Notes under the pieces: generated by a model | Databases searched by the model: none | Told to the model about the DNA's origin: nothing | The model's input: only the letters and a program-made list of their open reading frames with translations | Translations under genes and position numbers: made by a program | Part shown: one piece after another, positions 1 through 64,000 of the stretch | How positions within the stretch are numbered: position 1 is the first letter of the stretch | Layout of the letters: the number at the start of each line of letters is the position of its first letter | Assembly (NCBI GenBank): GCA_023898465.1 | Contig: CP060223.1 | Location: 576,001 to 640,000, forward strand | Source of the DNA: Candidatus Nomurabacteria bacterium | GTDB taxonomy: Bacteria; Patescibacteriota; Patescibacteriia; HK-STAS-PATE-3 | Reading direction: 5' to 3' | DNA length: 64,000 nt

Positions 1-357
1 TCGCTCATTAATCCAAAGCGAGGAAGTGCCGACTCCGGCTGCAACGAGAATTATCACAATCACCATAACCCAGGTCCCCCAGGATGACTTGGTGATGAGT
101 GATATTCCTAAGAAGACGATAGCCAGAGGCCACAGCTCCCAGAGATTGAAATGCACATCAACCCAACCGGTCGTCTCTGCTAGATAGAGAAACCCAACAA
201 TAACTAAGGTGATGCCAAAAAGTATGCGCCCAGGATTATGACGATGCAAACGCGACTCGCGCTGCTCCGGTTTTACCTCTGGCTTTGGCGGTGGAGGCGG
301 TGGAGCCTCTTTTCCTAAGGTAGGTGTTTCGTGATTTTGAAGCGGTGTCTCTGTCAT
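1..357 (-). CDS. Membrane protein, N-terminal part only (runs off window start). Pro-rich cytoplasmic N-terminus then TM helices. Immediately downstream of PspC-domain gene.
   Basis: Reverse-complement translation starts with ATG at 357..355 (MTETPLQNHETPTLGKEAPPPPPPKPE... then hydrophobic segments ILFGITLVIVGFLYL, WPLAIVFLGISLI). No stop before position 1. Not in ORF track because it is open-ended. Confidence 0.5.
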   Translation of the reverse strand, partial: MTETPLQNHETPTLGKEAPPPPPPKPEVKPEQRESRLHRHNPGRILFGITLVIVGFLYLAETTGWVDVHFNLWELWPLAIVFLGISLITKSSWGTWVMVIVIILVAAGVGTSSLWINER

Positions 358-360
358 AGC

Positions 361-804
361 TTAGCTCCGTTTCATAAGAATAAAAATGCCGAGAAAAATA
401 AACGTCAAAGGCCAAATACTATGCCACTGCAACCAGGTAAAGGAAAAGAGTTGCCGACTCAACAATACTACACCAAACACCACTACAATGACCCCGAGAA
501 AATTTTGCAACTGATTTGCCTGTCCAGCGTTTTGTACCGCATCAACCTTTTCTTGAATTTCGTTTCCCACCTGTTGCGCGCGCTCACTTAGTGTTGTAGC
601 AGCGTGCGTTGCGCCTTCTAGTGGTATAAGCAGCCAAAGCACAACATAAATAAGCACGCCCGCCCCATCAAAGATGGTAAGCAAGAGAAAGACGATACGA
701 AAAATAACTGGGTCAATGCCAAAGTAGTGTCCTAATCCACCGCAGACGCCTGCCAGCATCCGATGAGTCCGTGATCGTACTAATAGTCGCGTTGAATTAG
801 ACAT
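361..804 (-). CDS. PspC-domain (phage shock protein C family) membrane protein
   Basis: N-terminal motif MLAGVCGGLGHYFGIDPVIFRIVFLLL typical of the PspC domain. Several TM helices follow. Confidence 0.7.
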   Translation of the reverse strand: MSNSTRLLVRSRTHRMLAGVCGGLGHYFGIDPVIFRIVFLLLTIFDGAGVLIYVVLWLLIPLEGATHAATTLSERAQQVGNEIQEKVDAVQNAGQANQLQNFLGVIVVVFGVVLLSRQLFSFTWLQWHSIWPLTFIFLGIFILMKRS

Positions 805-1069
805 GAATTTCCTTTGTCTTTATCCTAGCACAGCTCTATGGACTGGCAATAGGGCTAAAATTGGCGCAAAAAATGACTTGACAAAGATTTTAGCAAGTCT
901 TAATGTCTCTATGTTGTCACAAGTACAACAGGCTCCCTGCGGTGCTCCGCGGGTACAATACACAAGAGATCAATCAGATTTGCGAAGTCGCCCTGCGGGG
1001 TGAATTCACCTGCAAAAGCAGGCTCTCTCGTGTGTTGGCCCAACGTGTATTGCGTGGGGGCCTTTTTCT

Positions 1070-1471
1070 TTACTCAAGTTGTGAAGTACAACTTGGACAA
1101 CGAGTTGCCTGTAGAGGAATTTCTGAAATGCAAAAGCGGCAAGACTTCGTGCTTACTTCTACTTCTTTTGGCTTTTGTAATTTGCTTAACAAGCGAATCA
1201 TAAAGAAAATGACTGCCGCAATAATCAAGAAGTCAATAGCCGCTTGAATAAACATCCCGTAAGTCAAATATACTGGCTCAGCTTCTGTACCGCCAATTTT
1301 TACTTGTAGACCAGAAAAATCTATCCCTCCGCTAATCAAACCAATCACCGGCATAATAATATCAGCGACTAAAGAGCTGACAATCTTACCAAAAGCAGCA
1401 CCAATGATGACCGCAACTGCCAGGTCCATCACGTTGCCGCGCATAATGAAGGCCTTAAAATCCTTTAACAT
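1070..1471 (-). CDS. mscL: Large-conductance mechanosensitive channel MscL, with an unusual C-terminal Cys4 ribbon
   Basis: MLKDFKAFIMRGNVMDLAVAVIIGAAFGKIVSSLVADIIMP is near-identical to the canonical MscL N-terminus/TM1. The C-terminus CRFCISEIPLQATRCPSCTSQLE has CxxC-x10-CxxC. Confidence 0.85.
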   Translation of the reverse strand: MLKDFKAFIMRGNVMDLAVAVIIGAAFGKIVSSLVADIIMPVIGLISGGIDFSGLQVKIGGTEAEPVYLTYGMFIQAAIDFLIIAAVIFFMIRLLSKLQKPKEVEVSTKSCRFCISEIPLQATRCPSCTSQLE

Positions 1472-1492
1472 ACTTTTTCACGATTAATAACA

Positions 1493-3181
1493 CTAACCGG
1501 CACTCGACCCGCCACCGCCGCCTCCGCCACCTGCAAATCCCCCGCCGCCAAATCCTGAGCTCGAAGATGGCGAACTGGCAAGGCTAGTTGCGACGCTGCT
1601 GTTCATAACTGAGACAAGGTGGTCAGTAAAACTCACTGCATTAAATGCTGCGAGTGGGTGTGTTGAATGAAACCACTTCGGCGGCTCAGTATAAATATCA
1701 CGGAAGCGATTCGCCCATTGCTTCTCCACATTAAATACCATGGCATAGGGTAAGAAACGCTCAAAGGTTTGCGGAGTCATGGCAGCAACTCTGAATCGCT
1801 CAGCAGTATGTAAGTAAAGCTTAAATCCTTCAGACCATTCCAACGCATGAATACCCTTCTTGGTTTTTTTAGGCATGACTCGACCAAAAATTACCAGCAG
1901 CAGCGCATACACCCAAGGTACGAAAAGGGTGAAAAAACCGATAGGAATCAAGGCTATAGCTACATAATAATATCGACGACGTATACTGTCTGGACGCACC
2001 GGGAAATAACCATACTCATCTGTGGTAACGCTATAAATACTGCTGGTGATTTCCTTCATATCCTTATAAAAGGAATTCTTCAAATCAGAAAGTGCAACTC
2101 GCTCTCCTGTGCTAAAGAGCTTCTCCATTAATAAAAGCTCATAGGGTTTCAAACTCGTATCATGCGCTACACTCTTGAGGCGAACAAAAGTATACTCCTT
2201 TTTCTTAAACAGTCCCCCTTCTTCATCCTCTTCAATGCGTAAATAACCCCGCACTGCTAAATCAATAATTGTGGCAATAAAATCACGTCGATCCGCCTGC
2301 TCATCGATTAAAGTACCGACGACTGCCGGCGGCGCACCATCGGGTGCTTCATATTGCGGGATAATTGTTACCCTACCCTCGGGGTCACGTCCATGCGCTC
2401 GCCAGCGTGAAATAAGCCAAAGAAGTAATACAAGTGGTGAGGCAATATATATCCAACGGAACCAGTCCCAAAAACTTGACCAAAGGCTGGTTTCCTCCTT
2501 GATAGTTTCAAAAGTTACTTCTCCTTTTGGCCAGCCTGCTACAATCGTCATTTCATCTGATGGTCCAACATCAGAGGTAGTAAAGGTTAACGTATCGCCT
2601 TCTTGCGTATAGGTTGTCCGATCTGCCGTACTGCCTCTGGGTCCGACTAATAATCGCTGCTGCGTATCTTCACTGCCATAGGATTTCGGTAGCACGACTT
2701 TAGCGCTGGCATAATGAATGGGTACTCCACGTTGTGCAGAAACTACATTCCAGTAGAGCTCGTCATGGTCAGCAAAATCACCGATTGCATTATGGGCTCG
2801 GTAATGAAAAGTAATGGATTTTTGTGTAATACCGGCATCTGGTGTTTTAGAGAAATACGCTCGAATGCGTACTTCCTTCGAAGTATTTTGTATATCAACA
2901 TCTGAGGAGGCAAATGCTTTACCGTCCTGGTCGTAAACCTCAATCTCGTCATACCAAATGCCTTTTGTTTTTGGTAGCGTCCTGCCTACCCACGTAAAAG
3001 CACCATGAAAATCAATATCCTGCTGCTCATCTACAATAATACTGGAATCCGTTTCAATAGTAATAGTCGAATCCCATGAACGGAACTCCCAAGTCTTGAT
3101 TTGCGCCTGAACCTGTGAGGTCCATAATAGTCCAATAAGGAGAATAGGAATGAAGCGAAATCGATGGAAAATATTTTGCAT
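1493..3181 (-). CDS. DUF2207-like membrane protein (signal peptide, large extracytoplasmic domain, TM helices, Gly-rich C-terminal tail)
   Basis: N-terminal signal-like MQNIFHRFRFIPILLIGLLWTSQVQA. Internal TM segments. C-terminus GFGGGGFAGGGGGGGGSSAG is characteristic of the DUF2207 family. Confidence 0.55.
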   Translation of the reverse strand: MQNIFHRFRFIPILLIGLLWTSQVQAQIKTWEFRSWDSTITIETDSSIIVDEQQDIDFHGAFTWVGRTLPKTKGIWYDEIEVYDQDGKAFASSDVDIQNTSKEVRIRAYFSKTPDAGITQKSITFHYRAHNAIGDFADHDELYWNVVSAQRGVPIHYASAKVVLPKSYGSEDTQQRLLVGPRGSTADRTTYTQEGDTLTFTTSDVGPSDEMTIVAGWPKGEVTFETIKEETSLWSSFWDWFRWIYIASPLVLLLWLISRWRAHGRDPEGRVTIIPQYEAPDGAPPAVVGTLIDEQADRRDFIATIIDLAVRGYLRIEEDEEGGLFKKKEYTFVRLKSVAHDTSLKPYELLLMEKLFSTGERVALSDLKNSFYKDMKEITSSIYSVTTDEYGYFPVRPDSIRRRYYYVAIALIPIGFFTLFVPWVYALLLVIFGRVMPKKTKKGIHALEWSEGFKLYLHTAERFRVAAMTPQTFERFLPYAMVFNVEKQWANRFRDIYTEPPKWFHSTHPLAAFNAVSFTDHLVSVMNSSVATSLASSPSSSSGFGGGGFAGGGGGGGGSSAG

Positions 3182-3190
3182 GGATGGTCT

Positions 3191-3805
3191 TTATATTTCT
3201 TGTCTACGCTTGCGCTGGAGCCAGGATTGAAACTCTTTATCCTGTTTCATTATCTCTTCAATCTCTCCGCGTAAGTAGTCAGCTTTTTTAAGTTTCGTAT
3301 TTTGAGTTTTCCAATCAAGATAGTGATCAATGGTCGGAGTAATGCGCAAAGTAAATTTAATGCGCGGAATCTCTTTCACTTCCCGCTTCCCAACTGTTTT
3401 GAGGAAGTCACCCAATAACCATTGTAATGAGTCATCCGTATAATAACGTATCTGACAAGTTTTTGGAACCTGCTTTTGATTGAGATATTTCAAGATTTGC
3501 CGGCCAGGACTACCGCGCTCTGATAAAAAGATGGTTGGCTTCTTCTGGGCGACTGCATAGGCAAGTAAATATCCAACTTCCGAGTCAGGAGTTGAGCCCT
3601 CAATCACAATTGCATCCATTGCATCAAGCAAGGTGCCACCTTTTGCTTCTATTTCTTGGGCTGAGGCTGGATCTAGGCTTGTTTCTGGGTGAATAGTGTT
3701 TGAGGAAAGTGCAATATCTGCCTCACGCAAAATGCGTCGTATCATGGCGTAGGCCTGTCGCAATCGTTGAGTGGTCGTATCTGGTCCGTAAAAATACACG
3801 TGCAT
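3191..3805 (-). CDS. Hypothetical protein, possibly nucleoside 2-deoxyribosyltransferase-like fold
   Basis: 204 aa ORF tightly packed between neighbours. Weak resemblance only (IVIEGSTPDSEVGYLLAYAVAQKKPTIFL). No strong motif. Confidence 0.3.
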   Translation of the reverse strand: MHVYFYGPDTTTQRLRQAYAMIRRILREADIALSSNTIHPETSLDPASAQEIEAKGGTLLDAMDAIVIEGSTPDSEVGYLLAYAVAQKKPTIFLSERGSPGRQILKYLNQKQVPKTCQIRYYTDDSLQWLLGDFLKTVGKREVKEIPRIKFTLRITPTIDHYLDWKTQNTKLKKADYLRGEIEEIMKQDKEFQSWLQRKRRQEI

Positions 3806-3806
3806 A

Positions 3807-4805
3807 CTAGTGGTGCAGAATTTCCTTTATCTTTTCTTTAAGTAAGCGCTGCACTTGAGTGGTATTTTTTGCTTGAGCAAAAATCCATGAGCTCAACACA
3901 AAAGCACTGTGATATGGCAGGGTGTGGAGAAGTGGTAAAGAGCTCAATCGATCTTGTTGAGCTTCTTGCTGATAAACTATCACAGGAACTTTACTTTTTT
4001 GCAGTTTTTCTAACGCCGAAACATGAGCTGAACTAAGCTGACTAGCTGGATCAAGCTTCACGAGAACTCCCGGTGCTTTCATTACCTCGCCGCTCAATCG
4101 ATCGGTGATTTGCATACCTGGATGCACATCAATCACCACCATGTCTGAGGCAAAGTCAGTGGCAAATTTCACTGCCCGATTACTCTGTTTCCTGATCGGT
4201 GGGAATAGTTTCAAGCCGAAATCAACTTTACCGAGCAAAATTCCGGACAAGGAACGGAAATACTGTGCATCGGGCGGTGCCACTGTAGTCAATTCAATCG
4301 CGCGATGAATTTGATTACCAAAGACCGCACACACATCACCGAAGGAGTATTCAGCTACATGCAGGGCATTCAAGAGATTATCCTTTTGTCCTAAGCCTCG
4401 TGCATGGGCGAACAGCGCCCGTATGTTTGCCGGCACTTTTGGACGCAGCAAATCATGCGGTGAGGCAGTTAATACGACTGGCTTACCTGTGTTTCCCAGT
4501 GCTGCGCCCAGGGCGGGTGCGGTATAGTGCAGCGTTTCTACTTCATGGCTAATCACAAAGCCGTCGAACTTGGTATAGTTGTCGCTAATCACCCGACCGA
4601 TTGACTGCCACAAGGCTGGCGAAACCCCGGACCCTTCGGCGTTTGCCACGTAGGTTGCATCGATTTCTGCCATGATGCTCAACTCTTGCATTTCTCGCAT
4701 CCAAGCAGCCACCTCGCGCTCACTCTGCACCAGGCGCTTTTTGCCTGGACCATACGACAGCGCTGATCCGCTGACGAGAAGTATAAGAATGCGTGCACGT
4801 TGCAT
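3807..4805 (-). CDS. L-asparaginase-family protein, probably a catalytically degenerate paralog
   Basis: YTKFDGFVISHEVETLHYTAPALGAALGNTGKPVVLTAS aligns with the asparaginase core (YDDYDGFVILHGTDTMAYTA...GKPVIVTGS). The N-terminal TGGTI threonine motif is replaced by VSGSAL and HGTDT by SHEVET. Confidence 0.5.
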   Translation of the reverse strand: MQRARILILLVSGSALSYGPGKKRLVQSEREVAAWMREMQELSIMAEIDATYVANAEGSGVSPALWQSIGRVISDNYTKFDGFVISHEVETLHYTAPALGAALGNTGKPVVLTASPHDLLRPKVPANIRALFAHARGLGQKDNLLNALHVAEYSFGDVCAVFGNQIHRAIELTTVAPPDAQYFRSLSGILLGKVDFGLKLFPPIRKQSNRAVKFATDFASDMVVIDVHPGMQITDRLSGEVMKAPGVLVKLDPASQLSSAHVSALEKLQKSKVPVIVYQQEAQQDRLSSLPLLHTLPYHSAFVLSSWIFAQAKNTTQVQRLLKEKIKEILHH

Positions 4806-4897
4806 GAGGTGTGTATTTACGCCGTCGTAACTATTTTAGAGACGGCGCTTTATTATACCCAAAAACTCCCCCTTTGGTCAAAACACTATACTTTACG

Positions 4898-6268
4898 TTA
4901 TGACCTCAGCCACTCTCTCCCCTGTCGTACGAGCAGCTCTTCTGCTTCCTCGGGGTCCTGGAGAAGCTCACGTACCACGCGCTCAAGTCGCACTGATTGC
5001 GAACCCTTCACCAATACGATGTCATGCAGACCTACTACCGAGCGGAGAAAAACCACTGCAGCTTTTGCGTCGGGAAACTCGTGCACTTCCTCCTCAGGAA
5101 AACCTGCTTCACGTGCTGCAGCTGCGATCTTGGCACCCAGCTTGCCAACGGTCACGAGAATATCGGCATGTCCTTTTACCGTCTTTCCAATTTCAGCATG
5201 TGCGTCATCAGTGTATTCCCCCAGCTCAGCCATATCACCTAACACCACAATACGGCGGAAAAAAGTAGCGGATTCAATGGTCTCAGATTTTTTTAATGGT
5301 CCAGTTGTAAGGTGATGTCGCAAATCCTTGGACAAATCACTGATCAACTGAAGTGCCGCAGTCACTGCACGTGGCGAGGCATTATATGAATCATCAATCA
5401 GGAGAGAACGCTTCTGACCTTTGAGTAAACGAGTGCGGCCACGTGGCGGGACGAAATGACGAAAGGCCTCAGCGATGTCGCGCAGATCCATACCATAGGC
5501 AAGTGCCACGCATGTTGCAGCTAGGGCGCTGGAAATAATTGCCTGCCCTACACTTCCTCGCAGCTCCAATGTTGCACTCTTATCCTCAAAATGTACTACG
5601 CAGCGCATGCCCTCGATGCTGGGAAACGCTTCAAATGATTCCTGCTTCCCATACAAGAAACCTACCTCGGTTGCCTGAACGTCAGCTTCTGCGTGAATGC
5701 CATAGCTCAGCACCCGCGACTTGGTCAGTTTATGAAATTCTAAGACTCGCTCATCATCTGCATTGAGAATGGTGTAGCCATCATCTTCTGTGCTTTTTGC
5801 CAGGACCGACTTTTCCTCTGCTACCTTCTCAACTGATCCAAAAAATTCCGTGTGCACTGGAGCAACTGCGGTGACAACACTTACCCGTGGTCGCGCAATG
5901 CTACAGAGATAGCTAATATCGCCCGGATGATCAGCGCCCATTTCTAGTATCAAGACTTCAGGGAAAGGACGACGTTGCAAAAGTAGCTTTGTCGCTTTGA
6001 TAAAAATTCCTAGCCAGGCAAAAGGGTTCCGACCGCCGCTCTTCGCGTCAATAATCGCCAGAGGTAAGCCAAGCTCGTTATTCAAGTTACCCTGACTCCG
6101 TCGCACCGCAAAAGCCCCGCTCATGACAGTGAAAATTGCTTCTTTGGTACTGGTTTTTCCAACGCTGCCCGTAATCGCCACCACATCGGGTTGATACTTA
6201 GCTAGGATTTTCCGTGCATACCAGGCTAGGATGCGCTGCACATACTGCTGGAGCTTTGAGATAGACAT
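4898..6268 (-). CDS. murF: UDP-N-acetylmuramoyl-tripeptide--D-alanyl-D-alanine ligase
   Basis: Mur ligase P-loop VVAITGSVGKTSTKE. Middle and C-terminal Mur ligase domains (LLIDDSYNASP). 456 aa. Confidence 0.9.
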   Translation of the reverse strand: MSISKLQQYVQRILAWYARKILAKYQPDVVAITGSVGKTSTKEAIFTVMSGAFAVRRSQGNLNNELGLPLAIIDAKSGGRNPFAWLGIFIKATKLLLQRRPFPEVLILEMGADHPGDISYLCSIARPRVSVVTAVAPVHTEFFGSVEKVAEEKSVLAKSTEDDGYTILNADDERVLEFHKLTKSRVLSYGIHAEADVQATEVGFLYGKQESFEAFPSIEGMRCVVHFEDKSATLELRGSVGQAIISSALAATCVALAYGMDLRDIAEAFRHFVPPRGRTRLLKGQKRSLLIDDSYNASPRAVTAALQLISDLSKDLRHHLTTGPLKKSETIESATFFRRIVVLGDMAELGEYTDDAHAEIGKTVKGHADILVTVGKLGAKIAAAAREAGFPEEEVHEFPDAKAAVVFLRSVVGLHDIVLVKGSQSVRLERVVRELLQDPEEAEELLVRQGREWLRS

Positions 6269-6310
6269 ATAGAGTAGTATAGCATTATCACCCTAGCGAT
6301 AAATGCACAT

Positions 6311-6339
6311 CTTGACAATTCTCAGGAAAATATATAGTA
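6311..6339 (+). promoter_or_regulatory. Sigma70-like promoter (TTGACA-17-TAGTAT) in long gene-free region
   Basis: cTTGACAattctcaggaaaatataTAGTATacgg read directly. Roughly 80 nt downstream lies a hairpin plus T-tract. Confidence 0.4.
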
Positions 6340-6390
6340 TACGGCCGAAAACCAAAAAAAGAATACGCTCTCTTCTACTCCCCCGGCGGG

Positions 6391-6432
6391 CCTCCAGACT
6401 ACTTCTCTGGAGGCCCCCTTTCTTTATTCTTT
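6391..6432 (+). terminator. Intrinsic terminator-like hairpin GGGCCTCCAGA...TCTGGAGGCCC followed by CTTTCTTTATTCTTT
   Basis: Perfect 11-bp inverted repeat with 8-nt loop followed by a T-rich run. Roughly 80 nt downstream of the promoter-like hexamers at 6311-6339. Confidence 0.45.
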
Positions 6433-6453
6433 ACTAAAAAGACTTTGCATGGT

Positions 6454-6877
6454 TTGACAGTAAAAAAGTGAAAGGTATAAGCTGACAACGGAAACGGCCC
6501 GGACGTGTGGAGATGCTTCAAGATAGGGGTCGTAGTCCATGCCCAAAAATCGCACATTCGCATGGAGGAGGGGTAGAGGGTAATTCAGAAGCCGTCCGGG
6601 CACTTTGCCGGATCGTGAACCCTCCAGTCGGAGCCTCGGAATCGGTGTGCGTGATTGCCGGGGCTTTTTTATTGACAAAAAATTTCCATTTGTTACTATG
6701 GCTGCATCGCACCTTCCCGCTCCTTTTTTCAACTTCCTAGCAGCTGATTCAGCTGCATTCGCGTTCGCTCTACGGACTTCCCCTTTCTCTGTTCTCACTG
6801 CTCCCTCCTGTCTTCCGTGTTCTGGCTTCGCGTCTCGTTCTCCCAGCCAGGTGCAACATTGTACCTGGCTTTCTTTT
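6454..6877 (+). ncRNA. Candidate non-coding RNA region. Promoter TTGACA-16-TATAAG at 6454-6481, a long-range helix (GGCCCGGACG at 6496-6505 pairing CGUCCGGGC at 6592-6600), a 150-nt CU-rich tract, and a terminator hairpin CCAGGTGCAACATTGTACCTGG plus T-run at 6847-6877.
   Basis: No credible ORF across about 600 bp. The 124-aa minus ORF 6424..6798 translates to low-complexity R/A-rich junk. Promoter and terminator hexamers/hairpins read directly. Identity of the RNA is unknown. Confidence 0.3.
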
Positions 6878-7410
6878 TAAAAATCTACAGCAGCCAAATA
6901 TCTCGCTGTATTCACATTTCGTACAGTCATGTACTTATACAGCTTTGACCCAATCACTTTACTCAACTGACTTTTATTCAGGTTCTCTTTTTTTACGTGC
7001 CAGACAATCGCACCTTTTATATAACGCAAGTCCATATACTCTTTTTTCATTGGTAACTCATCAAGAGTTTTCTTATCATCAACTTCAGGGAAAAGGAAAG
7101 CTACATCGGTCTTTTGTGTCTGATGATCGTTCTGCCAAGTCTGAGGAATTGCTGCCACGATTTTCTTCACCTCAGCTTGTGTCTTGATTAACACGGGGAT
7201 AGGAAAGCCAAATTCATTTACTAGGGCTTTTGTCAGCGCTGACTGAATATCCTTACTCTTCCCTTTTGCATTAAAAAGAATGTTGCCAGAATTTATGTAA
7301 GTTGAAACATCCGTGTAACCCAAACTCCCACACAACTCCTTGAGTCGCTTCATTTCTACTTTGTTATTCCCGCCAACATTAATGCCGCGGAGGAGGGCTA
7401 TGTATCTCAT
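6877..7410 (-). CDS. DUF1697-family protein
   Basis: N-terminus MRYIALLRGINVGGNNKVEMKRLKEL matches the DUF1697 signature (YIALLRGINVGG). Confidence 0.6.
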   Translation of the reverse strand: MRYIALLRGINVGGNNKVEMKRLKELCGSLGYTDVSTYINSGNILFNAKGKSKDIQSALTKALVNEFGFPIPVLIKTQAEVKKIVAAIPQTWQNDHQTQKTDVAFLFPEVDDKKTLDELPMKKEYMDLRYIKGAIVWHVKKENLNKSQLSKVIGSKLYKYMTVRNVNTARYLAAVDF

Positions 7411-7973
7411 TGATTGATCACCAAAAACTTCTGCTCAGGAATTTTAAGAATTTCGCACGGCTCTCCAAAACTCTCAAGACCTTCAAGCTTATCTTGTTTG
7501 TCTTCCGACCAATGGACAAACACTTTCACATTTAAGATCCCCAAACCTTGGTGAAATTTCTGACTATCAACATGATAAAAATATCGCGATAACATTTGCG
7601 CCCCAGCGGATGATCCTGCTACTGTTTTTCCCTGCCACAACTCTACCAGCATAGGCACCTTCCGCATATGTTCCAAAAGTACTAATGTCTCACCGCCAAT
7701 AGTATAAATTGCATCAGCGTTCTTAATCTGCTCAATAAAAGTCTGTGTATTCTCGGACGCCATAACAAAGTGTATAGATTTCTCCAGAGCAACTACAGAA
7801 AATCGTTCTTTGGTTAAATCAAAAAATTCTTTCCAGAGGCTTTTATCACGTGCAAAGGGAATAAACAACACAGTAGGCTCGCTCGGTACATCCTTTAAAA
7901 TTTCCTGCACGTAAGCTCGATTATCTACAGTATCATATTTTAGCGCACCACCGTGCAGTATATATTTTGTCAT
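7407..7973 (-). CDS. Peptidase S51 (peptidase E/cyanophycinase-like) family protein
   Basis: 188 aa with the GGETLVLL...GSSAGA pattern (nucleophile Ser in a GxSAG context) typical of S51 dipeptidase E. Confidence 0.5.
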   Translation of the reverse strand: MTKYILHGGALKYDTVDNRAYVQEILKDVPSEPTVLFIPFARDKSLWKEFFDLTKERFSVVALEKSIHFVMASENTQTFIEQIKNADAIYTIGGETLVLLEHMRKVPMLVELWQGKTVAGSSAGAQMLSRYFYHVDSQKFHQGLGILNVKVFVHWSEDKQDKLEGLESFGEPCEILKIPEQKFLVINQ

Positions 7974-7993
7974 ACGTTAAACCTTTTCGACAT

Positions 7994-8512
7994 TTATTTT
8001 CTCCCGACATTCTCATCCATGTCTTTGCCTCCAATAAAAGACAAAACATCAAAATCAGGATCAAGCAACTTTACTAAATCAAGGTCAGGACGATTCATTA
8101 TTTCCACGCCTGGCATTTTTTCACCTCTAGACAACGCCTTTTTTAGTTCTTCAAATTCCTCTTTATCCAAGACAAAATCAACATCGCCCACCTCGGTGTG
8201 CTGATCTGGTTTACGAATATAGAGATAGGTATAGGTGGTCTCCGGAATATCACCTTGGGCAGGAATAACAATGGGCTCATGGAGACGATAATATTTTTGA
8301 TTCCAATTATCAGATTCTTTTGTCAGCTCCTGGCGAACTTTTGTGAGATAGCTATACTCGTCATCGTCATGGCAAAATATTCCGAGATTACCTGCCACTG
8401 GTAAATATCTGCCAAAATTTTTTTTACATAACTCAAAACACTTAAGGTGAGTATATGTTATCGCTTGTATCAATTGCTCTTTGTCTTGGATTGGACTAAA
8501 TCGATACTGCAT
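7994..8512 (-). CDS. Hypothetical protein (172 aa), no recognisable domain
   Basis: ORF with coding-like composition in the ftsI-murF interval. No motif recognised. Confidence 0.4.
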   Translation of the reverse strand: MQYRFSPIQDKEQLIQAITYTHLKCFELCKKNFGRYLPVAGNLGIFCHDDDEYSYLTKVRQELTKESDNWNQKYYRLHEPIVIPAQGDIPETTYTYLYIRKPDQHTEVGDVDFVLDKEEFEELKKALSRGEKMPGVEIMNRPDLDLVKLLDPDFDVLSFIGGKDMDENVGRK

Positions 8513-8578
8513 GATTTCTGCTATAGAACTTCCTTTACAATACGCAGCTGAAGATGGCCATCTTCAGCTGCGGTTGAG

Positions 8579-10336
8579 TTACTCCCCAACTACACTCGGC
8601 GGAACTTCGAAGTAATTCAAGAGGAACTTCGCAATATCGCCGAATAAAGGCGCAGCAGTGCTCTCGGCAAATTTCACGTCCTTAGGATCCACAATCTTGG
8701 TCACCATGACAAACTTCGGGTCCTCGACCGGACCGAAACCGGCGAAGGAGCCAATGGTGCGATTAGGATCATAGCCCGGACCGTCAGTGCGTGGAATCTG
8801 CGCCGTACCTGTTTTACCGGCAATGTAATATCCTGGCACAGCCGCTCTCGTACCGTGACCATTCTTCACTACATTTACGAGCATGGCTGATACTGTGGTT
8901 GAGGTTTTTGGATCCAACACTTGTCGTACAGCTGTGGGGTGAGTTTTCACATGGAAGTCATTTGGCTTCACAATTTCATCAACGATGTATGGTTTATACA
9001 AAGTTCCCCCATTTGCAATAGCTGCATAGGCCGCGGCCAGCTGCAAAGGCGTGGCGGTGATACCTTGACCAAAAGAAGCGGTGTCAACGTAAATGTCACG
9101 TCCGCTGGCCAGCTCTCCGAGATTACCAGCCGACTCATTACCAAGCTCAACACCAGTCTGCTCACCAAAACCAAAGCGCTTCACATAGTCATAAAAAACG
9201 TCGTTCCCGGCCTGTTGCGCAGCAAAAATTGCTCCGGTGTTTAGAGATTTTTCCAACACCTCGGTCATTGTTTGCGTACCGTATGTTTTATCGTCGGAAT
9301 TCCGAATCGTGAAGCCGCCAACCTCTACACTTCCTTCATCAACATAAGTGGTTTCCGGTGTAACCTTGCCAGTATCAACCGCGGTCGCCATGGTAATGGG
9401 CTTGAAAATCGATCCAGGCTCATAAGGACTAATGGCCGGATTAAGAAAAACATCCAAGTCAGTCACCTCGTTGTAATGATTCGGATCAAAGTCAGGATAA
9501 CCGCACATGGCCAATATGGCACCGCTATCTGGATCAAGTATAACCACCGCCCCACTCTCAGCCCCGTGCTTCAGTACGGCTTCTTGAAGCTTCGTGCACA
9601 CAGTGTATTCCAGGGTACGGTCAATGGTAAGGATGAGATCATCACCATCTTTAGCATCTTGGATAAATCGATCGCCGACGGTAATCCAACGACCGGCCGC
9701 GTCGCGCTCAGCTTGCAAATAACCCTGTTGACCAGCCAGCTCTTCATCAAAATAACCTTCCAGTCCATACTGTCCTTTTTTCACATCCTCTGACATGCCA
9801 AGGAAACCAAGGATTTGGCTGGCCAGACTTCCCTCTGGATAAAGGCGTCCCTTTTCACTAATGAAAGAGATGCCATCAATCTCTAATGCCTCAATTTTTT
9901 CTTTGGTAGCAACGCTTATATTATGCTCAATCGGTTCATAGACATCGTCGCTTTTTGATAATCGAGCAAGTAATGTTTCTTTATCAAGCGTGATGAAACT
10001 TTCAAGCTTTTCGGTCACATCCTCCGGATCTTCAATTCGCTTTGGCACAGCATATACTAGGAAGCGTTCCTCATTGGTAGCCAGTGGAAAAAGCTGCCCA
10101 TCTGAATAGCGATCGTGCGCGTAAATTTCTCCACGATCTGGTAAAAGCCGTTGCTCAATTTCGTGCTGACCAGAGGCCAGCGCTTCGTAGAACCCGTGCG
10201 CTAAAACCTGCAGCGTGAATAGACGAACTACTAAAATACTCGAAAAGCCAAATAACAAAATAAGCAGCACGGTGAGACGATCAAGTCGCCATCTTGGCTG
10301 CTGTTGTCGTGGTCGATTGCGTCCGTACCGCGTCAT
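8579..10336 (-). CDS. ftsI: Penicillin-binding protein 2/FtsI-like class B transpeptidase
   Basis: N-terminal TM anchor. Transpeptidase motifs SIFKP (SxxK), SLN and KTG(T). 585 aa. Located downstream of ftsL. Confidence 0.85.
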   Translation of the reverse strand: MTRYGRNRPRQQQPRWRLDRLTVLLILLFGFSSILVVRLFTLQVLAHGFYEALASGQHEIEQRLLPDRGEIYAHDRYSDGQLFPLATNEERFLVYAVPKRIEDPEDVTEKLESFITLDKETLLARLSKSDDVYEPIEHNISVATKEKIEALEIDGISFISEKGRLYPEGSLASQILGFLGMSEDVKKGQYGLEGYFDEELAGQQGYLQAERDAAGRWITVGDRFIQDAKDGDDLILTIDRTLEYTVCTKLQEAVLKHGAESGAVVILDPDSGAILAMCGYPDFDPNHYNEVTDLDVFLNPAISPYEPGSIFKPITMATAVDTGKVTPETTYVDEGSVEVGGFTIRNSDDKTYGTQTMTEVLEKSLNTGAIFAAQQAGNDVFYDYVKRFGFGEQTGVELGNESAGNLGELASGRDIYVDTASFGQGITATPLQLAAAYAAIANGGTLYKPYIVDEIVKPNDFHVKTHPTAVRQVLDPKTSTTVSAMLVNVVKNGHGTRAAVPGYYIAGKTGTAQIPRTDGPGYDPNRTIGSFAGFGPVEDPKFVMVTKIVDPKDVKFAESTAAPLFGDIAKFLLNYFEVPPSVVGE

Positions 10337-10348
10337 AGCACCTAGGCT

Positions 10349-10708
10349 TTAACGACGGGCAAAGGCGGAATCGGTCGGACTAAGATATTCAATATGCGCC
10401 ACTTCGGTTAAGCCGAGCTGGCCACTTGCTTCCTGGACTGCACTCAGAGATTGCAGCTCAGTCGCCTCTACTTCCAGGCGACGATTTTCTTTACGCAACT
10501 CATCTACTCGATTTTCCAGCGTCTTGATTTCGAAACCAGTTGTCGCCACATTGTTAATCAACGCTAAATAGGCTCCCCCACCAATCACTGCGAGCGTCAC
10601 CGTTAACACGGTAATTGCAGTGAGGCGCAGCTTCAATGTACGAAGCAGCGTACCTGCTAAGCGTTGAGAAATGGTGCTTTGTTGAGTTGTGCGATCGTAA
10701 TAGGTCAT
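10349..10708 (-). CDS. ftsL: Cell division protein FtsL-like (small bitopic coiled-coil protein)
   Basis: 119 aa, single TM (LTAITVLTVTLAVIGGGAYLALI) followed by coiled coil (RVDELRKENRRLEVEATELQ). Position between rsmH and ftsI. Confidence 0.65.
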   Translation of the reverse strand: MTYYDRTTQQSTISQRLAGTLLRTLKLRLTAITVLTVTLAVIGGGAYLALINNVATTGFEIKTLENRVDELRKENRRLEVEATELQSLSAVQEASGQLGLTEVAHIEYLSPTDSAFARR

Positions 10709-11658
10709 TGGATTTTTTCTGCTACTCGGAGTTTAGCGCTCCTGGAACGTGAATTGTGCGCAATCTCATCCTGACCCGGCACGACTGGTTTCTTGGTCAG
10801 CACCTGCAATGAAGCATGGTGATTGCACGTGCAGACCGGTTGTTGGGCAGGACAGATGCAGTCTGTTGATTCGCGCCGGAAGAAACGCTTCACGATCCTA
10901 TCCTCTAGCGAGTGATAACTGAGGACCGCGATGCGACCGCCGGGTTGAAGCAAGTGAACTACTTCTGGTAAAACGCGCGCGAGGACGTCGAGCTCGTCAT
11001 TGACTTTAATGCGAAGCGCTTGGAAGACTTGCGTCGCAGGGTGAATGCGCGATCGCCCTCGCTTGGGTTTTACCTTATCTATACAGGCGACAAGTTGTGG
11101 AATGTGCGTGAAGGGATTTTTTTGACGCTCGGTAACGATTGCTCGAGCAATGCGACCAGCTGCTGACTCTTCCCCGTACTCTTTGAATATTTTTTTTAGC
11201 TCTTGCTCAGATGCGGTATTGAGGATATCGGCAGCCGTTGCTTGTGCGCTGGTCGGATCAAAGCGGAAATCGAGAGGCGCGGAACTTAGAAAGGAAAATC
11301 TTGATGCGAGAGCTTCGATTGCCAGTGAAGAGAGACCAAGGTCCAATAGAACACCGCGTAGTTGAATATCTGGGAATTGTTCATGGATGCGCTGTGCTGC
11401 GTGAACAAAATTATCATGCAGGAGATGAGTGCGCTGGCTATACTTCTGTAAACGCGCCTTGGCTATATCCAGTGTGACTGGATCCGCCTCTACTCCAATG
11501 AGTATTCCCTTTGGAGCTGTGCGCTCAAGCATTGCTTCAGCGTGCCCTCCCCCACCTAGAGTCAGATCAAGCACCGTATCGCCTGAACCTAGGTTGAGGA
11601 GCGCTAATGTTTCGTTGAGAAGAACAGGAATGTGTCCGCGGCCGGATTGGGCAGGCAT
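10705..11658 (-). CDS. rsmH: 16S rRNA (cytosine1402-N4)-methyltransferase RsmH (MraW)
   Basis: HIPVLLNETL, DLTLGGGGHAEAML SAM-binding motif. Start set at the internal Met (MPAQSGRGHIPVLL) so it abuts the mraZ stop. The annotated longer ORF would overlap mraZ by about 85 nt. Confidence 0.85.
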   Translation of the reverse strand: MPAQSGRGHIPVLLNETLALLNLGSGDTVLDLTLGGGGHAEAMLERTAPKGILIGVEADPVTLDIAKARLQKYSQRTHLLHDNFVHAAQRIHEQFPDIQLRGVLLDLGLSSLAIEALASRFSFLSSAPLDFRFDPTSAQATAADILNTASEQELKKIFKEYGEESAAGRIARAIVTERQKNPFTHIPQLVACIDKVKPKRGRSRIHPATQVFQALRIKVNDELDVLARVLPEVVHLLQPGGRIAVLSYHSLEDRIVKRFFRRESTDCICPAQQPVCTCNHHASLQVLTKKPVVPGQDEIAHNSRSRSAKLRVAEKIQ

Positions 11659-11659
11659 C

Positions 11660-12103
11660 TTAGACACCGATTTCACCAAGCGCCTCGGCAATATCACCGC
11701 TGGACTTCTCGGTTTTGGTCTTATAAGCGGCCCAAGCAGTTTCATCCCAGAGTTCCAGGCGGTTGTACAAGCCAGCTACCACTACCTTCTTCTTCATAGT
11801 GGCGTACTTGCGCAAGTAATCAGGCAACATGATGCGCCCCTGCTTATCAATCTCCACATCCATGGCCCCAGCCAGCATTAAGCGTGAAAAAGCGCGGGTG
11901 TTTGCTTGAGCAATTGGCAAATTCGCTAACTTGTCAGCTAACTTCTCCCACTCTTGTTGTGGATACAAGAAAAGACAGTTGTCCAAGCCTCGGGTGACGA
12001 CTGCCCCTTTGCTGAGTGCTTCACGGAATTTTCGAGGTACTGCGAGGCGACCTTTTTCATCAATCGCGTGGTAGTACTCTCCGATAAACATGCTGGTGGT
12101 CAT
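11660..12103 (-). CDS. mraZ: Transcriptional regulator MraZ
   Basis: Tandem MraZ repeats. N-terminus MFIGEYYHAIDEKGRLAVPRKFRE (DxxGR motif). First gene of the dcw cluster. Confidence 0.85.
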   Translation of the reverse strand: MTTSMFIGEYYHAIDEKGRLAVPRKFREALSKGAVVTRGLDNCLFLYPQQEWEKLADKLANLPIAQANTRAFSRLMLAGAMDVEIDKQGRIMLPDYLRKYATMKKKVVVAGLYNRLELWDETAWAAYKTKTEKSSGDIAEALGEIGV

Positions 12104-12119
12104 TTCTGGCTTTTTTCGT

Positions 12120-12303
12120 TATCCACATTAGGGAAGGGTTATCCCCACATTTATCCACTTCTCACCCTTCTTTAACCATTTTACCCCACTTCCTGGTTTT
12201 CGTCAACCACTTTAAAAACCACAAGAATTAGGCGTATTGGTCAAGAAAATGGTGAAATAGCACAATTTCAAGAAATAACGTTACACTTAGGCACTTCCCC
12301 ACT
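12120..12303 (-). promoter_or_regulatory. mraZ leader with GTGG(G) direct repeats (putative MraZ boxes), also matching the DnaA-box consensus TTATCCACA, plus a TTGACG-17-TAAAAT promoter
   Basis: Plus-strand TTATCCACA at 12120-12128, TTATCCCCACA at 12140-12150, TTATCCACT at 12152-12160, CCCCACT at 12184-12190 and 12297-12303. On the mraZ strand these read (A/T)GTGG(G)GATAA. The promoter (reverse complement) is gtggTTGACGaaaaccaggaagtggggTAAAAT. Confidence 0.45.
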
Positions 12304-12421
12304 TCGACCTCAGGAAGATGTACGTCAAAAATGACAAACTTGACCTTTTGCTGAGCCTTTGTAAACTGCCGACACTAAGGAATTCTTTGCACTTTCACAA
12401 TCTACTAGGAGGAGAGCGACA

Positions 12422-14323
12422 ATGTGCGGGATTATTGGGTACACGGGAAGCCGGTCGGCTCTCCCCCTCTTGTTTGAAGGGATTGAAAGTCTGCAACACC
12501 GGGGTTACGACTCTGGTGGGGTGGGACTACAAACAGACAGCAGCTTGACCCTGATTCGAGCTCTGGGAAAGCCTGAAAACCTCAGCAGTAAGCTGGAGGA
12601 AAGAGGGCACTGGAACCCTCAGAGTCCTGCGATGCGGTCACGCTGTGGCATCGGCCACACACGTTGGGCTACGCACGGTGAACCATCGGTCGTCAACGCA
12701 CATCCACACGCGTCGCGGGATGGCCACTATGCAGTGGTGCACAATGGGACAATCGACAACTTGGAAGCGATCCGAAAACAACTGTTAACCTGGCTGCCTG
12801 GCTTGGAGCTTTTCTCCGAAACTGATACCGAGCTACTCGCTCATATGGTCATGTACTTTGTTGATAAAGAACATGATCTGATCAGAGCAGTCCAGCTCAC
12901 CGGGTGCCTGATTGAGGGGGCAAACGCCTTCGCGGTCATATCAAGCAGAAACCCTGGATGTATTGCGGCCTTCCGTCGCGGTAGCCCGCTCTTGTTTGCT
13001 AAACTCGAGCACGGCTATCTCTTGGCTTCTGACCAGGCTGCTATCCTTCCTCACAGTTCCAGCTACAGCTGGCTCGAGGATGGTGATGTCCTCTTCTTGA
13101 GTCCGGATGAAGATCCGCGAGTTCTGGATGCTGACGACTACGATGTGGTACGGGAAAGCATCAATATCGAGGAGAGCATGCGCCAGAGTAGTCGAGGAGA
13201 TCACCCTCACTTCATGCTCGCCGAGATCATGGGACAACCCGTAACGATTCAACGGACCATCGAGGGACGAATTCAAGACGGAGGAAAGCCGCTGATCAGG
13301 CTCGGCGGCATGATCGACATCCGTGAATGGGTAGGACATGATCTGTCTGAGATACTTTTGACAGGATGTGGCACGTCCTGGTTTGCAGCTCAAGTGGGAA
13401 AGCGATGGCTAAACCAGCTCGGCTTCCGGGCTGAGGCACCCCTAGCTTCGGAGCTCTTCCGAAGCTTCCAGGGTGTTGATCGAGGCACGCTAGTCATCCC
13501 CTTCTCACAGTCCGGAGAAACCCATGACACCAATCAAGCGGTCAAGTGGGTCAAGGAGCGGGACGCGAAAGTCTGGAGTATCTGCAACGTGGTTGGATCA
13601 GCACTTACTCGCATGAGTAATGCTGGTATGTACCTGAGAGTTGGCCAGGAGACCGGAGTGGCCTCCACTAAGGCCTTCACCAGCCAAGTCGTCGCAGCGA
13701 CTTTGACCGGGCTAGCGCTCGTCCAAGAACGCGAGCCCGACAGACTTCACACTCCTGAGATCAAGGCTGTGATTCAGGCGATTCTGGATTTGCCTCGGCA
13801 GATTCAGAACGTGCTTGATCAAGCAGCGAAGATCCGAGAAGTTGCTGAATCCATTGCATCAAGCACCGGGGCCTACTTCCTGGGTACTGGCTATAGTCTT
13901 TGCGCAGCACGTGAAGGCGCTCTCAAGCTCAAGGAGATTTCCTATATTCATGCCGAGGCCTATCCGGTCGCGGAAATGAAACACGGGCCCATCGCCTTGA
14001 TCGACGAGAACATGCCAGTGATCTTCGTGGCCGTGGATGAAGGAGGACCCAAAGAATGGGCCCAGAGCCTTGGAAGCAACATCAGCGAGGTTCGTGCTCG
14101 AAAGGGCCAGATCATCGTGATTGCGGAAGAGGACTCCGAGCTCGCTGGCACAATTCTCAGTGAGGGCTCTGGTCAGGTACTGTACACTCCCAAGACCGTT
14201 GGTGTACTCACGCCTGTGCTGAGTGCCGTCGTCATGCAGCTCCTGGCCTACTACGCTGCAGCTGAGTTGGGACGCGAGATCGATCAACCTCGCAACTTGG
14301 CCAAAGTGGTCACCGTAGCCTAA
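12422..14323 (+). CDS. glmS: Glutamine--fructose-6-phosphate aminotransferase (isomerising)
   Basis: MCGIIGY (catalytic Cys2). Two SIS domains. 633 aa. RBS AGGAGG upstream. Confidence 0.92.
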   Translation: MCGIIGYTGSRSALPLLFEGIESLQHRGYDSGGVGLQTDSSLTLIRALGKPENLSSKLEERGHWNPQSPAMRSRCGIGHTRWATHGEPSVVNAHPHASRDGHYAVVHNGTIDNLEAIRKQLLTWLPGLELFSETDTELLAHMVMYFVDKEHDLIRAVQLTGCLIEGANAFAVISSRNPGCIAAFRRGSPLLFAKLEHGYLLASDQAAILPHSSSYSWLEDGDVLFLSPDEDPRVLDADDYDVVRESINIEESMRQSSRGDHPHFMLAEIMGQPVTIQRTIEGRIQDGGKPLIRLGGMIDIREWVGHDLSEILLTGCGTSWFAAQVGKRWLNQLGFRAEAPLASELFRSFQGVDRGTLVIPFSQSGETHDTNQAVKWVKERDAKVWSICNVVGSALTRMSNAGMYLRVGQETGVASTKAFTSQVVAATLTGLALVQEREPDRLHTPEIKAVIQAILDLPRQIQNVLDQAAKIREVAESIASSTGAYFLGTGYSLCAAREGALKLKEISYIHAEAYPVAEMKHGPIALIDENMPVIFVAVDEGGPKEWAQSLGSNISEVRARKGQIIVIAEEDSELAGTILSEGSGQVLYTPKTVGVLTPVLSAVVMQLLAYYAAAELGREIDQPRNLAKVVTVA

Positions 14324-14341
14324 ACATCGCACCTTAACCTG

Positions 14342-14383
14342 GCCCGCTTCGAGTAAAATCGAGAAGCGGGCTTTACTTTTTTA
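14342..14383 (+). terminator. Intrinsic terminator after glmS
   Basis: GCCCGCTTCGAGTAAAATCGAGAAGCGGGC hairpin followed by TTTACTTTTTTAT. Confidence 0.7.
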
Positions 14384-14484
14384 TAAAGCAGACGTAGTTT
14401 TTACATAGACATCCATGCTTGAAGGTATATTTTAGTGTTAATAATTTTGCTTACTAGCGCCTCACTTAGACCATTGCCACGTGT

Positions 14485-15651
14485 ATGAAAAAACTCATTC
14501 TCATAGTCACCCTCTTCGGCCTTATCCTCCCTTTTGCCATCCAAGCCCAAGATCAAGCTGATGCTATACCTGATCAAGTGATTAATGTAGCAGAAGATGA
14601 ACTATTTCAAGCAAAGGTCATACAAATATTGGATGCGCGAGAAGTTGACTCCCCTGACGGTGAGACCTACCAACAGCAAAATTTACTTCTCGAGGGCACC
14701 AAAGGAGAATGGAAAGGTAAACAAGTAACGATTGAGGGAATTTCTGATATCCAAATTGTGAATAGTCTCATTTTTAAAAAAGGAGATCAGGTTATTGTTG
14801 CGGCCAGTCCTAGTCCTGATGGTGAAGTGCGATATTACCTGGTTGATGCGGTTCGCAGTCCTTCACTGACCTGGTTAACCATCCTTTTTGTAATTATCGT
14901 GCTCATTATCGGAAAATGGAAAGGACTGCGTGCGCTCATAGTGCTGGGATTAAGTGCAGCGGTGATTCTCTGGTACATTGTGCCGCAGATATTAAAAGGA
15001 GCTGATCCCCTGGTAATCAGTGTTGTTGGTGGTGCAGTAATTATGGCTTTAGCAATTTTCTTCACTGAAGGTTATAACCGGCACGCTCGCCTAGCTTACT
15101 TCAGCATTCTCATCCTACTGGCGATTCTTTTACTCTTATCAAAATTCTTTACTCTGGCCGCTCATCTCACCGGATTAGCAAGTGAAGAAGCAATTTTTAT
15201 CAGCGCGCTACAGGGTGGGATAAATGTAGAGGGCCTCTTACTCGCTGGAATGATTATCGGTACCCTTGGTGCACTGGATGACGTTATCCTCAATCAAATT
15301 GCTGTAGTGGATGAATTACGCGAAAGTAATCCGGAACTCAGCACAAAAGAGTTGCACAAAAAAGCCATGCGCGTTGGCACGACCCATATCTCATCAATTG
15401 TAAACACGCTCTTCCTGGCCTATGCTGGCGCCTCACTCCCCCTCCTTGTGCTCTTCTCAGTGCATGAAGCACCTTTTCTCTCTTTCAGCGATGTTATCAA
15501 CAGTGAAGTCATCGCAACAGAGATCGTGCGTACTTTAGTGGGTAGTATAGTGCTTGTCTTAGCTGTTCCGCTAGCCACCTTCTTAGCAGTGCGCTTCTAT
15601 GACAAAACGCATCCAACGCATGGACAAGAAGCTAATGCTGAGGCAAGATAA
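14485..15651 (+). CDS. YibE/F-like polytopic membrane protein with N-terminal signal peptide and extracytoplasmic domain
   Basis: Signal peptide MKKLILIVTLFGLILPFAIQA, a roughly 100 aa soluble domain, then about 8 TM helices. Architecture fits the YibE/F family. Confidence 0.45.
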   Translation: MKKLILIVTLFGLILPFAIQAQDQADAIPDQVINVAEDELFQAKVIQILDAREVDSPDGETYQQQNLLLEGTKGEWKGKQVTIEGISDIQIVNSLIFKKGDQVIVAASPSPDGEVRYYLVDAVRSPSLTWLTILFVIIVLIIGKWKGLRALIVLGLSAAVILWYIVPQILKGADPLVISVVGGAVIMALAIFFTEGYNRHARLAYFSILILLAILLLLSKFFTLAAHLTGLASEEAIFISALQGGINVEGLLLAGMIIGTLGALDDVILNQIAVVDELRESNPELSTKELHKKAMRVGTTHISSIVNTLFLAYAGASLPLLVLFSVHEAPFLSFSDVINSEVIATEIVRTLVGSIVLVLAVPLATFLAVRFYDKTHPTHGQEANAEAR

Positions 15652-15675
15652 AGACGTTTATAAATATTCAACTCT

Positions 15676-15939
15676 ATGGATAAAACCTACAAAAACTGTC
15701 AAAGCTGCTCAATGCCCCTCAAAAGCGATAAAAACGGTGGCGGCACCAACGCTGATGGATCGAAAAGTACTATGTACTGCAGCTTATGCTATCAAAATGG
15801 CCAATTTGTAAACCCGGACTGGACTGCGCAGCAAATGCAGGACTTTGTAAAAGGAAAAATGAAGGAAATGGGTTTCCCAGGCTTCATGGCCGGATTTTTC
15901 ACTCGCGGCATACCAAAGTTAGAACGCTGGAAGCAGTAA
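15676..15939 (+). CDS. Putative zinc-ribbon domain protein
   Basis: CQSC...17...CSLC Cys4 arrangement then conserved-looking tail MQDFVKGKMKEMGFPGFMAGFF. 87 aa. Confidence 0.5.
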   Translation: MDKTYKNCQSCSMPLKSDKNGGGTNADGSKSTMYCSLCYQNGQFVNPDWTAQQMQDFVKGKMKEMGFPGFMAGFFTRGIPKLERWKQ

Positions 15940-15955
15940 TAAGTTCACTAAGGAT

Positions 15956-17053
15956 ATGACTGCATACACGAAAAAACGCATACTCCTCATTTTAACCGGC
16001 GGCACGATTGCTGGAAATGTAGCGAGTAATGAAATTACCAAGCAAGAGAAATCTCAACCAGACAGCTTCCTGTCAATTTTGAAAGACTCCACTGAAATCG
16101 TCAAACGAAATTGGAGTATTGAGATTGAAGCCAGCACCAAGGAACTGTTTAATGTTGATAGCTCTGATATGCTACCGGCCAACTGGTCCGCTATGGCTGA
16201 GACTATTGCTGAAAACTACGACGAGTATGATGCCTTTATTATCCTCCACGGTACAAATACTATGGGCTATACTGGCGCCGCCCTGTCATTTGCATTGGAG
16301 AATGTGAACAAACCGGTTATTTTAACGGGTGCACAGGTTCCACTGGGTTACCTGGGCTCGGACGCAACTACCAACTTAGTAAACTCACTTCGTTTAGCAG
16401 TCTGGGGCTATCACCCGATCAAAGGGGTGATGGCTGTATTTGGTAGTAAAATTATTGCCGGTACGCGAATTAAAAAAGGCACGGATTTTGACTACGATCC
16501 CTATAGCTCCTTTATTGCCGGAGCCCTAGGGCAGATTGGTCGATTCATTCGCATTAACGATGCGGCGCTTGATAAATATATTAGCTACTTGTCAAAAAGT
16601 AAGCCTCTGGCAATTCAAGCCCGGGTGCTTAGTGTGAAAAAGGACTTTGACACAAAGAGCATTGCCTCGCTTACTGAATTTCCCGGAATGTCACCTGACA
16701 TCTTCCAGACCCTGGTTGAGCAAAATGGCATTAAGGCTTTTGTGTTCCGGGCTTTTGGGGCTGGTGATGCCAGTCAGCATCTCTTCAAAGGCTTTGAGTA
16801 TTTGAAAGAAAAGCAAATTCCAATCGTGGTTACCTCTCAAGCCCCGCAAGGTGTGGCTAGTTTCCAGGTAAACGAATCTGGAAAACAACTCAAGGACCGA
16901 GATCTGGCTATCCCCGCCTATGATATGAGCATTGAGTCCATCACAACAAAGTTGGCTTGGCTCTTAGCGCAGGGTATAAGCTACGAACAGATCAAATCTA
17001 AGATGCTCGAAGACCTCCACGGCGAGATCAATATCGAGAACGAATTACTCTAA
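15956..17053 (+). CDS. ansA: L-asparaginase (type I, cytoplasmic-like)
   Basis: ILLILTGGTIAG (catalytic Thr motif), ILHGTNTMGYTGAALSF, KPVILTGAQ. Confidence 0.8.
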   Translation: MTAYTKKRILLILTGGTIAGNVASNEITKQEKSQPDSFLSILKDSTEIVKRNWSIEIEASTKELFNVDSSDMLPANWSAMAETIAENYDEYDAFIILHGTNTMGYTGAALSFALENVNKPVILTGAQVPLGYLGSDATTNLVNSLRLAVWGYHPIKGVMAVFGSKIIAGTRIKKGTDFDYDPYSSFIAGALGQIGRFIRINDAALDKYISYLSKSKPLAIQARVLSVKKDFDTKSIASLTEFPGMSPDIFQTLVEQNGIKAFVFRAFGAGDASQHLFKGFEYLKEKQIPIVVTSQAPQGVASFQVNESGKQLKDRDLAIPAYDMSIESITTKLAWLLAQGISYEQIKSKMLEDLHGEINIENELL

Positions 17054-17186
17054 TAGCAAAATTCGTTAGCACCTCCCCTTTCGCTGCTTTTTCATAACTC
17101 CGCGAAGTAGCACCTTCACGGAAGTTTACCCACATCCTGAACGCGGTAGCTCAGGAAGTTGTTAGCAATGTACCGCTTTACACATT

Positions 17187-19280
17187 CTACCCTCTTCCCC
17201 TAGACCGTCGCTGCTTCTTCTCCTCAAGCAAAATGTCGAGGACGCTTTTTGGCTCACCATCACTATCCATTTCAATGAAGAAATCATCAGGTGATCCCCG
17301 CTCCTCTGTCAGGGTCAGCTCTTCGTAGAGGTGCTCAGGCAGCTCGGTGATAAATGGAGACGGTCGCTGCATGTACATGGCAGTTGAGCGCATATTTACG
17401 CCGATGGAATAACTGAGGAAGAGATGCGTCTTAGCGCGAGTCACCGCAACATAGAAGAGGCGTCGCTCTTCTTCAATTCCACCCTCTTCTTTTAGGGCTC
17501 GAGGATTTGGAAAAGATCCATCATTGCAGCTGATAACAAAGACAACGTCCCACTCCAGACCTTTTGCCTGATGGATAGAGCTGACCACCATTGCCTCATC
17601 CTCACTTGCTGCGCCCGTTTCAGTGACCACGCCAAAAGATTCTTGCAAAGAAACTTCAGCTAAGAATTCGCTCAGCTTTTCATAGCGTTCAGCAAAACGA
17701 GCCAACTCAAGCAAGTCATCAATACGTTCATTCGCGTTAGGATAGGTCACCTGCAGATATTCCCGATACTCGCCTTTGGCTAATTCCTGAATCAAATCAT
17801 TTGGCGCTCGCTTCTCGTGCTGCAAAAGTTTCTTCAAGGTCTTTTGAAAACTGCGGAAACCCTCGCTGGAGCGTTGCGTTAAGGCTTTTTCGCAGGCAGC
17901 GCCGGCCAGCTCCTCAGCACTCGGCAGATCACTCAAACATTCGCGCCATAGCTTTACTCCGGTTTCCACCCCGATGCCGGGATAGAGCTGAATCACGCGT
18001 AAGAAAGCTACCTCATCGCGAGGATTATCAAGGAGTTTTAAGTAGGCTAACAAATCTTTAATATGCGCGCGTTCAAAAAAGCGCAAACCCCCGCGATAAT
18101 CATACGGGATATCCCGGCGTGTTAATTCAAATTCCAGCGACTGTGATTGATACGACGCGCGGAATAATACGGCGATGTTTTGCAAAGGAATCCCCTCTTC
18201 ACGGAACTCCAGGACACGCTGAGCAATGAATTCAGCCTCTTGTTCGCTGGAGCTGGCCGGCACAACCAAAGGCTTCACTACCCCGTGACGAATCGGATGG
18301 AGTGTTTTTTCAAACTGATCAGGGTTATGTCGGATCACATCATTCGCTACTTCTAATACCGGCTTGATCGAACGGTAATTTGTTTCTAGCTTAAAGGTTT
18401 GGCAATTAGGATACTGCTGCGGGAAATCTAAAATATTCTGCACCGTCGCCCCGCGAAAAGCGTAAATGCTCTGCGCGTCATCACCCACCACTAACAAATT
18501 CCCATGCACCGAAGCAAGTTGGCGTACAATTGATGACTGCAGACGATTTGTATCCTGGTACTCGTCGACCAAAACGTATTTGAATTGTGTGGCTAACTTT
18601 TCACGAATATCAGGCCGTGTCTGTAGGAGTTGATCCAGCAAGTAGAGCATGTCATCGAAATCTACCAGGTGATTTTTCTTTTTTCGCTTCACATACTGCT
18701 TCTGCACCGCCTCTAACTTATCCTCTAATTGGAGGAAGCTTGAAAAGCGCTTTTCTAATATATCGCGTAAATCGGACTGCGTATTAATGCAAAGACTGAG
18801 AATACTCTTCACCACAGCTGCCGAAGGAAATCGCTTACCCTTCGTATCAATACCCTCTTCTTTCACACACACATTGATGAGTGACTTAGCGTCCTCTTCA
18901 TCCAGGATAGTGAAATTAGGCGGGAAGCCAATTGCGTTCCCAAAACGGCGCAAAAGGATATTTGCAATGTGATGGAAAGTGCCGCCCCATAGGCCTTTCG
19001 GGTAAGCACCCAGCAACTCCTCCACTCGAGTCAACATTTCTCGTGAGGCTTTATTCGTAAAAGTAACTAAAAGGATGTTATCAGCCTTTACACCTTGCTC
19101 AAGAAGGTAAGCTACTCTATAGACAATAGTGCGGGTTTTGCCGGATCCAGCACCTGCTAACACCAAAACTGGCCCGTCCCCTCTCTGCACCACATCCAGC
19201 TGCTCCTGATTCAGCTCTTCTTTATAATTGACCTTCAAGGTACTCGGGTCTGTCGATTTGCGAATCACATATTCTGCCAT
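17187..19280 (-). CDS. uvrD: ATP-dependent DNA helicase, UvrD/PcrA/Rep family
   Basis: Walker A VLAGAGSGKTRT. DEYQDTN motif. 697 aa. UvrD-like C-terminal domain. Confidence 0.88.
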   Translation of the reverse strand: MAEYVIRKSTDPSTLKVNYKEELNQEQLDVVQRGDGPVLVLAGAGSGKTRTIVYRVAYLLEQGVKADNILLVTFTNKASREMLTRVEELLGAYPKGLWGGTFHHIANILLRRFGNAIGFPPNFTILDEEDAKSLINVCVKEEGIDTKGKRFPSAAVVKSILSLCINTQSDLRDILEKRFSSFLQLEDKLEAVQKQYVKRKKKNHLVDFDDMLYLLDQLLQTRPDIREKLATQFKYVLVDEYQDTNRLQSSIVRQLASVHGNLLVVGDDAQSIYAFRGATVQNILDFPQQYPNCQTFKLETNYRSIKPVLEVANDVIRHNPDQFEKTLHPIRHGVVKPLVVPASSSEQEAEFIAQRVLEFREEGIPLQNIAVLFRASYQSQSLEFELTRRDIPYDYRGGLRFFERAHIKDLLAYLKLLDNPRDEVAFLRVIQLYPGIGVETGVKLWRECLSDLPSAEELAGAACEKALTQRSSEGFRSFQKTLKKLLQHEKRAPNDLIQELAKGEYREYLQVTYPNANERIDDLLELARFAERYEKLSEFLAEVSLQESFGVVTETGAASEDEAMVVSSIHQAKGLEWDVVFVISCNDGSFPNPRALKEEGGIEEERRLFYVAVTRAKTHLFLSYSIGVNMRSTAMYMQRPSPFITELPEHLYEELTLTEERGSPDDFFIEMDSDGEPKSVLDILLEEKKQRRSRGRG

Positions 19281-19632
19281 AGCTCACGTATCCTAGCATA
19301 TCCCTATCTCAACAGAAAATAGAAAGGGGCAACTCCTCAGAGTCACCCCATGAATCTCAGCAGCGGCGACCGGATCCGTAATAGGATTCCTTTTCAGCTC
19401 GAGTCGCCTGGCGGCAATGATCGAAGGGGTGCAAACTGCACTCCAACCAGACACCTCAACTGCCAGTGAGTTGCATGGTCCCCTTGCAATCCTTGACCGG
19501 GCACTGATCACCCCTCTTCACTTCATCGAAGTTGGGCTTCCCTGCGTCCTCTTGAACAGCCGCGTTTCCCATGATCCCCTCCTCAGAACGTGAGTATTGA
19601 GAACAAGTGAACAAAAAAACACTAGCACGAGA

Positions 19633-19678
19633 TGAAAAAAAAGAAAAAGCCTCAGTGCAAACGCATGAGGCTTGGTAA
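19633..19678 (-). terminator. Intrinsic terminator (minus strand). Hairpin AGCCTCATGCGTTTGCACTGAGGCT followed by TTTTTCTTTTTTTT.
   Basis: Plus strand shows aaaaaaaagaaaaagcctcagtgcaaacgcatgaggct. Read on the minus strand the U-tract follows the 8-bp stem. Confidence 0.6.
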
Positions 19679-19679
19679 A

Positions 19680-20440
19680 GGTTTGACCCGGGACAGTGCG
19701 CACGCAAACGTGCTGCCAGGGACACCGCCCCGGGTCCGGGCGTGGCTCTCAGCCAAAAAAGGATCGTATACAGATCCTAGCGCGAGCGCTTCGTTAGGTC
19801 AAATAAAGAAAAAGGCCCCGTCACTACTACATTGGATGTGTAGCGTGACGGGGCCTGCGCCGGCGCGTAGGAGCGGCGGCGTGAATCGGCCTATCAGCGA
19901 ACCCGGCGGGCGTTTGCAGCGAGTGCTGTTCCCAATGGGTCGACCGCGGATGGCCGAAGTGTGCGGACCGGAGAGGGCGCGTCCCGGCGACAAAAAGTGT
20001 CGTCGAGGCGAAACCGACTAGCCGGTCGCGATGAATGTAATCAGAGATCAAGCCGTCAAAGGACGGTATGCTTCGTTCGAGCTGATGAGACCCTGCATCA
20101 GTGACAGGTGGTCACAACCGGGTCTTCCGATGAAAAGCTGTGACCATCGACTCCCACTTAGCGTTCACGCCGTTGATGCTGCGCATCATCATTGGTGCGC
20201 CGCTTCATGGGGCGAGTTAGGGCAGGACCGATGGTCCTACCCGCAAAGCTAGGTCGGATGTCCGTGGGTCATTCGTTCCTCCTTCTGCCCCTAACGCGTG
20301 TCAGGGGCGGGGTCCGCGCCGTCCGTCAGGCGCGTCGCCGGCCGTCGAGGGCGATCGTCGCGATGGTCGTCGTCGAATCGTAATAGGCGCTGCGGAGCGA
20401 AGTCGGGGGTCCATGGAGATTCATCTCGGACTCCTTTCGG
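19680..20440. other. GC-rich (about 60-65%) non-coding island with no credible ORF. Candidate structured ncRNA or degraded foreign DNA.
   Basis: Composition contrasts with the 45-48% GC neighbours. All ORFs here are short, overlapping and R/P/A-rich. Minus-strand terminator-like hairpins at 19814-19855 and 19761-19777 and a promoter-like TTGACC-17-TAGGAT (minus) at 19802-19774. Confidence 0.4.
19801..19855 (-). terminator. Intrinsic terminator (minus strand). GGCCCCGTCAC...GTGACGGGGCC followed by TTTTTCTTTATTT.
   Basis: 11-bp perfect stem read directly. The T-tract lies on the minus strand (plus-strand aaataaagaaaaa at 19801-19813). Confidence 0.6.
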
Positions 20441-20638
20441 TTCGCGGTGATATCGTCTGGCGACACCACCATCCACGTACTCTCTCAAACATCTCTGGTT
20501 GTTGAGGTGCAAGTTGGGTCGCTTCTCGCTAACCAACGGGAAGACACTAGCACAGCTCAAGAAATATGTCAACCCCAGGGGCTCAATAAATTTTCTGCAA
20601 ACAAAAATAAAATCAAAAAAGTCCAATAAAAAGCCCTC

Positions 20639-20666
20639 TTGACATTCGGTTTTTCTTCGGTATATC
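20639..20666 (+). promoter_or_regulatory. lexA promoter (TTGACA-16-TATATC) with the 16-mer TTCGGTTTTTCTTCGG occupying the spacer. Candidate LexA operator.
   Basis: cTTGACAtTTCGGTTTTTCTTCGGTATATCatagtcacATG. The identical 16-mer recurs at 21321-21336. Confidence 0.5.
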
Positions 20667-20674
20667 ATAGTCAC

Positions 20675-21301
20675 ATGACCGTTGTACTACCAAAGAAGAA
20701 ACAAGAGCTCCTGAAATACCTTCAGGAATATATTACTGAACATAGCTACGCCCCTACCCTGACCGAGATAGCGAAAAAGTTTGGCGTGTCCTCACTTGCT
20801 ACGATTCACGAGCATCTCGCCTTTTTAGAGGAGAACGGCTTTATCCGTCGTGATAAGCAACAAGCCCGTGGAATTACCCTGCTCAATCCAGAGGATAACG
20901 CTACGCAAAGTGAAAGCGCCTTGAATACAATAGAATTACCAATCGTTGGGGTTATCACCGCAGGTGCACCAATTGAGGCTATTGAGGATCGCGACCGCAC
21001 GCTTTCCGTCCCCCAGGAAATCGCTGGCCGTAAAAACGCCTATGTATTAAAGGTGCGCGGCGATTCTATGATTGAAAGTCTCATTGCTGACGGTGATTTC
21101 GTTGTTGTAGAAAAAACTGAATACGCAAAAGATGGTGACACTGTTGTAGCAATGCTAGAGGACGGCACCGCTACCTTAAAGAAATTCTTTAAGCATAAGA
21201 GCTATATTCGCCTACAACCAGCTAACAAGGCATATGCACCAATTAAAGTACCATCCGTAGTTATTCAAGGACGCGTACTTGGTGTCATGCGCAAAATGTA
21301 A
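20675..21301 (+). CDS. lexA: LexA repressor (S24 peptidase family)
   Basis: N-terminal wHTH (LTEIAKKFGVSSLATIHEHLAFLEENGFI). C-terminal S24 domain with GDSM (Ser nucleophile) and a later Lys. Start moved to the internal Met at 20675 because the promoter lies inside the longer annotated ORF. Confidence 0.85.
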   Translation: MTVVLPKKKQELLKYLQEYITEHSYAPTLTEIAKKFGVSSLATIHEHLAFLEENGFIRRDKQQARGITLLNPEDNATQSESALNTIELPIVGVITAGAPIEAIEDRDRTLSVPQEIAGRKNAYVLKVRGDSMIESLIADGDFVVVEKTEYAKDGDTVVAMLEDGTATLKKFFKHKSYIRLQPANKAYAPIKVPSVVIQGRVLGVMRKM

Positions 21302-21320
21302 TTTTTATTTATCTTTTATC

Positions 21321-21336
21321 TTCGGTTTTTCTTCGG
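21321..21336 (+). promoter_or_regulatory. Second copy of TTCGGTTTTTCTTCGG, 3 nt upstream of the Y-family polymerase start codon
   Basis: tatcTTCGGTTTTTCTTCGGcctATG. Exact 16/16 identity to the lexA promoter element. Confidence 0.45.
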
Positions 21337-21339
21337 CCT

Positions 21340-22527
21340 ATGAAACCCTCCCCTCTTATCAAGCGTTATATCCACGTCCGTTTAAATAGTTTTCTCGCTA
21401 GTATTGTTGAGAGAGAAAACCCCAAACTACAGGGTCGGCCTATTGTAATAAGCGAAATGCATAATAATGAAGAACGCGTGCTGAGTTGTAATATCCCAGC
21501 AAAAAAGCTAGGCATCCAAAAGGGCGATACAATTTTACAGGCAAAGAAGCGCTGTACTTGGGTGGCGGTATTTCCTAGTGACATTGAATTAGCAAAAACC
21601 TATGCGAAAGAGTTTATTGCCCTACTCTGTCGATTTTCCACTAAGGTCTATCCGCATAATCGTTTAGACGAAGCCTACATTGAGCTAGACGTCAGTGGAA
21701 TTGCTGCAAGCTCTCCAGAGGAGTTTGCGGCAACTATCCAGCGAAGCATTAAGGTACAACTTGGTTTAAATGCTAGCATTGGAATTGCACGCACTCGTTC
21801 GGTTGCCTGGAGCGCTGCACTGCATAAGCAGCCCGAAGGGATTACCAGTGTGCCTATTGGTAGTGAGCGCGCTTTTCTTTACCCTCTTCCACTTACTCAG
21901 CTCTACTCGCTGGGACAGCGCTCACGCGAATACCTCCTCTCGCATGGTATTCGGACTATTGGCCAACTAGCTGCTTGCTCCAGTAATTGGTTAGTGGAAC
22001 AGTTTGGCAGTGCAGGATATGAGCTACTTCAGTTAGGTCATGGCCAGGATATAAAAGAAGTGAAAACGCCAACTTTACAGAAGTCTATTTCGCGCTCACT
22101 TCGCTTCGAGGCTCCAACAAGTAATCCTGCATTAATTGAAACTACAGTAGCTCACTTAAGTGAAAAGGCTCTTCGTACGCTCCAAAAGCAGGGTCGACGT
22201 GCTGAGACCGTGGTGCTGCAAGTGACCGACATTTACGGTCGCTCACACCAAAGTCATGCAAAACTTTCTAGCTCACGAAACTCATTCCAAAAAGGACTTT
22301 ACAGTGTTTTTCGTCATCTTACCGCTCAGGTGAGCGCTATTCGTTCTATTGCCGTGCAGCTGCACACGTTGCTAGAAACACCGCAGGAGCAACCAAATCG
22401 TGTATGGCAAAGTCAGCCGGTACAATCAGCTATTTTAGGTCTAGAGTGGAGATCGGGTCAGCGGGCCAGAAAAGCAGCAAGATCAGGCAGCTTGGTGCAG
22501 TTACCACTACTCGGTATGAGCGCTTAG
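21340..22527 (+). CDS. Y-family DNA polymerase homolog (DinB/ImuB-like) lacking the first catalytic Asp motif
   Basis: N-terminus YIHVRLNSFLASIVERENPKLQGRPIVIS aligns to the DinB IHVDMDCFFAAVE...GKPVAV, but DMD is replaced by RLN. The second acidic motif is retained (LDEAYIELD). 395 aa. Confidence 0.65.
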   Translation: MKPSPLIKRYIHVRLNSFLASIVERENPKLQGRPIVISEMHNNEERVLSCNIPAKKLGIQKGDTILQAKKRCTWVAVFPSDIELAKTYAKEFIALLCRFSTKVYPHNRLDEAYIELDVSGIAASSPEEFAATIQRSIKVQLGLNASIGIARTRSVAWSAALHKQPEGITSVPIGSERAFLYPLPLTQLYSLGQRSREYLLSHGIRTIGQLAACSSNWLVEQFGSAGYELLQLGHGQDIKEVKTPTLQKSISRSLRFEAPTSNPALIETTVAHLSEKALRTLQKQGRRAETVVLQVTDIYGRSHQSHAKLSSSRNSFQKGLYSVFRHLTAQVSAIRSIAVQLHTLLETPQEQPNRVWQSQPVQSAILGLEWRSGQRARKAARSGSLVQLPLLGMSA

Positions 22528-22925
22528 CGTTTTTTGGGAAGTATTATGTTTGGCTCCCCACTATAGCGTGGAGTGAGCGCTTGCTTCTTTGCTAAGCGAG
22601 CCAATCCGCTATGCAATGTTTCGGGATCTACACCATCTACGGTAGCGATCGGAATTTTATGCACATAACCTAAAGACAAGGCAACGCTCATACATGCGCG
22701 CATGAGCGAGAAGCGACCAACCCCTTCAGTAACAAAAATTCCTGAGAGTGTTTTTGGTTCTACTTTTGCTTTTTTTAAAAGCGCTTCAACTAACTTTAGT
22801 GCGCTGGCGCTTTTTTCGCGAGACAGCAAGAAAGAATCCTTATAGATAATCTTCTGACCATCGTAAAGACTAGCAATGATATATTCAGACTGACTGCTGT
22901 CGAGTACTAGATACTTTTTCTTCAT
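22524..22925 (-). CDS. tsaB: tRNA threonylcarbamoyladenosine biosynthesis protein TsaB (YeaZ-like, N-terminal domain only)
   Basis: YLVLDSSQSEYIIASLYDGQ...SGIFVTEGVGRFSLMRACMSVALSLGYVHKIPIATV matches the TsaB/Kae1-fold N-terminus (LAIDTS..., GPGSFTGLRIG...). About 134 aa. Confidence 0.6.
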   Translation of the reverse strand: MKKKYLVLDSSQSEYIIASLYDGQKIIYKDSFLLSREKSASALKLVEALLKKAKVEPKTLSGIFVTEGVGRFSLMRACMSVALSLGYVHKIPIATVDGVDPETLHSGLARLAKKQALTPRYSGEPNIILPKKR

Positions 22926-23577
22926 GCGCTTTAACTGCATCATCTTTCTTTATCTCTGTCTTTTGTCGCATCGTTACACCTAAACGATCAATCATAACTA
23001 TGCGTTTATTTTCCAGAATATGGAAAATGAAGCGATCAGTTAAATCATTGCGATACTGAAACTCACGGGCCGAGAAAACAGTATAGCGTAATTGCGAGCT
23101 AACTTCCTTTTGCAATACCCCAAGCAACTTCTTTAACTTTGCTTTATTTATCTTACCTACAAGTAAAACATCTGTGAGCGTATTTGGAATTCCGGTAAAT
23201 ACTCCAGTAAGTACTAATAGTTTAACTGAACCTATCTTACTAATCGCATCCAGGAAGCTTTTTTGCAGAACTACCTGCGACTTAAGGAAGAGAGATTGCA
23301 GCTCACTGTAGAGAACAAAATCGGTGTTCACGCGGTAGTATTTTTTCCTATCTTCCACCTTTGACTCCAGTATATCTAATCGCTCCAAATGCTCTAGCTC
23401 CCGTCTGATTGAGTTCATGTGCTCATCTAAGGTGCGACAAATTTCCCGCACAAAGTACCATTCCTCTGGATGTAGGAAGAAAAGCCGTAGTAGCTTGGCT
23501 CGAGTTCTTGATCCAAATATGTGTTCAAGCATGGTTTTGACTGACTTGTCGGGAATAAGCGTTTTTAGTATAGTCAA
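22885..23577 (-). CDS. Winged-helix (ArsR/MarR-like) transcriptional regulator with C-terminal extension
   Basis: N-terminus LEHIFGSRTRAKLLRLFFLHPEEWYFVREICRTLDEHMNSIRRELEHLERLDIL is a typical wHTH. Confidence 0.5.
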   Translation of the reverse strand: MTILKTLIPDKSVKTMLEHIFGSRTRAKLLRLFFLHPEEWYFVREICRTLDEHMNSIRRELEHLERLDILESKVEDRKKYYRVNTDFVLYSELQSLFLKSQVVLQKSFLDAISKIGSVKLLVLTGVFTGIPNTLTDVLLVGKINKAKLKKLLGVLQKEVSSQLRYTVFSAREFQYRNDLTDRFIFHILENKRIVMIDRLGVTMRQKTEIKKDDAVKAHEEKVSSTRQQSV

Positions 23578-23641
23578 AAGCGGTTATAGCCGCAAGGAGG
23601 ACCTAGCTGTCGCTTCAGCGGAATACGCCTGAAATAGCCTT

Positions 23642-25879
23642 ATGGCGCAGCTATCACATACACTAGAAAAAGTACTACTTTGCGACCCGGAGCGAAATAC
23701 CTCTTTGGTCCATATTCATGTACCAGAAAGCACCCCTGTCGAATTCCGTACACTGGGGCAGCTTTTCTTTATTGTAGAAATCGATCGGCAGCTCCCAATT
23801 AACCAAGAGCTGGTAGGTGTTGTCGAGGAAGAAATGCAAAAAGCCTACTATCAGACTGCTCAGCTCAGAGTAGAGCCGGCCTTTGAACAAGCTCTACAGC
23901 ACGTGAACGAACAACTCTACCAACTTATTGAGGGTGGCGTTACTGAATGGCTAGAGCACTTCAATATTGTGGTCGGTATAGTGAAGGATGATCTCATCCT
24001 TTTTGCCCATCTCGGCAATATCAGCGCAGTGCTTATACATGGAGGTCGCGTAACTGACATCATTGCGAACGCGGGACGTGAGCGTGAAAAAGTGAATCCT
24101 TTAAAAATCTTTTCAACGGTAGTATCGGGCACAATTACCGATGGCGACCACATCCTCTTCTATACTCCTAGCGTCCTTGACTATCTCTCGCAGGAAAAAT
24201 TAAAGAGAATTGTGCTTGAACGAACACCGGACGAAGCCGTGCATCAGCTTGATGTGCTACTTGATGAGGCTTCACACCACGCCGCTTTTGGGCTCCTGTT
24301 ATTACACTCGACTCGAGAGCGAGAAACCGTACATCTGCAAACCACTCGGACCACTACCCCACGCGCTCCGATGCATACACAGTCCTCAATGGAGCACTTG
24401 ATCGCCCGAGAACGTTCGACTGATCGCTTGCTTGCACCGTCCTTCTGGTTAACGGCACGACAAATCACCAGCGCAATTACGCAAAATATTCGATCAACAT
24501 TTGGACGCATTCGATCAACGCAGAAAACAACTCGTCGACCCTACTTAGGCACGGAACATAGCTCCCCTGCTTCAGAGTATGCTATGCCGCAGCGTGAGAG
24601 CTCCGGCACAAAAGCTGGATTACAATCAATTGCTCGTATATCGACTCGTAGCGGTAAAGCAGTAGGTCGATCATTGCAAAGTACTTTTGCCAAGCGACAA
24701 CAATGGTTTGATTTCTTGAAGGCGGTACCGAGCGGGCTAGGTCGAGTAACGAACCGTTTTGTACGAAACTTTTTAGCATGGAGCTTTACTCGAAAAGCAA
24801 TTTTCTTTGCAATTATCATTGTGCTCTTCTTTTTTGCCCAGAGCATCGTGAGTATTGGTCGGCGCGGAGCAGTAGAAGAAGCTCAACGACAAGAAACTGA
24901 GGCGGTGGCAGCAATTGAAGAAAAGACTTTTCAAGCCGAGGCATCACTTAGCTACGAAGATGAGGCACGAGCCAATACCCTACTCGATGAAGCCGAGGCC
25001 CTGATTGCTGCGCTAGAAAATAAAGACACTGACGCGGTGCGTAGTGCACAGAATGAAATAAATACCTTACGCGAACAAGCGAACCGAGTAGTACGAATCA
25101 GCGAGCCAACAACGCTGGCCGATCTTAGTCAGCAAGACGGCTTTACCTCTACTCGCTTTATCAACGCGCTAGCAGATACCCTTTATCTGCCAGACCAGAA
25201 TGGTTCGAAGATGTGGGCCGTTGATGGTAATGGCAACGTTGTAGGGATTGATACAGGAATAGATGGTCTAGGGGCGCCAACAATGTCGGCCCTCCAGGGC
25301 GGTCAAAGCATTATTGTGTATCACGACAACGGTGCGGTCTATGCAATAAACGCTGCAAATACCATTCAACTTCTCAGCTTTACTCCCCCGTCGGAAAGTA
25401 AAGACTTTGTCGCGATGTCTACGTATCAATCGCGAGTATACATTCTCGACAAACTAAATAATCAAATTTATCGCTCACTCCAGGGTAGTGCTGCTATTGG
25501 GACTGCAAGTGAATGGCTCGATGCTAACTATGATCTTTCTCAAAGCGTCGATCTAGCAGTTGATGGCACAATCTATGTTGCTGATGAATCTGGTGCAGTG
25601 CGAGAATTCTCTCAAGGAACTCAAGACGACTTCACTCTGCAAGACATCACACCGGCCGTGAATCACATTGATCGAATTTGGACTGATGCTGAGGCAAACA
25701 ATCTGTACATCCTTGATCGTAATGAAAAGCGTTTACTAGTCTTCACGAAGAATGGTCGACTCCGACAGCAATACACCTCGGAGGCTTGGGATGATCTGAG
25801 GGCTATGAGTATAGATGAGGCGAATGATATCGCCTATCTCCTCAGCGGTACTAAAATATATACACTCGAACTACAGTAA
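23642..25879 (+). CDS. Large membrane protein. N-terminal PP2C/SpoIIE-like phosphatase-like domain, a central TM helix, and a C-terminal beta-propeller-like (NHL/YVTN-type) repeat region.
   Basis: 745 aa. Central TM FFAIIIVLFFFAQSIV. C-terminal repeated motifs (IYVADESGAV, LYILDRNEKRLLVF). The N-terminal domain assignment is tentative. Confidence 0.4.
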   Translation: MAQLSHTLEKVLLCDPERNTSLVHIHVPESTPVEFRTLGQLFFIVEIDRQLPINQELVGVVEEEMQKAYYQTAQLRVEPAFEQALQHVNEQLYQLIEGGVTEWLEHFNIVVGIVKDDLILFAHLGNISAVLIHGGRVTDIIANAGREREKVNPLKIFSTVVSGTITDGDHILFYTPSVLDYLSQEKLKRIVLERTPDEAVHQLDVLLDEASHHAAFGLLLLHSTRERETVHLQTTRTTTPRAPMHTQSSMEHLIARERSTDRLLAPSFWLTARQITSAITQNIRSTFGRIRSTQKTTRRPYLGTEHSSPASEYAMPQRESSGTKAGLQSIARISTRSGKAVGRSLQSTFAKRQQWFDFLKAVPSGLGRVTNRFVRNFLAWSFTRKAIFFAIIIVLFFFAQSIVSIGRRGAVEEAQRQETEAVAAIEEKTFQAEASLSYEDEARANTLLDEAEALIAALENKDTDAVRSAQNEINTLREQANRVVRISEPTTLADLSQQDGFTSTRFINALADTLYLPDQNGSKMWAVDGNGNVVGIDTGIDGLGAPTMSALQGGQSIIVYHDNGAVYAINAANTIQLLSFTPPSESKDFVAMSTYQSRVYILDKLNNQIYRSLQGSAAIGTASEWLDANYDLSQSVDLAVDGTIYVADESGAVREFSQGTQDDFTLQDITPAVNHIDRIWTDAEANNLYILDRNEKRLLVFTKNGRLRQQYTSEAWDDLRAMSIDEANDIAYLLSGTKIYTLELQ

Positions 25880-25883
25880 AGCA

Positions 25884-25912
25884 AACGCCGGGCATCTTGC
25901 CCGGCGTTTTTT
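25884..25912. terminator. Bidirectional intrinsic terminator between convergent genes
   Basis: AACGCCGGGCATCTTGCCCGGCGTT hairpin with TTTTTTG on plus and A/T-rich flank on minus. Confidence 0.7.
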
Positions 25913-25932
25913 GATTCGAGATTGAAGTGGAA

Positions 25933-26376
25933 TTACTTCAGAGTTACCTTAGCTCCGGCTTCTTCCAATTTCTTCTTCAGATCGTCAGCCTCTTCTTTGG
26001 TAGCACCTTCTTTGATCATCTTTGGTGCACCGTCGACGAGATCCTTGGCTTCTTTCAAGCCCTTCTGGGTCACTTCACGGACGACCTTGATGACAGCAAT
26101 CTTGTTGCCACCGGCTTCGGTCAACTCGACATCAAAGGAGGACTTCTCCTCTGCAGCACCGGCGTCTCCACCGGCAGCTGGCATACCAGCCATCATGACT
26201 GGAGCAGCTTGAGCTGATACTCCGAATTTATCTTCCAGCACTTTGACGAGCTCAGAGAGTTCAACCACGTTGAGCTTCTCGATTTGCTCGACCAATGCCT
26301 TAAACTTTTCTGGTACTTCAACAGCCTTGTCTTCCTTTGATTCCTCGGCTGCTGGTGTTGCGTTTTCTTCTGACAT
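25933..26376 (-). CDS. rplL: 50S ribosomal protein L7/L12
   Basis: [39 protein letters not shown]...[10 protein letters not shown] is a canonical L7/L12 C-terminal domain. Confidence 0.92.
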
Positions 26377-26410
26377 AGTCGTAGTAAGAATAAATTAGCG
26401 AATAAAAATG

Positions 26411-26938
26411 TTAAGCTGATTTTTGATCTTTGATTGCACTGAGGACAGTGACCAAACCGCGGATATTGCCTTGGAGTACATTGACGAATCCAGACAATGG
26501 AGCTTGGATCGTGCGAACCAATTGGCCAAGGAGCTGCTGCCGTGATGGCAACTTAGACAAGGCTTCAATTGATGCGGCATTGATAAGATTTCCTTCGAGG
26601 TAGCCGCCCAAGAATTGGACGCTCTCGTGCTCTTTACGGAAATCAGCCAAGGCTTTTGCGGTTTCCACTTCATCACCGAATCCAAAAGTGATACTGATCG
26701 GCTGGTTAATTTCCTCGATACCCAGCGTCTCGTGTCCCTTTTCACCAAACACCTTTTTTAATAAGGTCTTTTTGGCTACGTGATACTCTCCACCAACATC
26801 GTAAACTGCTTGACGAAGTTTTTGCTCATCTCCAACTTGGAGTCCAGAGAATGAGGTGAAAACGGCCAAACTTGCTCGGTCGAGCTGCTCACGCAATTCG
26901 GCTAAATCCTGCTCTTTTTTGGCTTTTGATTTGCTCAT
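26411..26938 (-). CDS. rplJ: 50S ribosomal protein L10
   Basis: Internal Met start MSKSKAKKEQDLAELREQLDRASLAVFTSFSGLQV is typical of L10. The annotated upstream extension is probably leader. Located immediately upstream of rplL. Confidence 0.85.
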   Translation of the reverse strand: MSKSKAKKEQDLAELREQLDRASLAVFTSFSGLQVGDEQKLRQAVYDVGGEYHVAKKTLLKKVFGEKGHETLGIEEINQPISITFGFGDEVETAKALADFRKEHESVQFLGGYLEGNLINAASIEALSKLPSRQQLLGQLVRTIQAPLSGFVNVLQGNIRGLVTVLSAIKDQKSA

Positions 26939-27112
26939 AGTGAGATAAGATGAATAAAGAAGCGGTCTTCCGAGACCGCCTGCACTTCCCCACATTTGGG
27001 GAGAAGATTGGCTACCTCGGTAAGGTGATGGTTGAATCCGCCCTAGAGCGGACCTTACGGTCTTTGGTAGATAAATTGTCAAAACCTAGACTAGCAATCT
27101 CTCCGTATACTG

Positions 27113-27811
27113 TCAAGTAAAAATGCGTGTACCATGAAATGCCTTACCCTGGAGGGCTAATTTTACCTGCTCTAAACGCTTCCCCTGCAAAATATCCACT
27201 TCTAAGCCGTGCTTTTGGGCCAAAGCACTTGCTCGAGGATCAAATGGCGAGCTTAAACGCGGTGTCCACTTCTTAGGGATTATTTTCCTATACTCTTTCC
27301 AGTTCACTTGCCCAAGCGCTTTTGCGTCCTTATACTTCTTGGGATCCTTGGTATACACATAGGGAATGTCGGACAAATTGAGAATACGAGTGGCCCCTAG
27401 AGCAATTGCCATCTGCACAGCATCCATATCTGTTGAATGCCCTGGGACATAGCCTCCCCCTAGGAGAATCGGCCGCAACATCTTTGGCGGCTTCTCAGGA
27501 TTATCAATGAGGGTGGTATTTGCGTATGCACCAAAAATGCTACGGAGAAGATGCGCATGTACCTTCGTCGTGGCAATACCTATCCAGTCCAGATCAACTG
27601 CTTTGACGGTGGCGAGCTTCCGAGCTGCTTCATTGTAACGTTTGTTTGTCTTCCCTCCCCCGGTAATAATAACAAAGCGCTGACCTTGCCGTACAAAGCT
27701 CAAAATCAATTGACGAAACTTTTTTAAAAACGTGACATCTATTTCATCAGGCACAATCAGTGACCCGCCTAGTGAAATAATGCTTACTGGTTGTGTGGGC
27801 TGTTTTTTCAT
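27113..27811 (-). CDS. pyrH: Amino-acid-kinase family protein, probably UMP kinase (archaeal-like form)
   Basis: ISLGGS, VIITGGG and TDMDAVQMAIALGA motifs of the carbamate/UMP kinase fold. Confidence 0.55.
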   Translation of the reverse strand: MKKQPTQPVSIISLGGSLIVPDEIDVTFLKKFRQLILSFVRQGQRFVIITGGGKTNKRYNEAARKLATVKAVDLDWIGIATTKVHAHLLRSIFGAYANTTLIDNPEKPPKMLRPILLGGGYVPGHSTDMDAVQMAIALGATRILNLSDIPYVYTKDPKKYKDAKALGQVNWKEYRKIIPKKWTPRLSSPFDPRASALAQKHGLEVDILQGKRLEQVKLALQGKAFHGTRIFT

Positions 27812-28824
27812 TCTAGGTATTTCTGAACATTTACTGAATGCTCGGCAAATGTTTTTGCAAAATGCGCAACGTCATCTGCATCGGTTAAGAAATAGTAGTA
27901 CTCATTTGGAATGGGCTGAAGGGCTGAGGTGATTGCATCGAGACCGGGATTGGAAATAGGACCAGGCGGCAATCCTTGATATTTATAAGTGTTGTATGGA
28001 CTATCAACCGAGGTATCAAAACCATCATTGCCGGTAACATACTTCACCGTTACATCCGACTGAAGCGCTTGCCCAATCTCTAAACGACGGAGGAATAAAT
28101 CTGCCGCCAATCTCCTATCCTCGGTTTTTTGTAATTCTTTTTCAATAATTGAGGCAAGTGTCAGCATTTCGTAAAAACTATATCCGTATTGATCAGCTTC
28201 AGCACGTAATTCAACCGGGACTTTTTCCGCAAAAGTATCAAGTAATTTTACTGTCACATCCTCTGCTGTTGCATTCTTAAAGAAGCGATAAGTATCTGGA
28301 AAGAGAAAGCCTTCAAGCGTGCCATTCACTGGTACATCAGCCAAGAAATCGTATGGACGATTTGCATCATTAAAAGCAAGGAGAAAGGTCTTGCGTAACT
28401 CATCAGCTGACTTGTCCTGCACTTCGGCAAATGCATCGCCGAGCTGCTGAGCGATTTGTTCCTTTGTTAAGCCCTCTCGTAATCGCACAAGGATTTCATC
28501 AGCCAACACATCCCCGTCGCTTAACCTCTCCGTGATTTCAGCAACACTCAAATCAGTATTTAGGACATAGGTGCCTGCCTGCAAGTCACTTTGCACGCCT
28601 TGCAGCTTCACATAGAGACGAAAAACATTTGTGCTGCGAATAAGGCCAGCCCCTTTTAAGGTGTCAGCGATATTTTGCACACTATCCCCTTGCGCAATCA
28701 CAATAGTCTTATCCTCTGCTTCACTAGAAACTGCGCGTAAACCATTTTGATACCAAAACACACCGGTAAGTGTCAGTAGAATAACAGCGCTAAGAAAAAA
28801 AAGAAGCCTAAAACGTGTATGCAT
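27808..28824 (-). CDS. mltG: Endolytic murein transglycosylase MltG (YceG family)
   Basis: N-terminal TM, then conserved C-terminal NTYKYQGLPPGPISNPG motif of YceG/MltG. Confidence 0.8.
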   Translation of the reverse strand: MHTRFRLLFFLSAVILLTLTGVFWYQNGLRAVSSEAEDKTIVIAQGDSVQNIADTLKGAGLIRSTNVFRLYVKLQGVQSDLQAGTYVLNTDLSVAEITERLSDGDVLADEILVRLREGLTKEQIAQQLGDAFAEVQDKSADELRKTFLLAFNDANRPYDFLADVPVNGTLEGFLFPDTYRFFKNATAEDVTVKLLDTFAEKVPVELRAEADQYGYSFYEMLTLASIIEKELQKTEDRRLAADLFLRRLEIGQALQSDVTVKYVTGNDGFDTSVDSPYNTYKYQGLPPGPISNPGLDAITSALQPIPNEYYYFLTDADDVAHFAKTFAEHSVNVQKYLE

Positions 28825-28835
28825 AGCGTGACAAC

Positions 28836-29921
28836 TTAAAGGTAACGTTCAAGCGAGCGATCTTTCAAAACCTCAACTAAGTTTTTTACCTCCGCGGAAA
28901 GCTGCTTCGGCACCACCAAAACCGCATCCTTCGTATCAACTACCACCATATCACGCAAGCCTACTCCGGCAACTAATCGTCCACTATCGGAAAAAAGAAG
29001 ACTGCGTTTCGTATCGTGAGTCACAACTTTACCGCGCGTAGCGTTTTGTTGTGCACCCTGCAGGAGTAAGTCGTGAATAAGATACCACTTACCGGTATCA
29101 CTCCAACCTAGATTGCCGGACACCACACCCATTTGTTCAACATATTGCGCAATCGCCTCCTCGATTGAAGCGGCGCGCATTGCCGTGTATTCCCTCTTCA
29201 GCACTGAAGCAAAACGACGAGTCCCCTGCGCTGCACTTATCCGACGCAAGCGCGAAGTCATTAAGGGTTGGTAAGTTTCAAAGTAAGAAAGTATGGTCGA
29301 GGACTTCCATATGTACTGACCAGTGTGCGCAAAAAACTTTGGATTGCGCATAATTCGATTCAACATGGTCGACTTTGGCTTTTCAACCCACCGTTTTGCA
29401 AGATGAAAGGATTGACCATATATTTTGCCAATACTTTTTCCTAGCTCGATATAACTTAAGCCTGAATCAGGTTTTTCAACTTGGGCCGCTACCGCTAAGG
29501 CGTAAAAAGGTTTTTCGTGTAAAAATTTCTCTGCAGCGCGCAAAAGATTGCGAAACTTTTCCACATTGGTAAACACATCGTCAACAGTTAAGCTGGCAAT
29601 GACTGGATCCTCTTCTTTTGACAGTTTTTGAATAAGGACCGATTCGAGCCCAATAGCCGGACCGGTATTACGACTTACCGGCTCGACAATAATATTATCT
29701 TTGGGTAAACGAGGAAGGATTTTGCGGACAGTCGACTCAAATCCTGGACCAATAGAGACAAAGAGATCACGGGATGAGCCCAATAATGGCTTAATTTCCT
29801 CGTATTTTTGCCGTAAAAGCGAATGTTGGCCTAATAATGGGAGAAACTGCTTAGGATGTTTTTTCCGGGATAATGGCCACAATCGAGTACCAGAACCGCC
29901 GGCGCGAATAACTATTTTCAT
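28836..29921 (-). CDS. Mannose-1-phosphate guanylyltransferase-like sugar nucleotidyltransferase
   Basis: MKIVIRAGGSGTRLWPLSRKKHPKQF (G-x-G-T-R-L nucleotidyltransferase signature). Confidence 0.7.
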   Translation of the reverse strand: MKIVIRAGGSGTRLWPLSRKKHPKQFLPLLGQHSLLRQKYEEIKPLLGSSRDLFVSIGPGFESTVRKILPRLPKDNIIVEPVSRNTGPAIGLESVLIQKLSKEEDPVIASLTVDDVFTNVEKFRNLLRAAEKFLHEKPFYALAVAAQVEKPDSGLSYIELGKSIGKIYGQSFHLAKRWVEKPKSTMLNRIMRNPKFFAHTGQYIWKSSTILSYFETYQPLMTSRLRRISAAQGTRRFASVLKREYTAMRAASIEEAIAQYVEQMGVVSGNLGWSDTGKWYLIHDLLLQGAQQNATRGKVVTHDTKRSLLFSDSGRLVAGVGLRDMVVVDTKDAVLVVPKQLSAEVKNLVEVLKDRSLERYL

Positions 29922-30463
29922 ATGAGTTTCCTTCGCATAATGATTTCATAGGCTCGGAGGATAGGAAGCGCCCAATCAGCGCTAGGGATCTCGCCGTCTA
30001 ATGCCAGACGGGCTGCTTTTCGCAATGGAATACAGCGCAAGACATTAGGTTCATCGTCTGGATTCTCTCGTTGTTTCAGAGTAATGTCCCTGGCTAAATA
30101 CAAAAAGCGATCCCATTTCCACGACCCTCCGCCGTGGTAATCATAAAGCAAACTAAGTTTTTTCGCCTTAATGCCCGTTTCCTCATAGAGTTCACGAAGT
30201 GCGGCATGGCGCGGTGTCTCCCCTTGTTCCACCTTCCCGCCCGGCAGACGTAGAGCCGTCTTCTGAATTCCTATTCGGTATTCCTCTATCAAATACACGT
30301 TTTTCTTCTTATCCACCGCTACAACATTCACTGACGATGGTCGCTCCATCACCTCACGTGTTACTCGACGACCATCTGGCAATGTGACAAAAGCAGTACG
30401 GAGTGTAAATAAGGAACCCCGGAAGACTACTTTTGACGAAAGTTCTTGTTCAATGTTTGGCAT
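29918..30463 (-). CDS. NUDIX hydrolase
   Basis: Nudix box GGKVEQGETPRHAALRELYEETGI. Confidence 0.8.
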   Translation of the reverse strand: MPNIEQELSSKVVFRGSLFTLRTAFVTLPDGRRVTREVMERPSSVNVVAVDKKKNVYLIEEYRIGIQKTALRLPGGKVEQGETPRHAALRELYEETGIKAKKLSLLYDYHGGGSWKWDRFLYLARDITLKQRENPDDEPNVLRCIPLRKAARLALDGEIPSADWALPILRAYEIIMRRKLI

Positions 30464-30555
30464 AGGCGCTGAGTATCTTAGTATACCAGAATTTTATGCA
30501 CTCACCTATTTTACCTACTAGCGCTTCGCGATATTAAAGACGCTTAAGCTAGGGT

Positions 30556-30586
30556 TGACAAAAATAGTAATGTTGTGCTATAAACC
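30556..30586 (+). promoter_or_regulatory. Sigma70-like promoter TTGACA-18-TATAAA upstream of the surface-protein/sortase operon
   Basis: gggTTGACAaaaatagtaatgttgtgcTATAAAcc read directly. Confidence 0.4.
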
Positions 30587-30708
30587 TATGTCATGCTATG
30601 CTATTTACCAGCGTGAATTCCATGTTGTACGTGGTACTCAACATTCACTCTCAATTACACATTTCGGCATCATAGCCGCCTTTTTCAATACCATTAACTC
30701 TGTAAATT

Positions 30709-33081
30709 ATGCGAATCTTCGCACTAAAAACACTACGTCTCCTTAGTACTCCAGCCCGCAGCATTCTTGTGGGTGGACTTATTTTCGGTTTAATCGCCCA
30801 GCCACTGCTATCGGCTGCTGCGGTCCTGCCTCTTGATCAGGATGGTTCTGAGGGCGGTGGCGGTGGAATCGCCCCACAAACACAAGGCACTGACCAGCTT
30901 GTATTCGAAAAAACCTTTGATACAAACAGCCCTGCTGGAATGGCGAACTACATTCTTTCTTATGAGAATACAGGCGCTGTGCCGGTCTATAACGCTGTAG
31001 TCACTGACACCTTGCCTGATGAATTGCAATATCTCAGCTCAACTCCAAGCGGAAATGAAGCCGGTGGGGTTATTAAGTGGGATTTAGGCACTTTGGGCGC
31101 TGGTGTTTCGGGTGAAATTTATCTAAGCACAGTCATCGATAATGAAGCACTTGAGAACTGCGCTGACCTAACCAACACGGCCAATTTACAGGCAAAGCGA
31201 CCCGACACAACTCCGGTTGATCATCGTTTTGATATTACGGTCACTTCCACGGAAAATTTCTGCCCAATGGCGCCAGATCTCAGCATTACCAAGACCATTG
31301 TTGAGGAACAGCTTGGCTACATCGATTACACTCTCACCTATGAGAATAACGGTGACTGGCCAGCTTACAATGTGGAGATTCGGGATGTCCTGCCAAGCGG
31401 TTTAGCTGATATGGAAATCGATCCCCAACCAACTTTGGATGGAAATGACGCCGTATGGAACATTGATGCTATTCAGCCTGGTGATGGCGATACGATTTCA
31501 TTCCGCGTATGGTTTGACGCAAGTCAAGCTACTTGTGGTCCAATCGTAAATACCGCAACCATTACTCAACAAGACGGTCCTACACTGCAGGCCCAATATC
31601 GTGAGCGCAACCTCTCAAACAACGAGAGTCAAGTCAGCACTCAGCAGATCTATGGCATCTGTACTGGCACCATCCAGGGTCAGAAATGGAATGATGAAGA
31701 TGCAAATGGCATCTGGGACAATGCTGAAACAGGACTTGAGGGTTGGACTATCAACCTCCTGACTTCCTGCTCTCAGGATTTTGACGACTATAATTACGAC
31801 AGCACGAATGATGTTATTGATCTCGGTGACTTTGTTGGCTGGACCGATCACTACGTGCACAACATGGCTGATGCCGATCTTAACCAAGATGGCATCCTCA
31901 GTAAGCTTGACTTAAGCTGTCTCGGGATTTGGTTTAATAACGGACCAATCACTGATAGCATGTCTCTCGTCGCAAGTGACGTTACTGATGCTAATGGCAA
32001 CTATGTTTTTGACGGATTAGAAAAAGGTAGCTACTGGCTAAATGAAACTATGCAAGACGGATGGGAACAAAGCTTCCCTCTTCTTGATCCGATTGGTCCG
32101 TACAGCATTATCAGCGATGGCCAAGTGTTACAAGGAAGTGACTTTGGTAACCACGTAATTGATGATGGTGATAATCAAGGAGAGCGAACTCCTGTTATCA
32201 CACTAGAGAAAGAGGCTCTGGCAAATGCTAGCGCAAGTGGTGCTAATGTTTCCTATCTCTTAAACTACACCGTTGCTGATGCTACAGCTACAAATCTGGT
32301 CTTGGTAGATCAACTGCCACAGTACACAAACTTTATTAGCGCAAGTGACAGCGGCGTCTATGATGCAAATGCGCGAACAGTGACATGGAGCCTCGGCACA
32401 GTGAATCCAGGCAGCTATTCTGTTTCCATCACCTTAGCGCTTGATGACACAATCCCGGATGGCACCGTGGTAACAAACACTGCCCTACTCTCCGGTGACC
32501 GACTTACCCAAATCCAGGATAATGCAGAAGTGACTGTTTCATCTCAACCAGTCTTAAGCGTTGAAAAATTAGTAAACGTAAGTACAGCAAAAACTGGCGA
32601 AACTCTGCTCTATACTGTTCGCATTAGCAACGAGGGTAGCGATGTTGCTCATAATGTTAGCTTGAGCGATGTACTGCCACAAGGATTCCTCACTACTGAA
32701 AATAGCCTCGCCTCCTTCACTAAGAATTTGGGCGACCTGGCAGTTGGTGATTCCATTAGCACCTCATATGAAGTAACAGTCGGCAACAGCGTAAGCAGCG
32801 GTGACTATGTAAACACTGCAACAGCCAGAGCTGACAACGCTGACCCAGTGACAGCAACTGCTACGGTAAGCGTCAGTGCTGGTCAAGTACTTGGCGTCTC
32901 TGATGAAGCAAGTACAGAAGATACCAACACCGCGCAAGGTCAGGTGTTAGGTGCTGAGGACACGCTGCCAGAAACAGGTGCAGGAGTTATGGACTACCTC
33001 CTCCTCATCCTTGCTTCAGTAATTATTGTAGCTGGCGCGCTCACACTCCGCCGCAGCTACAGCCGCAGCCACCTTAACTAA
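30709..33081 (+). CDS. Cell-surface protein with DUF11/CnaB-like repeats and C-terminal LPxTG sorting signal
   Basis: Signal peptide. Repeated Thr/Asn-rich beta domains. C-terminal LPETGAG then hydrophobic helix and RRSYSRSHLN positive tail. Confidence 0.75.
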   Translation: MRIFALKTLRLLSTPARSILVGGLIFGLIAQPLLSAAAVLPLDQDGSEGGGGGIAPQTQGTDQLVFEKTFDTNSPAGMANYILSYENTGAVPVYNAVVTDTLPDELQYLSSTPSGNEAGGVIKWDLGTLGAGVSGEIYLSTVIDNEALENCADLTNTANLQAKRPDTTPVDHRFDITVTSTENFCPMAPDLSITKTIVEEQLGYIDYTLTYENNGDWPAYNVEIRDVLPSGLADMEIDPQPTLDGNDAVWNIDAIQPGDGDTISFRVWFDASQATCGPIVNTATITQQDGPTLQAQYRERNLSNNESQVSTQQIYGICTGTIQGQKWNDEDANGIWDNAETGLEGWTINLLTSCSQDFDDYNYDSTNDVIDLGDFVGWTDHYVHNMADADLNQDGILSKLDLSCLGIWFNNGPITDSMSLVASDVTDANGNYVFDGLEKGSYWLNETMQDGWEQSFPLLDPIGPYSIISDGQVLQGSDFGNHVIDDGDNQGERTPVITLEKEALANASASGANVSYLLNYTVADATATNLVLVDQLPQYTNFISASDSGVYDANARTVTWSLGTVNPGSYSVSITLALDDTIPDGTVVTNTALLSGDRLTQIQDNAEVTVSSQPVLSVEKLVNVSTAKTGETLLYTVRISNEGSDVAHNVSLSDVLPQGFLTTENSLASFTKNLGDLAVGDSISTSYEVTVGNSVSSGDYVNTATARADNADPVTATATVSVSAGQVLGVSDEASTEDTNTAQGQVLGAEDTLPETGAGVMDYLLLILASVIIVAGALTLRRSYSRSHLN

Positions 33082-33087
33082 GAAACA

Positions 33088-34101
33088 ATGCGTACACGGC
33101 AAAACCTCACTGTCATCCTTATCACTTTAGGCCTTCTGACAGGAGGTTTTGCTTCTGCGCAGAGCATCGAGCGGCCAACCCAAACGCAAGTTCCAATTGT
33201 ACAGTTAGCGCTAGATGGCCCAAGCCAAGTAGATGCTGGGGCTACTTTTACCTACACACTTCGCTACTCAATTAGCGATTTCAGCACGAGTAATGTTGTC
33301 CTCTCTTTAGCGCTCCCGGCCCGAGCTATTCTGCTTGAGAATAGTGGTAATGGCGCAATCAACGATGTGACGCAAAGTGTAGAATGGAGTTACTCAAACA
33401 AGGAAATTGGCGACTATACCGAGACTGCCACATTTAGCGCCTTAACACCTGCGCCAAATGGTACGGAAATATCTTTTCAGGCAACACTAGACAGTGACGA
33501 GACTGAGGTAATTTCCGCGCAAGCAAACAGCGCAATAATGTCGAGCCCTAAGCTTGAATATCGCTCTCAGCTTTCCTCCCCTATTCTCCAGCCTGGTGGT
33601 GAAATAACCGTAACACTCACTATTGATAATTCTGGTTCTGATGATGCAAATGGTGTGCAATTACATGAAGTACTTCCAGAAGGACTGCATTCCGCTGATC
33701 AAGGAGAGTTGTCATACTCACTCGGCACAATTCCAGCTGGTCAGCAGGTCGAAGTAAGTTATCCGGTGCGCGCTGATGCAGGATTACTCAATCAAGAATA
33801 TATTGGCAAGTTAGCGTTAAGTGCTACAAATGTAGCAATGCAAACATCTGACCATATTTATATTGTTCGGCAGCCTCTCGTTCTAGGAGCAGAGGCTGAG
33901 GCTCTAAATCAAACAAGTCAGGAGTCTGCAGCTCAAGAAGGACAAGTACTCGGCGCAGAGACTGAGTTAAGTCCAACAGGTATGAGCTTCTGGGATTGGC
34001 TACTCATCTATGCTGCCGCTCTCTTATTAGCCCTAGGTGTAACGACTCTTATTTTCGCCCCTCACAGTAAAGAACACGATAAGCGCATTGAAGAAAAATA
34101 A
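33088..34101 (+). CDS. Cell-surface protein with variant sorting signal (LSPTG)
   Basis: Signal peptide. DUF11-like repeats. C-terminal LSPTGMSFWDWLLIYAAALLLALGV then charged tail. Confidence 0.65.
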   Translation: MRTRQNLTVILITLGLLTGGFASAQSIERPTQTQVPIVQLALDGPSQVDAGATFTYTLRYSISDFSTSNVVLSLALPARAILLENSGNGAINDVTQSVEWSYSNKEIGDYTETATFSALTPAPNGTEISFQATLDSDETEVISAQANSAIMSSPKLEYRSQLSSPILQPGGEITVTLTIDNSGSDDANGVQLHEVLPEGLHSADQGELSYSLGTIPAGQQVEVSYPVRADAGLLNQEYIGKLALSATNVAMQTSDHIYIVRQPLVLGAEAEALNQTSQESAAQEGQVLGAETELSPTGMSFWDWLLIYAAALLLALGVTTLIFAPHSKEHDKRIEEK

Positions 34102-34793
34102 TGCCAAGCGATACCAAGGCCTCGGGGGAGCTCAAACAAACTAAGCAGAGCAGTAAGGCAATGCCACAGATTGGATGGAGTCAGCGACGACTTCGCACAG
34201 TGCGTATTCTGGCTATTGTACTTATTCTTATTGGAATTGGCGTTATCCTCTACCCCTTCTTCCCTGCCATTCGCTACGAGCTTTTTCATCCAGAACCCGC
34301 ATATCCCTACAGCACTAAACTACAAGAAACGAATGTCGAGGAAAATGGTGGACACCTCCCAGACGTTGCTGATACACTCCCCTCAGAAAGCCGCCTCGTC
34401 ATCCCAAAAATTGGGGTGAACATGCAGATTGTTGAAGGAGAGAATGAGTCCGCACTTTTCCGCGGATCATGGCGTTTGCCGCAAACTTCGACACCTGAAA
34501 AAGGCGGCAATACAGTCCTGACTGTGCATCGCTTCCAGTATCTCGCCGGACCCAATACCCTCGCCCTGGCTGATCGTTTAGAGGCTGGCGATATCGTGAT
34601 AGTGTATTGGAAAGGACAGGATGGACAAGTAAAAGAGTACGACTACCAAATAAGCAAAACGTATTTAGTCGACCCGCACCAGGTGGAAATCCTCGACAAC
34701 ACTGAGGAGCCTAAACTCACACTTTTCACCTGCGCCCCAATGTTTTCAACCAAACAACGACTCGTTATTGACGGAGCATTAATAGAAAATTAA
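34101..34793 (+). CDS. srt: Sortase (transpeptidase)
   Basis: N-terminal TM anchor. Conserved catalytic H (TVLTVHRFQY) and the TLxTC active-site motif (LTLFTCAP). Confidence 0.8.
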   Translation: MPSDTKASGELKQTKQSSKAMPQIGWSQRRLRTVRILAIVLILIGIGVILYPFFPAIRYELFHPEPAYPYSTKLQETNVEENGGHLPDVADTLPSESRLVIPKIGVNMQIVEGENESALFRGSWRLPQTSTPEKGGNTVLTVHRFQYLAGPNTLALADRLEAGDIVIVYWKGQDGQVKEYDYQISKTYLVDPHQVEILDNTEEPKLTLFTCAPMFSTKQRLVIDGALIEN

Positions 34794-34805
34794 CTATTCA
34801 CCGAT

Positions 34806-35879
34806 ATGGCTATGACTAAACCGCAAACTGTTGGAGGGATGCGAACAATGTCGTGGCGAACTATGCTGAAAAGCATATTCATCGCTGCGTTCGTCTTAGT
34901 AAGTGCCAGCTGGACAAGCACCGTCCTGGCTGAAGAGGCAAATATTGACCTCGTAATCTCCCCTACTCAAGCAGGGATCACGGCGGGAGAAAGTATGCAA
35001 TTCAGCCTGCAGGCCACTAATCGCGATACTGGTGCAAGCTGGGATGCAACTAACTACGCGAGCTTTAGCACTACCGATCCAACCGGCACAATCACTGGGG
35101 GTCTTTATCAGGCTCGCAGTGCCGGGACCTGGACTATTAACGCTGACTACTCCGGCCGTACTATCAGCACGAAGGTAAATGTCACACCTGGCCCTGTTCA
35201 GCACATCGTAATTGATCCGAACTCTTATCCTGAGTATGTCACCGTGACGAAAGTGAAACAGTTCAGCGCTCGAGCCTATGACGCTTGGAATAACCAAATT
35301 TCAAATCCTGAGCTTCGTTGGTCATTAAGCGGAAATATCGGCACCCTCAGTACTGAGGGAGTCTTTACTGCTACGCAAGTTGGCGAAGGCACTATAACCG
35401 TAAGTTCTGAAACTGTCAGCGCCAAAGTAGACGTGGTTGGTCAAACCGCTCGAGTGGTAAATACAAATGTAAGCACTAGTAATGCCAACACATCAAATAG
35501 CAATGTGAGTGAAGAAAATGAGAGTACAAGCGGTGAAGTACTCGGTGAAAATGATGAAATGACTGGTGATGAAGAAATGATGACTGATGAGGAAGCGAAC
35601 GAAGCAAGTTGCTGGGATATCCACTGGTGGGGATGGCTACTCACTATGATCGTTTACTTCGTTCTCCTCTACGGATTCTACTACATGGTTCGAGGCACTG
35701 ATGACAGCTGGATCTGGATTGGACCCGTAGTTCTTACTGCCGCGGCTCTGGCAATCTTCTTTGCCTTCCGCTGCGACGGCACTGCAGCCTGGTTCCCCTG
35801 GCTAAGTATCATCGGCGGACTCTTGATCACGCTTTTCCGCCCATTAAAGTTCGTACCAAAAAACGGCGACTCTCTCTAA
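34806..35879 (+). CDS. Surface/membrane protein with Big_2-like Ig domains and C-terminal TM helices
   Basis: Signal peptide. Ig-like repeats. Acidic linker. C-terminal multi-helix hydrophobic region. Confidence 0.5.
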   Translation: MAMTKPQTVGGMRTMSWRTMLKSIFIAAFVLVSASWTSTVLAEEANIDLVISPTQAGITAGESMQFSLQATNRDTGASWDATNYASFSTTDPTGTITGGLYQARSAGTWTINADYSGRTISTKVNVTPGPVQHIVIDPNSYPEYVTVTKVKQFSARAYDAWNNQISNPELRWSLSGNIGTLSTEGVFTATQVGEGTITVSSETVSAKVDVVGQTARVVNTNVSTSNANTSNSNVSEENESTSGEVLGENDEMTGDEEMMTDEEANEASCWDIHWWGWLLTMIVYFVLLYGFYYMVRGTDDSWIWIGPVVLTAAALAIFFAFRCDGTAAWFPWLSIIGGLLITLFRPLKFVPKNGDSL

Positions 35880-35896
35880 TTCGTCGCTACAAAAAA

Positions 35897-35921
35897 CCCT
35901 GGCAGAGCGTCAGGGTTTTTT
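35897..35921. terminator. Bidirectional terminator between convergent genes
   Basis: AAAAAACCCTGGCAGAGCGTCAGGGTTTTTTG. Confidence 0.7.
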
Positions 35922-35933
35922 GTTTGTCGCTTT

Positions 35934-36749
35934 TTAAAGCCAGAATATGATAAGCAAGATGCCGAGTGCGATACGATACCAGGCAAATCCTCGTAAGGTG
36001 TGTGACTGAAAAAAACGAAGTAGGAAACGAATAGCAATAAGACCGGTAATGAAGGAGCTGGCAAAACCTAAAAGCATAGTAAATATCTCTTGACTGTCTA
36101 CGCCCTGGGATGCAAGCTCAGCTAAAACCTTCACTGCAGCCGCAAAGACAATCGGGACAGATAGCAAAAAGGAAAAGCGAGCTGCATCATAGTGACGTAA
36201 TCCAAGGAAGCGTCCTGCCACAATAGTGCTACCTGAACGGGAAATACCAGGCACCAGGGCTAAAGCTTGTGCTAAGCCAATCCAAATAACATCTTTAAAG
36301 GCAATGCTCTCCCCTGTGCGATTAGCCTCCTGACGATCTGCCCAGAAGAAAAAGAGACCGCCGATGAATAAAGTTACCCCAACGGAAACAGCGCTCCGGA
36401 ATGTATCAGCTAAGAAGGATTCAAAAAATAATCCAACGAGAGCGGCCGGAATACTGCCTACCACGAGATACCAAAACATACGACGTTCACGTGAATCTGA
36501 TTGATCAGGCCTCCGTGTTATTGATCGAATTCCTGCTAAGAAAATACGCCAAAGGTCGCGACGGAAAAAAACCAACAAGGCACATAAGGTACCCACGTGA
36601 AGAGCAACATCAAAAGCTAAAGCATCAGCAGCTGAAAAATCAGGCCAAATAGCATGGAGTACGACAAGATGACCAGAGCTCGATATTGGAAAGAATTCAG
36701 TAACCCCCTGCACTAGACCAAAGAGAATCGACAAGAGCGCATCAAACAT
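35934..36749 (-). CDS. uppP: Undecaprenyl-diphosphatase (BacA/UppP)
   Basis: MFDALLSILFGLVQGVTEFFPISSSGHLVVL is the canonical UppP N-terminus. Confidence 0.9.
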   Translation of the reverse strand: MFDALLSILFGLVQGVTEFFPISSSGHLVVLHAIWPDFSAADALAFDVALHVGTLCALLVFFRRDLWRIFLAGIRSITRRPDQSDSRERRMFWYLVVGSIPAALVGLFFESFLADTFRSAVSVGVTLFIGGLFFFWADRQEANRTGESIAFKDVIWIGLAQALALVPGISRSGSTIVAGRFLGLRHYDAARFSFLLSVPIVFAAAVKVLAELASQGVDSQEIFTMLLGFASSFITGLIAIRFLLRFFQSHTLRGFAWYRIALGILLIIFWL

Positions 36750-36761
36750 AGAAAAGTAAAC

Positions 36762-37631
36762 TTAATGAAGTACCTGACATTTGGGGCAATAGTGGGCTGA
36801 GCGTCCACCTATTTTTTCCCGCTTCAATATGGTACCACATTGGTGACAGTTTTGCCCGTCTCTACCATAGGCATGTAGATATTTTTGCATGCTTCCTCCC
36901 ATACCTTTCCCTTTACCAAAGTGGTGAAAGGTCGTCCCCTTTTTAGTCACGGCTAACTTTATTATTCTGAGTATTGCCCGATACAAGGCTAATAATTCTT
37001 GATTATTTAGACTGACCACTCGACGTCGTGGATGAACCCTAGCCGCGTAATTTACTTCATCGGCATATATATTACCCAGACCAGCCAAAACTCTCTGGTC
37101 CAATAGCGCATCTTTAATTCTCGCTTTAGGATGTCGATGTAGTCGTTCCAAAAAAGTCTGGAAGCGAAGCTGTTGATTAGGTTCAGGACCTAAGCCTAAA
37201 GATTGAAACCACGTAGCTAATTGACCAGTCTTACGACAATGCAGGTAGGCAAAGCGACGCTGATCATTAAAAAATAGTTGCGTGTTGTCGGAAAGCAAAA
37301 ACACAGCCCCAGTGAAGGTATTTGGCAAATTTTGCAAACCATTGTGAATTGGATGTCCCCCAACCCTTATTACACCTTCCGCGTTGCGATGAATAAGCTG
37401 GCCAGTCATTTTTAAATGCACACAAAGGGTGTAGCCATTATCAAGCTCTAGTAAAAATATTTTTGCTCGTCTTTTTACTGCGGTGATTTTTGCATGTACG
37501 GCGCGCTTAACTGAATATGGAGATTCTTTCACTAACTTCGGATGAAATATTTGGATAGATAAAATCTCCCGGTTTTTTAATACGGGCTGTAAAACTCGTC
37601 GGAGTGTCTCGACTTCCGGTAACTCAGGCAT
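36762..37631 (-). CDS. mutM: Formamidopyrimidine-DNA glycosylase
   Basis: MPELPEVE N-terminus (catalytic Pro2, Glu3). C-terminal zinc finger CHQCG...CPKCQ. Confidence 0.88.
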   Translation of the reverse strand: MPELPEVETLRRVLQPVLKNREILSIQIFHPKLVKESPYSVKRAVHAKITAVKRRAKIFLLELDNGYTLCVHLKMTGQLIHRNAEGVIRVGGHPIHNGLQNLPNTFTGAVFLLSDNTQLFFNDQRRFAYLHCRKTGQLATWFQSLGLGPEPNQQLRFQTFLERLHRHPKARIKDALLDQRVLAGLGNIYADEVNYAARVHPRRRVVSLNNQELLALYRAILRIIKLAVTKKGTTFHHFGKGKGMGGSMQKYLHAYGRDGQNCHQCGTILKREKIGGRSAHYCPKCQVLH

Positions 37632-37637
37632 CCAAGA

Positions 37638-37973
37638 CTACTCGCTACTCAATCCTAAATCGCTCAACTGCAACTCGACCCACTCTCCACTTTCTGGGTC
37701 CTGGCGAAAGAGTTGCAAGAAATCAACTGTCTCGGTGTCGCTATACTCTTTTTCAATCTGCACATCTCCACCAATGCGCTTTGATACAATCGCCTTCTCT
37801 CCCACAAATCGTCCGCGTACGCTACGACTTAATTTCATGTTTCCTTGGGGGCCACGAAAAATAAGTGTCTCGGTAGCACCGTGTCCATCCTCGTCTGGCT
37901 CAGTCGACCTCGACTGTAAATCCAGCTTCTCCTCTATCATCTCACAAATTTCTTCCCATTTTTCATCAAGCAT
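37638..37973 (-). CDS. Hypothetical acidic small protein
   Basis: 111 aa, no motif recognised. Translationally coupled to the upstream receiver gene. Confidence 0.35.
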   Translation of the reverse strand: MLDEKWEEICEMIEEKLDLQSRSTEPDEDGHGATETLIFRGPQGNMKLSRSVRGRFVGEKAIVSKRIGGDVQIEKEYSDTETVDFLQLFRQDPESGEWVELQLSDLGLSSE

Positions 37974-38448
37974 ATTGTTTTTCTTCTGGACTCAATTTGT
38001 TATGCTCCTGATTTGCCCGCTCCTCTGCTTCTAAAAATCCAGCTATTTTTGGATCAACTTCCAATTTCGGAATCTTGCCTGCCAGGAAATCACGCACTCG
38101 ACTCACTAAAGCATGAGGGTCGAAATTTGACTTCACAATAAAATCATTACCACCTAGGTATGCCACACGCTGCTGACTTACCATATCCCCTAAGTTTGAA
38201 ATTACCATAATAGGCAATTTCTTTGTCTCAGGATCTGCACGCAAAATTCTAATTACCTCATAGCCGTCAATTTTAGGCATGAGTAAATCAGCTAAAACTA
38301 AATCTGGCTTAAACTCCTTTACCTCCGCTAATACTCGAGAAGCATCAGCTAAGGCTAGTACGGTAAAACCTGACTTCTCGAAAAGTACCCGGTAGAGTCG
38401 TCGGATCGTTTCAGTGTCTTCGAGAATAAGAATTCGTGTTGTAGCCAT
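37966..38448 (-). CDS. Single-domain response regulator (CheY-like receiver)
   Basis: ILILEDTE...DLVLADLLMPKIDGYEV...MVISNLGD receiver signature, no output domain. Confidence 0.75.
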   Translation of the reverse strand: MATTRILILEDTETIRRLYRVLFEKSGFTVLALADASRVLAEVKEFKPDLVLADLLMPKIDGYEVIRILRADPETKKLPIMVISNLGDMVSQQRVAYLGGNDFIVKSNFDPHALVSRVRDFLAGKIPKLEVDPKIAGFLEAEERANQEHNKLSPEEKQYA

Positions 38449-38498
38449 ATATTTTCCTCCTGGAATTAGGATATCAAATGAATGCGTTCATGACCAGC

Positions 38499-39284
38499 TT
38501 ACTTGTCTTCGGGCAGCTCATTTTTCTCGATTTTTTGGAGAATTTTTGCCCAGGGTAATTTTACCAAGGCATAAATCAAAAAAACGAAAAGAAGAAATAA
38601 AAATGCATTCATTATTACGCTGCCAAGGGAAATTTCTGTGCTAAATACCACATCATGAGCAAAAAGACCCAGAATCGCAATGCCTAGTCCTGCAAGAATC
38701 TTGCCAAAAAGCATGGCGGGTATCAGGTGCCAGAGTGGATAACGTATCATACCCAAGGGTAAAGTGAGCATATCATCGGGTAGAGGTAAACTAGCAAAAG
38801 CAACAATCAAGACTTGAGTTACTACAGGGCGACGATGCACAAAGGCTCTAATAGCCTGATAAGAAGCTGGTCTTTTCCTTTTAAATAGACTTGAGCCAGA
38901 CCACCCCACACCATAACTCACTAATTCGCCCAGGGTTGCCCCCAGGCCGGTCAAAATACCTAGCCAAAGTGGATGGAGACCAAAAGCGGCCAGGAAAAAA
39001 ACGACCGCCGCATACGGTAAAGGACTAAAAACAGTAATATTGCCAATTATGGAAACAATGAAGGTGCCGAGATATCCATACCGAATAGCAGCATCTTGCC
39101 AAGCCTCTGACCACTCAGCCACGCTTCTCTGTGTAGCTGGGTGGGTAAGGAAGAAAACGCTCGCCCCAACAATACAAAGAAAGGAAATTAGTAAAAACCA
39201 CTCTTCCGCGCCCCAGTGTTTTTCAAACACGCCGAAGATATAGCGCTGTTGCTTCTCAGGATTTTCCCTTTTTTCCTCGTCCAC
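38499..39284 (-). CDS. DedA/TVP38-family membrane protein
   Basis: Polytopic. VTT-like core (FSPLPYAAVVFFLAAFGLHPLWLGILTGLGATLGELVSYGVG). Confidence 0.5.
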   Translation of the reverse strand: MDEEKRENPEKQQRYIFGVFEKHWGAEEWFLLISFLCIVGASVFFLTHPATQRSVAEWSEAWQDAAIRYGYLGTFIVSIIGNITVFSPLPYAAVVFFLAAFGLHPLWLGILTGLGATLGELVSYGVGWSGSSLFKRKRPASYQAIRAFVHRRPVVTQVLIVAFASLPLPDDMLTLPLGMIRYPLWHLIPAMLFGKILAGLGIAILGLFAHDVVFSTEISLGSVIMNAFLFLLFVFLIYALVKLPWAKILQKIEKNELPEDK

Positions 39285-40560
39285 GCTTTTGTCGATAACT
39301 AATATAATAGCGACGACCGGCTAGGCGGGCTGGTAAATAACTTTGTTTCCCCTCTTCTGCATCATAGTCATGCGAGTATTTGTAATCACGTCCATAACCT
39401 AAATCTTTCATTAGACTGGTTGGCGCATTACGTAAGTGTAAAGGCACGGCCTCGTTCATACTCTCACGCACATCCTTTTGCGCACGTAATAATGCTTGAT
39501 AGGTACTATTATTCTTAGGGGCGAGAGCGAGCGCAATCGCACAATGCGAGAGATTAAGGGCGCATTCTGGCAAGCCAATGCTTTGAACTGCTTGAAAGGC
39601 GGCAATAGCCAGCGGCAACGCATTTGGATCAGCTAATGACACATCCTCGGAAGCAAAAATAACCATACGACGAGCAATGAAAAGTGGGTCCTGGCCGACT
39701 TCCAACATTCGCGCAAGCCAATAGACGGCTCCATCTGGATCAGACCCACGCATCGATTTAATAAAAGCAGAAATAATGTTGTAGTGTTCCTCGCCCTTTT
39801 TATCAAAAAGCAGATGTCGTTTTTGTATAGCACTTTGCACATGCGCTAAGGTGAGATGCCGCACTCCTTTTGCATCAGGCGCCGCAGTTTTGACGGCGAT
39901 CTCTAAGCTATTAAGCAGGGCGCGAGCATCTCCATTAGCTTCTCCGAGGAGGAAATCAACGGCCTTGGGTGCAAGTTTTGCCTTATACTCTCCATACCCT
40001 CGCAACTTATCACTCAGTGCACGTTTCAACAGCTTTGCTAAATCCTCAGGGCTATGTCGCTCTAAAACATATACCTGACATCGAGAAAGAAGCGGGGCAA
40101 TAATTTCGAAAGAGGGATTTTCGGTCGTGGCACCAATTAACACAATTTCACCATTTTCAACATGTGGCAAAAAAGCATCTTGCTGGGCTTTATTCCAGCG
40201 ATGAATTTCATCCACAAAAAGAATAGTCCGACGACCATGAAATCGCCAGTCATCGCCAGCTTGCTGAACCACTTTACGCAAATCAGCAATGCCCGAAGTA
40301 ACGGCAGACATCTGGATAAATTTTGCCTGAGTCTGCTCAGCAATCAATCGAGCGAGCGTGGTTTTACCCGACCCGGGCGGCCCCCAGAGAATCATGGAAT
40401 AGAGCTCGTCGTTCTGAATCGCCTGCCGTAGGGCCGCTTCCTCTCCGGCCACCTGCTCCTGACCTAGGAACTCAGTAAAGCTCTTTGGCCGCATCCTATC
40501 AGCTAAAGGAGCAGTTCGATCTCGCTCAGGTGCGCGTGCATTCGTAAATAAGTCTTCCAT
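39256..40560 (-). CDS. rarA: Replication-associated recombination protein A (AAA+ ATPase RarA/MgsA)
   Basis: [18 protein letters not shown] Walker A. Walker [21 protein letters not shown]. MgsA C-terminal helical domain. Confidence 0.85.
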
Positions 40561-40612
40561 AGTACAACCGAAGAATAGCCAAAAACAGCCTTCCTGGCAA
40601 CGCCTGCCTTAG

Positions 40613-41293
40613 CTATTGAGGAAGGTTTTTCTGCTCAGGGTTAACCGGATAGACGTATGAAATAGCCTGGCCACTTAACCACCACGCAAAGCTCGCTACC
40701 ACGATTCCGGCTAATGGATCAAGCACATAGTGTTGCTTCAGGAGTACAGTGGAGAGGATGATGCTAAGTCCCAGTACTATGAAGAACGCTCGCCAATAAC
40801 GATTTCGCACTATGGTCAATGTCGAGAGCAATAATATGACAGTGGTGTAGGTATGACCTGATGGGAAGGAATTATACCGTCTCCCCTGCCCATAGACCCA
40901 CTTCAAAATTTGGTCAAAGCCGTTTTGAACTTCCAGATCTGGGCGTGGAACAGTTGATTGATAGCTTAAATAAATTATGTAAGCCATTACCACCGCGAAG
41001 AGCATGGCAAGCATGAAGCGAAGGTAGGCTTTTGGAAGTCGCCACAAGGTCCAAAGCACATAGGCTGCGCCCCAGCCAAAAAAGCCAAACACATAGACAA
41101 TGACAAATTCTGACACAATGGGAAGCTGATCATCAATAGGCAGCTTAAATGAATGCACTGTCCCCCAGGCTTGATTGATCGGAAAATATAGGGAAAAAAT
41201 TCCAGCCATTAAAACAAGAATTGCAAAACGACCTATGGGCGTACTTAGGTCGATGAAAAGCTTAGGTGATGTTTTTTTCTGCATGTGATTCAT
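40613..41293 (-). CDS. PAP2-family lipid phosphatase
   Basis: PAP2 motifs PSGHT and the KQHYVLDPLAG-type H...D motif. Polytopic membrane protein. Confidence 0.6.
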   Translation of the reverse strand: MNHMQKKTSPKLFIDLSTPIGRFAILVLMAGIFSLYFPINQAWGTVHSFKLPIDDQLPIVSEFVIVYVFGFFGWGAAYVLWTLWRLPKAYLRFMLAMLFAVVMAYIIYLSYQSTVPRPDLEVQNGFDQILKWVYGQGRRYNSFPSGHTYTTVILLLSTLTIVRNRYWRAFFIVLGLSIILSTVLLKQHYVLDPLAGIVVASFAWWLSGQAISYVYPVNPEQKNLPQ

Positions 41294-41979
41294 GAGCCGA
41301 AGCGACGTTGCCGCTTTTGAAAGTCTTGGATCACTCGAATAATATCACGTCGAGTCACGGCTGGCCAATGCTTCTTGAGAAAGAAAAATTCGGCGTATTC
41401 TGCTTGCCACAAGAGATAACCTGAGCTGCGCTGCTCGCCCGAAGTTCTTAGGATCAAGTCCGGCGACGGTAAATCTGGCTGATATAAATACTGGGCAATG
41501 GTTTTTTGATCTATCTTTTCAGCAGGAATTTTCTCCTTTACAATTTTTTTCACTGCATCAACAATCTCATTCCTCCCGCCATAATTCAAACAAAGCTGCA
41601 CAATACCTCGTTTGTTCTGAGCGGTCTTCTCTATAGCTGCCTGAAGTAGTTTTTGTAGCTTATTAGGAAATTCATCCATGCGACCAGACACACGGAGCTG
41701 GATACCCTGCTCATGAAAGCGATCAATCCGATCAGTTAATAGATGAGCAAACATGGCCAAGAGATATTGAACCTCACGTTTCGGGCGTGTCCAGTTTTCC
41801 GATGAAAAGCCCCAGAAGGTCATCACTTTTACGCCCTGGTCAATTGCCGCAAAACAAACCTCTTCGGTCACGTCAGCCCCACGACGGTGTCCTTCTAAGC
41901 TTGGCAAATGATTATCCTTTGCCCAGCGTCGGTTTCCGTCAGGGATAATCGCGATATGTTGGGGAACTTTCTGCGTCAT
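41290..41979 (-). CDS. uppS: Isoprenyl transferase (undecaprenyl diphosphate synthase)
   Basis: HIAIIPDGNRRWAK cis-prenyltransferase signature. Confidence 0.9.
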   Translation of the reverse strand: MTQKVPQHIAIIPDGNRRWAKDNHLPSLEGHRRGADVTEEVCFAAIDQGVKVMTFWGFSSENWTRPKREVQYLLAMFAHLLTDRIDRFHEQGIQLRVSGRMDEFPNKLQKLLQAAIEKTAQNKRGIVQLCLNYGGRNEIVDAVKKIVKEKIPAEKIDQKTIAQYLYQPDLPSPDLILRTSGEQRSSGYLLWQAEYAEFFFLKKHWPAVTRRDIIRVIQDFQKRQRRFGS

Positions 41980-41981
41980 AA

Positions 41982-43079
41982 TTAAGCAGTACGATATACA
42001 CTTATATCGGCTAACACCGACAGCATGCTAGCACAATCAGCATCAATGTGTCGACTTTTTTGTAAAACTTGCTTGGCTTTCTCGGCCTGCGCATTTGCCA
42101 TGCTCTGCACCTCTTCCAGCGCCTTTGTCTTCCCGATAATGCGACGGACCTCTTTTATCTCTGTCTGCGTACGAACTGATTTTGCAAAAAGCGCATCAAG
42201 ATTCTGTCTATCTCGCTGTTTCAATTTTTTTCGGGCCCTTAAAATAATTTCGGTTACCTTCCCCTCTCGTATATCGTTCGAGGGTTTGCCACTGTGACGT
42301 TGCGGAGTAAAGCCCAATAAATCATCAGCTAATTGAAAACCAACGCCCACCGGGATCGCATAATGTTGAAGGTCTCGACGAGTCGCTGAATTCGCCCCTG
42401 CTAAAATTGCCCCCATGGTAAGTGGTAGCGAAAAAGTATATGAGGCAGTTTTCAGCTCTGCTATCGTCGTAATGACATTTTTATTTGTCCTATGCAACCA
42501 GGATTGCTCAATATCCATAAACTCGCCTACATAGGTTTCATGCTGAAGGCTTTTGAGTAAATACACAATCGCCTCCTGAAGCTTTTGAGCTGGCCAGCGC
42601 ATTAACATGAGATAGCGGAAAGCAAGTAGTGACGCATAATTTCCAGTAAACATTGCCATACTTACCCCTCGATGGTGTTTATCAGCACGGCTACCCGGAA
42701 TTGTCTTGCGAAAAGCCTCATGAACAGTTGATCCACCTCTACGAAATTCATCTCGATCAGCAATATCATCTAGGATAAGTAGGTAGTTATGCACTATCTC
42801 GATTACCGCAGCGAGTTGGGCTAGTTTTTTGGGAGCCCTCTTCCCTGTGCTTTCGTAGCCCAAATACACCAACATCGCGCGAACTCGTTTACTTGCCGGA
42901 CGCATAGTAAATTCCCTAAGCAGGTGAAAGCCTTGCTGAAGCGTTGGAGAATGCACTTTTTGCATGTGCACTGACTCGGCCTGAAAAATTTGTTTCAGGG
43001 CTTGATCAGTCTCTTGTCGAATGCGTATTTGCTTTTGCTTGAATCTGAGGGCAGCAGATGAATCTGATCGTGTGCTCAC
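41982..43079 (-). CDS. Polyprenyl synthetase (trans-isoprenyl diphosphate synthase)
   Basis: First and second aspartate-rich motifs LILDDIADRDEFRRG and GFQLADDLLG. Confidence 0.8.
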   Translation of the reverse strand: MSTRSDSSAALRFKQKQIRIRQETDQALKQIFQAESVHMQKVHSPTLQQGFHLLREFTMRPASKRVRAMLVYLGYESTGKRAPKKLAQLAAVIEIVHNYLLILDDIADRDEFRRGGSTVHEAFRKTIPGSRADKHHRGVSMAMFTGNYASLLAFRYLMLMRWPAQKLQEAIVYLLKSLQHETYVGEFMDIEQSWLHRTNKNVITTIAELKTASYTFSLPLTMGAILAGANSATRRDLQHYAIPVGVGFQLADDLLGFTPQRHSGKPSNDIREGKVTEIILRARKKLKQRDRQNLDALFAKSVRTQTEIKEVRRIIGKTKALEEVQSMANAQAEKAKQVLQKSRHIDADCASMLSVLADISVYRTA

Positions 43080-43118
43080 AATGAATCTTGCTAATTACTA
43101 ATTTTTATTTCCCTTCCC

Positions 43119-43195
43119 TGGTCGGGGTGGGGAGACTCGAACTCCCGACCTCAGCGACCCGAACGCTGCGCGCTAGCCAACTGCGCTACACCCCG
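43119..43195 (-). tRNA. tRNA-Pro (anticodon CGG), CCA encoded
   Basis: Reverse complement CGGGGTGTAGCGCAGTTGGCTAGCGCGCAGCGTTCGGGTCGCTGAGGTCGGGAGTTCGAGTCTCCCCACCCCGACCA. Anticodon loop UUCGGGU. Standard cloverleaf. Confidence 0.9.
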
Positions 43196-43298
43196 AACAG
43201 AGAGAGAAAGGGCTCAAATAAGCCATATGCAAATCAACCAGCACATCCTAGCAACCCTAGCTCAAATGGTCAAAATGACCCAAAACTCAAGCTCTGGG

Positions 43299-43976
43299 CT
43301 AGAAGGAGAAACTCTGGGCAGTATCCTCAAAAATCTGATACTCGCTTGTGTCAGGCGCAAAATCAGTCAGCAGCACAAAAGTGTAGGCTCCTCGACTCAC
43401 GACATAACCGCGTTGTTCGCCATCAATACTTAGCATATGTGCATTTAACTGCACTTGGACGCCTAGGCTCTCGGTGTCATCAAGCTGAATGTAAGCGCGG
43501 TCGGAAAATTCTGCTTCTATTGCACTGGTCGGAAATACCTGCACCGCAAAGACTCGCCTATCCCCTGAACGGAGCGACCACTCGCTATACAAATTTCCCG
43601 AGACTGTGCTTGAGGCCACTGCAGTCAAATCTGTAGCCTGCGGGCCATACAATACTGAATAACCAAATTCAGGATTACGATAGGCGTTATCTGGTAATGA
43701 ACTTGAGGTGTCGACCGTGCTTGGCGTTGAGGTATCATCAACAGTCGTATTAGTATTTGCGCTATCGATGTTAAGGTTTTGATTGGCTGCTGTATTGGTA
43801 TTTGAAGTGTTTGCTACATTACCGTTTTCATTCGCAGCGTCTTGCGCTGGTCGCAAAACAAAATAATACAAAGCCCCAGCCGCAGCTACTGCCACAATCA
43901 AAATAAGCGTTATCACAAGAGGACTCATGGAGTGATGAGTCGTGTTTTGAGACTGCTGACCTGTTTGATTTGCCAT
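43299..43976 (-). CDS. Membrane-anchored secreted protein with Thr/Asn-rich low-complexity linker
   Basis: N-terminal TM LVITLILIVAVAAAGALYYFVL, then NTSNTNTAANQN... linker and a C-terminal globular domain. Start moved to the internal Met. Confidence 0.4.
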   Translation of the reverse strand: MANQTGQQSQNTTHHSMSPLVITLILIVAVAAAGALYYFVLRPAQDAANENGNVANTSNTNTAANQNLNIDSANTNTTVDDTSTPSTVDTSSSLPDNAYRNPEFGYSVLYGPQATDLTAVASSTVSGNLYSEWSLRSGDRRVFAVQVFPTSAIEAEFSDRAYIQLDDTESLGVQVQLNAHMLSIDGEQRGYVVSRGAYTFVLLTDFAPDTSEYQIFEDTAQSFSF

Positions 43977-44040
43977 ATTCCCCCTACGATACCCCATTAA
44001 TTAATACTGCTTTATTATAGCAGAATGGTCATTCATGGGT

Positions 44041-44751
44041 CTACTCAAGGCTAGGTTGTAACCATTGCTCGGTCTTAATCACCTCTCTATTAAGCCCTAT
44101 TTCAACAAGTAAGCGAATAAAGCTTTGGACAAATTCCGGAGATCCACATAAGAAACATTCACTCTCCGTTAAATCCGGCACAAGTGCTAATAGACGCTCT
44201 TTTGTAAATCTTCCCAGTTCCCAATTCCGAGCAGACTGACTCGCTCTGGTTAATGTAACTGCAACTCTTATATTTGACTGGTCTTGCTTCCAGGTGAGGA
44301 GCTCATCTTGAAAAATAACATCCTCCTCCTCTCGGGCGCTATAACAAAGTGTAATAGGCCCAACATCCTGGGCAGCTAGAGAACGAAGCATCGACCGAAC
44401 CGGAGCAATACCTGTACCGCCGACTAAAAAGAAAAGGGGTCGGTCAATTTTTTCAGGTAAGCGAAATTTTCCCATTGGTGCACTTAAATGCAAGGTGTCC
44501 CCCACTTTGGCATTGTGTAATGCAGTGGTTATCTTCCCGGTCTTCTCAACAGTAATTTCTAAATTACTATCACTTGGAGCGGATGAAAAAGAAAAAGGTC
44601 GAGCCGGGATTCCACTCTCAGGAACGCTTACCATGGTAAAGGCGCCTGGAACAAAAGTATAAGGCTGTTCTTCGATAAGTGACATGCCAATGGTTTTTAC
44701 CGTCGGCGTCTCCTGTCGCGTGCTAACGATTTTAACTGGGAAGGAATTCAT
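44041..44751 (-). CDS. Oxidoreductase with FAD-binding and NAD(P)-binding domains (ferredoxin-NADP reductase-like)
   Basis: RPFSFSS (RxYS FAD motif). LFFLVGGTGIAPVRSML NAD-binding motif. Confidence 0.65.
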   Translation of the reverse strand: MNSFPVKIVSTRQETPTVKTIGMSLIEEQPYTFVPGAFTMVSVPESGIPARPFSFSSAPSDSNLEITVEKTGKITTALHNAKVGDTLHLSAPMGKFRLPEKIDRPLFFLVGGTGIAPVRSMLRSLAAQDVGPITLCYSAREEEDVIFQDELLTWKQDQSNIRVAVTLTRASQSARNWELGRFTKERLLALVPDLTESECFLCGSPEFVQSFIRLLVEIGLNREVIKTEQWLQPSLE

Positions 44752-45914
44752 GCTCGCCGCAGACTAAGTACGTTTGCTAAGAAAAGAAGACTGAGTAATC
44801 CGGAAAAAGTAAAAAGGAATGGAAGCGGTGCTACGCTAAGTAAAACAGCGGCCAACAATGGCGCAGTCACTTGCCCTAAGCCCATTGCAGAACGAAAAAC
44901 ACTTAATCGCTCTACATCACGCTCTCCAGCTCGGCGAAAAAAAGCCGCAAAGGTAATCTGCTCGATGAAGCTTGTTCCGATTACCCCGATAAATAATCCT
45001 GCAATAATCCAGGGAAGGCTCGGGCCAAAGCCATAAAGAAAGCCTACCACACTTAATATACTGAAACCGGTAATAAGAAATGCTCGCTCCCCTTTTTTAT
45101 CAGCCCATCGGCCGATTGGATACTCAAGCACCACCCATGGAATAGCTGACAAGGAATAGAGTAGACCAAGATTAGCCACTGATAATCCATGACTGGTGAG
45201 GAGTACTGGTAGGAAATACCAAGTAGCGTACAGAAAATACAAACCAAATAATGCAAAATAAATCCGGGCAAGCTCTCTTTCTCGAAAAAACATTTTCAGA
45301 GATGTCCAGAAATTTTCATTCTCTGTCACAACCACCTCATGGTCATATGGTCGAAGTTCAAAAAACAGAATAAAGGCGATAAGTGTTATTAACGCTGCGG
45401 CAACAAAAACCGCCGGAAGGTCAAATCGCGTAGCTACCGCGCCGCCAATAAAAGGTGCCAACACAACACCAAGGTTCACAAATACACCTAGCTTACCCTC
45501 ATTGCCTGAGAGATGCTGAGCGTCTGAATTATGTTTCACATATAAATGCACATTAAACCAGACAAGTGTTACCGCAAAGGTATACAGAGAAAAAATAACC
45601 ACCAAAACCACGATATGACCGATATATCCCATGAGGAACAAGGCGATCGTGGTAAGTCCTAGGAAAAAAATCAATGCTCGCTGCTCATGCAGCTTTCGAA
45701 TAATTCGACCACCTAATAAGTTGGCTACAATACTGACAGTGAAAGAGGCTGAAATGATTAACCCAACAAACTGAAGCGGAACAAGGGTTTTTAAGTAGAG
45801 TGCCAAAAAAGGCTCAATAGTTGCAATGCCCAGAGCTGTTAAAAAGCTCAACGCATAAATAGCCCCGAGAGGTTGAGTTGGACGCAGGCGAAACCGTAGG
45901 TGCATTCTCGACAT
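44748..45914 (-). CDS. MFS transporter
   Basis: About 12 TM helices. MFS-like loop motif GRWADKKGER. Start set at the internal Met (MSRMHLRF). The upstream extension would overlap the divergent gene. Confidence 0.6.
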   Translation of the reverse strand: MSRMHLRFRLRPTQPLGAIYALSFLTALGIATIEPFLALYLKTLVPLQFVGLIISASFTVSIVANLLGGRIIRKLHEQRALIFFLGLTTIALFLMGYIGHIVVLVVIFSLYTFAVTLVWFNVHLYVKHNSDAQHLSGNEGKLGVFVNLGVVLAPFIGGAVATRFDLPAVFVAAALITLIAFILFFELRPYDHEVVVTENENFWTSLKMFFRERELARIYFALFGLYFLYATWYFLPVLLTSHGLSVANLGLLYSLSAIPWVVLEYPIGRWADKKGERAFLITGFSILSVVGFLYGFGPSLPWIIAGLFIGVIGTSFIEQITFAAFFRRAGERDVERLSVFRSAMGLGQVTAPLLAAVLLSVAPLPFLFTFSGLLSLLFLANVLSLRRA

Positions 45915-45990
45915 AACGATGGCATTGTAGCGAGAAGCGACTCGCCAAGCAAGTAGGAGGCACAACCCCACTATGCTATAGTCACCACAT

Positions 45991-46599
45991 ATGCACCACA
46001 ATACTATTGCCCTCGATATCGTACTTTTTCCACCGGAGGAAATCGCCAAAGAGGCAAAGTCTTACAATGAGGAATTGTTGCAGCAAAATCCAGCGGGTTT
46101 ATGTTTAGACGCCACACACCTTCCTCATATGACGCTTATGCAGCTCTATGCAAACTCTGAGAAGCTGCCCGACATAGTAGACAGTATTAGGACCATCAGT
46201 CATCAATTCCAAGCACTGCCTTTACGAATAAATGGCATCAAGGGAATAGCGTTAGAAAATGAACGTGCTTTTTTCCTTACATTGGACCCACAGCCAGAGC
46301 TCTTCCGACTCCACCGTGATCTCATGAATAAACTTCAAACGTATGAAGTAGCGACTGATGCAAAGGCATTTCTACTTGATGCGGATGAGGAAGCTCGACC
46401 GAGCACTCTAGCCTATACCAAAAACTTCCGTGAGCAGGTAAGTTTTGATCACTTTGATCCTCATATAACCATTGGAACTGGTGAACAAATAGACTTTCGC
46501 AACCCAATGGAATTCCTAGCTAGTCAACTAGCAATCTGTCATCTAGGAAATTTCAATACCTGCCGAAAAATACTTTGGGAAACCCAATTAGGTAGATAG
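45991..46599 (+). CDS. 2H phosphoesterase superfamily protein (LigT/2'-5' RNA ligase-like)
   Basis: Two H-x-T-x motifs (HMTLMQ and HITIGT) at the expected spacing. Confidence 0.6.
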   Translation: MHHNTIALDIVLFPPEEIAKEAKSYNEELLQQNPAGLCLDATHLPHMTLMQLYANSEKLPDIVDSIRTISHQFQALPLRINGIKGIALENERAFFLTLDPQPELFRLHRDLMNKLQTYEVATDAKAFLLDADEEARPSTLAYTKNFREQVSFDHFDPHITIGTGEQIDFRNPMEFLASQLAICHLGNFNTCRKILWETQLGR

Positions 46600-46632
46600 T
46601 GCAGATGCCACGCTAAAGGAGACTGAAGCGAT

Positions 46633-47871
46633 TTAGCGCTTTCTTTGATGAAGAAGGAGTTTCCAGGATAGCTTCTCGGTATACTCCATTGAGCCAATGC
46701 GAAACATCGCAAAAGCAAGATACAGACCAATCACAATGTAGAGGAACACTGCAGCAACGCCTAGGAGTAATTCCCCTATTCCTATTGCATCCACTGATGA
46801 ACGGAATAAGAGAACGAGCGGTGCGGTGAATGGAAAAAAGCTAAAGAAGCGAGCAATAGATCCACCAGGATCAGTCGCTAAAATACTCGCGAGATAAATC
46901 GGCAGAATTGAAAGCATAATAAAGATCGAGGAAAACTGTTGCGCATCTCGATAGTTTGGCATTGCCGCACCCACGCCAACCATAATACTCGCAATGAAGA
47001 AGAAGCCGGAAAAAACAAAGTACAGAGCAATAAGTATTTGTCCAAAGGAAATGTGAACCATTGACCAATTAATGTCGATCAGGGTTGCACTAGACACCAT
47101 GCCAATAGCGAGAATAATAGCGCTCAGAGTGAGGAGTTGTGTAAGCGCCACTGCGGTGAGTCCAAGCAACTTCCCCCATAACAATGTCCGCATTGGCACG
47201 ATTGAGCGAACAATCTCAATCATGCGATTTTCCTTTTCCTCAGAAATACTCATCAACATATAACTTGAGGACATCATCACGAGCAGGAAGTATATTACGA
47301 CAGCCACGATCGGCAGAACCAAGCTCTCAATTCCTCCTTGCACAACATCGCCGTCTTTGTAGAGTGTATGCGTTACCGCTATATCACTGTTAAATAACTC
47401 TATTTCCTGGTTATCACCTACTTTAGAAAGTATGCTTTGCTTTAATAAGTTTTTTGCTAAGTCATCAAAACGCCCGCGAGTTGCAAAGCTGGTATCCTCA
47501 ACCACCAACTCAACTTGTTTCGTCTCAGTCACATTTGCAGGCACAATAATCGCTGCATCCGCCTGCTTGTCTTGAACTGCGCTCCGGGCAGCGCTTGCAT
47601 CCATCGTCGAAACAATGGCACCCTGATAGTACTCTGGAAGAATAATCCCTGACTCATCAACAACGAGTATCTCTTTAGCATTTTTTACTTGCTCTTGGAT
47701 TTTCTTTTCTGCTGAACTGGCCGAGAGAGTTGATACGAGTAAGAGCACTACATAGAGCGCCGGAATAAGGAATATGACTGCCCAAAAAGATTTTTTGCGA
47801 ACAATTTTCCACCACTCCCGAAACGCAATAATCCAAAGCTTAGATTGCATTGTCTTGTTGGATACGAACAA
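46633..47871 (-). CDS. ABC-2 family transporter permease
   Basis: N-terminal TM, large extracytoplasmic loop, then about 5 C-terminal TM helices. Adjacent to an ABC ATPase. Confidence 0.6.
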   Translation of the reverse strand: MFVSNKTMQSKLWIIAFREWWKIVRKKSFWAVIFLIPALYVVLLLVSTLSASSAEKKIQEQVKNAKEILVVDESGIILPEYYQGAIVSTMDASAARSAVQDKQADAAIIVPANVTETKQVELVVEDTSFATRGRFDDLAKNLLKQSILSKVGDNQEIELFNSDIAVTHTLYKDGDVVQGGIESLVLPIVAVVIYFLLVMMSSSYMLMSISEEKENRMIEIVRSIVPMRTLLWGKLLGLTAVALTQLLTLSAIILAIGMVSSATLIDINWSMVHISFGQILIALYFVFSGFFFIASIMVGVGAAMPNYRDAQQFSSIFIMLSILPIYLASILATDPGGSIARFFSFFPFTAPLVLLFRSSVDAIGIGELLLGVAAVFLYIVIGLYLAFAMFRIGSMEYTEKLSWKLLLHQRKR

Positions 47872-48742
47872 AAATTTCCTGCAATGAAGGTAGAGCTAAG
47901 GAAAAATGAGAAACTGCAACATTTTGCTCAATTAAATAGCGCAGCACACTCTCTGGATTTACTTCAGGGCGTAAGGTTAACCGCGCAGCATCATTACCAA
48001 GCTCCACTTCATACAATTCTGCATTCCTTGGAAAATCACCCTTATAGCGTACATCCACCATTCGCTCACCAAAGCTTTCCTTCACTTCTCGGACACCTCC
48101 GTAGAGGACGCGCTTGCCATTCTTTAACATAACTAATCGATCGGCAATCCGTTCTACCTCATCCATGAGGTGAGTAATGAAGACTATGGTACTCCCCTGC
48201 GCTTTTAATCCATCCAACAAATCCATAAGTAGTGATCGGTTCACAGGGTCTAAGCCGCGGGTCGGCTCATCAAGTATGAGCAACTTTGGCTGATTAAGTA
48301 TGGCAATGCCTAGCTGTACCTTTTGCTGCTGTCCAGAAGAGAGACGCTTAATGCGCTCGTTCTTCTTATCAATCAGACCCACACGCTCTAAATATTCTTC
48401 GCTCTGCTTCTTAGCTTCCATTGAGCTCATCCCTCGCAGCTCGCCAAAATACTTGAGCGTCTCATATACACTCGCATCTGAATACAACCCCCGCTCCTCT
48501 GGGAGATAACCAACTTTCGGTGCCAGGGCTGGACCATAGTCTTGGTCAAAAATCCTCATGACACCCTTACTCGGCGTAAGTAAACCTAAGAGGCAACGAA
48601 TAGTCGTTGTCTTACCTGATCCGTTTGCACCGAGAAAAGCAAAGGTCTCTCCTGCGCCAACCTCAAAAGAGAGGTCACGAACAACCTCTTTTGATCCAAA
48701 TGATTTTGCAAAACCTTCGATGCGAATAACTGAATCACTCAT
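47840..48742 (-). CDS. ABC transporter ATP-binding protein
   Basis: Walker A GANGSGKTT, signature LSSGQQQKV, Walker B LILDEPT. Confidence 0.88.
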   Translation of the reverse strand: MSDSVIRIEGFAKSFGSKEVVRDLSFEVGAGETFAFLGANGSGKTTTIRCLLGLLTPSKGVMRIFDQDYGPALAPKVGYLPEERGLYSDASVYETLKYFGELRGMSSMEAKKQSEEYLERVGLIDKKNERIKRLSSGQQQKVQLGIAILNQPKLLILDEPTRGLDPVNRSLLMDLLDGLKAQGSTIVFITHLMDEVERIADRLVMLKNGKRVLYGGVREVKESFGERMVDVRYKGDFPRNAELYEVELGNDAARLTLRPEVNPESVLRYLIEQNVAVSHFSLALPSLQEIFVRIQQDNAI

Positions 48743-48803
48743 ATGCTTCCACGCTTCACCGTAACAAGCATAGCCTAACAAAACAGACCGAAAGATTCAA
48801 GTA

Positions 48804-49178
48804 CTAGACGCCGAGTTTCGTTTTCACTTTTTCAACTAAATCTTCTAGCTTCCAGTCTGCCTTTACGAGAAAATCAAAAACCTTATTCTCAAGCGCTTTC
48901 TGCACTTTGTCAGCATCATTTAAGTTGGTCAACATCATAACCGGCACGTCGCTCCCCCACTCATCATCCCGTAATTGTGACAACATGGTAATCCCATCCA
49001 TCTTAGGCATGACAATATCGAGCAGAATGAGGTCAGGATGTTCCTGCATTGCTACTGATAGTCCCTGTATACCATCACTAGCTCGAAGCACTGTAAACTT
49101 TTCATGCTCTAACTTATCACCGAGTGCCCGAAGTAATGCTGAATCATCTTCAACAACGAGAATTTTTTTTACTGGCAT
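48804..49178 (-). CDS. Single-domain response regulator (receiver only), paralog 1
   Basis: ILVVEDD...DLILLDIVMPKMDGITM...MMLTNL. 124 aa. Confidence 0.8.
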   Translation of the reverse strand: MPVKKILVVEDDSALLRALGDKLEHEKFTVLRASDGIQGLSVAMQEHPDLILLDIVMPKMDGITMLSQLRDDEWGSDVPVMMLTNLNDADKVQKALENKVFDFLVKADWKLEDLVEKVKTKLGV

Positions 49179-49180
49179 AA

Positions 49181-49555
49181 TTATTTTAACCCTTCCTTAA
49201 TTTTTTTAATTATATCTTCTAAAGTCCATTCTGATTTCACTATAAACTGACTCACCCCGCCGGCGATTGCCTTATCTTTTTCCCCGGCATAATCTAAATT
49301 GGTCAATATCATGACTTTGACATTTTTACCCCAATCATCCTCACGGAGTTTTTCCAACATTGTCATCCCGTCCATCTTAGGCATGACAATATCGAGCAGG
49401 ATGAGATCGGGATGTTTACTAAAGGCAACATTTAAACCCGCCATACCATCAGGAGCCTCCAAGCAAGTGTACTTTTCTTTTGACAACTTTTGACAAAGCG
49501 CCTGACGAATTGACGGATCATCCTCGATAACCAGTATTGTTTTTGTACTCTGCAT
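49181..49555 (-). CDS. Single-domain response regulator (receiver only), paralog 2, tandem duplicate of the previous
   Basis: ILVIEDD...DLILLDIVMPKMDGMTM...MILTNL. 124 aa. Roughly 50% identical to its neighbour. Confidence 0.8.
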   Translation of the reverse strand: MQSTKTILVIEDDPSIRQALCQKLSKEKYTCLEAPDGMAGLNVAFSKHPDLILLDIVMPKMDGMTMLEKLREDDWGKNVKVMILTNLDYAGEKDKAIAGGVSQFIVKSEWTLEDIIKKIKEGLK

Positions 49556-49557
49556 AG

Positions 49558-49956
49558 TTACTCCTTAAGGTCTAACGAGCGCTCGATTGCATCGACAATT
49601 GCATCGAGTCGATGGTCGGTTTTAGTGAAATAATTTTGAATACCAAGTTGAAGATAGGCTTTTTGCGCATCAGCACTTGCAGTATTTGAAACGACAAAAA
49701 CTGGGATATTTTTCCAGCGGGAATCTTCAGCCTTTATCTTTGCCAGGAAATGAAGGCCATTATCACTTCCTAATAAATAATGATCTAGCCAAATCACATC
49801 AATACGATCAATCTCTTCAATGTAATGCAAGGCCTGTTCAGATGTTCGGGCGCATACTACAGAAAAATCTCGACTTTCAAGTTTTTTTTGGATTGCGCTG
49901 GCGAGAGGGCGCTCATCCTCAACTACAAGTATAACCTTATCAATTTTTTGTACCAT
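49558..49956 (-). CDS. Single-domain response regulator (receiver only), divergent third copy
   Basis: VILVVEDERPL...DVIWLDHYLLGSDNGLHFLAKIK...VFVVSN. 132 aa. Confidence 0.7.
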   Translation of the reverse strand: MVQKIDKVILVVEDERPLASAIQKKLESRDFSVVCARTSEQALHYIEEIDRIDVIWLDHYLLGSDNGLHFLAKIKAEDSRWKNIPVFVVSNTASADAQKAYLQLGIQNYFTKTDHRLDAIVDAIERSLDLKE

Positions 49957-49965
49957 AGCGTAATA

Positions 49966-52389
49966 TTATGAACTTATTAAACCCTTATTTCCCTGCTGTG
50001 CTCGCATACCTTTAATAGGCAGACTTACTAAAAATGTCGTACCCTTTCCCTCTTCTGAAACAAAGCTGATTTTCCCTCCGGCCATTTCTACGACCGCTTT
50101 TGCAATATAGAGACCTAGACCAGTACCGTCTGTCTCCCTTACTTTTACATTATCAGCTCGGAAAAGTTTTGTGAAGATCTTATCTTGCTGTTTCTGAGGT
50201 ATGCCATAACCGTTATCTTTAATTTCCACGATGGCATTTTTTTGTTCAAGATACATTTTAACCCAAATTTTACCTTTTTCGGGGGTATACTTTACTGCAT
50301 TGCTAAGGAGATTATCAAACACTATCTGAATCAATTTTGGATCAAGATGGATTAATGGGATCCCCTTTTTAGTTTGCATCACTAACTTAATTTCTTTTTC
50401 ATTGATCATTGGTTGAAGTAGCGACGCGCTCACTCGACACAGCTCGGTAATATCCGTTGGTTGAGGATCTACAGCTAAAGTTCCTAGCTCTATGCGAGAG
50501 ACATTTAATAATGCATTTACCAAATCCACCATGCGTTGATTACCGTGGTATATTTCCTTCACATATTCAAGCTGATTTTTTTTCAGCTTACCCACGTCAC
50601 CATCTAGCAGCATTTCAGCATACCAATTAATCGCTGAAATAGGCGTACGTAATTGATGAGAAGCTAGAGAAACAAACTCAGTTTTTGCTCGATCGATTTC
50701 TTTTTCCTTTGTAATATCTCTTTCAATACCTACAAAGAATAACACATTGTTATCGTCATCTAATACCGGACTAACTGTCACCGATGCTTCATATATCTCA
50801 CCGTTCTTGCGCTTATTTTTTACCTCACCTTTAAAAGTAAGCTTCTTTTGAAAAATTGTAGTCCAAAACTTGCTATAAAATGCTTTTGGCATGAGGCCGC
50901 CCCAAAGCTCTCGCCCACCCGCCTTCTTACCTATTATCTCATTGGCTGAAAAACCAGTTATTTTTGTTGTTGCGTCATTAGCATATACAATAATCCCATC
51001 CGGATTTGTAATTACTATTTGATCGGAAGCCTGATCTACCGCTAAGCCAAATTTCTTTAAGTCCTGAGCTAAGAGTAAGGATCGATCTTTTTCTTGCTTC
51101 ACATCCTTCAGAGACTGGGTTAGTTTAGCTTTTGATTCAGCTAAACCTTTTTTTTGACGCTCTACAAGGGTGAGATTTCGACTAAGTTCAGCGGTACGAT
51201 CTGCTACTCTTTTTTCTAAAGTACTGCGATTCTTTTCTACTACGCCACGCATTTTCTCAAACGATTTTGCTAAGAGAGAAATCTCGTTGCTTGCACTAAA
51301 ACGATTAAGCGGTAGAGGTTTTGAAAAATTATTTTGCGCTATGGCATTAGATGCCTCAGTGAGGGTGCGCAACGGTGAGGTGATAAGGCTCGCGAGCAGA
51401 AAAGTGATCGCGGTAATGGCAATAAGACTTAACACACCAATCCGAATCGCCTCATTACTAAGCACGGTGACTGGTGCGAACAAACTACTCTCCGTGTACA
51501 CAGAGATGAGCGCCCAATAACGTTCAGGATGAGCTGGGTCATAAAAAACCTTCTTCCAAGTACGGAACTCTTGATCATCGCTATCTCGCTCAATCGCCTC
51601 ATCAAACGCGGCTACACGATCCTTCATTTCTGGATGAAGTACAAAATAATTTGCTCGGTTAGGCAGGACAAAGCCGTAAAGCAAATAAGAATCCGGATGT
51701 ATAAGTATATTTCCCTCACTATCAATGAGGACCTCGTACTGAGTTTCGGTGCTTACACTTCGGAGACCTTCCTGAATAACATCATTTGCATGCAAGTTGA
51801 GCACAACATAGCCCTCAATGACTTTAGTCTCGTCGTTTCGAACCTTGGCTACAACTCTCAGCACTGGCACATAGGGCTCTTGTATTTTTCCATACGCGAT
51901 ATTTAAATCATATGGGGAAATGAAAACATCAGTATTAGAACTTTGCGCTTCCTGAAAGTACTCCCACGCTGATTCATCCTCAAGTTGAGATCCTTCTACT
52001 ATTTGAACAACCCCGTTATCTCCGTCTACACGCACCATCTCTTTGCCATCCAGATCGAGATACTTTATACGAAAAATTCTTGGGTCGGCCTTTAGAAAAG
52101 ATTGAAATATTTGTTGAGTCTCGGTAATCGCCTGAGTACGAGCCTCGTTTTCACTGCCTGGTAATTTTGTGAGGCTTGGATAATCACGCAAAGAAAGCAC
52201 AAGGCGGTAATACGTTTCTAGTTCATCTTCCACATGTACAGCCTCTGACTCCACTACCCCTTTTTCTTGTTCTAAGATTCTGGCTTCTAAATTTGTCCTA
52301 GCCTGAAAAAATACTAAAAACCCCAGCACAAGCATAGGAATAGCAGCGAGTACTAGAAATATGAGCGCAAGTCGTATTCGTATACCCAT
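49966..52389 (-). CDS. Sensor histidine kinase: TM, periplasmic sensor (Cache-like), TM, HAMP, PAS, HisKA, HATPase_c
   Basis: Two TM helices flanking a roughly 280-aa extracytoplasmic domain. H-box SHQLRTPISAI. G-boxes DNGYGIP and GTGLGLYIAK. Confidence 0.85.
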   Translation of the reverse strand: MGIRIRLALIFLVLAAIPMLVLGFLVFFQARTNLEARILEQEKGVVESEAVHVEDELETYYRLVLSLRDYPSLTKLPGSENEARTQAITETQQIFQSFLKADPRIFRIKYLDLDGKEMVRVDGDNGVVQIVEGSQLEDESAWEYFQEAQSSNTDVFISPYDLNIAYGKIQEPYVPVLRVVAKVRNDETKVIEGYVVLNLHANDVIQEGLRSVSTETQYEVLIDSEGNILIHPDSYLLYGFVLPNRANYFVLHPEMKDRVAAFDEAIERDSDDQEFRTWKKVFYDPAHPERYWALISVYTESSLFAPVTVLSNEAIRIGVLSLIAITAITFLLASLITSPLRTLTEASNAIAQNNFSKPLPLNRFSASNEISLLAKSFEKMRGVVEKNRSTLEKRVADRTAELSRNLTLVERQKKGLAESKAKLTQSLKDVKQEKDRSLLLAQDLKKFGLAVDQASDQIVITNPDGIIVYANDATTKITGFSANEIIGKKAGGRELWGGLMPKAFYSKFWTTIFQKKLTFKGEVKNKRKNGEIYEASVTVSPVLDDDNNVLFFVGIERDITKEKEIDRAKTEFVSLASHQLRTPISAINWYAEMLLDGDVGKLKKNQLEYVKEIYHGNQRMVDLVNALLNVSRIELGTLAVDPQPTDITELCRVSASLLQPMINEKEIKLVMQTKKGIPLIHLDPKLIQIVFDNLLSNAVKYTPEKGKIWVKMYLEQKNAIVEIKDNGYGIPQKQQDKIFTKLFRADNVKVRETDGTGLGLYIAKAVVEMAGGKISFVSEEGKGTTFLVSLPIKGMRAQQGNKGLISS

Positions 52390-52410
52390 AAAACCCCTCT
52401 TATGAGCTAA

Positions 52411-53094
52411 TTATCGCTCCTTTTTACGGAAATCGTAACGCAAGCAGCCCTCGCAGCTGCAATTAAGAAAATTTGTCATACTGGCTAAACGTCGACCAAG
52501 GAGCCGGGCTACCTTCTTATCGCCCTGACTCAACTTCTTCTCTCCTCGATGCCCACTTACAAAAATACCCCCATATGGACTGCCGGCATCAAAATCAACA
52601 CCCTCCCCTTGTACTGGATAAGGGATACCTACTGGAATCATGCCTAGATTTAATAAAGGAATAATCAATGAAAGTAATGTTGCTTCTTCACCAGAGTGAA
52701 TACTACCACCTGAACAGAATACTGCAGCTGGCTTATTCACCAACTTCCCCTCTAACCATATAGGTGATAAACCATCAAGGAATTGCTTCAACTGAGAAGC
52801 AAAAGAACCAAAATGCACCGGGGTTCCCAGCGCGACTCCATCAGCGTTAATAAAATCGTCTAAACTTGCTTCAGGGAACTCTTTAGTCAAGCTATTATGC
52901 ACTTTTTTTAACTTTGGGTTTTTTCGAAAAAAAGAAGCGGGCAAAAGCTCGGGAACTCTCATTACCTTCACTTCAACATCACCTATCTCTCGTGCTCCCT
53001 GCGCAATAATTTTAGCCAACTCTGCTGTCTTACCGGTAAAACTATAAAAAAGCACGAGCACTGAAAGCTTTTTTGTATGAATTTTTGTTTGCAT
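52411..53094 (-). CDS. Flavodoxin-like NAD(P)H:quinone oxidoreductase (WrbA-like)
   Basis: LVLFYSFTGKTAELAK flavodoxin-fold FMN-binding N-terminus. WrbA-like length. Confidence 0.6.
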   Translation of the reverse strand: MQTKIHTKKLSVLVLFYSFTGKTAELAKIIAQGAREIGDVEVKVMRVPELLPASFFRKNPKLKKVHNSLTKEFPEASLDDFINADGVALGTPVHFGSFASQLKQFLDGLSPIWLEGKLVNKPAAVFCSGGSIHSGEEATLLSLIIPLLNLGMIPVGIPYPVQGEGVDFDAGSPYGGIFVSGHRGEKKLSQGDKKVARLLGRRLASMTNFLNCSCEGCLRYDFRKKER

Positions 53095-53196
53095 AGATGA
53101 ATTGTAGCTTTTGCTAATAAAAAAAGCAAAATTGACTTTTTCATAAGGATAACATAAGCTCCTAATGACTTACATTTCCTACATGTATGACATAAT

Positions 53197-53448
53197 ATGA
53201 AGACCATGAAAAATACACATCATGATGCTCACCACTTCTTTGGAACGACCACGCTAGGTGAAAAAGGTCAGGTGGTAATACCGGCCGAGACGAGAAAGGC
53301 GCTGAATTTAAAGCCAGGCGACAAACTGCTAGTCTTTGGCATGGGTAAAAATATGATCACGCTGACAAAGTTTGAACAGCTCGAGAAATTTACCAATATT
53401 ATGAGCAAGCGACTCGACGGCCTGCGTAAAATCCTCCGAGACGCTTAA
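53197..53448 (+). CDS. AbrB/MazE/SpoVT-family DNA-binding protein
   Basis: Swapped-hairpin motif GQVVIPAETRKALNLKPGDKLLVF. His-rich N-terminus. 83 aa. Directly upstream of the ABC exporter pair. Confidence 0.6.
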   Translation: MKTMKNTHHDAHHFFGTTTLGEKGQVVIPAETRKALNLKPGDKLLVFGMGKNMITLTKFEQLEKFTNIMSKRLDGLRKILRDA

Positions 53449-53449
53449 T

Positions 53450-55216
53450 ATGCGCACACTCCTCCGCTTCGTCCGTCCTTATACATGGACCATAGTTTTA
53501 TTGGTTGGCTTTGTGTATGCCAGCGTGGCTGCCAACCTGGCTTTGCCCGATTATATGGCCAATATTATTAATAATGGCATTGTGGGTAAGGATATTGGCC
53601 TGGTCTGGCGAACAGGGTTGGAGATGCTCGCAATATCACTTGGTGGAGCAGCGGCCAGCTTCTTTGTTACCCTACTCGCCTCTCGTATTGCCAGTGGGTT
53701 TTCCCGTGACGTGCGAGAAGCGCTTTTTAGTAAGATCGAAAGCTTTTCTTTAAGCGAATTTAATACCTTCTCAACCGCTTCACTCATTACCCGCTCAACA
53801 AACGATGTCCAACAGTTGCAAACGGTGCTAGTCATCCTCCTACGTATGGCCCTAATGGCGCCAATTATGGGTATCTGGGCGATTATTAAAGCCTACACAA
53901 ACGCTCCGTCAATGACCTGGCTCATGGGTCTAGCAGTCGGTGTATTATTAGTGATTATTTCAGTTATTCTGGCTATTGCGATTCCGAAGTTTACTGCCCT
54001 GCAAAAGTTAGTTGATAAGTTAAACCTTGTTACTCGCGAGTTACTCACTGGACTTCGGGTTATCCGGGCCTTTCACCGCGAAGAAGCTGAGGAAACAAAA
54101 TTTGATAAAGCGAATGTTGAGCTTACGCAGCTTAACCTCTTTGTGAATCGACTCATGATCCTCCTGCAGCCAATTATGATATTCATCATGAATGTTACTA
54201 CATTGGCAATTGTTTGGTATGGCGCAAAGTTAGTTGATGCAGGAGACCTCCAAATCGGTCAAATGATTGCCTTTATGCAGTATGCCATGCAGGCCGTCTT
54301 TGCTTTCCTGTTGATCACTATGGTCTTTATTATGGTCCCTCGGGCTTCTGTCTCGGCTAAGCGCATTGGCGAAGTATTACGAACCAAGGCCACTATTCTT
54401 GACCCGGAAAAACCTGAGCAAGTTGAAAAACTGCAAAACGGAAAAGTGGAATTTGACCACGTTACCTTTTCCTACGGCCAAGCTGACACTCCTGTGCTGC
54501 ACGATATTTCCTTCACCGCTGAATCAAATCAAACCACGGCCTTTATCGGAAGTACTGGGAGCGGCAAGTCTACTTTGATCAACCTTATCCCCCGCTTTTA
54601 TGATGTGAGCTCCGGGGCTATTCGTATCGATGGTCTAGATATTCGACAACTACGCCAAGAGGATCTCTACAGTCGGATCGGTTTTGTTCCACAGAAGGGC
54701 GTCTTATTCTCCGGCACGGTGCGTAGTAATCTCACCTATGGGGCTCCAGATGCCAGTGAAGAGGAAATTCGCCGAGTTGCCCACATTGCCCAAGCTGATG
54801 AATTCATTGAGAAACTTGAAGGTGCTTATGGCGCGCCTATTTCTCAGGGCGGTACAAATGTTTCCGGTGGACAAAAACAACGCCTCTCCATCGCCCGAGC
54901 AATTCTGCATAAGCCACTCATCTATATCTTCGATGATAGTTTTTCAGCACTTGATTTCGCCACAGACGCAAAATTACGAAATGCGCTACGCAATGAGACA
55001 AGAAACAAAACGGTCTTGATTGTTGCCCAACGCATTAGCACTATTATGAATGCTGACAAGATTGTCGTGTTAAACGAAGGTCGGATTGTTGGACAAGGCA
55101 AGCACGCTGAGCTCATGGAAACTTGCCAAGTCTATCGTGAGATCGCACTATCTCAACTCTCAGAGGAAGAACTACAGGGCTCAGGAATAAAGACACTAAG
55201 TGCAGCAAACGCATGA
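53450..55216 (+). CDS. ABC exporter, fused permease-ATPase (type I exporter), subunit 1 of a heterodimeric pair
   Basis: Six TM helices then an NBD with Walker A GSTGSGKST, signature VSGGQKQRLSIARA and Walker B IYIFDDSFSALD. Confidence 0.88.
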   Translation: MRTLLRFVRPYTWTIVLLVGFVYASVAANLALPDYMANIINNGIVGKDIGLVWRTGLEMLAISLGGAAASFFVTLLASRIASGFSRDVREALFSKIESFSLSEFNTFSTASLITRSTNDVQQLQTVLVILLRMALMAPIMGIWAIIKAYTNAPSMTWLMGLAVGVLLVIISVILAIAIPKFTALQKLVDKLNLVTRELLTGLRVIRAFHREEAEETKFDKANVELTQLNLFVNRLMILLQPIMIFIMNVTTLAIVWYGAKLVDAGDLQIGQMIAFMQYAMQAVFAFLLITMVFIMVPRASVSAKRIGEVLRTKATILDPEKPEQVEKLQNGKVEFDHVTFSYGQADTPVLHDISFTAESNQTTAFIGSTGSGKSTLINLIPRFYDVSSGAIRIDGLDIRQLRQEDLYSRIGFVPQKGVLFSGTVRSNLTYGAPDASEEEIRRVAHIAQADEFIEKLEGAYGAPISQGGTNVSGGQKQRLSIARAILHKPLIYIFDDSFSALDFATDAKLRNALRNETRNKTVLIVAQRISTIMNADKIVVLNEGRIVGQGKHAELMETCQVYREIALSQLSEEELQGSGIKTLSAANA

Positions 55217-57294
55217 GCGACCAAGAACGTAAAACCCAAAACAGCGGAGCTAGCACCCAATCTGGTCGTCCTATGATGCGACCAATGGGTGGTGGCAACC
55301 CTATGGCAATGATGCAGGCCGCAGCGAAGCCAAAAAACTTCAAGCGGACTATGCGTCAACTCGCCACCTATCTTAAGCCGTATTGGAAAAAGATTATTCT
55401 GGTACTAGTCTTGGCCATGGCGAGCACGGTTTTCTTAATCGCTAGCCCAAAAATACTCGGGCGTATGACCAATCAAGTAGTGGATGATTTTGTAGATGTC
55501 ACTGTATATAAGCAGCTGGTGGCAAAACTCCCGGCCGGTACTACTTTCCCAGAAGGTACTACCGGGGCTGATGTGCTCGCCCAACTCCCTCCCGAAACTA
55601 TTGAAAGCATGCCTGATTTTGCGAAAAGCGCATTAGAAAAACTGGACTTATCACAGGCCCCAAGTTTTCACTATGACATACTGCGCAACATTGCGCTTGA
55701 ACTCATGATCCTCTACCTCTTAAGCGCGCTTTTTAGCTACATACAAGGATGGATTATTACCGACGTATCGCAGAAAGTTACTTATCAGTTTCGTCGCGAT
55801 ATTTCCACAAAGATTGGCCGGATGCCTTTACGCTATTTTGATAAAACAACTCATGGTGAAGTACTTAGTCGAGTAACGAATGATGTCGATACCGTGAGTC
55901 AAACTCTCAATCAATCATTAGCGCAAATTATTACCGCCGTCACAGCGCTGATTGGCATACTTATCATGATGTTCTCGATCAGTTGGGAAATGACTCTCGT
56001 GTCTTTAGTCACCCTGCCAATGAGTTTTGGATTGCTTCGCGTCATTGTTGTGCGCTCGCAGCGTTTCTTTAAGCAGCAGCAAGATACGCTTGGACATTTG
56101 AATGGACATATCGAGGAAATGTTTAGCGGCCACACCGTTATGAAAGTGTTTAATGGTCAGAAGCGTTCGGTGGCCAAATTCACTAAAAATAATGACGAGC
56201 TCTATGGGAGTGCCTGGAAGTCGCAATTCCTTTCTGGGCTCCTCTTCCCGCTTACCAACTTTGTCGGCAACTTGGGCTATGTTGGCGTGACCGTCGTTGG
56301 CGGCTATTTAGCTCTGCATGGTCGGGTGAACATTGGCGATATCCAGGCCTTTATCCAATACGTCAACCAATTCAATCAACCAATTATCCAAACCGCAAAT
56401 GCGGCAAATGTGCTGCAGTCCACAGCTGCTTCAGCTGAGCGGGTATTTGAATTCCTGGCTGAAGAAGAGCAGAGCCCTGAAGCTCATCTGGAGAAAAAAG
56501 TATCGCAGGTCACCGGATCGGTCGAGTTTGAAGATGTAGTTTTTGGCTACACTCCAGGGCAAACGATTATTAAGAATTTCACTGCGCATATCAAAGCTGG
56601 TCAACGGGTAGCCATCGTAGGTCCGACCGGTGCAGGTAAAACCACCATCGTGAACTTGCTTATGCGCTTCTATAATGTAGACAGTGGGACTATTAAAATT
56701 GATGGAATCGACACACGCACAATGTCGCGCGCTGAAGTCCGAGAGCTCTTTGGTATGGTATTACAAGACACTTGGCTCTTCCATGGCACGATTAGAGAAA
56801 ACCTCCTCTACGGCAAGCCACAGGCAAGTGAAGAAGAGCTCATCGAAGCTGCGAAGGCCGCGCATGTTGATCACTTCATCCACTCACTCCCCCATGGCTA
56901 TGACATGGTACTTGATGAAGAGGCGAATAATATCTCGCAAGGTGAAAAACAATTACTCACCATTGCACGAGCAATGCTCATTAAATCACCAATGTTGATA
57001 TTAGATGAGGCGACCAGCTCGGTTGATACTCGCACCGAGATCCTTATTCAAAAGGCTATGGATCGACTGATGCATGCAAAGACAAGCTTCATTATCGCCC
57101 ATCGTCTGTCCACTATTAAGAATGCTGACCTCATCTTAGTCATGCGTGATGGTAATATTGTTGAGCAAGGCAAGCACGAGGAACTGCTCAAGCAGCAAGG
57201 CTTCTACGCCTCTCTCTACAACAGTCAGTTCGTGGCACCACTGATCGAAGAAGCAGAGCCCGTCACTCAAAAGCTGCATTCAGTCCCGGCCTAG
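55213..57294 (+). CDS. ABC exporter, fused permease-ATPase, subunit 2, with Met/Gly/Pro-rich N-terminal extension
   Basis: Walker A GPTGAGKTT, signature ISQGEKQLLTIARA, Walker B LILDEATSSVD. 4-bp overlap with subunit 1. Confidence 0.88.
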   Translation: MSDQERKTQNSGASTQSGRPMMRPMGGGNPMAMMQAAAKPKNFKRTMRQLATYLKPYWKKIILVLVLAMASTVFLIASPKILGRMTNQVVDDFVDVTVYKQLVAKLPAGTTFPEGTTGADVLAQLPPETIESMPDFAKSALEKLDLSQAPSFHYDILRNIALELMILYLLSALFSYIQGWIITDVSQKVTYQFRRDISTKIGRMPLRYFDKTTHGEVLSRVTNDVDTVSQTLNQSLAQIITAVTALIGILIMMFSISWEMTLVSLVTLPMSFGLLRVIVVRSQRFFKQQQDTLGHLNGHIEEMFSGHTVMKVFNGQKRSVAKFTKNNDELYGSAWKSQFLSGLLFPLTNFVGNLGYVGVTVVGGYLALHGRVNIGDIQAFIQYVNQFNQPIIQTANAANVLQSTAASAERVFEFLAEEEQSPEAHLEKKVSQVTGSVEFEDVVFGYTPGQTIIKNFTAHIKAGQRVAIVGPTGAGKTTIVNLLMRFYNVDSGTIKIDGIDTRTMSRAEVRELFGMVLQDTWLFHGTIRENLLYGKPQASEEELIEAAKAAHVDHFIHSLPHGYDMVLDEEANNISQGEKQLLTIARAMLIKSPMLILDEATSSVDTRTEILIQKAMDRLMHAKTSFIIAHRLSTIKNADLILVMRDGNIVEQGKHEELLKQQGFYASLYNSQFVAPLIEEAEPVTQKLHSVPA

Positions 57295-57905
57295 GCTCTC
57301 CCTTGTAGTCCAATGAGAGTGAGATAAGTGAGTAGTGATGCGATATTAGCTAAAAAGGTAATGAGGCCCCACTTAGCCCACTTCTGCTGGGACTTTTTAA
57401 AATCTTCCACACTTGCCCATCGATTTGCCTTCCATGCCATTTCATTTCCTTTGATACCCATAACTATCCACCATACATAATTAATCAATGGGATGTATGC
57501 AAAAAAACCAAACCAAACTCGATATGCGATGCTCCATGCCGGAGTAAGAAATGCGGCTGCCCAATTCCATCCTTTTACTTCTTCTGGCACTTGAGCTAAC
57601 TCATCCCCTGAACGAGCGTCATACCCCGACAAAACCACTTTCTCTTTCCGACGAAAATATACAACACAAACTATGACACCAACTATGGTGGCAGGCACCA
57701 TTAAAAGTATAAGCACGCTAAGTGTCAATTGAATTGGCACAAGTATATCCTCTCTGTCTTGTAAGAGGTACACTGTTACGCTCCAAATAAAAATTAAAAC
57801 AGCTACTAAAAGTTGTGGAATAAAAAATGCTAAAGCGCCCTTTACACGATTTCGATAAGGTACTTCTATATACTCTTGTGCTTTTGTGGTTTTTCTTTCA
57901 GCCAT
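57291..57905 (-). CDS. Hypothetical polytopic membrane protein
   Basis: Four predicted TM helices. Last gene of a 4-gene minus-strand membrane-protein operon. Confidence 0.4.
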   Translation of the reverse strand: MAERKTTKAQEYIEVPYRNRVKGALAFFIPQLLVAVLIFIWSVTVYLLQDREDILVPIQLTLSVLILLMVPATIVGVIVCVVYFRRKEKVVLSGYDARSGDELAQVPEEVKGWNWAAAFLTPAWSIAYRVWFGFFAYIPLINYVWWIVMGIKGNEMAWKANRWASVEDFKKSQQKWAKWGLITFLANIASLLTYLTLIGLQGRA

Positions 57906-57916
57906 GAATATTCAAC

Positions 57917-58114
57917 CTAAAAATAACGACTGGCGATTTTGTAGCCAGCCCAAATACCGAGTATACCACCTATCCCACTAAACACAGTCGCGGTAAACGA
58001 AAGCCAACTTACTCCCCAAAGTCCGGGAATGGCGCCGCCAATCGTCGTACCCAGGATCGCACCGATCATGACAAAGGGTTTTTTATTCACTGTATTCCTA
58101 GTTAATAAACTCAC
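57917..58114 (-). CDS. Small glycine-zipper membrane protein (65 aa)
   Basis: GAILGTTIGGAIPGLWG and GIGGILGIWAG glycine-zipper helices. Confidence 0.4.
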   Translation of the reverse strand: MSLLTRNTVNKKPFVMIGAILGTTIGGAIPGLWGVSWLSFTATVFSGIGGILGIWAGYKIASRYF

Positions 58115-58862
58115 TGAGTTCCTGCTCCCCTCCTAGTGGGGTCACCATAGCGGGCAGAGAACCAAGTAGATAGGCCGCGTTATCAGTGTATTGCAAATCA
58201 TCAATACGGAAACCAGGAACTGCAGCAATCTCTCGATTAAGCACGTCTTGAGCAGCTTCTTCGATTTGATTATAGTATTTCTCTGGCACAGTCAGACGGC
58301 CAACTTTGGCTTTTTGTAAATTCAAGGAAACCGATTGAGTGCCAGTGCGCGTTACGTCTACATCAACATAGACCGGTGCTTTGATATAGGGCGAAACAAA
58401 AGCGGAAATCTCCATGCCGCCTTCGCGAAAGCGAACTTGAATGTCACGGACAAAACGCCCATCGCCATGATAGTGTTGAATAAAAGCTGTCACCTCTTCG
58501 GAACTATGTTCATCGTCAATGGCCACCTGACCCGCAAAGCTTTTATTTTGTGACCAATAAAATGTACCTGGCTCAGCCTCAATCATCATCGGATTATCCG
58601 CTAAGGCACTGGCTAAATCGGCTTCGGTAGGATGGACCCCTAAATCAATCGGCTTATCAGAGCCAAAGAGTTGTGTCAGACCTGGGATATGCCATACGCC
58701 TGAATACCCTAGGGCCAGGAGAGGCAATATTATCAATACCACCACGAGAGTCACGAGCGTCCATCGTAAGCGATGACGCTTTGGTTTAGGTAGTGATTCC
58801 TGATGCTCGCCCTGTGGCAGCTCATGTGCAGGATTGAGATCAGCTTTTACTTCATTTGGCAT
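58098..58862 (-). CDS. Membrane-anchored protein with extracytoplasmic domain, hypothetical
   Basis: N-terminal TM LVTLVVVLIILPLLALGY followed by a roughly 200 aa domain. Confidence 0.4.
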   Translation of the reverse strand: MPNEVKADLNPAHELPQGEHQESLPKPKRHRLRWTLVTLVVVLIILPLLALGYSGVWHIPGLTQLFGSDKPIDLGVHPTEADLASALADNPMMIEAEPGTFYWSQNKSFAGQVAIDDEHSSEEVTAFIQHYHGDGRFVRDIQVRFREGGMEISAFVSPYIKAPVYVDVDVTRTGTQSVSLNLQKAKVGRLTVPEKYYNQIEEAAQDVLNREIAAVPGFRIDDLQYTDNAAYLLGSLPAMVTPLGGEQELSEFIN

Positions 58863-58931
58863 ACTCGTTTAGTAAATTCTAAGACCTCCTTAGGTATTGT
58901 GCCCTGAGAGGCTCCTTTGGTCAATTCTCTC

Positions 58932-59297
58932 CTAGGTGAATAAAAATCGCAGGACCAACAATAGCGCCCCAAGTACACATAACACCGCCCAATTGCGAAA
59001 ACCGTAAGGAGCGTATCGCTTGCCAGCCACTAATTCAAATAATGTCTTTTCATCACCGTAGCGAGCGTGCACAACCCCCAAGGGACAATTTCCATGATTC
59101 AACATCACAATAATCCACTGCCCTGCAAGTAGGGCTATACTGGCAATCGTCCATAAATTAAGCGCCCGGAAAAGACCTGAGTACCAAAGATACCCAGTGG
59201 CTAAAGTCATGCTTATGCCAATAATAAAATGACCAAAGCGCACCACATATACCATTCGCTGATAAGGCTTTGCGGACGACACTGTATTCATATACAT
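58932..59297 (-). CDS. Small membrane protein (possibly DUF2784-like)
   Basis: Three TM helices and an HGNCPLG motif. First gene downstream of RNA element A. Confidence 0.4.
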   Translation of the reverse strand: MYMNTVSSAKPYQRMVYVVRFGHFIIGISMTLATGYLWYSGLFRALNLWTIASIALLAGQWIIVMLNHGNCPLGVVHARYGDEKTLFELVAGKRYAPYGFRNWAVLCVLGALLLVLRFLFT

Positions 59298-59299
59298 AT

Positions 59300-59494
59300 C
59301 CTAGCACAAAGCAGGATGCAAACGCCGAAGACTTGGGCCCGAAGGGTTAAGTCTTCTAGGGGGCCCCGCTGCAAACCAAGGACCTCGAGCCTGCCGAGAG
59401 GGACTGTTTGCAGTGGGGAAAAGGGACATCCTTGCAAAGGGCGCAGTGAAGACAATTTGTTGTCGTCACGGAGCCCACAGCAAGTGATGGCCCG
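59300..59494 (-). ncRNA. Conserved structured RNA element, copy A. Immediately 3' of tRNA-Trp and 5' of a membrane-protein operon.
   Basis: Shares blocks with copy B (60221-60456). Conserved core ATGTCCCTTT..AAACAGTC.CT.TCG.CAGGCTCGAG.TCCTTGGTTT and 3' motif CCCAAGTCTTCGGCGTTTGCA. Stems differ by compensatory changes (CUGCAAAC/GUUUGCAG here, UUUGAAAC/GUUUCAAA in B). Confidence 0.5.
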
Positions 59495-59568
59495 TGGCAG
59501 GGGCGGAAGGTGTCGAACCCTCGTTACCGGTTTTGGAGACCGGTGTTCTACCGTTGAACTACGCCCCC
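59495..59568 (-). tRNA. tRNA-Trp (anticodon CCA), CCA encoded
   Basis: Reverse complement GGGGGCGTAGTTCAACGGTAGAACACCGGTCTCCAAAACCGGTAACGAGGGTTCGACACCTTCCGCCCCTGCCA. Anticodon loop CUCCAAA. Confidence 0.9.
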
Positions 59569-59592
59569 ACAGATTCGTAGAATCAATGAAGA

Positions 59593-59748
59593 CTATTTTG
59601 TCTCTTTATGGAGAGTATGCTTTTTGCACCACTTACAGTGCTTTTTCATCTCAAGTCGACCTTTGAGGGTCTTCTTGTTTTTGAAGCTGTGATAGTTGGT
59701 GCGCTTGCACACCGTGCATTCCAGCTTAATAAGATTATCTTGGGACAT
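59593..59748 (-). CDS. rpmG: 50S ribosomal protein L33
   Basis: [51 protein letters not shown] matches the L33 pattern (C-x2-C...C-x2-C, KETK end). Absent from the supplied ORF track because it is 51 aa. Confidence 0.85.
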
Positions 59749-59787
59749 AGCAGTATATTATTTATGCGTATATTCTTGCCGACCGCC

Positions 59788-59863
59788 TGGAGCCGATGGT
59801 CGGATTCGAACCGACGACCTTCACTTTACAAAAGTGTTGCTCTACCAACTGAGCTACATCGGC
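59788..59863 (-). tRNA. tRNA-Thr (anticodon UGU), CCA encoded
   Basis: Reverse complement GCCGATGTAGCTCAGTTGGTAGAGCAACACTTTTGTAAAGTGAAGGTCGTCGGTTCGAATCCGACCATCGGCTCCA. Confidence 0.88.
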
Positions 59864-59880
59864 GCCCGGCGCTTGGCAAG

Positions 59881-60189
59881 TTATGAAAGCTCTAAGCGAG
59901 GAAAAATATCGATGGCTGGTTCTTCATAAGGGTGCGCCTGCTTCAACGCTATTATTACCTCCTCTACTTTTTCCTTATGACAGAGCATGCGAATCACTTC
60001 CTCTTCCACAATCTCTTCCTGACCAATCTCCCCTATGGCAGGATGCGCTCCCTCTTGCGGGATGAAACGTCCAGTAGTGCGATAGCTTCCACTACAGTGT
60101 GAATAGTTGCCCATCTTCCCTGCGCCAGCATCACCCATTGCCTTACGAACTGCATCAGCTTGGGGCACTGGCACCGAGGTGCGAATCAT
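59881..60189 (-). CDS. Hypothetical small protein (about 103 aa), occupying the position where tuf sits in the conserved Thr-Tyr-(Gly)-Thr-tuf-rpmG-Trp-secE arrangement
   Basis: MIRTSVPVPQADAVRKAMGDAGAGKMGNY...HPYEEPAIDIFPRLE. Start chosen at the internal Met because the longer ORF N-terminus is encoded by RNA element B. Confidence 0.4.
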   Translation of the reverse strand: MIRTSVPVPQADAVRKAMGDAGAGKMGNYSHCSGSYRTTGRFIPQEGAHPAIGEIGQEEIVEEEVIRMLCHKEKVEEVIIALKQAHPYEEPAIDIFPRLELS

Positions 60190-60220
60190 AACGTATTCTG
60201 ATTCTTGAAGTGACATAAGG

Positions 60221-60456
60221 AATAGAGTGCAAACGCCGAAGACTTGGGATTTTTGGGGCTCCATTTGAAACCAAGGATCTCGAGCCTGTCGAAAGAGACT
60301 GTTTCAAATGAGGAAAGGGACATGCGCCGTAAGGGCTTTCAAACGCCGAGCGCTTGGGCCGACAGGTTAAGTGCGAGGCGTAAAGGCACACGCTGGCAAA
60401 GGGTGGAGTGTTCTCGTTTTAACGAGGACACGCAACCCGCAGCCAGCGATGGGCCG
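60221..60456 (-). ncRNA. Conserved structured RNA element, copy B. Immediately 3' of tRNA-Tyr and 5' of the small hypothetical gene.
   Basis: See copy A. Contains an extra roughly 45-nt insertion carrying a third copy of the CCCAAG..TCGGCGTTTG motif. Small hairpin CUCGUU-AAAA-CGAG covaries with GACAA-CAAA-UUGUC in A. Confidence 0.5.
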
Positions 60457-60543
60457 TGGTGGGCCGGGTAGGATTCGAACCTACGAAGGCGCAAGGCCAG
60501 CAGATTTACAGTCTGCCCCCGTTGACCGCTTGGGTACCGACCC
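60457..60543 (-). tRNA. tRNA-Tyr (anticodon GUA) with long variable arm, CCA encoded
   Basis: Reverse complement GGGTCGGTACCCAAGCGGTCAACGGGGGCAGACTGTAAATCTGCTGGCCTTGCGCCTTCGTAGGTTCGAATCCTACCCGGCCCACCA. Confidence 0.9.
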
Positions 60544-60571
60544 TCATGTGAGGAAATGATCTCACCACTCC

Positions 60572-60647
60572 TGGAGCCGATGAGCGGATTTGAACCGCTG
60601 ACCTACTCCTTACCATGGAGTTGCTCTACCAACTGAGCTACATCGGC
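60572..60647 (-). tRNA. tRNA-Thr (anticodon GGU), CCA encoded
   Basis: Reverse complement GCCGATGTAGCTCAGTTGGTAGAGCAACTCCATGGTAAGGAGTAGGTCAGCGGTTCAAATCCGCTCATCGGCTCCA. 5' half identical to the other tRNA-Thr. Confidence 0.88.
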
Positions 60648-60694
60648 ACAATGTAGCACCAGAAGTAATAAGACCATTATTTTTTATGAATGAA

Positions 60695-61552
60695 CTACAG
60701 TGCTTTTACCTGCTCATCAAATTCACTAAGGCGCTGATTTTCCGGATTCACTTCCTTAAGCTTATCAAAGACTCGTATAGCGAGTAGCTTCTTCTTTGCC
60801 TCAATGGCTAGCTCAAGCGTGCCGTGAAGAAACTTAGGATTATTTGGCATGAGCTCCAAAGCGCTTTCGCAACTATCTACCGCATCATCGTACTCACCCA
60901 AGCCTCGTTGTGCCATGCAAAGATCGTAACGGAGTTCGGCCATTTCTGAGCTGTAACCACCGATGTTTTGACTTGGCTGACCATTTGGCTGCTGAACACC
61001 TTTTACCTGATAGGTACGCTGAGCTAAATCAAGCGCATGACGGAAAACATCTCTGGCTTGTGCGTGCTCTTTCATTCGCAGATACACATCACCGAGAATT
61101 CGATACGCATCAATACTCTTCGGCTCAATCGCGATAGCTTCGATACAGCGCTGCTCAGCCTCACTATATTGCTCGTTCTTACTTAGGCTTTCCGCTTCTT
61201 CGATGAGTAAGACCACTTTACGCTGCGCTTCAGCTCGCTCACTTGGAGATCGCTCTGAGTGCGCTCGCTGGCGATACTGTCGTTCAATGGATTGTAAACG
61301 GGCGTAGAAACTTCGAGCCGCTCCCCTACCTCGATTCACTAGACCATGCAATCTTCCAATAGTCTTTTCATGCACTCCATCAAGTTTACGCTGCAAGCGG
61401 CGCTCGATCAGATCAAGCTTACGCTGTGTCTCCTGCTCACTCTTAATCTTACGCGTATCAATCGATGTGAGGCTCGGAAGCTTTCGAAACAGTACCACCG
61501 CAATGACGGCGATACCGGCAACGATCAGGATAATGAGTGCGATGTCGAGCAC
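60695..61552 (-). CDS. Membrane-anchored TPR-repeat protein
   Basis: N-terminal TM IALIILIVAGIAVIAVVLF. Coiled-coil region. Several TPR-like repeats (AIAIEPKSIDAYRILGDVYLRMKEHAQA...). Confidence 0.55.
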   Translation of the reverse strand: MLDIALIILIVAGIAVIAVVLFRKLPSLTSIDTRKIKSEQETQRKLDLIERRLQRKLDGVHEKTIGRLHGLVNRGRGAARSFYARLQSIERQYRQRAHSERSPSERAEAQRKVVLLIEEAESLSKNEQYSEAEQRCIEAIAIEPKSIDAYRILGDVYLRMKEHAQARDVFRHALDLAQRTYQVKGVQQPNGQPSQNIGGYSSEMAELRYDLCMAQRGLGEYDDAVDSCESALELMPNNPKFLHGTLELAIEAKKKLLAIRVFDKLKEVNPENQRLSEFDEQVKAL

Positions 61553-61562
61553 GTGGGTAGGA

Positions 61563-62144
61563 TTATAACTCGAAACGAATGAAGCGACCTATTTGAATAT
61601 TTTCCCCAAACTTTGTAACCGCTTCAGCAACGTATTCCTCAACCGTCTTGCTATCGTCCATAATGAGAGGCTGCTTCATGAAACAGATTTCACTATAGAA
61701 ACGGGCAAGCTTTCCATCAATAATCTTCTGCACAATCTGCTCTGGCTTACCTTCAATATCTTTTGAAGTAGCAGCCAATTCGCGCTCCCTTGCTACCAAA
61801 TCCTCTGGAGCATCCTCTGGTCGTAAACACTGTGGGTTAGCAGCTGCGATGTGCATTGCCAGCTCATACGCAAAACGTTGGAAATCATCAGTCCGTGAAA
61901 CAAAATCTGTTTCGCAGCTTACCTCAACCATGGCGCCAATTCGCTTATTTGCATGAATGTAAGAAGCAACCACACCTTCTTTTGTCTCGCGTCCCTGCTT
62001 TTTCACAGCTCGGGCCTGTCCCTTCTTGCGGAGAACGAGTAAGGCAGCCTCATAATCATCTTTAGCTTCCGTTAAAGCTTCTTTTGCTTCAACTACACCG
62101 GCGCCGGTTTCTTCTCGTAATTTTTTAATGAGTGCTAAGTCCAT
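61563..62144 (-). CDS. tsf: Elongation factor Ts (short form)
   Basis: N-terminal UBA-like LIKKLREETGAGVVEAKEAL, then the EF-Ts dimerisation core. Downstream of rpsB as usual. Confidence 0.88.
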   Translation of the reverse strand: MDLALIKKLREETGAGVVEAKEALTEAKDDYEAALLVLRKKGQARAVKKQGRETKEGVVASYIHANKRIGAMVEVSCETDFVSRTDDFQRFAYELAMHIAAANPQCLRPEDAPEDLVARERELAATSKDIEGKPEQIVQKIIDGKLARFYSEICFMKQPLIMDDSKTVEEYVAEAVTKFGENIQIGRFIRFEL

Positions 62145-62161
62145 GAATACGTACCTAGAGA

Positions 62162-62950
62162 TTAATTATCGTTGGAGCTATCCTTTTGCTTATCCTCTAC
62201 TTCGGCAGCTGCCTCTTCCTTCGCAGCCTCCGCTTTCTTCTCTTTGGTTTCGCTTACCTGGATATCAGCCTTTTGCTTACCAGAGAGGATTTCATCAGTC
62301 ATGACACTGAGGATAAGATCAAGCGCTTTGGTGGCGTCATCATTTGAAGGAATCGGATACGTAACGCCCTTAGGGTTTACATTAGTATCGACTATGGCGA
62401 TTACCGGAATGCCGACCTTCAAAGCTTCTTTCATGGCGGTGCGCTCTTGCTTCACATCAACGATGAAGACTGCGGCTGGCAAGGCATCAAGCGTGCTGAT
62501 ACCACCTACGAGACCTTCTAAACGTTCCAGCTCTTCTTTGAAGCCTAATTGCTCGCGCTTGGTATAACGGCCTAGCTGACCGCCTTCTACTTCTGATTTC
62601 AACTTCTTATATTTGGCAATCACGCGGCTAACAGTTGGGAAATTGGTGAAAGTTCCACCAATCCAACGATTCGTCACATAAGGCATGCCTACGCGTTGCG
62701 CTTCACGCTCTACAATTGCCTTGGCTTGTCGCTTGGTACCAATGTAAAGGACCTTGCCTCCCTTGGCTGCTAACTCACCAGCAAAATTGGCGGCTCGCTC
62801 CAAACGCTCCTTGGTCTGCTCGAGATCAAGGATATAAATGCCATTTCGAGCAGCAAAAATGAATGGTTTCATTTTTGGATGCCAACGGCTGACCTGGTGG
62901 CCAAAGTGTACACCAGCTTTCAATAACTCTGAGAGGGTAACTTCTCGCAT
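62162..62950 (-). CDS. rpsB: 30S ribosomal protein S2
   Basis: LLKAGVHFGHQVSRWHPKMKPFIF is the canonical S2 N-terminus. Start set at the second Met. Confidence 0.9.
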   Translation of the reverse strand: MREVTLSELLKAGVHFGHQVSRWHPKMKPFIFAARNGIYILDLEQTKERLERAANFAGELAAKGGKVLYIGTKRQAKAIVEREAQRVGMPYVTNRWIGGTFTNFPTVSRVIAKYKKLKSEVEGGQLGRYTKREQLGFKEELERLEGLVGGISTLDALPAAVFIVDVKQERTAMKEALKVGIPVIAIVDTNVNPKGVTYPIPSNDDATKALDLILSVMTDEILSGKQKADIQVSETKEKKAEAAKEEAAAEVEDKQKDSSNDN

Positions 62951-63229
62951 ATTGTTTCCTTTCATCCTATCTGGATAGTTCTCTCAATGACTATCTCAGT
63001 AGGTCCACTATCGACCTAGCGGCTGGGACCTCGGCATGAGGCAGGATCCAGTCGACAGTCTTAGCTGGGTGGCTAAAGGGTCGATATGAGTGATAAATAA
63101 CGAATAAATGAACGGTGTAGACTCTACCATAGAAGCAAAAATCCCGCAAGGGTGGCTCAGGGGCTTCTGGAGACTTGCAAAGTATTCCCTATTCTGCTAA
63201 GCTTAGCCACGCTTTTCCTAAGAAATGCT

Positions 63230-63514
63230 ATGAAAAAATCCATCCACCCAAACTATACACACGAAAGCAAGGTTATCTGTGCTTGCGGTAATACCTTTAG
63301 CACCGGCTCTACCCAGGATGAAATTCGTGTAGAAATTTGCTCAAATTGCCACCCTTTTTACACTGGTAAGCAAAAACTCGTTGATACGGCCCGCCGTATT
63401 GACCGCTTTAACCGTCTCCGGGAAAAAACCGAAACGGTCAGCGCTGCCCGCAAAACCAAGCAAGCTACAAAGGCAAAGCCAGCAAAGAAGACAGACGAAA
63501 AGAAGAGCAAATAG
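63230..63514 (+). CDS. rpmE: 50S ribosomal protein L31
   Basis: [23 protein letters not shown]...[12 protein letters not shown] is the L31 signature. Start moved to the internal Met. The upstream extension lacks an RBS context. Confidence 0.85.
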
Positions 63515-63547
63515 CTGCTTGGCGGTATTACTCCCGCCTCAAAAACT

Positions 63548-64000
63548 ATGGACACGCAGCTTCAGCAACTTCGCACCCGTCATCAGGAACTCGCCGTTCA
63601 GCTTCAGCAACCGGAGCTCATGCAAAACCCGGACAAGCTTCGCACACTTTCAAAAGAGTTTGCCGAGCTTAGTGAAGTCGTGAACTTAGCTGATCAGCTT
63701 GATCAGGTGCATTCTTCGCTTACGCAAACGCAGGAAAGTCTCAAGGATGAACAGGATCCTGAGATGCTTGCCCTTGGTGAAGAGGAGATCGCCAAACTGA
63801 ATGCCCAGAGAGATGAGCTACAGCAAAAACTCAATGCGGAATTAAACCCACCTGACCCACTGGATAAGAAGGACGTTATTGTGGAAATTCGGGCCGGGGC
63901 TGGCGGTGATGAAGCGGCTCTTTTTGCGGCTGAGCTTTTCCGCGCCTATGCACGCTACGCCGAAGAGCATGATTGGAGCACTACCCTACTCTCGATGAGT
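63548..64000 (+). CDS. prfA: Peptide chain release factor 1, N-terminal part (runs off window end)
   Basis: MDTQLQQLRTRHQELAVQLQQPELMQNPDKLRTLSKEFAEL and later IRAGAGGDEAALFAAELFRAY match RF1 domains 1-2. rpmE-prfA adjacency is common. Confidence 0.8.
   Translation, partial: MDTQLQQLRTRHQELAVQLQQPELMQNPDKLRTLSKEFAELSEVVNLADQLDQVHSSLTQTQESLKDEQDPEMLALGEEEIAKLNAQRDELQQKLNAELNPPDPLDKKDVIVEIRAGAGGDEAALFAAELFRAYARYAEEHDWSTTLLSMS

What the first reader, a model, noticed from the sequence alone, without database searches (positions are those of the whole stretch)
20639..21342. Identical 16-mer TTCGGTTTTTCTTCGG in the lexA promoter spacer and abutting the Y-family polymerase start: candidate direct-repeat SOS operator
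The exact 16-mer occurs at 20646-20661, filling the spacer between TTGACA and TATATC of the lexA promoter. That is the classic position for autorepression. It recurs at 21321-21336, three nt before the ATG of the downstream DinB/ImuB-like gene. It is a direct repeat (CTTCGG-N5-CTTCGG) rather than a palindrome. Direct-repeat LexA boxes are established in Alphaproteobacteria (GTTC-N7-GTTC). No Cheo-box or E. coli-type CTGT-N8-ACAG palindrome is visible at these promoters. If this is the LexA operator it would define an SOS box for this lineage.
Basis: partly seen in the sequence, partly recalled or inferred. Interest (0 to 1): 0.7.

Follow-up and report, generated by a model that had tools for sequence, protein, structure and literature searches.

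The report
Direct-repeat LexA (SOS) operator, Patescibacteria type
The repeated 16-base sequence is almost certainly the binding site of the DNA-damage repressor LexA in this tiny uncultured (Patescibacteria) bacterium; it is real and well conserved, but it belongs to a kind of SOS operator that appears to have been described for this group already.

Summary
TTCGGTTTTTCTTCGG occurs exactly twice in 64 kb. The other (21321-21336) lies 3 nt before the ATG of a Y-family polymerase gene.

The unit is TTCGG-N6-TTCGG, a head-to-tail repeat with an 11-bp period. Among 80 lexA loci from other genomes, 26 carry an exact copy within 200 bp upstream of lexA and 50 carry a weight-matrix match within 1.1 kb. 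These are mostly Patescibacteria (Kerfeld-, Komeili-, Falkow-, Uhr-, Magasanikbacteria). The site is nearly always flanked by TTGAC and a TATAAT-like hexamer. The three closest relatives keep both boxes.

Exact metagenomic matches in promoter context precede lexA, Y-family polymerase or imuA-imuB operons, recA and rarA. A third, weaker box in the window (40568-40583, minus strand) sits upstream of rarA, where two relatives have good boxes.

No Cheo-type, E. coli-type or alphaproteobacterial box is present. LexA has an intact cleavage site and catalytic dyad.

Best explanation: a LexA operator. Box 1 gives autorepression by promoter occlusion; box 2 gives extra repression of the polymerase gene.

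Sánchez-Osuna et al. 2017 experimentally validated a Parcubacteria LexA and are cited for direct-repeat motifs, so this is probably a new instance of a known motif. I could not read that paper.

The parts
20639..20644 (+). -35 hexamer TTGACA of the lexA promoter
   Evidence: Sequence; promoter scan. TTGAC directly abuts the box in most related lexA promoters.
20645..20660 (+). Box 1: TTCGGTTTTTCTTCGG, the inferred LexA operator that fills the promoter spacer
   Evidence: Exact match. Weight-matrix score 30.3 bits, the top hit in the window. An orthologous box sits in the same position in L201, L203, L204 and dozens of other lexA loci.
20661..20668 (+). -10 region (TATATC at 20661-20666, or TATCAT at 20663-20668). 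It lies 6-8 nt before the lexA ATG, so the mRNA is inferred to be leaderless or nearly so
   Evidence: Sequence; promoter scan. The transcription start is inferred, not measured.
20675..21301 (+). lexA (208 aa): winged-helix DNA-binding domain plus S24 autoprotease, with Ala96-Gly97, Ser131 and Lys169
   Evidence: Pfam and NCBIfam TIGR00498 at 180.8 bits against a cutoff of 111. Alignment with E. coli LexA. Closest solved structure is T. maritima LexA, 3K2Z. Homologues start at this ATG.
21302..21320 (+). T-rich tract ending in TTATC, between the lexA stop codon and box 2. A similar tract is conserved in relatives. No terminator hairpin is present here
21321..21336 (+). Box 2: TTCGGTTTTTCTTCGG, the inferred second LexA operator, 3 nt upstream of the polymerase ATG
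   Evidence: Exact match; weight-matrix score 21.0 bits. Relatives carry a box 2-5 nt before the polymerase ATG in L201, L203, L204, L003 and L004, and further upstream in L001 and L007. L006 also has a box after lexA, but its distance to the polymerase start was not determined.
21340..22527 (+). Y-family DNA polymerase homologue (395 aa; IMS and IMS_C domains) with Arg14 where the first catalytic Asp normally sits
   Evidence: (below all Pol IV equivalog cutoffs).
40568..40583 (-). Candidate box 3: TTTGGCTATTCTTCGG, a weaker site ending 7 nt upstream of the rarA/mgsA ATG
   Evidence: Weight-matrix score 12.2 bits, which is within the range of shuffled sequence. It is the only other relaxed-pattern hit in the window. 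It sits at the same offset as exact boxes upstream of rarA in L206 and L210. An exact box also precedes mgsA in L133.
39256..40560 (-). rarA/mgsA (replication-associated recombination protein A), a probable additional regulon member
   Evidence: NCBIfam and Pfam-type hits. A 100% identical protein is named RarA in NCBI.

Best explanation
The 16-mer is the LexA operator (SOS box) of this Patescibacteria genome. It is a head-to-tail repeat of TTCGG with an 11-bp period: TTCGG-N6-TTCGG, usually with a T-rich spacer.

What the sequence shows:
- Box 1 occupies the whole spacer between the -35 and -10 hexamers of the lexA promoter.
- Box 2 lies in the 38-nt gap between lexA and the Y-family polymerase gene, 3 nt from its ATG.
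- No terminator is detectable in that gap.
- No -10 element that would be compatible with that ATG follows the box.

What is inferred:
- A LexA dimer binds the two half-sites on one face of the helix.
- At box 1 it excludes RNA polymerase, giving classical autorepression.
- At box 2 it gives the polymerase gene a second layer of repression. It does this either as a roadblock to transcripts reading through from the lexA promoter, or by covering the start site of a weak internal promoter (TTTTAT immediately upstream). Basal, autoregulated lexA expression would then not drag polymerase expression along with it.
- After DNA damage, RecA-stimulated self-cleavage at Ala96-Gly97 by the Ser131/Lys169 dyad releases both sites.
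- A weaker box upstream of rarA probably adds that gene to the regulon.
For: (1) The repressor is present and intact: lexA domains, cleavage site and catalytic dyad.

(2) Position: box 1 sits exactly between TTGACA and the -10.

(3) Conservation:
- Exact TTCGG-N6-TTCGG occurs 30 times in the 200 bp upstream of lexA in 26 of 80 loci (1.9 per kb).
- It occurs 9 times in the remaining 1.12 Mb searched on both strands (0.008 per kb).
- 50 of 80 loci have a weight-matrix hit within 1.1 kb upstream. That matrix was trained on these same sites, so the exact-pattern count is the independent figure.
- Several of the few hits elsewhere are box 2 equivalents upstream of the polymerase gene or second boxes within the same promoter region.
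- The closest relatives (LexA 72-76% identical) keep both boxes in place although the flanks differ.

(4) Regulon logic:
- Among the 120 metagenome loci returned with an exact TTCGGTTTTTNTTCGG, 19 matches lie in TTG...TA promoter-like context.
- Of these 19, 8 precede lexA, 5 precede Y-family polymerase or imuA-imuB operons and 1 precedes recA.
- Of the other five, 3 have no downstream ORF, one of them at a contig end, and 2 lie in a coding sequence.
- A ninth lexA site, another polymerase site and an mgsA/rarA site lie outside that strict context.

(5) In the window the relaxed pattern hits only lexA, the polymerase gene and rarA. rarA orthologues in L206 and L210 carry exact boxes at the same offset.

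(6) The function is at DNA level. At lexA the box lies upstream of the -10, so it is not transcribed from that promoter.

(7) Boxes within one genome resemble each other more than boxes between genomes: 0.86 against 1.84 mismatches, permutation p<5e-5. This fits one cognate protein reading them.

(8) Literature: direct-repeat LexA motifs are established. A Parcubacteria-group LexA is listed as experimentally validated.
Against: - No binding or expression data exist for this protein and these sites. Assigning the motif to LexA rather than another regulator rests on association.
- Only 64 kb of a genome of about 1.08 Mb could be scanned, so the distribution of the motif in the rest of the genome is unknown.
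- The rarA site scores within the range of shuffled sequence, and four of six rarA orthologues checked lack a box.
- The mechanism at box 2 (roadblock or internal promoter) cannot be decided from sequence. In some relatives (L003, L007) a terminator-like hairpin separates lexA from the polymerase gene. In L001 and L007 box 2 sits in a promoter spacer, so the arrangement is not uniform.
- A LexA dimer on a head-to-tail repeat needs an asymmetric arrangement of its DNA-binding domains. That is accepted for Alphaproteobacteria but was not modelled here.
Confidence: 0.87

Rival explanations
1. Box 2 is the operator of a separate, weak polymerase-gene promoter. The -10-like TTTTAT/TTATC lies just upstream and the box covers the transcription start. 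It is not a roadblock inside a lexA-polymerase operon. This is a rival only for the mechanism at box 2.
For: A T(n)AT-C element directly precedes box 2 in all nine loci compared (TTTTATC, TATTATC, TTCAATC, AATTATC...). L003 and L007 have terminator-like hairpins after lexA, so the polymerase gene there must have its own promoter. In L007 and L001 box 2 is followed by TATATA or TAATAT.
Against: In the window there is no -35 element, and the candidate -10 is poor (T rather than A at position 2). The promoter scan finds nothing there and no terminator separates the genes. With only 3 nt between box and ATG, no -10 downstream of the box is compatible with the only usable start codon.
Confidence: 0.4
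2. The motif is bound by a regulator other than LexA that happens to control lexA and repair genes.
For: No direct binding evidence was obtained here. A small HTH_20 protein is encoded nearby (22885-23577, minus strand).
Against: The motif travels with lexA across many Patescibacteria lineages regardless of neighbouring genes. It marks the classic LexA targets: lexA itself, Y-family polymerase genes, imuA-imuB and recA. Autoregulation from the promoter spacer is the LexA hallmark. A Parcubacteria LexA has been validated experimentally.
Confidence: 0.05
3. It is a promoter-architecture element with no repressor involved, for example a T-tract spacer that shapes the DNA for RNA polymerase.
For: In most loci the box is fused to TTGAC and a TATAAT-like hexamer, and its T5 tract is conserved.
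Against: Box 2 and several other copies lack a -35 or -10 context. Some copies are inverted: L004, L011, L014, and the paired sites in L021, L027, L028, L034 and L079. No other position in the 64-kb window, promoter or not, matches even the relaxed pattern. Spacer sequence is not normally conserved across phylum-level distances.
Confidence: 0.03
4. It is a chance repeat, a local duplication, or an RNA-level element such as a pair of C(UUCG)G tetraloop sequences in the mRNA.
For: A repeated 16-mer somewhere in 64 kb is not improbable in itself. CUUCGG is the tetraloop sequence (own knowledge).
Against: The identity ends exactly at the half-site edges. The motif is conserved in dozens of genomes whose flanks are unrelated. 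At lexA the box lies upstream of the -10 and is not transcribed from that promoter. No flanking stems exist to close tetraloops.
Confidence: 0.02

Closest known systems
Patescibacteria LexA regulon and binding motif (Sánchez-Osuna, Barbé & Erill 2017, Environ Microbiol 19:3465, PMID 28618189)
   Same: Same superphylum and same regulator. That study is listed as the source of experimentally validated LexA proteins from a Parcubacteria-group bacterium (KKW01361.1) and a Collierbacteria bacterium. It is cited as one of the cases in which LexA evolved a direct-repeat motif. The motif found here is shared by so many Patescibacteria lexA promoters that a comparative study of that group should have recovered it.
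   Different: I could not read the paper. Identity of the consensus, the regulon members reported there, and any description of the box inside the operon or of rarA all remain unverified. My recollection that it reports a small regulon centred on translesion synthesis is from memory only.
Alphaproteobacterial (and Acidobacterium) SOS box GTTC-N7-GTTC
   Same: It is a direct repeat with the same 11-bp period and a shared TTC-N8-TTC core. It is a LexA operator overlapping promoters of lexA, recA and error-prone polymerase genes. In many relatives the second half-site reads GTTCGG (G in 26 of 43 sites).
   Different: The half-site here is TTCGG. GG after TTC is nearly invariant, and the base before TTC is variable in the first half. 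The window has no GTTC-N7-GTTC at all. The spacer is a conserved T-tract. The taxon is different. Whether the resemblance reflects common descent or convergence was not tested.
Gram-positive Cheo box (CGAAC-N4-GTTCG)
   Same: The half-site GTTCG resembles (G)TTCGG, so the Patescibacteria box looks like two copies of one Cheo half-site in the same orientation. This is my inference; the Cheo consensus GAAC-N4-GTTC is given.
   Different: The Cheo box is palindromic with a different spacing. No such box is present in the window.
Balneolaeota LexA direct-repeat motif TTACACATATTTTWTACATA
   Same: It is another independently described direct-repeat LexA operator controlling lexA, recA and translesion polymerases.
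   Different: The sequence is unrelated and the phylum is different.

Membership tests
LexA operator (SOS box), general | A cognate LexA repressor is encoded in the genome, with a DNA-binding domain, an S24 autoprotease, an Ala-Gly cleavage site and a Ser/Lys dyad | tested here: met
   Pfam LexA_DNA_bind plus Peptidase_S24; TIGR00498 at 180.8 bits against a cutoff of 111; Ala96-Gly97, Ser131 and Lys169 align with E. coli Ala84-Gly85, Ser119 and Lys156.
LexA operator (SOS box), general | The operator overlaps the core promoter of lexA (autoregulation) | tested here: met
   Box 1 fills the spacer between TTGACA and the -10.
LexA operator (SOS box), general | The same motif lies upstream of other DNA-damage genes in the same genome | tested here: met
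   Box 2 lies at the Y-family polymerase gene and a weak box at rarA; there are no other relaxed-pattern hits in 64 kb. Only 6% of the genome could be examined.
LexA operator (SOS box), general | The motif is conserved at orthologous promoters in related genomes | tested here: met
   26 of 80 loci have an exact match and 50 of 80 a weight-matrix match upstream of lexA. Enrichment over the rest of the loci is about 240-fold. Both boxes are kept in L201, L203 and L204.
LexA operator (SOS box), general | Demonstrated LexA binding and damage-inducible expression | not testable with these tools
   This needs EMSA, footprinting or expression data. The literature lists a Parcubacteria LexA as validated, but its site sequence could not be read.
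LexA operator (SOS box), general | Dyad (palindromic) symmetry, typical of most LexA boxes | tested here: not met
   The two half-sites are in the same orientation. This is a known exception class, not a disqualifier.
Patescibacteria LexA motif of Sánchez-Osuna et al. 2017 | Consensus sequence identical to the published motif | not testable with these tools
   The paper is not held. Only indirect statements are available.
Alphaproteobacterial GTTC-N7-GTTC box | Direct repeat with an 11-bp period | tested here: met
   The TTCGG units start 11 bp apart.
Alphaproteobacterial GTTC-N7-GTTC box | Half-site GTTC | tested here: not met
   The window sites read A/C-TTCGG and C-TTCGG. GTTC-N7-GTTC is absent from the window. 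The conserved core is TTCGG.
Cheo box / E. coli SOS box | GAAC-N4-GTTC or CTGT-N8-ACAG at the lexA promoter | tested here: not met
   Zero matches in the whole window.

The most novel reading that the evidence does not exclude
In this Kerfeldbacteria-like clade the SOS circuit may have three features that have not been described.

(a) A second LexA box sits inside the lexA-polymerase operon, abutting the start codon. It would work as a transcriptional roadblock that uncouples the polymerase gene from autoregulated lexA expression.

(b) The controlled Y-family protein has Arg in place of the first catalytic Asp. This change is conserved in the closest relatives. The protein may therefore be an inactive, ImuB-like scaffold rather than a polymerase.

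(c) rarA has been recruited to the regulon.

It also remains possible that the TTCGG-N6-TTCGG consensus itself differs from the published Patescibacteria motif.
Probability: 0.2. Interest if true: 0.5.

Novelty: new member of a known kind. Interest (0 to 1): 0.3.

Why it matters
The result shows that a tool-free reading of raw sequence correctly picked out a non-palindromic transcription-factor operator.

For biology, it gives a clean, testable SOS circuit in a roughly 1-Mb genome of an uncultured bacterium: one repressor, two identical operators 676 bp apart, one Y-family polymerase homologue, and probably rarA.

LexA is the standard example of a regulator whose motif drifts across phyla. A head-to-tail repeat that resembles one Cheo-box half-site used twice, with the same 11-bp period as the alphaproteobacterial box, bears on how a symmetric dimer switches from inverted to direct repeats.

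The practical value is modest, because the motif class is very probably already published.

Tried and rejected
- I tried to read Sánchez-Osuna et al. 2017 by PubMed id and by DOI; it is not held. Literature searches for a statement of its consensus found only citing papers without the sequence. The supplement of the NAR 2021 paper gave the validated protein accessions but no sites.
- I looked for the validated protein KKW01361.1 among ten LexA clusters; it was not there.
- I searched for classical boxes (Cheo, E. coli, alphaproteobacterial); none is present.
- The weight-matrix scan of the window found only the two strong sites plus the weak rarA site. That site is not significant on score alone; it gains support only from orthologous sites.
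- Most of the 120 metagenome matches to TTCGGTTTTTNTTCGG lie inside long ORFs of unrelated, often GC-rich contigs. I treated them as chance.
- I considered an RNA-level role (UUCG tetraloops) and rejected it, because box 1 is upstream of the -10 and no flanking stems exist.
- The GC-rich stretch upstream of the lexA promoter was searched against Rfam at a permissive threshold and for tRNA and tmRNA genes, and compared with all fetched loci. Nothing was found.
Full report
**Observation.** The 16-mer TTCGGTTTTTCTTCGG occurs exactly twice in the window, at 20645-20660 and 21321-21336, both on the + strand.

- The first copy lies precisely between TTGACA (20639-20644) and a -10 element: TATATC at 20661-20666, or TATCAT at 20663-20668. 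The promoter scan scores TTGACA-18-TATCAT as 11 of 12.
- The lexA ATG is at 20675, only 6-8 nt after the -10. The lexA mRNA is therefore probably leaderless or nearly so (inference).
- The second copy lies in the 38-nt gap between the lexA stop codon (21299-21301) and the ATG at 21340 of a Y-family polymerase gene, 3 nt from that ATG.
- The identity ends exactly at the outer edges of the two TTCGG units.

A repeated 16-mer is not in itself improbable in 64 kb. Five families exist; two of the others lie in tRNA genes and the rest were not examined. The structured pattern is rare. TTCGG-N6-TTCGG occurs only at these two places. The relaxed TT[CT]GG-N6-TT[CT]GG occurs three times against 0.46 expected, with a maximum of 2 in 200 shuffles.

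**The genes.**

- ORF 20675-21301 is LexA. It matches LexA_DNA_bind and Peptidase_S24, and TIGR00498 at 180.8 bits against a cutoff of 111. Aligned with E. coli LexA it keeps the Ala-Gly cleavage site (Ala96-Gly97), the nucleophile Ser131 and Lys169. The nearest solved structure is Thermotoga maritima LexA.
- ORF 21340-22527 has the IMS and IMS_C domains of Y-family polymerases, but it lies below every Pol IV equivalog cutoff.
- LexA homologues are labelled Patescibacteria or Candidatus Kerfeldbacteria. The best hits beyond a 99% fragment are 76% and 72-73% identical.
- A protein 100% identical to the window's RarA lies on a 1.08-Mb NCBI contig labelled MAG Candidatus Nomurabacteria. That contig is presumably the source genome.

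**Comparative test at lexA.** I fetched 80 lexA loci from species-representative genomes and four closer relatives.

- Exact TTCGG-N6-TTCGG occurs 30 times in the 200 bp upstream of lexA, in 26 loci. It occurs 9 times in the remaining 1.12 Mb searched on both strands. That is 1.9 against 0.008 per kb.
- A weight matrix built from the promoter sites finds a hit within 1.1 kb upstream in 50 of 80 loci. That figure is partly circular; the exact-pattern count is not.
- The carriers are Kerfeld-, Komeili-, Falkow-, Uhr- and Magasanikbacteria, other Parcubacteria-group genomes and some Saccharibacteria. Most Planctomycetota, Acidobacteriota and Clostridia loci lack the motif.
- In nearly all carriers the box is flanked by TTGAC on one side and a TATAAT-like hexamer on the other.
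- The consensus is TTCGGTTTTTGTTCGG. TTCG is invariant in both halves of the sites selected, and the T-tract is strongly conserved.
- The three closest relatives keep box 1 in the spacer: L201 TTGACA-TTCGGTTTTACTTCGG, L203 TTCGGTTTTCCTTTGG, L204 TTCGGTTTTCCTTCGG. Their surrounding sequence is unrelated.

**Comparative test at the polymerase gene.**

- L201, L203, L204, L003 and L004 have a box 2-5 nt before the polymerase ATG.
- L001 and L007 have it further upstream, followed by TAATAT or TATATA.
- L006 also carries a box after lexA, but its distance to the polymerase start was not determined.
- In all nine loci the box is preceded by a T-rich tract ending in T(n)ATC.
- L003 and L007 show terminator-like hairpins after lexA. 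There the polymerase gene must have its own promoter.
- In the window no terminator is detected. A -10 placed after the box would overlap the only usable start codon, because the conserved N-terminal strand IHVRLNSF starts at residue 11.
- Box 2 in the window is therefore either an operator inside the operon acting as a roadblock, or it covers the start site of a weak promoter whose -10 would be TTTTAT just upstream. Sequence alone cannot decide this.

**Regulon.** One metagenome scan for TTCGGTTTTTNTTCGG returned 120 loci. Most matches lie inside long ORFs of unrelated contigs and are chance hits.

- Nineteen matches lie in promoter-like context.
- Of these, 8 precede lexA, 5 precede Y-family polymerase or imuA-imuB operons, and 1 precedes recA.
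- Of the rest, 3 have no downstream ORF, one of them at a contig end, and 2 lie in a conserved coding sequence.
- A ninth lexA site, another polymerase site and an mgsA/rarA site fall outside my strict context filter.

In the window the third relaxed-pattern hit is TTTGGCTATTCTTCGG at 40568-40583 on the minus strand. It ends 7 nt before the ATG of rarA/mgsA. Its matrix score of 12.2 bits is not significant alone. However, rarA orthologues in L206 (TTCGGTTTCTCTTCGG) and L210 (TTCGGAAAATCTTCGG) carry exact boxes at the same offset, while four other orthologues carry none. The TTTGG variant also occurs in accepted boxes of L203 and L006. I take rarA as a probable, weaker regulon member.

**Further points.**

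- The function is at DNA level. At lexA the box lies upstream of the -10 and is not transcribed from that promoter. Some copies are inverted (L004, L011, L014), or form inverted pairs about 30 bp apart (L021, L027, L028, L034, L079).
- Boxes within one genome are more alike than boxes from different genomes: 0.86 against 1.84 mismatches over 14 genomes, permutation p<5e-5. The perfect identity of the two window boxes is part of this trend. It suggests that each LexA also reads the 'variable' positions. Relatedness among the genomes was not corrected for.
- No Cheo, E. coli or alphaproteobacterial box occurs in the window.

**Mechanism.**

- Shown: an intact LexA gene; a conserved direct repeat in its promoter spacer; a second identical copy at the next gene; and association of the motif with classical SOS genes across genomes.
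- Inferred: a LexA dimer binds the two half-sites, which lie 11 bp apart on one helical face. Binding at box 1 occludes RNA polymerase and gives autorepression. Binding at box 2 gives additional repression of the polymerase gene. RecA-stimulated autocleavage derepresses both.

**Comparison with known systems.** Direct-repeat LexA operators are established in Alphaproteobacteria (GTTC-N7-GTTC) and were reported for Balneolaeota. The present box shares the 11-bp period and a TTC-N8-TTC core with the alphaproteobacterial one, but its conserved unit is TTCGG. It also looks like two copies of one Cheo-box half-site (GTTCG) in the same orientation (inference).

Most relevant is Sánchez-Osuna, Barbé and Erill 2017, who analysed the Patescibacteria SOS network. 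A later paper from the same laboratory lists a Parcubacteria-group LexA and a Collierbacteria LexA as experimentally validated there. Another cites the study among cases of LexA evolving direct-repeat recognition. The motif found here is very widespread in Patescibacteria lexA promoters, so it is very probably the one they describe. I could not read the paper to confirm this.

**Verdict.** It is most likely a new instance of a known motif class rather than a new SOS box. The operator inside the operon that abuts the start codon, the Asp-to-Arg polymerase homologue and the rarA site are the parts most likely to be new.

Noticed in passing
window 21340-22527 (+), residues 12-18: The LexA-controlled Y-family polymerase homologue has Arg14 where the first catalytic Asp sits (HVRLNSF against HVDMDCF in E. 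coli Pol IV and in solved Pol IV structures), and Asn16 for the second Asp. LDEAY is retained. The closest relatives L201-L204 have H-I-R-L-D-S-F; other Patescibacteria have the canonical H-I-D-M-N/D-S-F. The C-terminus (VQLPLLG) resembles a beta-clamp-binding motif (own knowledge). It may be an inactive, ImuB-like protein.
   Followed up: partly
window 19281-20560: A GC-rich (50-72%), ORF-free stretch of about 1.3 kb lies between uvrD and the lexA promoter. Relatives L204 and L205 have only about 160-210 bp there. There is no Rfam hit at E<=1, no tRNA or tmRNA gene, and no similarity to any fetched locus. Folding of 19800-20450 gives z = -4.8 (minus strand) and -5.4 (plus strand). Minus-strand hairpins followed by T-runs lie near 19815-19860 and 19640-19680. 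It may be a large structured RNA or a remnant of a mobile element.
   Followed up: partly
window 40568-40583 (-) and rarA 39256-40560 (-); L206, L210, L133: rarA/mgsA carries a box at the same offset in the window (weak), L206 and L210 (exact). An exact box also precedes an mgsA gene on metagenome contig L133. It is absent in L207, L208, L209 and L211. rarA is not a classical SOS gene in E. coli (own knowledge).
   Followed up: yes
L006, L008-L014, L018-L020, about 10-15 bp upstream of the lexA -35: A perfect DnaA-box-like TTATCCACA(G/A)G sits just upstream of the lexA promoter in many Kerfeld- and Komeilibacteria. It often follows a second, upstream LexA box directly. The window's lexA promoter lacks it; the window has one copy, at 12119.
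   Followed up: partly
L009 4635-4943; L011 4640-4948 (similar starts in L008, L010, L012-L015): In one Kerfeldbacteria subgroup the gene right after lexA encodes a protein of only about 102 aa. It corresponds to the helix-hairpin-helix thumb of Y-family polymerases (weak IMS_HHH and IMS_HHH_1 hits, below cutoff), with no palm or fingers.
   Followed up: partly
L114, L134 (second site), L149, L177: In other Patescibacteria contigs the box is followed by a conserved ORF of 82-88 aa with unknown function, which in three of the four precedes a Y-family polymerase gene (L149 ends before one could be seen). Only weak DUF6504 and DUF7390 hits were found.
   Followed up: partly
L122, ORF starting 32 nt after the box: A single 525-aa ORF fuses a complete LexA (DNA-binding and S24 domains) to a C-5 cytosine DNA methylase domain (E=1e-92), with an SOS box upstream. 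It could be a real fusion or an assembly or frameshift artefact.
   Followed up: partly
L155 and L167 (GC-rich metagenome contigs): Exact TTCGGTTTTTATTCGG in promoter-like context lies upstream of imuA-like (RecA-fold) plus imuB-like gene pairs in GC-rich organisms that do not look like Patescibacteria. L070 (Desulfomonilaceae) has four TTCG units at 11-bp intervals upstream of lexA, and L080 has a one-mismatch match to the box upstream of lexA. The motif type may extend beyond Patescibacteria.
   Followed up: no
L021, L027, L028, L034, L052, L072, L079: Many Parcubacteria-type lexA promoters carry a second box in inverted orientation about 24-53 bp (mostly about 30) downstream of the spacer box.
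   Followed up: no

What the first reader, a model, noticed from the sequence alone, without database searches (positions are those of the whole stretch)
21340..22527. LexA-linked Y-family polymerase lacks the first catalytic Asp motif (ImuB-like pseudo-polymerase)
The N-terminus aligns to DinB (YIHVRLNSFLASIVERENPKLQGRPIVIS against IHVDMDCFFAAVE...GKPVAV), but the metal-binding DMD is RLN. The second acidic motif is retained (LDEAYIELD). Loss of catalytic acidic residues is the hallmark of ImuB. ImuB normally acts in the LexA-regulated imuA-imuB-dnaE2 mutasome. No imuA or dnaE2 is adjacent here, so this may be a stand-alone accessory or inactive polymerase under SOS control.
Basis: partly seen in the sequence, partly recalled or inferred. 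Interest (0 to 1): 0.55.

Follow-up and report, generated by a model that had tools for sequence, protein, structure and literature searches.

The report
SOS-controlled dead DinB polymerase in Patescibacteria
A small uncultured (CPR/Patescibacteria) bacterium keeps, under tight DNA-damage (LexA) control, a well-conserved copy of the repair polymerase DinB whose catalytic site has been destroyed, so it probably acts as a non-catalytic clamp- or fork-binding factor; it is not an ImuB.

Summary
ORF 21340-22527 (+) encodes a 395-aa Y-family protein in which the DinB motif D-M-D reads R14-L15-N16, while D110-E111 are kept. The steric gate (L19), a triphosphate-binding Tyr (I52) and the triphosphate Lys (W157) are also lost.

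It is not ImuB. It scores 172-182 bits against DinBs over its full length, but only 37-50 bits, partial, against real ImuBs from imuA cassettes. It has no ImuB-C domain, and no imuA or dnaE2 lies within the 64 kb.

It belongs to a small Patescibacteria group that has lost the first Asp. The group sits at one conserved locus (lexA-polY, then convergent tsaB-like ... L7/L12-L10), next to an intact-looking DinB at the same locus. The polymerase was therefore inactivated in place. Purifying selection is strong (dN/dS about 0.08).

Two perfect 16-bp boxes, TTCGGTTTTTCTTCGG, lie in the lexA promoter spacer and 3 nt before the polY ATG. In metagenomes the same motif precedes lexA, imuA, iPolY-dnaE2, radical-SAM and rarA genes, so it is a LexA box.

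A C-terminal QLPLLG resembles the ImuB clamp motif QLPLWG. The likely role is an SOS-induced, non-catalytic clamp or primer-end binder. This is a new variant of the known inactive PolYs and of moderate interest.

The parts
20639..20668 (+). lexA-polY operon promoter: -35 TTGACA (20639-20644), 18-nt spacer, -10 TATCAT (20663-20668). The ATG follows 6 nt later, so the lexA mRNA is probably leaderless or nearly so.
   Evidence: Promoter scan gives 11 of 12 matches; sequence. The same layout occurs in L001, L002, L003, L046 and L047.
20645..20660 (+). LexA box 1, TTCGGTTTTTCTTCGG (direct repeat TTCGG-N6-TTCGG), filling the promoter spacer.
   Evidence: Exact 16-mer, PWM score 29.6 bits. It is conserved at the same place in relatives. 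In metagenomes the same motif precedes lexA, imuA-like, Y-family, radical-SAM and rarA genes.
20675..21301 (+). lexA, 208 aa from the ATG at 20675. It carries the Ala-Gly cleavage site (VITAG/APIEA), the GDSM serine and the TLKKF lysine.
   Evidence: TIGR00498 lexA scores 180.5 bits against a cut-off of 111. Pfam finds LexA_DNA_bind and Peptidase_S24. Translation; the start was inferred from orthologues.
21321..21336 (+). LexA box 2, an identical 16-mer ending 3 nt before the polY ATG, inside the 38-nt lexA-polY spacer.
   Evidence: A second box at this position is conserved in L001, L002, L003, L006, L007, L009, L046 and L047.
21340..22527 (+). polY: a DinB-derived Y-family pseudo-polymerase, 395 aa (NCBI: hypothetical protein H6760_02950, Candidatus Nomurabacteria bacterium).
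   Evidence: AF2 model has pLDDT 80 with a canonical fold over residues 9-346. Foldseek top hits in the PDB are DinB, Dpo4, Rev1 and Pol iota.
21373..21402 (+). Degenerate motif I, H12-VRLNSFLA-S21: R14 (21379-21381) replaces the catalytic Asp, N16 (21385-21387) replaces the second Asp, and L19 (21394-21396) replaces the steric gate.
21490..21504 (+). N51-IPA-K55 in place of the S-YEA-R triphosphate-binding motif. The Tyr position is hypervariable in the clade (2.5 bits of entropy).
21664..21675 (+). Retained motif III, L109-D110-E111-A112, invariant in the clade.
21808..21810 (+). W157 in place of the triphosphate-contacting Lys (E. coli K157, Dpo4 K159). The position is aromatic (W or F) in all 8 clade members.
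22390..22407 (+). Q351-PNRV-W356, at the position where sister DinBs carry the clamp motif (QTTLF, QLRLF). It is remodelled, with one extra residue and an invariant Trp.
22417..22482 (+). Predicted C-tail helix (residues 360-381), VQSAILGLEWRSG... It aligns with the RecA-NT-like motif of sister DinBs (IQQAVDTIRNRFG...). The assignment is tentative.
   Evidence: Pfam DUF4113 was not detected.
22498..22515 (+). Q387-LPLL-G392, a beta-clamp-binding-like hexapeptide 3 residues from the C-terminus.
   Evidence: M. tuberculosis ImuB has 352-QLPLWG-357. Variants are QLPLEY, QLPLTS, SLPF, SFPY and RFSF in 5 of the 7 other clade members.
40568..40583 (-). Possible weak third LexA box, TTTGGCTATTCTTCGG, 7 nt before the ATG of an MgsA/RarA gene (39256..40560, - strand).
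   Evidence: The PWM score is only 14.5 bits, but this is the only other site above 12 bits in the window. A perfect box precedes a rarA gene in metagenome locus L100.

Best explanation
SHOWN: ORF 21340-22527 is a descendant of DinB (Pol IV) that lost its catalytic site in place, at a chromosomal locus conserved across Patescibacteria: mraZ-mraW-PBP-mur ... lexA-polY, then convergent tsaB-like, HTH-like, a roughly 750-aa protein, L7/L12 and L10.

In its clade (8 cluster representatives, 35-72% identical) the first metal-binding Asp is Arg (Lys or Cys in two members). The steric gate is always Leu, the triphosphate Lys is Trp or Phe, and the triphosphate Tyr is free to vary. The fold, the D110-E111 pair, the thumb and the little finger are conserved, and dN/dS is about 0.08. 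The gene is therefore maintained for a function other than DNA synthesis.

The gene lies 38 nt behind lexA. It has one perfect LexA box in the spacer of the shared promoter and a second box 3 nt before its own ATG.

INFERRED MECHANISM: In undamaged cells LexA occupies both boxes. Box 1 blocks initiation. Box 2 acts as an internal roadblock, so basal lexA transcription does not read through into polY. After damage, RecA-stimulated LexA cleavage releases both.

The protein then binds stalled primer ends through the beta clamp, using the terminal QLPLLG and possibly the W356 motif. It may also bind RecA through the RecA-NT-like helix. It acts without catalysis, in one of two ways. It could be a brake that takes the clamp and primer terminus away from the replicase, as engineered E. 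coli Pol IV D8A does. Or it could be a hub that hands the end to another polymerase, as ImuB does for DnaE2.
For: Active-site loss: alignments to solved DinBs and to 265 relatives. E. coli Pol IV D8A, mutated at the same position, is polymerase-null (PMC4117773).

Conserved fold: AF2 pLDDT 80 and Foldseek matches to DinB/Dpo4 at E 1e-30.

Selection: 58 invariant positions across 8 members and dN/dS 0.08.

Inactivation in place: in the NJ tree the clade has 100% support, the wider first-Asp-lost group 92%, and its sister is the intact P0123. All of these sit at the same syntenic locus. NCBI names place the group in Patescibacteria.

LexA control: two 29.6-bit boxes, with box 1 inside a promoter matching 11 of 12 positions, conserved in 9 related loci. 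Among promoter-embedded metagenome hits to the motif, the downstream genes are LexA (8), ImuA-like (3), radical-SAM (3), Y-family (2) and RarA (1).

Partner motifs: QLPLLG against ImuB QLPLWG.

Precedent for a brake: Pol IV D8A still takes the clamp and primer end from Pol III and causes stronger pausing than wild type, and this depends on its clamp motif (PMC5643309).
Against: No biochemistry exists; inactivity is inferred from sequence alone. D110/E111 are invariant, and D16 is kept in 7 of 8 clade members, so some residual or altered chemistry cannot be formally excluded.

The terminal clamp-like motif is missing in 2 of 8 members (P0005, P0006), and the canonical internal motif is remodelled. 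The RecA-NT assignment rests on alignment only; Pfam DUF4113 gave no hit.

The roadblock role of box 2 is inference. The presence or absence of dnaE2, imuA or a second active Y-family polymerase elsewhere in the 1.08-Mb genome is unknown.

The NJ tree uses simple distances, and degenerate sequences can attract each other. Synteny, however, supports the orthology independently.
Confidence: 0.62

Rival explanations
1. ImuB-type hub of a split mutasome. The protein is inactive, and its job is to recruit a DnaE2-type or other error-prone polymerase encoded elsewhere in the genome, with RecA standing in for ImuA. It would then be a functional analogue of the iPolY-DnaE2-RecA complexes.
For: All iPolY types described so far work with DnaE2 (PMC6511836 and PMC12926913). 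The protein has a clamp motif almost identical to that of ImuB and a RecA-NT-like helix. A LexA-box-iPolY-DnaE2 operon under the same box type exists in locus L117.
Against: No ORF longer than 807 aa and no RecA-like or Pol III alpha domain was found among the 25 window ORFs scanned, which include the eight longest. No such gene appears in 13-21 kb around six orthologous loci. There is no ImuB-C domain, neither fused nor adjacent. The genomes are only about 1 Mb. The only other LexA-box candidate in the 64-kb window is at rarA.
Confidence: 0.2
2. It is still a polymerase or nucleotidyl-transferase with a non-canonical active site, for example D16/D110/E111 with R14 substituting for one metal, or with a different substrate.
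For: D110, E111 and, in most members, D16 are retained. The pocket residues R14, L19 and W157 are conserved rather than drifting, which suggests the pocket still matters.
Against: Substituting this Asp alone abolishes Pol IV activity (D8A). Three further dNTP ligands are lost as well, and the triphosphate Tyr position is hypervariable. The query itself has N16. The wider sister group carries S, K or C at the same site and shows further decay (E->Q, D->Y, K->Q/M/H).
Confidence: 0.06
3. It is a decaying relic with no function, persisting only because it sits in the lexA operon.
For: Catalytic residues are lost, and polY is absent after lexA in some related contigs (L162, L051).
Against: Full-length intact ORFs are present in all 17 inactive representatives. 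There are 58 invariant positions at 35-72% identity, and dN/dS is 0.08. A dedicated second LexA box is conserved in front of the gene.
Confidence: 0.04

Closest known systems
DinB / DNA polymerase IV (PolY-core), including lexA-dinB operons
   Same: The fold and domain order are the same. The best sequence matches are DinBs (E 1e-47 to NCBIfam DinB models; 172-182 bits to DinBs). The gene is orthologous by synteny to an intact-looking DinB (P0123). It has LexA control and C-tail motifs at the same positions.
   Different: The first catalytic Asp, the steric gate, the triphosphate Tyr and the triphosphate Lys are replaced. It fails every DinB equivalog cut-off.
E. coli Pol IV D8A (engineered polymerase-null mutant)
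   Same: The same residue is destroyed, with clamp-motif-dependent behaviour possible. D8A still displaces Pol III from the clamp and primer end and stalls synthesis.
   Different: This is a natural, lineage-wide and selected state, with extra pocket changes (R14, L19, W157). Its own behaviour is untested.
ImuB (ImuA-ImuB-DnaE2 mutasome)
   Same: It is a Y-family fold without polymerase chemistry, SOS-regulated, and its clamp motif QLPLLG resembles QLPLWG.
   Different: Similarity to real ImuBs is only 37-50 bits and partial. It keeps D110/E111 and has no ImuB-C domain. No imuA or dnaE2 is nearby. It has an independent origin from DinB.
Inactivated PolYs of DnaE2B/DnaE2X systems (scDinB2-like, gbDinB2-like, Kyrpidia-type; Timinskas & Venclovas 2019, 2026)
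   Same: It is a PolY-core-derived protein with a disrupted active site, and lexA is often in the operon. An example was recovered here: L117, with a LexA box, an iPolY (VNP for DxD) and a 1017-aa DnaE2-like protein.
   Different: No dnaE2 is in the operon or the neighbourhood. It occurs in a different lineage (Patescibacteria). The Asp is replaced by a conserved Arg, and a dedicated second LexA box precedes the gene.
Direct-repeat LexA boxes (GTTC-N7-GTTC of Alphaproteobacteria and Acidobacterium)
   Same: It is a direct repeat with an 11-bp period. When the variable base is G, the sequence contains (G)TTC-N7-GTTC. It sits in promoter spacers of lexA and SOS genes.
   Different: The core here is TTCGG-TTTTTN-TTCGG with a fixed T-run. 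I could not read Sanchez-Osuna et al. 2017 on the Patescibacteria SOS network, so I cannot say whether this box is already described.

Membership tests
DinB / Pol IV (active Y-family polymerase) | Palm-fingers-thumb-little-finger fold (IMS and IMS_C domains) | tested here: met
   Pfam IMS 1e-29 and IMS_C 4e-9. AF2 pLDDT 80. Foldseek to DinB/Dpo4 at E about 1e-30.
DinB / Pol IV (active Y-family polymerase) | Catalytic carboxylates D8, D103, E104 (E. coli numbering) | tested here: not met
   D8 is R14; D110/E111 are present. D8A is polymerase-null.
DinB / Pol IV (active Y-family polymerase) | Steric gate F13/Y12 and triphosphate ligands Y46, R49, K157 | tested here: not met
   L19, I52, K55 and W157. 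In 265 relatives these positions are F/Y in 250, Y in 249, R in 246 and K in 246.
DinB / Pol IV (active Y-family polymerase) | Score above the NCBIfam DinB equivalog cut-off | tested here: not met
   Best score is 162.6 bits against a cut-off of 256.
DinB / Pol IV (active Y-family polymerase) | Descent from, or orthology with, DinB | tested here: met
   It is sister to the intact P0123 at the same syntenic locus. It scores 172-182 bits to DinBs.
ImuB | Y-family domain lacking the catalytic acidic residues | tested here: inconclusive
   Only the first Asp is lost (plus N16 in the query); D110/E111 are invariant.
ImuB | Beta-clamp-binding motif | tested here: met
   387-QLPLLG-392 against ImuB 352-QLPLWG-357. 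This is sequence evidence only, and the motif is absent in 2 of 8 clade members.
ImuB | RecA-NT motif followed by the ImuB-C domain | tested here: not met
   The tail after the little finger is 48 aa, and the protein ends 3 residues after the clamp motif. The RecA-NT-like helix is only tentative, with no DUF4113 hit.
ImuB | Gene association with imuA/imuA' and dnaE2 | tested here: not met
   None was found among the 25 of the window's 74 ORFs (>=120 aa) scanned against Pfam, which include the eight longest, and no ORF exceeds 807 aa, so a roughly 1000-aa dnaE2 does not fit. A roughly 250-aa imuA-like gene among the unscanned ORFs is not excluded. Orthologous loci also show none. The rest of the 1.08-Mb genome could not be searched.
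ImuB | Sequence clustering with bona fide ImuBs | tested here: not met
   It scores 37-50 bits, partial, to four ImuB-like proteins from LexA-box and imuA contexts (L053, L108, L122, L134), against 141-182 bits to DinB-type proteins.
Inactivated PolY (iPolY) of DnaE2-based complexes | PolY-core-derived protein with a disrupted active site | tested here: met
Inactivated PolY (iPolY) of DnaE2-based complexes | Conserved association with DnaE2 (with or without ImuB-C) | not testable with these tools
   It is absent locally. A genome-wide search was not possible: the genome-contig scan did not recover this genome. Compare L117, where dnaE2 follows the iPolY.
SOS (LexA) regulon member | LexA operator at the promoter, and the same transcription unit as lexA | tested here: met
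   There are two perfect boxes, and no promoter or terminator lies in the 38-nt gap. The identity of the box is supported by the genes it precedes elsewhere.
SOS (LexA) regulon member | LexA binding and damage induction | not testable with these tools
   This needs EMSA or footprinting, and expression data.

The most novel reading that the evidence does not exclude
In this Patescibacteria lineage the SOS response may be reduced to little more than lexA plus a dead polymerase. On this reading the stand-alone, DnaE2-independent pseudo-DinB is the main SOS effector. It works purely by occupying the beta clamp and primer end (and perhaps RecA) to pause replication, and it is kept silent by a two-operator arrangement of promoter block plus intragenic roadblock. 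That would be a natural counterpart of the Pol IV D8A 'brake' and a new functional class of Y-family pseudoenzyme.
Probability: 0.28. Interest if true: 0.65.

Novelty: new variant of a known kind. Interest (0 to 1): 0.45.

Why it matters
Inactive Y-family homologues are known so far as adaptors for the mutagenic polymerase DnaE2 (ImuB, scDinB2, gbDinB2). Here a DinB was inactivated in place, inside a conserved lexA-dinB operon of ultra-small bacteria. It has been kept under strong purifying selection and double LexA control, with no partner polymerase in sight.

If it really acts alone, non-catalytic functions of translesion polymerases, such as clamp competition and fork braking, would be enough to be selected in nature. 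That would also give a simple system for studying them. So far such functions have been shown mainly with engineered E. coli mutants.

The work also yields a well-supported LexA box (TTCGGTTTTTNTTCGG). The box can be used to map SOS regulons in Patescibacteria and in several high-GC lineages.

Tried and rejected
- The genome-contig scan with the clade alignment returned only generic DinBs from other phyla. It found no clade member and not the source genome, so dnaE2 and imuA could not be sought genome-wide.
- The afdb50 fold library was unavailable.
- tblastn of the protein against plasmids, intended to fetch an annotated ImuB, gave only DinB, UmuC, MucB and UvrX hits. ImuB-like sequences were obtained later from the LexA-box metagenome hits.
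- A Pfam scan of the C-terminal tails for DUF4113 (the RecA-NT motif) gave no hit for any clade member, and only E = 0.13 for a Dehalococcoidia DinB tail. RecA binding therefore stays a hypothesis.
- The key paper on the Patescibacteria SOS network (PMID 28618189) is not held. Papers citing it gave no motif detail.
- A Biopython BLOSUM bootstrap run timed out and was replaced by a Kimura-distance NJ tree with 100 bootstraps.
- An internal promoter for polY was considered and rejected. No promoter-like site lies in the 38-nt gap, and box 2 ends 3 nt before the ATG.
- A mis-assigned start was considered and rejected. The ORF begins right after a stop codon, and the alignment starts at residue 8 against DinB residue 3.
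- For the GC-rich island, Rfam, tRNA/tmRNA, Pfam on its ORFs, plasmid blastn and comparison with all fetched loci all gave nothing.
Full report
**1. What is there**

The window is ordinary chromosome of a Patescibacteria (CPR) bacterium. Its genes include mur, PBP and mraW, ribosomal proteins L7/L12 and L10, tRNAs and transporters. The exact protein is in NCBI as 'hypothetical protein H6760_02950 [Candidatus Nomurabacteria bacterium]' on a 1,082,586-bp contig.

ORF 21340..22527 (+) encodes 395 aa and starts at the first start codon after a stop. It matches Pfam IMS (1e-29) and IMS_C. NCBIfam DinB models hit at up to 1e-47, but all scores are far below their cut-offs (162.6 against 256).

An AlphaFold model (pLDDT 80) gives the full Y-family fold for residues 9-346. 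The 48-aa tail is of low confidence and holds one helix at residues 360-381. Foldseek against the PDB returns DinB, Dpo4, Rev1 and Pol iota at E about 1e-30.

**2. The observation**

Alignments to solved DinBs, to 11 relatives and to 265 relatives agree on the following changes.

| E. coli DinB position | Residue here | State in the 265 relatives |
|---|---|---|
| D8 | R14 | D in 240 |
| D10 | N16 | N in 17 otherwise intact DinBs, so not diagnostic alone |
| F13 (steric gate) | L19 | F or Y in 250 |
| Y46 | I52 | Y in 249 |
| R49 | K55 | R in 246 |
| K157 | W157 | K in 246 |
| D103/E104 | D110/E111 | retained here, as in nearly all relatives |

E. coli Pol IV D8A, mutated at the same residue, is used as a polymerase-null control (PMC4117773).

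**3. It is a conserved family, not a one-off**

A word-indexed search found only five close homologues, at 40-42% identity, before dropping to about 32% for ordinary DinBs. A profile search of 1.84 billion representatives added two more (P0121, P0122).

All eight share these features:
- R at the first Asp, with K and C in two members.
- L at the steric gate.
- W or F at the triphosphate Lys.
- D-E retained.
- A hypervariable residue at the triphosphate Tyr (2.5 bits of entropy).

Fifty-eight positions are invariant. dN/dS between the two closest genes is 0.08, with dS near saturation. This is a selected protein, not a pseudogene.

**4. Origin**

In a bootstrapped NJ tree the clade has 100% support. 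It nests, at 92%, in a wider group that has also lost the first Asp (S or K there) and shows further decay. The sister of that group, at 77%, is P0123, which has every catalytic residue.

Gene neighbourhoods show that all of these occupy the same locus: lexA-polY, then a convergent tsaB-like gene, an HTH-like gene, a conserved protein of about 750 aa, and L7/L12-L10. mraZ-mraW-PBP-mur lie upstream. NCBI labels members of the wider group '[Patescibacteria group bacterium]'.

The simplest reading is a single inactivation, in place, of the LexA-operonic DinB in one Patescibacteria lineage. There is a caveat. The tree uses simple distances, and divergent sequences may attract each other. The synteny is independent support.

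**5. Not ImuB**

Real ImuB-like proteins were recovered from the LexA-box search described below. They sit next to RecA-like imuA genes, begin 'WRVACVRIPRFPIGAVW', and run from 442+ to 776 aa. The window protein scores only 37-50 bits against them, over partial stretches. It scores 141-182 bits, full length, against DinB-type proteins.

The protein ends three residues after its clamp-like motif, so there is no ImuB-C domain. The longest ORF in the window is 807 aa. No RecA-like or Pol III alpha domain was found among the ORFs scanned, nor around the orthologous loci.

Inactive PolYs other than ImuB are known, but they are described as partners of DnaE2 (PMC6511836 and PMC12926913). One such operon was recovered here for contrast. 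L117 carries a LexA box, a 385-aa iPolY with VNP in place of DxD, and a 1017-aa DnaE2-like protein.

**6. LexA control**

lexA (20675..21301) is a canonical cleavable LexA. Its promoter, TTGACA-18-TATCAT, matches 11 of 12 positions. The spacer holds TTCGGTTTTTCTTCGG (20645-20660).

An identical 16-mer lies at 21321-21336, ending 3 nt before the polY ATG. Both boxes are conserved at the same positions in relatives whose proteins are only about 30-40% identical.

Of 121 hits, 20 sit exactly between a TTG... element and a TAnnnT element. The genes behind these and a few similar hits are shown below.

| Downstream gene | Loci |
|---|---|
| LexA | 8 |
| RecA-like ImuA | 3 |
| SplB-like radical-SAM | 3 |
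| Y-family | 2 |
| MgsA/RarA | 1 |

This is the signature of a LexA box. It is related to the direct-repeat GTTC-N7-GTTC type.

In the window a PWM finds only the two perfect sites (29.6 bits) and one weak site (14.5 bits). The weak site is 7 nt before the rarA ATG.

No promoter or terminator lies between lexA and polY. Box 2 therefore sits inside the transcription unit. I infer that it acts as a roadblock that keeps polY tighter than lexA. This is not shown.

**7. Partner motifs**

Sister DinBs carry a clamp motif (QTTLF, QLRLF) followed by a RecA-NT-like motif (IQQAVDTIRNRFGF...). In the clade the first is remodelled to Q-x3-[LVP]-W with an invariant W356.

The helix of the second is recognisable (IQSALLGLQWR-G) but diverged. 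Pfam DUF4113 does not detect it.

A new terminal motif appears in 6 of 8 members. It reads QLPLLG in the query (residues 387-392), and QLPLEY, QLPLTS, SLPF, SFPY or RFSF in the others. It is close to the experimentally essential ImuB motif 352-QLPLWG-357 (PMC10421592).

**8. Mechanism**

These points are shown:
- The catalytic site is lost.
- The fold is conserved.
- Selection is purifying.
- The protein descends from DinB.
- The gene sits in a LexA-box architecture.

These points are inferred:
- The protein is induced by damage.
- It binds the clamp, and perhaps RecA and primer ends, and works without synthesis.

The best precedent is Pol IV D8A. It still takes the clamp and primer terminus from Pol III, gives stronger pausing than wild type, and needs its clamp motif to do so (PMC5643309).

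A hub role for another polymerase, ImuB-like, is the main rival. It cannot be excluded without the whole genome. Residual catalysis and a neutral relic are both unlikely.

**9. Verdict**

'Pseudo-polymerase under SOS control' is supported. 'ImuB-like' holds only as an analogy.

This is a new, lineage-specific variant of the known class of inactivated PolYs. It is notable for its in-place origin, its double LexA box and the apparent absence of a DnaE2 partner. Interest is moderate.

Noticed in passing
window 19290-20560 (core 19640-20460): A roughly 1.25-kb island with no credible ORF, at GC 55-67% against 40-48% in the flanks, lying between the uvrD/pcrA-like gene and lexA. It folds far better than shuffles (z = -8.7 on the + strand, -6.3 on the - strand). 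It shows no codon periodicity and has no Pfam, Rfam, tRNA/tmRNA or plasmid match. It has no counterpart in relatives, which have only 220-275 nt at this position. Several hairpin-plus-T-run sites lie on the - strand (19349-19326, 19778-19760, 19857-19811, 19675-19648). It may be a new large structured RNA or a non-coding insertion.
   Followed up: partly
window 40568-40583 (-), upstream of 39256..40560 (-): A weak LexA-box-like site, TTTGGCTATTCTTCGG, 7 nt before the ATG of an MgsA/RarA AAA+ gene. It overlaps a TTGCCA-17-TATTCT promoter-like element that I read by eye. A perfect box precedes rarA in metagenome locus L100. rarA may therefore belong to this SOS regulon.
   Followed up: partly
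L046 ~9261-9269, L047 ~9298-9306, L010 ~6125-6133; also L011, L051, L056, L089, L123, L141, L145, L162: A perfect DnaA-box 9-mer (TTATCCACA or its complement) lies 12-16 nt upstream of the LexA box, just 5' of the -35, in 11 of the 12 LexA boxes (of 143 examined) that carry the 9-mer within 45 nt. Chance is about 0.0003 per site. Most of these loci are Patescibacteria-like lexA promoters. The box is not present in the window. It suggests DnaA input into the SOS operon.
   Followed up: partly
L089 (motif at 1301; ORF of 525 aa): A LexA (DNA-binding plus S24 peptidase) fused in frame to a C-5 cytosine DNA methyltransferase, behind a LexA box. The fusion is unusual and could also be a missed stop or frameshift.
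   Followed up: no
L162 2944-3330 and L051 (- strand) 2188-2532: A conserved 114-aa hydrophobic-N-terminus protein (M..SLLQLTLAITPAIIAS...) with no Pfam match sits between the LexA-boxed promoter and lexA in two low-GC contigs. It is a candidate small SOS-induced membrane protein. No polY follows lexA there.
   Followed up: no
L117 258-4602 (- strand): A high-GC (0.70) contig carries the same LexA box, a 385-aa inactive PolY (VNP for DxD, QLSLF clamp motif, RecA-NT-like tail) and a 1017-aa DnaE2-like protein. This is a textbook iPolY-DnaE2 operon and a useful contrast to the window.
   Followed up: partly
window 20663-20677: The -10 box of the lexA promoter ends 6 nt before the lexA ATG, so the lexA-polY mRNA is probably leaderless or nearly so. 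Relatives have 25-30-nt leaders.
   Followed up: no
window 23642-25879 (+): A 745-aa protein with no Pfam match. Its position next to the operon is conserved (746-774 aa in L001, L002, L003, L010, L046 and L047). It is a lineage-wide protein of unknown function.
   Followed up: no
window 22524-22943 (-): A short (139 aa) TsaD/TsaB-family protein, convergent with polY and overlapping its stop codon by 4 nt. It matches only positions 26-88 of the Pfam model. The arrangement is conserved in relatives.
   Followed up: no

What the first reader, a model, noticed from the sequence alone, without database searches (positions are those of the whole stretch)
48804..52389. Histidine kinase followed by three tandem stand-alone receiver proteins (two recent duplicates) with no DNA-binding regulator
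A complex sensor kinase (periplasmic Cache-like domain, HAMP, PAS, HisKA, HATPase) is followed on the same strand by three CheY-like receiver-only proteins. The two 124-aa copies are about 50% identical. Both contain DLILLDIVMPKMDG and are separated by 2 bp. A fourth stand-alone receiver lies at 37966-38448. No output-domain response regulator occurs in the window. This suggests a phosphorelay or phosphate-sink network, or signalling by protein-protein interaction rather than transcription.
Basis: seen in the sequence. Interest (0 to 1): 0.5.

Follow-up and report, generated by a model that had tools for sequence, protein, structure and literature searches.

The report
Sensor kinase with three output-less receivers
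A tiny-genome (Patescibacteria) bacterium encodes one membrane sensor kinase followed by three intact receiver-only proteins; this layout recurs across that lineage, and its kinases all lack a residue normally needed for kinase activity.

Summary
On the minus strand lie an 807-aa dCache-HAMP-PAS-HisKA-HATPase kinase (52389..49966) and three receiver-only genes (132, 124, 124 aa), separated by 9, 2 and 2 bp. All four catalytic pockets are complete. They are not frameshifted fragments. The window holds only one further receiver (38448..37966), no output-domain regulator and no Hpt.

The source is a Candidatus Nomurabacteria MAG (Patescibacteria/CPR). The layout recurs in this lineage. Of 32 assessable relatives of this kinase, 24 have at least one adjacent receiver-only gene, 12 have at least two and 5 have three. 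None has an output domain.

RR1 has orthologues that are also the first gene after the kinase. RR2 and RR3 belong to a large CPR receiver-only family. RR2 and RR3 are old paralogues, not recent duplicates (56% aa identity, synonymous sites saturated).

Gln replaces the Glu/Asp next to the phospho-His, and E-to-Q mutants of model kinases lose kinase but keep phosphatase activity.

Most likely this is a branched kinase-to-three-receivers module that signals through protein-protein contacts. A phosphorelay cannot be excluded without the whole genome.

The parts
49966..52389 (-). Sensor histidine kinase, 807 aa. Layout: TM1 (about aa 5-30), extracytoplasmic dCache-like domain (aa 34-250), TM2 (about aa 314-337), HAMP (331-382), PAS (450-563), HisKA (568-635), HATPase_c (683-792). 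NCBI protein USN53145.1.
   Evidence: The closest solved relative is T. maritima HK853 (E 1e-40). It scores far below the cut-offs of the WalK, PnpS and PhoR equivalogs.
50641..50667 (-). H-box LASHQLRTP. Phospho-accepting His578 is at 50658-50656. Gln579 (H+1, where HisKA kinases have Glu/Asp) is at 50655-50653. Thr582 (H+4, the phosphatase residue) is at 50646-50644.
   Evidence: translation. Gln is invariant in P0001-P0019 and is also present in P0021. It is present in 118 of the 120 closest kinase cores and in the kinases of 7 genome and 24 metagenome loci. The N, G1, F and G2 boxes are intact.
49558..49956 (-). RR1, a 132-aa receiver-only protein of a distinct subfamily (signature IWLD[HY]YL ... 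SN[TS]A ... HRL). Pocket residues: E13/D14, D58, S90, K112.
   Evidence: Orthologues at 52%, 46% and 40% identity are likewise the first gene after an HQ-type kinase in L091, L087 and L093.
49181..49555 (-). RR2, a 124-aa receiver-only protein of 'family A' (DLILLDIVMPKMDG ... D.WG ... LTNL ... KxxW.LED). Pocket residues: E11/D12, D55, T85, K107.
48804..49178 (-). RR3, a 124-aa receiver-only protein of family A. Pocket residues: E10/D11, D54, T84, K106. NCBI protein USN53142.1.
   Evidence: The AF2 model has pLDDT 88.3 and a canonical (beta-alpha)5 fold. Foldseek TMq is 0.86-0.91 to the receiver domains of RpaA, RR468, Spo0F and PleD.
52411..53094 (-). FMN-reductase/flavodoxin-like gene, 21 bp upstream of the kinase on the same strand. 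It may be co-transcribed, but the link is not conserved in related loci.
46633..48742 (-). DrrA-like ABC ATPase (48742..47840) and ABC-2 permease (47850..46633), starting 61 bp downstream of RR3 on the same strand. They may be co-transcribed and are a candidate but weakly supported target.
   Evidence: A similar ABC-2 pair lies about 1.4 kb downstream of the closest full-length kinase orthologue (L003), but it is only 31% and 21% identical. It is not recurrent in other loci.
37966..38448 (-). RR4, an orphan 160-aa receiver (REC at 3-122 plus a 38-aa tail). Pocket residues: E10/D11, D54, S84, K106. It is about 32% identical to RR3. It may be a further substrate of the only kinase in the window.

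Best explanation
This is an intact, probably co-transcribed two-component module of a Patescibacteria (Candidatus Nomurabacteria) genome. One membrane sensor kinase (extracytoplasmic dCache, cytoplasmic HAMP and PAS) controls the phosphorylation state of three single-domain response regulators. These belong to two conserved subfamilies: RR1-type, and two old paralogues of 'family A'.

The receivers have no effector domain, so the output is inferred to be phosphorylation-dependent binding to other proteins, or receiver homo-/hetero-dimerisation, rather than DNA binding. This is a one-kinase, several-receiver branched pathway.

The module is the normal layout for this kinase clade. The clade carries Gln instead of Glu/Asp next to the phospho-His and keeps the phosphatase Thr. 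The kinase is therefore inferred either to be phosphatase-biased or to autophosphorylate by a non-canonical route.

Shown: gene structure, domain content, catalytic residues and recurrence across lineages.
Inferred: co-transcription, phosphotransfer to all three receivers, protein-protein output, and the kinetic consequence of Gln579.
For: Anatomy:
- Gene and domain structure.
- All receiver pockets are complete.
- Gaps of 9/2/2 bp and no terminator-like site inside the cluster.
- Only four receivers in the window, with no Hpt or output regulator.

Source: the HK and RR3 are 100% identical to NCBI proteins of a Candidatus Nomurabacteria MAG on a 1.08-Mb contig.

Recurrence:
- RR3 has 915 relatives at E<=1e-5. 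The top 120 are all PF00072-only, 122-149 aa. All but one of those that carry a lineage name are from CPR lineages.
- Of 34 HQ-type kinases (including this one), 32 are assessable. 24 have at least one adjacent receiver-only gene, 12 have at least two and 5 have three. None has more than 21 residues outside the REC domain.
- The gene order kinase > RR1-type > family A is repeated in L091 and L093, and L087 also has an RR1-type receiver as its first gene.
- REC-REC fusions of family A exist (P0241, P0242).

Closest solved pair: HK853-RR468, itself a kinase plus a receiver-only regulator.

H-box:
- Gln is invariant in the clade.
- CrdS E372Q and NtrB E140Q are kinase-minus, phosphatase-plus (PMC3510030).
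- The H+1 acid acts as the general base, and a natural H+1 variant (DrBphP) acts as a phosphatase (PMC8292422).

Precedent: most archaeal response regulators are also receiver-only and are thought to act by protein-protein contacts (PMC5847659).
Against: - No target protein was identified. The flanks of 13 related CPR loci share no recurrent partner family, and the downstream ABC-2 transporter is not conserved.
- The rest of the 1.08-Mb genome could not be searched, so an Hpt protein and an output regulator elsewhere remain possible.
- Co-transcription rests only on spacing. The promoter/terminator scan is uninformative.
- Nothing here measures phosphotransfer.
- The intact ATP-binding boxes argue that the kinases still use ATP, so Gln579 need not mean loss of kinase activity.
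- Family A receivers also sit next to a second kinase clade with a canonical HELRSP box (L007-L009).
Confidence: 0.7

Rival explanations
1. Multi-step phosphorelay. One or more of the receivers act like Spo0F. They take phosphate from the kinase and pass it through an Hpt/Spo0B-like protein to a terminal regulator with an output domain, encoded elsewhere in the genome.
For: The receivers are output-less and resemble Spo0F in sequence and fold (E 1e-13; TMq about 0.9). The whole genome was not available.
Against: No Hpt or output regulator lies in the 64-kb window. Every receiver found in the flanks of the 33 other HQ-kinase loci is receiver-only. A Pfam tally of the flanks of 13 related CPR loci lists no Hpt or output domain among its 25 most frequent families, although only 25 of 106 families were shown. 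The kinase is not a hybrid kinase. The 111-aa ORF coupled to RR4 has no HxxKG motif or Pfam match.
Confidence: 0.15
2. Phosphate sink. Only one receiver carries the signal, and the extra receivers compete for or drain phosphoryl groups to shape the kinetics, like CheY1 of Sinorhizobium or the sink receivers of branched pathways. This is compatible with the main explanation for a subset of the three.
For: Three receivers serve one kinase. Copy number varies from 1 to 3 among related loci, so the extra copies are dispensable in some lineages. Two of the three are paralogues.
Against: A family A receiver is the only partner in many loci (L003, L012, L013, L090, L092), so that type is not merely a sink. 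RR1-type and family A are each conserved in sequence and in gene order, which suggests distinct functions. No kinetic data are available.
Confidence: 0.2
3. Phosphatase-only sensor. Because of Gln579 the 'kinase' cannot autophosphorylate. The receivers are phosphorylated by acetyl phosphate or by another kinase, and this protein only removes the phosphate in response to its signal.
For: E-to-Q at H+1 abolishes kinase but not phosphatase activity in CrdS, and gives a kinase-minus, phosphatase-competent phenotype in NtrB. DrBphP, with a non-acidic H+1, is a phosphatase. Thr582 at H+4 is retained. Gln is fixed across the clade.
Against: His578 and all ATP-binding motifs (N693/N697, D725xGxG, G755xGLGL) are invariant, as expected for an active kinase. 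No second kinase lies in this window or in most related loci. Other DHp families (HisKA_2/HWE) are active without an H+1 acid (my own knowledge, not tested here).
Confidence: 0.25
4. Decayed genes. The receivers are remnants of full-length regulators split by frameshifts, or an output gene was overlooked.
For: None beyond the absence of output domains.
Against: Each ORF runs from a start codon to a stop codon with 2-bp gaps. Identical gene calls were made on two independent assemblies. Hundreds of relatives have the same 122-140 aa length. All catalytic residues are intact. The next gene downstream is an ABC ATPase.
Confidence: 0.01

Closest known systems
Thermotoga maritima HK853-RR468
   Same: A HisKA/HATPase kinase encoded next to a roughly 122-aa receiver-only regulator. 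It is the best PDB sequence match of the kinase core (E 1e-40). It is among the best fold matches of RR3 (TMq 0.88-0.91).
   Different: HK853 has the canonical HELRTP box (E261), and its E261A mutant is kinase-dead. It has one receiver rather than three, a different sensor region and a different phylum.
Archaeal two-component systems (Galperin et al. 2018, PMC5847659)
   Same: Receiver-only or output-less regulators predominate and the classical DNA-binding families are absent. Signalling is inferred to run through protein-protein contacts, and conserved neighbourhoods are lacking.
   Different: These are bacterial (CPR) genes. The kinase here is membrane-bound with an extracytoplasmic dCache domain, whereas archaeal kinases are mostly cytoplasmic. 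There is no evidence of common descent.
Branched pathways with several single-domain regulators (DivJ/PleC-DivK, CheA with several CheY, Myxococcus RedCDEF, Caulobacter MrrA)
   Same: One kinase serves several receiver-only proteins that act as switches, hubs or sinks (literature list; DivK, Spo0F and CheY hits).
   Different: None of their partner proteins (DivL/CckA, CheW/MCP, PhyR/LovK) is in the window. NCBIfam scores are far below the family cut-offs (for example DVU0259/DivK family 60 bits against a cut-off of 160).
Deinococcus radiodurans bacteriophytochrome DrBphP with its single-domain regulator DrRR
   Same: A HisKA protein with a non-acidic H+1 residue paired with a receiver-only regulator. 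It is shown to be a phosphatase without kinase activity. DrRR appears among the fold matches (6xvu).
   Different: DrBphP has His at H+1 and Glu at H+4. This clade has Gln at H+1 and the canonical Thr at H+4. The sensor is a phytochrome rather than dCache/PAS.

Membership tests
HisKA-type sensor histidine kinase (Pfam PF00512 + PF02518) | Pfam HisKA and HATPase_c matches above their gathering scores | tested here: met
   HisKA scores 58.2 bits (cut-off 26.9) and HATPase_c scores 97.5 bits (cut-off 26.4).
HisKA-type sensor histidine kinase (Pfam PF00512 + PF02518) | Phospho-accepting His in the H-box, and N, G1, F and G2 ATP-binding boxes | tested here: met
   H578; N693/N697; D725xGxG; F739; G755xGLGL. 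All are invariant in the clade alignment.
HisKA-type sensor histidine kinase (Pfam PF00512 + PF02518) | Acidic residue (Glu/Asp) at H+1, required for autophosphorylation | tested here: not met
   Gln579. Gln is present in 118 of the 120 closest homologues. The requirement is documented in PMC3510030 and PMC8292422.
HisKA-type sensor histidine kinase (Pfam PF00512 + PF02518) | Thr/Asn at H+4 (phosphatase residue) | tested here: met
   Thr582. Thr is present in 118 of 120 homologues.
HisKA-type sensor histidine kinase (Pfam PF00512 + PF02518) | ATP-dependent autophosphorylation and transfer to the receivers | not testable with these tools
   This needs biochemistry.
Named kinase equivalogs WalK / PnpS / PhoR (NCBIfam) | Score at or above the curated cut-off | tested here: not met
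   Scores are 235.5 against 725, 226.6 against 400 and 190.9 against 334.2.
Phosphorylatable receiver domain (PF00072) | Acidic pair, phospho-Asp, Thr/Ser and Lys of the active site | tested here: met
   RR1: E13/D14, D58, S90, K112. RR2: E11/D12, D55, T85, K107. RR3: E10/D11, D54, T84, K106. RR4: E10/D11, D54, S84, K106. Pfam scores are 57.9-89.3 bits against a cut-off of 30.2.
Single-domain (receiver-only) response regulators | No other domain in the protein and no adjacent fused ORF | tested here: met
   The proteins are 124-132 aa with Response_reg as the only meaningful Pfam family. Gaps are 2 bp. Relatives have the same length. The model is a bare (beta-alpha)5 fold.
OmpR/PhoB, NarL, NtrC, LytTR and PleD-type regulators | A C-terminal DNA-binding or enzymatic output domain | tested here: not met
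   There is no such Pfam match. The NCBIfam hits cover only the receiver part and lie far below the cut-offs.
CheY (chemotaxis) | Encoded with CheA/CheW/MCP genes, and a score above the CheY model cut-off | tested here: not met
   No che genes were found in the window. The haloarchaeal CheY model (NF041367) scores 53 bits against a cut-off of 200.
Spo0F-type phosphorelay | An Hpt/Spo0B phosphotransferase and a terminal output regulator | tested here: inconclusive
   Absent from the window. All receivers in the related loci are receiver-only, and a Pfam tally of the flanks of 13 of them lists no Hpt among the 25 families shown. The rest of the genome could not be searched.
Hybrid histidine kinase | A receiver and/or Hpt domain fused to the kinase | tested here: not met
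   The kinase ends 15 residues after HATPase_c.

The most novel reading that the evidence does not exclude
Patescibacteria run much of their two-component signalling through a lineage-specific kinase clade. This clade has fixed Gln in place of the catalytic H+1 acid and is wired exclusively to receiver-only proteins.

One possibility is that these sensors are natural kinase-minus, phosphatase-plus enzymes, with acetyl phosphate or another donor supplying the phosphate. The other is that they autophosphorylate without the residue regarded as the general base of HisKA kinases.

In both cases the output would be an archaea-like protein-protein logic, with a conserved CPR target that is still unknown.
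Probability: 0.3. Interest if true: 0.7.

Novelty: new variant of a known kind. Interest (0 to 1): 0.5.

Why it matters
CPR/Patescibacteria are a large, mostly uncultivated part of bacterial diversity. They have few kinases, and their regulation is poorly understood.

This locus exemplifies a recurrent kinase plus receiver-only module, which gives a concrete and testable picture of how these cells sense their surroundings. A conserved receiver family (55-64% identical across CPR classes) implies a conserved protein target that has not yet been identified.

The fixed Gln next to the phospho-His bears on a textbook rule of histidine-kinase catalysis. Either a whole natural clade works as signal-controlled phosphatases, or the H+1 acid is not universally required. 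A simple autophosphorylation assay with a Q579E control would decide between the two.

Tried and rejected
- **Whole-genome check for Hpt or output regulators.** The source MAG is not in genome contigs. The scan patterns were query-specific, so most of the 80 loci were irrelevant betaproteobacterial receivers at about 37% identity.
- **Search of 1.84 billion representatives with RR3.** The ranking was dominated by multi-receiver proteins whose scores add up. It was useful only for spotting REC-REC fusions.
- **Neighbourhood enrichment.** 114 flanking proteins from 13 CPR loci share no recurrent family beyond housekeeping genes of closely related contigs.
- **Downstream ABC-2 transporter as a conserved target.** The pair in the closest orthologous locus is only 31% and 21% identical, and the pair is absent elsewhere.
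- **The 111-aa ORF overlapping the RR4 stop as an Hpt.** It has no Pfam match and no HxxKG motif.
- **Promoter/terminator scan.** Promoter-like sites are fewer than in shuffles, and there is no terminator in the intergenic gaps. The scan is uninformative for operon limits.
- **Named families.** All WalK, PhoR, PnpS, DivK-like, CheY and Spo0A models score below their cut-offs.
- **Literature.** No paper was found on receiver-only regulators or on an HQ H-box in Patescibacteria.
- **Rfam and tRNA scans.** Only five tRNAs were found, none near the locus.
- **Frameshift or pseudogene reading.** Rejected.


Full report
**1. The observation**

- histidine kinase (HK): 52389..49966, 807 aa
- RR1: 49956..49558, 132 aa
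- RR2: 49555..49181, 124 aa
- RR3: 49178..48804, 124 aa

Pfam confirms the kinase architecture: dCache_1/HK_sensor_dom_bact at aa 34-250, HAMP at 331-382, PAS at 450-563, HisKA at 568-635 and HATPase_c at 683-792. Hydrophobic segments lie at about aa 5-30 and 314-337, so the Cache-like domain is extracytoplasmic.

Each receiver matches Response_reg and nothing else of substance. The gaps between the genes are 9, 2 and 2 bp.

RR2 and RR3 are 56% identical over 120 residues, and both contain HPDLILLDIVMPKMDG. RR1 is only 27-29% identical to them.

All receivers keep the acidic pair, the phospho-acceptor Asp, the Thr/Ser and the Lys.

phmmer with each receiver against every six-frame ORF of the window finds four receiver domains and no more. 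The fourth is the 160-aa protein at 38448..37966. Pfam scans of most ORFs of at least 110 aa in the window found no Hpt, no output-domain regulator and no second kinase.

The same gene calls were made on two independent assemblies of the locus.

**2. The source organism**

The kinase and RR3 are identical to NCBI proteins USN53145.1 and USN53142.1. These come from a 'MAG: Candidatus Nomurabacteria bacterium' on a 1,082,586-bp contig in the Parcubacteria group of the Patescibacteria.

The rest of the window fits such a small genome. It holds a dcw cluster, ribosomal proteins, LexA with a Y-family (DinB-like) polymerase, a sortase with DUF11 surface proteins, UppS and BacA.

**3. The arrangement is a lineage-wide module**

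RR3 has 915 relatives at E<=1e-5. The best 120 are all PF00072-only proteins of 122-149 aa, 54-64% identical to RR3. All but one of those that carry a lineage name are from CPR lineages: Falkowbacteria, Daviesbacteria, Magasanikbacteria, Sungbacteria, Parcubacteria and Paceibacterota.

I called ORFs in CPR genome loci and in metagenome loci recovered with the kinase alignment. I then scanned them with HMMs built from these receivers and kinase cores.

Counting this one, there are 34 kinases of the same clade, of which 32 have assessable flanks:
- 24 have at least one receiver-only gene on the same strand within 1.6 kb
- 12 have at least two
- 5 have three (the window, L010 Daviesbacteria, L011 Microgenomates, L087, L093)

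No adjacent receiver has more than 21 residues outside the REC domain. The one apparent exception (L101) is an ORF-extension artefact that overlaps the kinase.

The receivers fall into subfamilies. RR2 and RR3 belong to 'family A', whose signature is DLILLDIVMPKMDG, D.WG, LTNLS and KADWKLEDVV.

RR1 is a different type. It has orthologues at 52%, 46% and 40% identity that are likewise the first gene after the kinase in L091, L087 and L093. In L091 and L093 a family A receiver follows directly. The gene order kinase > RR1-type > family A is therefore conserved.

Family A also occurs as REC-REC fusion proteins (P0241 and P0242, both halves family A with the Asp present). This suggests that tandem receivers act together.

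**4. RR2 and RR3 are not recent duplicates**

- Nucleotide identity is 64%.
- Of the 67 identical residues, only 35 use the same codon, so synonymous sites are essentially saturated.
- RR3 is more similar to receivers of other CPR classes (59-64%) than to RR2.

They are old paralogues, or were acquired independently.

**5.

The H-box reads LASHQLRTP. Gln579 follows the phospho-accepting His578, where HisKA kinases have Glu or Asp.

Gln is found at this position in:
- the 20 closest full-length relatives
- 118 of the 120 closest kinase cores, some named Minisyncoccia, Taylorbacteria, Pacebacteria or Patescibacteria group
- the kinases of L003, L010-L013, L017 and L018, and of 24 metagenome loci

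More distant, non-clade hits have Glu (77) or Asp (6).

The literature is explicit. The H+1 acid is described as strictly conserved and as acting as the general base for autophosphorylation. DrBphP, with a non-acidic H+1, has no kinase activity and is a phosphatase (PMC8292422). CrdS E372Q, like E372A/D/G, has no kinase activity but full phosphatase activity. NtrB E140Q behaves the same way, and HK853 E261A is kinase-deficient (PMC3510030).

HK853 is the closest solved relative of this kinase (E 1e-40). Its partner RR468 is itself a receiver-only protein.

Against simple loss of kinase function, His578 and the N, G1, F and G2 boxes are invariant in the clade. Thr582 at H+4, the phosphatase residue, is also kept.

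A full-text search for HQLRTP found no paper.

**6. How it most likely works**

*Shown.* There is an intact sensor kinase and three intact, phosphorylatable receiver-only proteins from two conserved subfamilies. The genes are packed as an operon-like unit. The layout recurs across CPR classes, and output domains are absent in every related locus.

*Inferred.*
- The kinase senses an extracytoplasmic ligand through dCache and possibly a cytoplasmic cue through PAS.
- It sets the phosphorylation level of RR1, RR2 and RR3.
- The phosphorylated receivers act by binding other proteins or each other.

In many loci a family A receiver is the sole partner (L003, L012, L013, L090, L092). That type is therefore the primary output rather than a sink. 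RR1-type and the second family A copy may add branches or tune kinetics.

The high conservation of family A, including the face around beta5-alpha5 (KADWKLED), points to a conserved target. I could not identify it. The flanks of 13 related CPR loci share no partner family. The downstream ABC-2 transporter is not conserved.

The AF2 model of RR3 is a canonical (beta-alpha)5 receiver (pLDDT 88.3). Its best matches are the receiver domains of RpaA, RR468, Spo0F and PleD.

**7. Rivals**

- A phosphorelay through an Hpt protein elsewhere cannot be excluded, because the genome is not in the searchable collections. No Hpt lies in the window. Every receiver in the related loci is receiver-only, and none was seen in a Pfam tally of their flanks, though that tally showed only its top 25 families.
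- A sink role is plausible for some of the three receivers, but not for family A as a whole.
- A phosphatase-only sensor is a serious possibility raised by Gln579. The intact ATP-binding motifs and the lack of another kinase nearby count against it.
- Gene decay is rejected.

**8. Comparison with what is known**

The module works like HK853-RR468 and like branched single-domain-regulator pathways such as DivK, multiple-CheY and RedCDEF systems. At the level of the lineage it resembles archaeal two-component systems, where receiver-only regulators dominate and DNA-binding families are missing (PMC5847659).

It is not a member of any named equivalog. WalK, PnpS, PhoR, the DivK-like DVU0259 family, CheY and Spo0A all score far below their cut-offs.

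The kinase meets every HisKA criterion except the H+1 acid.

Published work on CPR signalling that I could find only reports low kinase frequencies (PMC10805038). It does not describe this module.

**9. Verdict**

The finding is real, and its core interpretation (signalling without a transcription-factor output in cis) holds. The 'recent duplication' claim does not hold.

On its own, a kinase with several receiver-only partners is a known kind of system. Two things take it beyond the ordinary: the regularity across the lineage, and the fixed non-canonical H-box.

I rate it a new variant of a known kind, with interest 0.5.

Noticed in passing
window 48804-49956 and 37966-38448; also L003, L007-L018: All four receivers, and every CPR receiver aligned, have Asn immediately after the conserved Thr/Ser ([ST]N motif, T+1 position). 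From memory, most response regulators have Ala or Gly there. The usual Lys-Pro after beta5 is replaced by Lys-Ala/Ser/Thr.
   Followed up: partly
window 49379-49407 (RR2) and 49002-49030 (RR3), minus strand: A 29-nt stretch (CTGCTCGATATTGTCATGCCTAAGATGGA) is identical in RR2 and RR3, although synonymous sites elsewhere are saturated. It could reflect a small gene-conversion tract or strong codon constraint in the LLDIVMPKMD motif.
   Followed up: partly
P0241, P0242 (proteins from the representative library): Proteins of 260-263 aa consist of two family A receiver domains in tandem. Both domains have the phospho-acceptor Asp. This is a fusion counterpart of the RR2-RR3 gene pair.
   Followed up: partly
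window 37638-38448 (-): The orphan receiver RR4 (160 aa, with a 38-aa charged tail) overlaps by 8 bp a 111-aa ORF that has no Pfam match. The pair sits between a DedA/VTT-domain membrane protein and Fpg. The small ORF has no Hpt motif.
   Followed up: partly
window 45991-46599 (+) and 49558-49956 (-): A LigT-like 2H phosphoesterase lies just beyond the ABC-2 permease. RR1 has a secondary Pfam match to cREC_REC, the 'cyclic-phosphate processing receiver' (34.4 bits against a cut-off of 27). That match is weaker than its Response_reg match (57.9 bits). This is possibly a coincidence.
   Followed up: no
window 53197-57294 (+): A small AbrB/MazE-like (SpoVT-type) DNA-binding protein lies directly upstream of two fused-type ABC exporters (ABC_membrane + ABC_tran). 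This group is divergent from the flavodoxin-like gene and kinase cluster.
   Followed up: no
window 20639-22527 (+): A LexA repressor (LexA_DNA_bind + Peptidase_S24) is followed by a Y-family (DinB-like) polymerase. This is a compact SOS-type pair in a reduced genome.
   Followed up: no
window 30709-35879 (+): A surface-protein cluster: a 790-aa protein with four DUF11 repeats, a 337-aa DUF11 protein, a sortase, and a 357-aa protein with no Pfam match.
   Followed up: no
window 23642-25879 (+): A 745-aa ORF has no Pfam match at E<=1e-4. It lies next to the L10/L12 ribosomal genes.
   Followed up: no
L007-L009 (Falkowbacteria and related loci): The family A receivers closest to RR3 (57-61% in the locus alignment) sit after a different kinase clade with a canonical H-box (VHELRSP). 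Family A is therefore not tied exclusively to the Gln-type kinases.
   Followed up: partly
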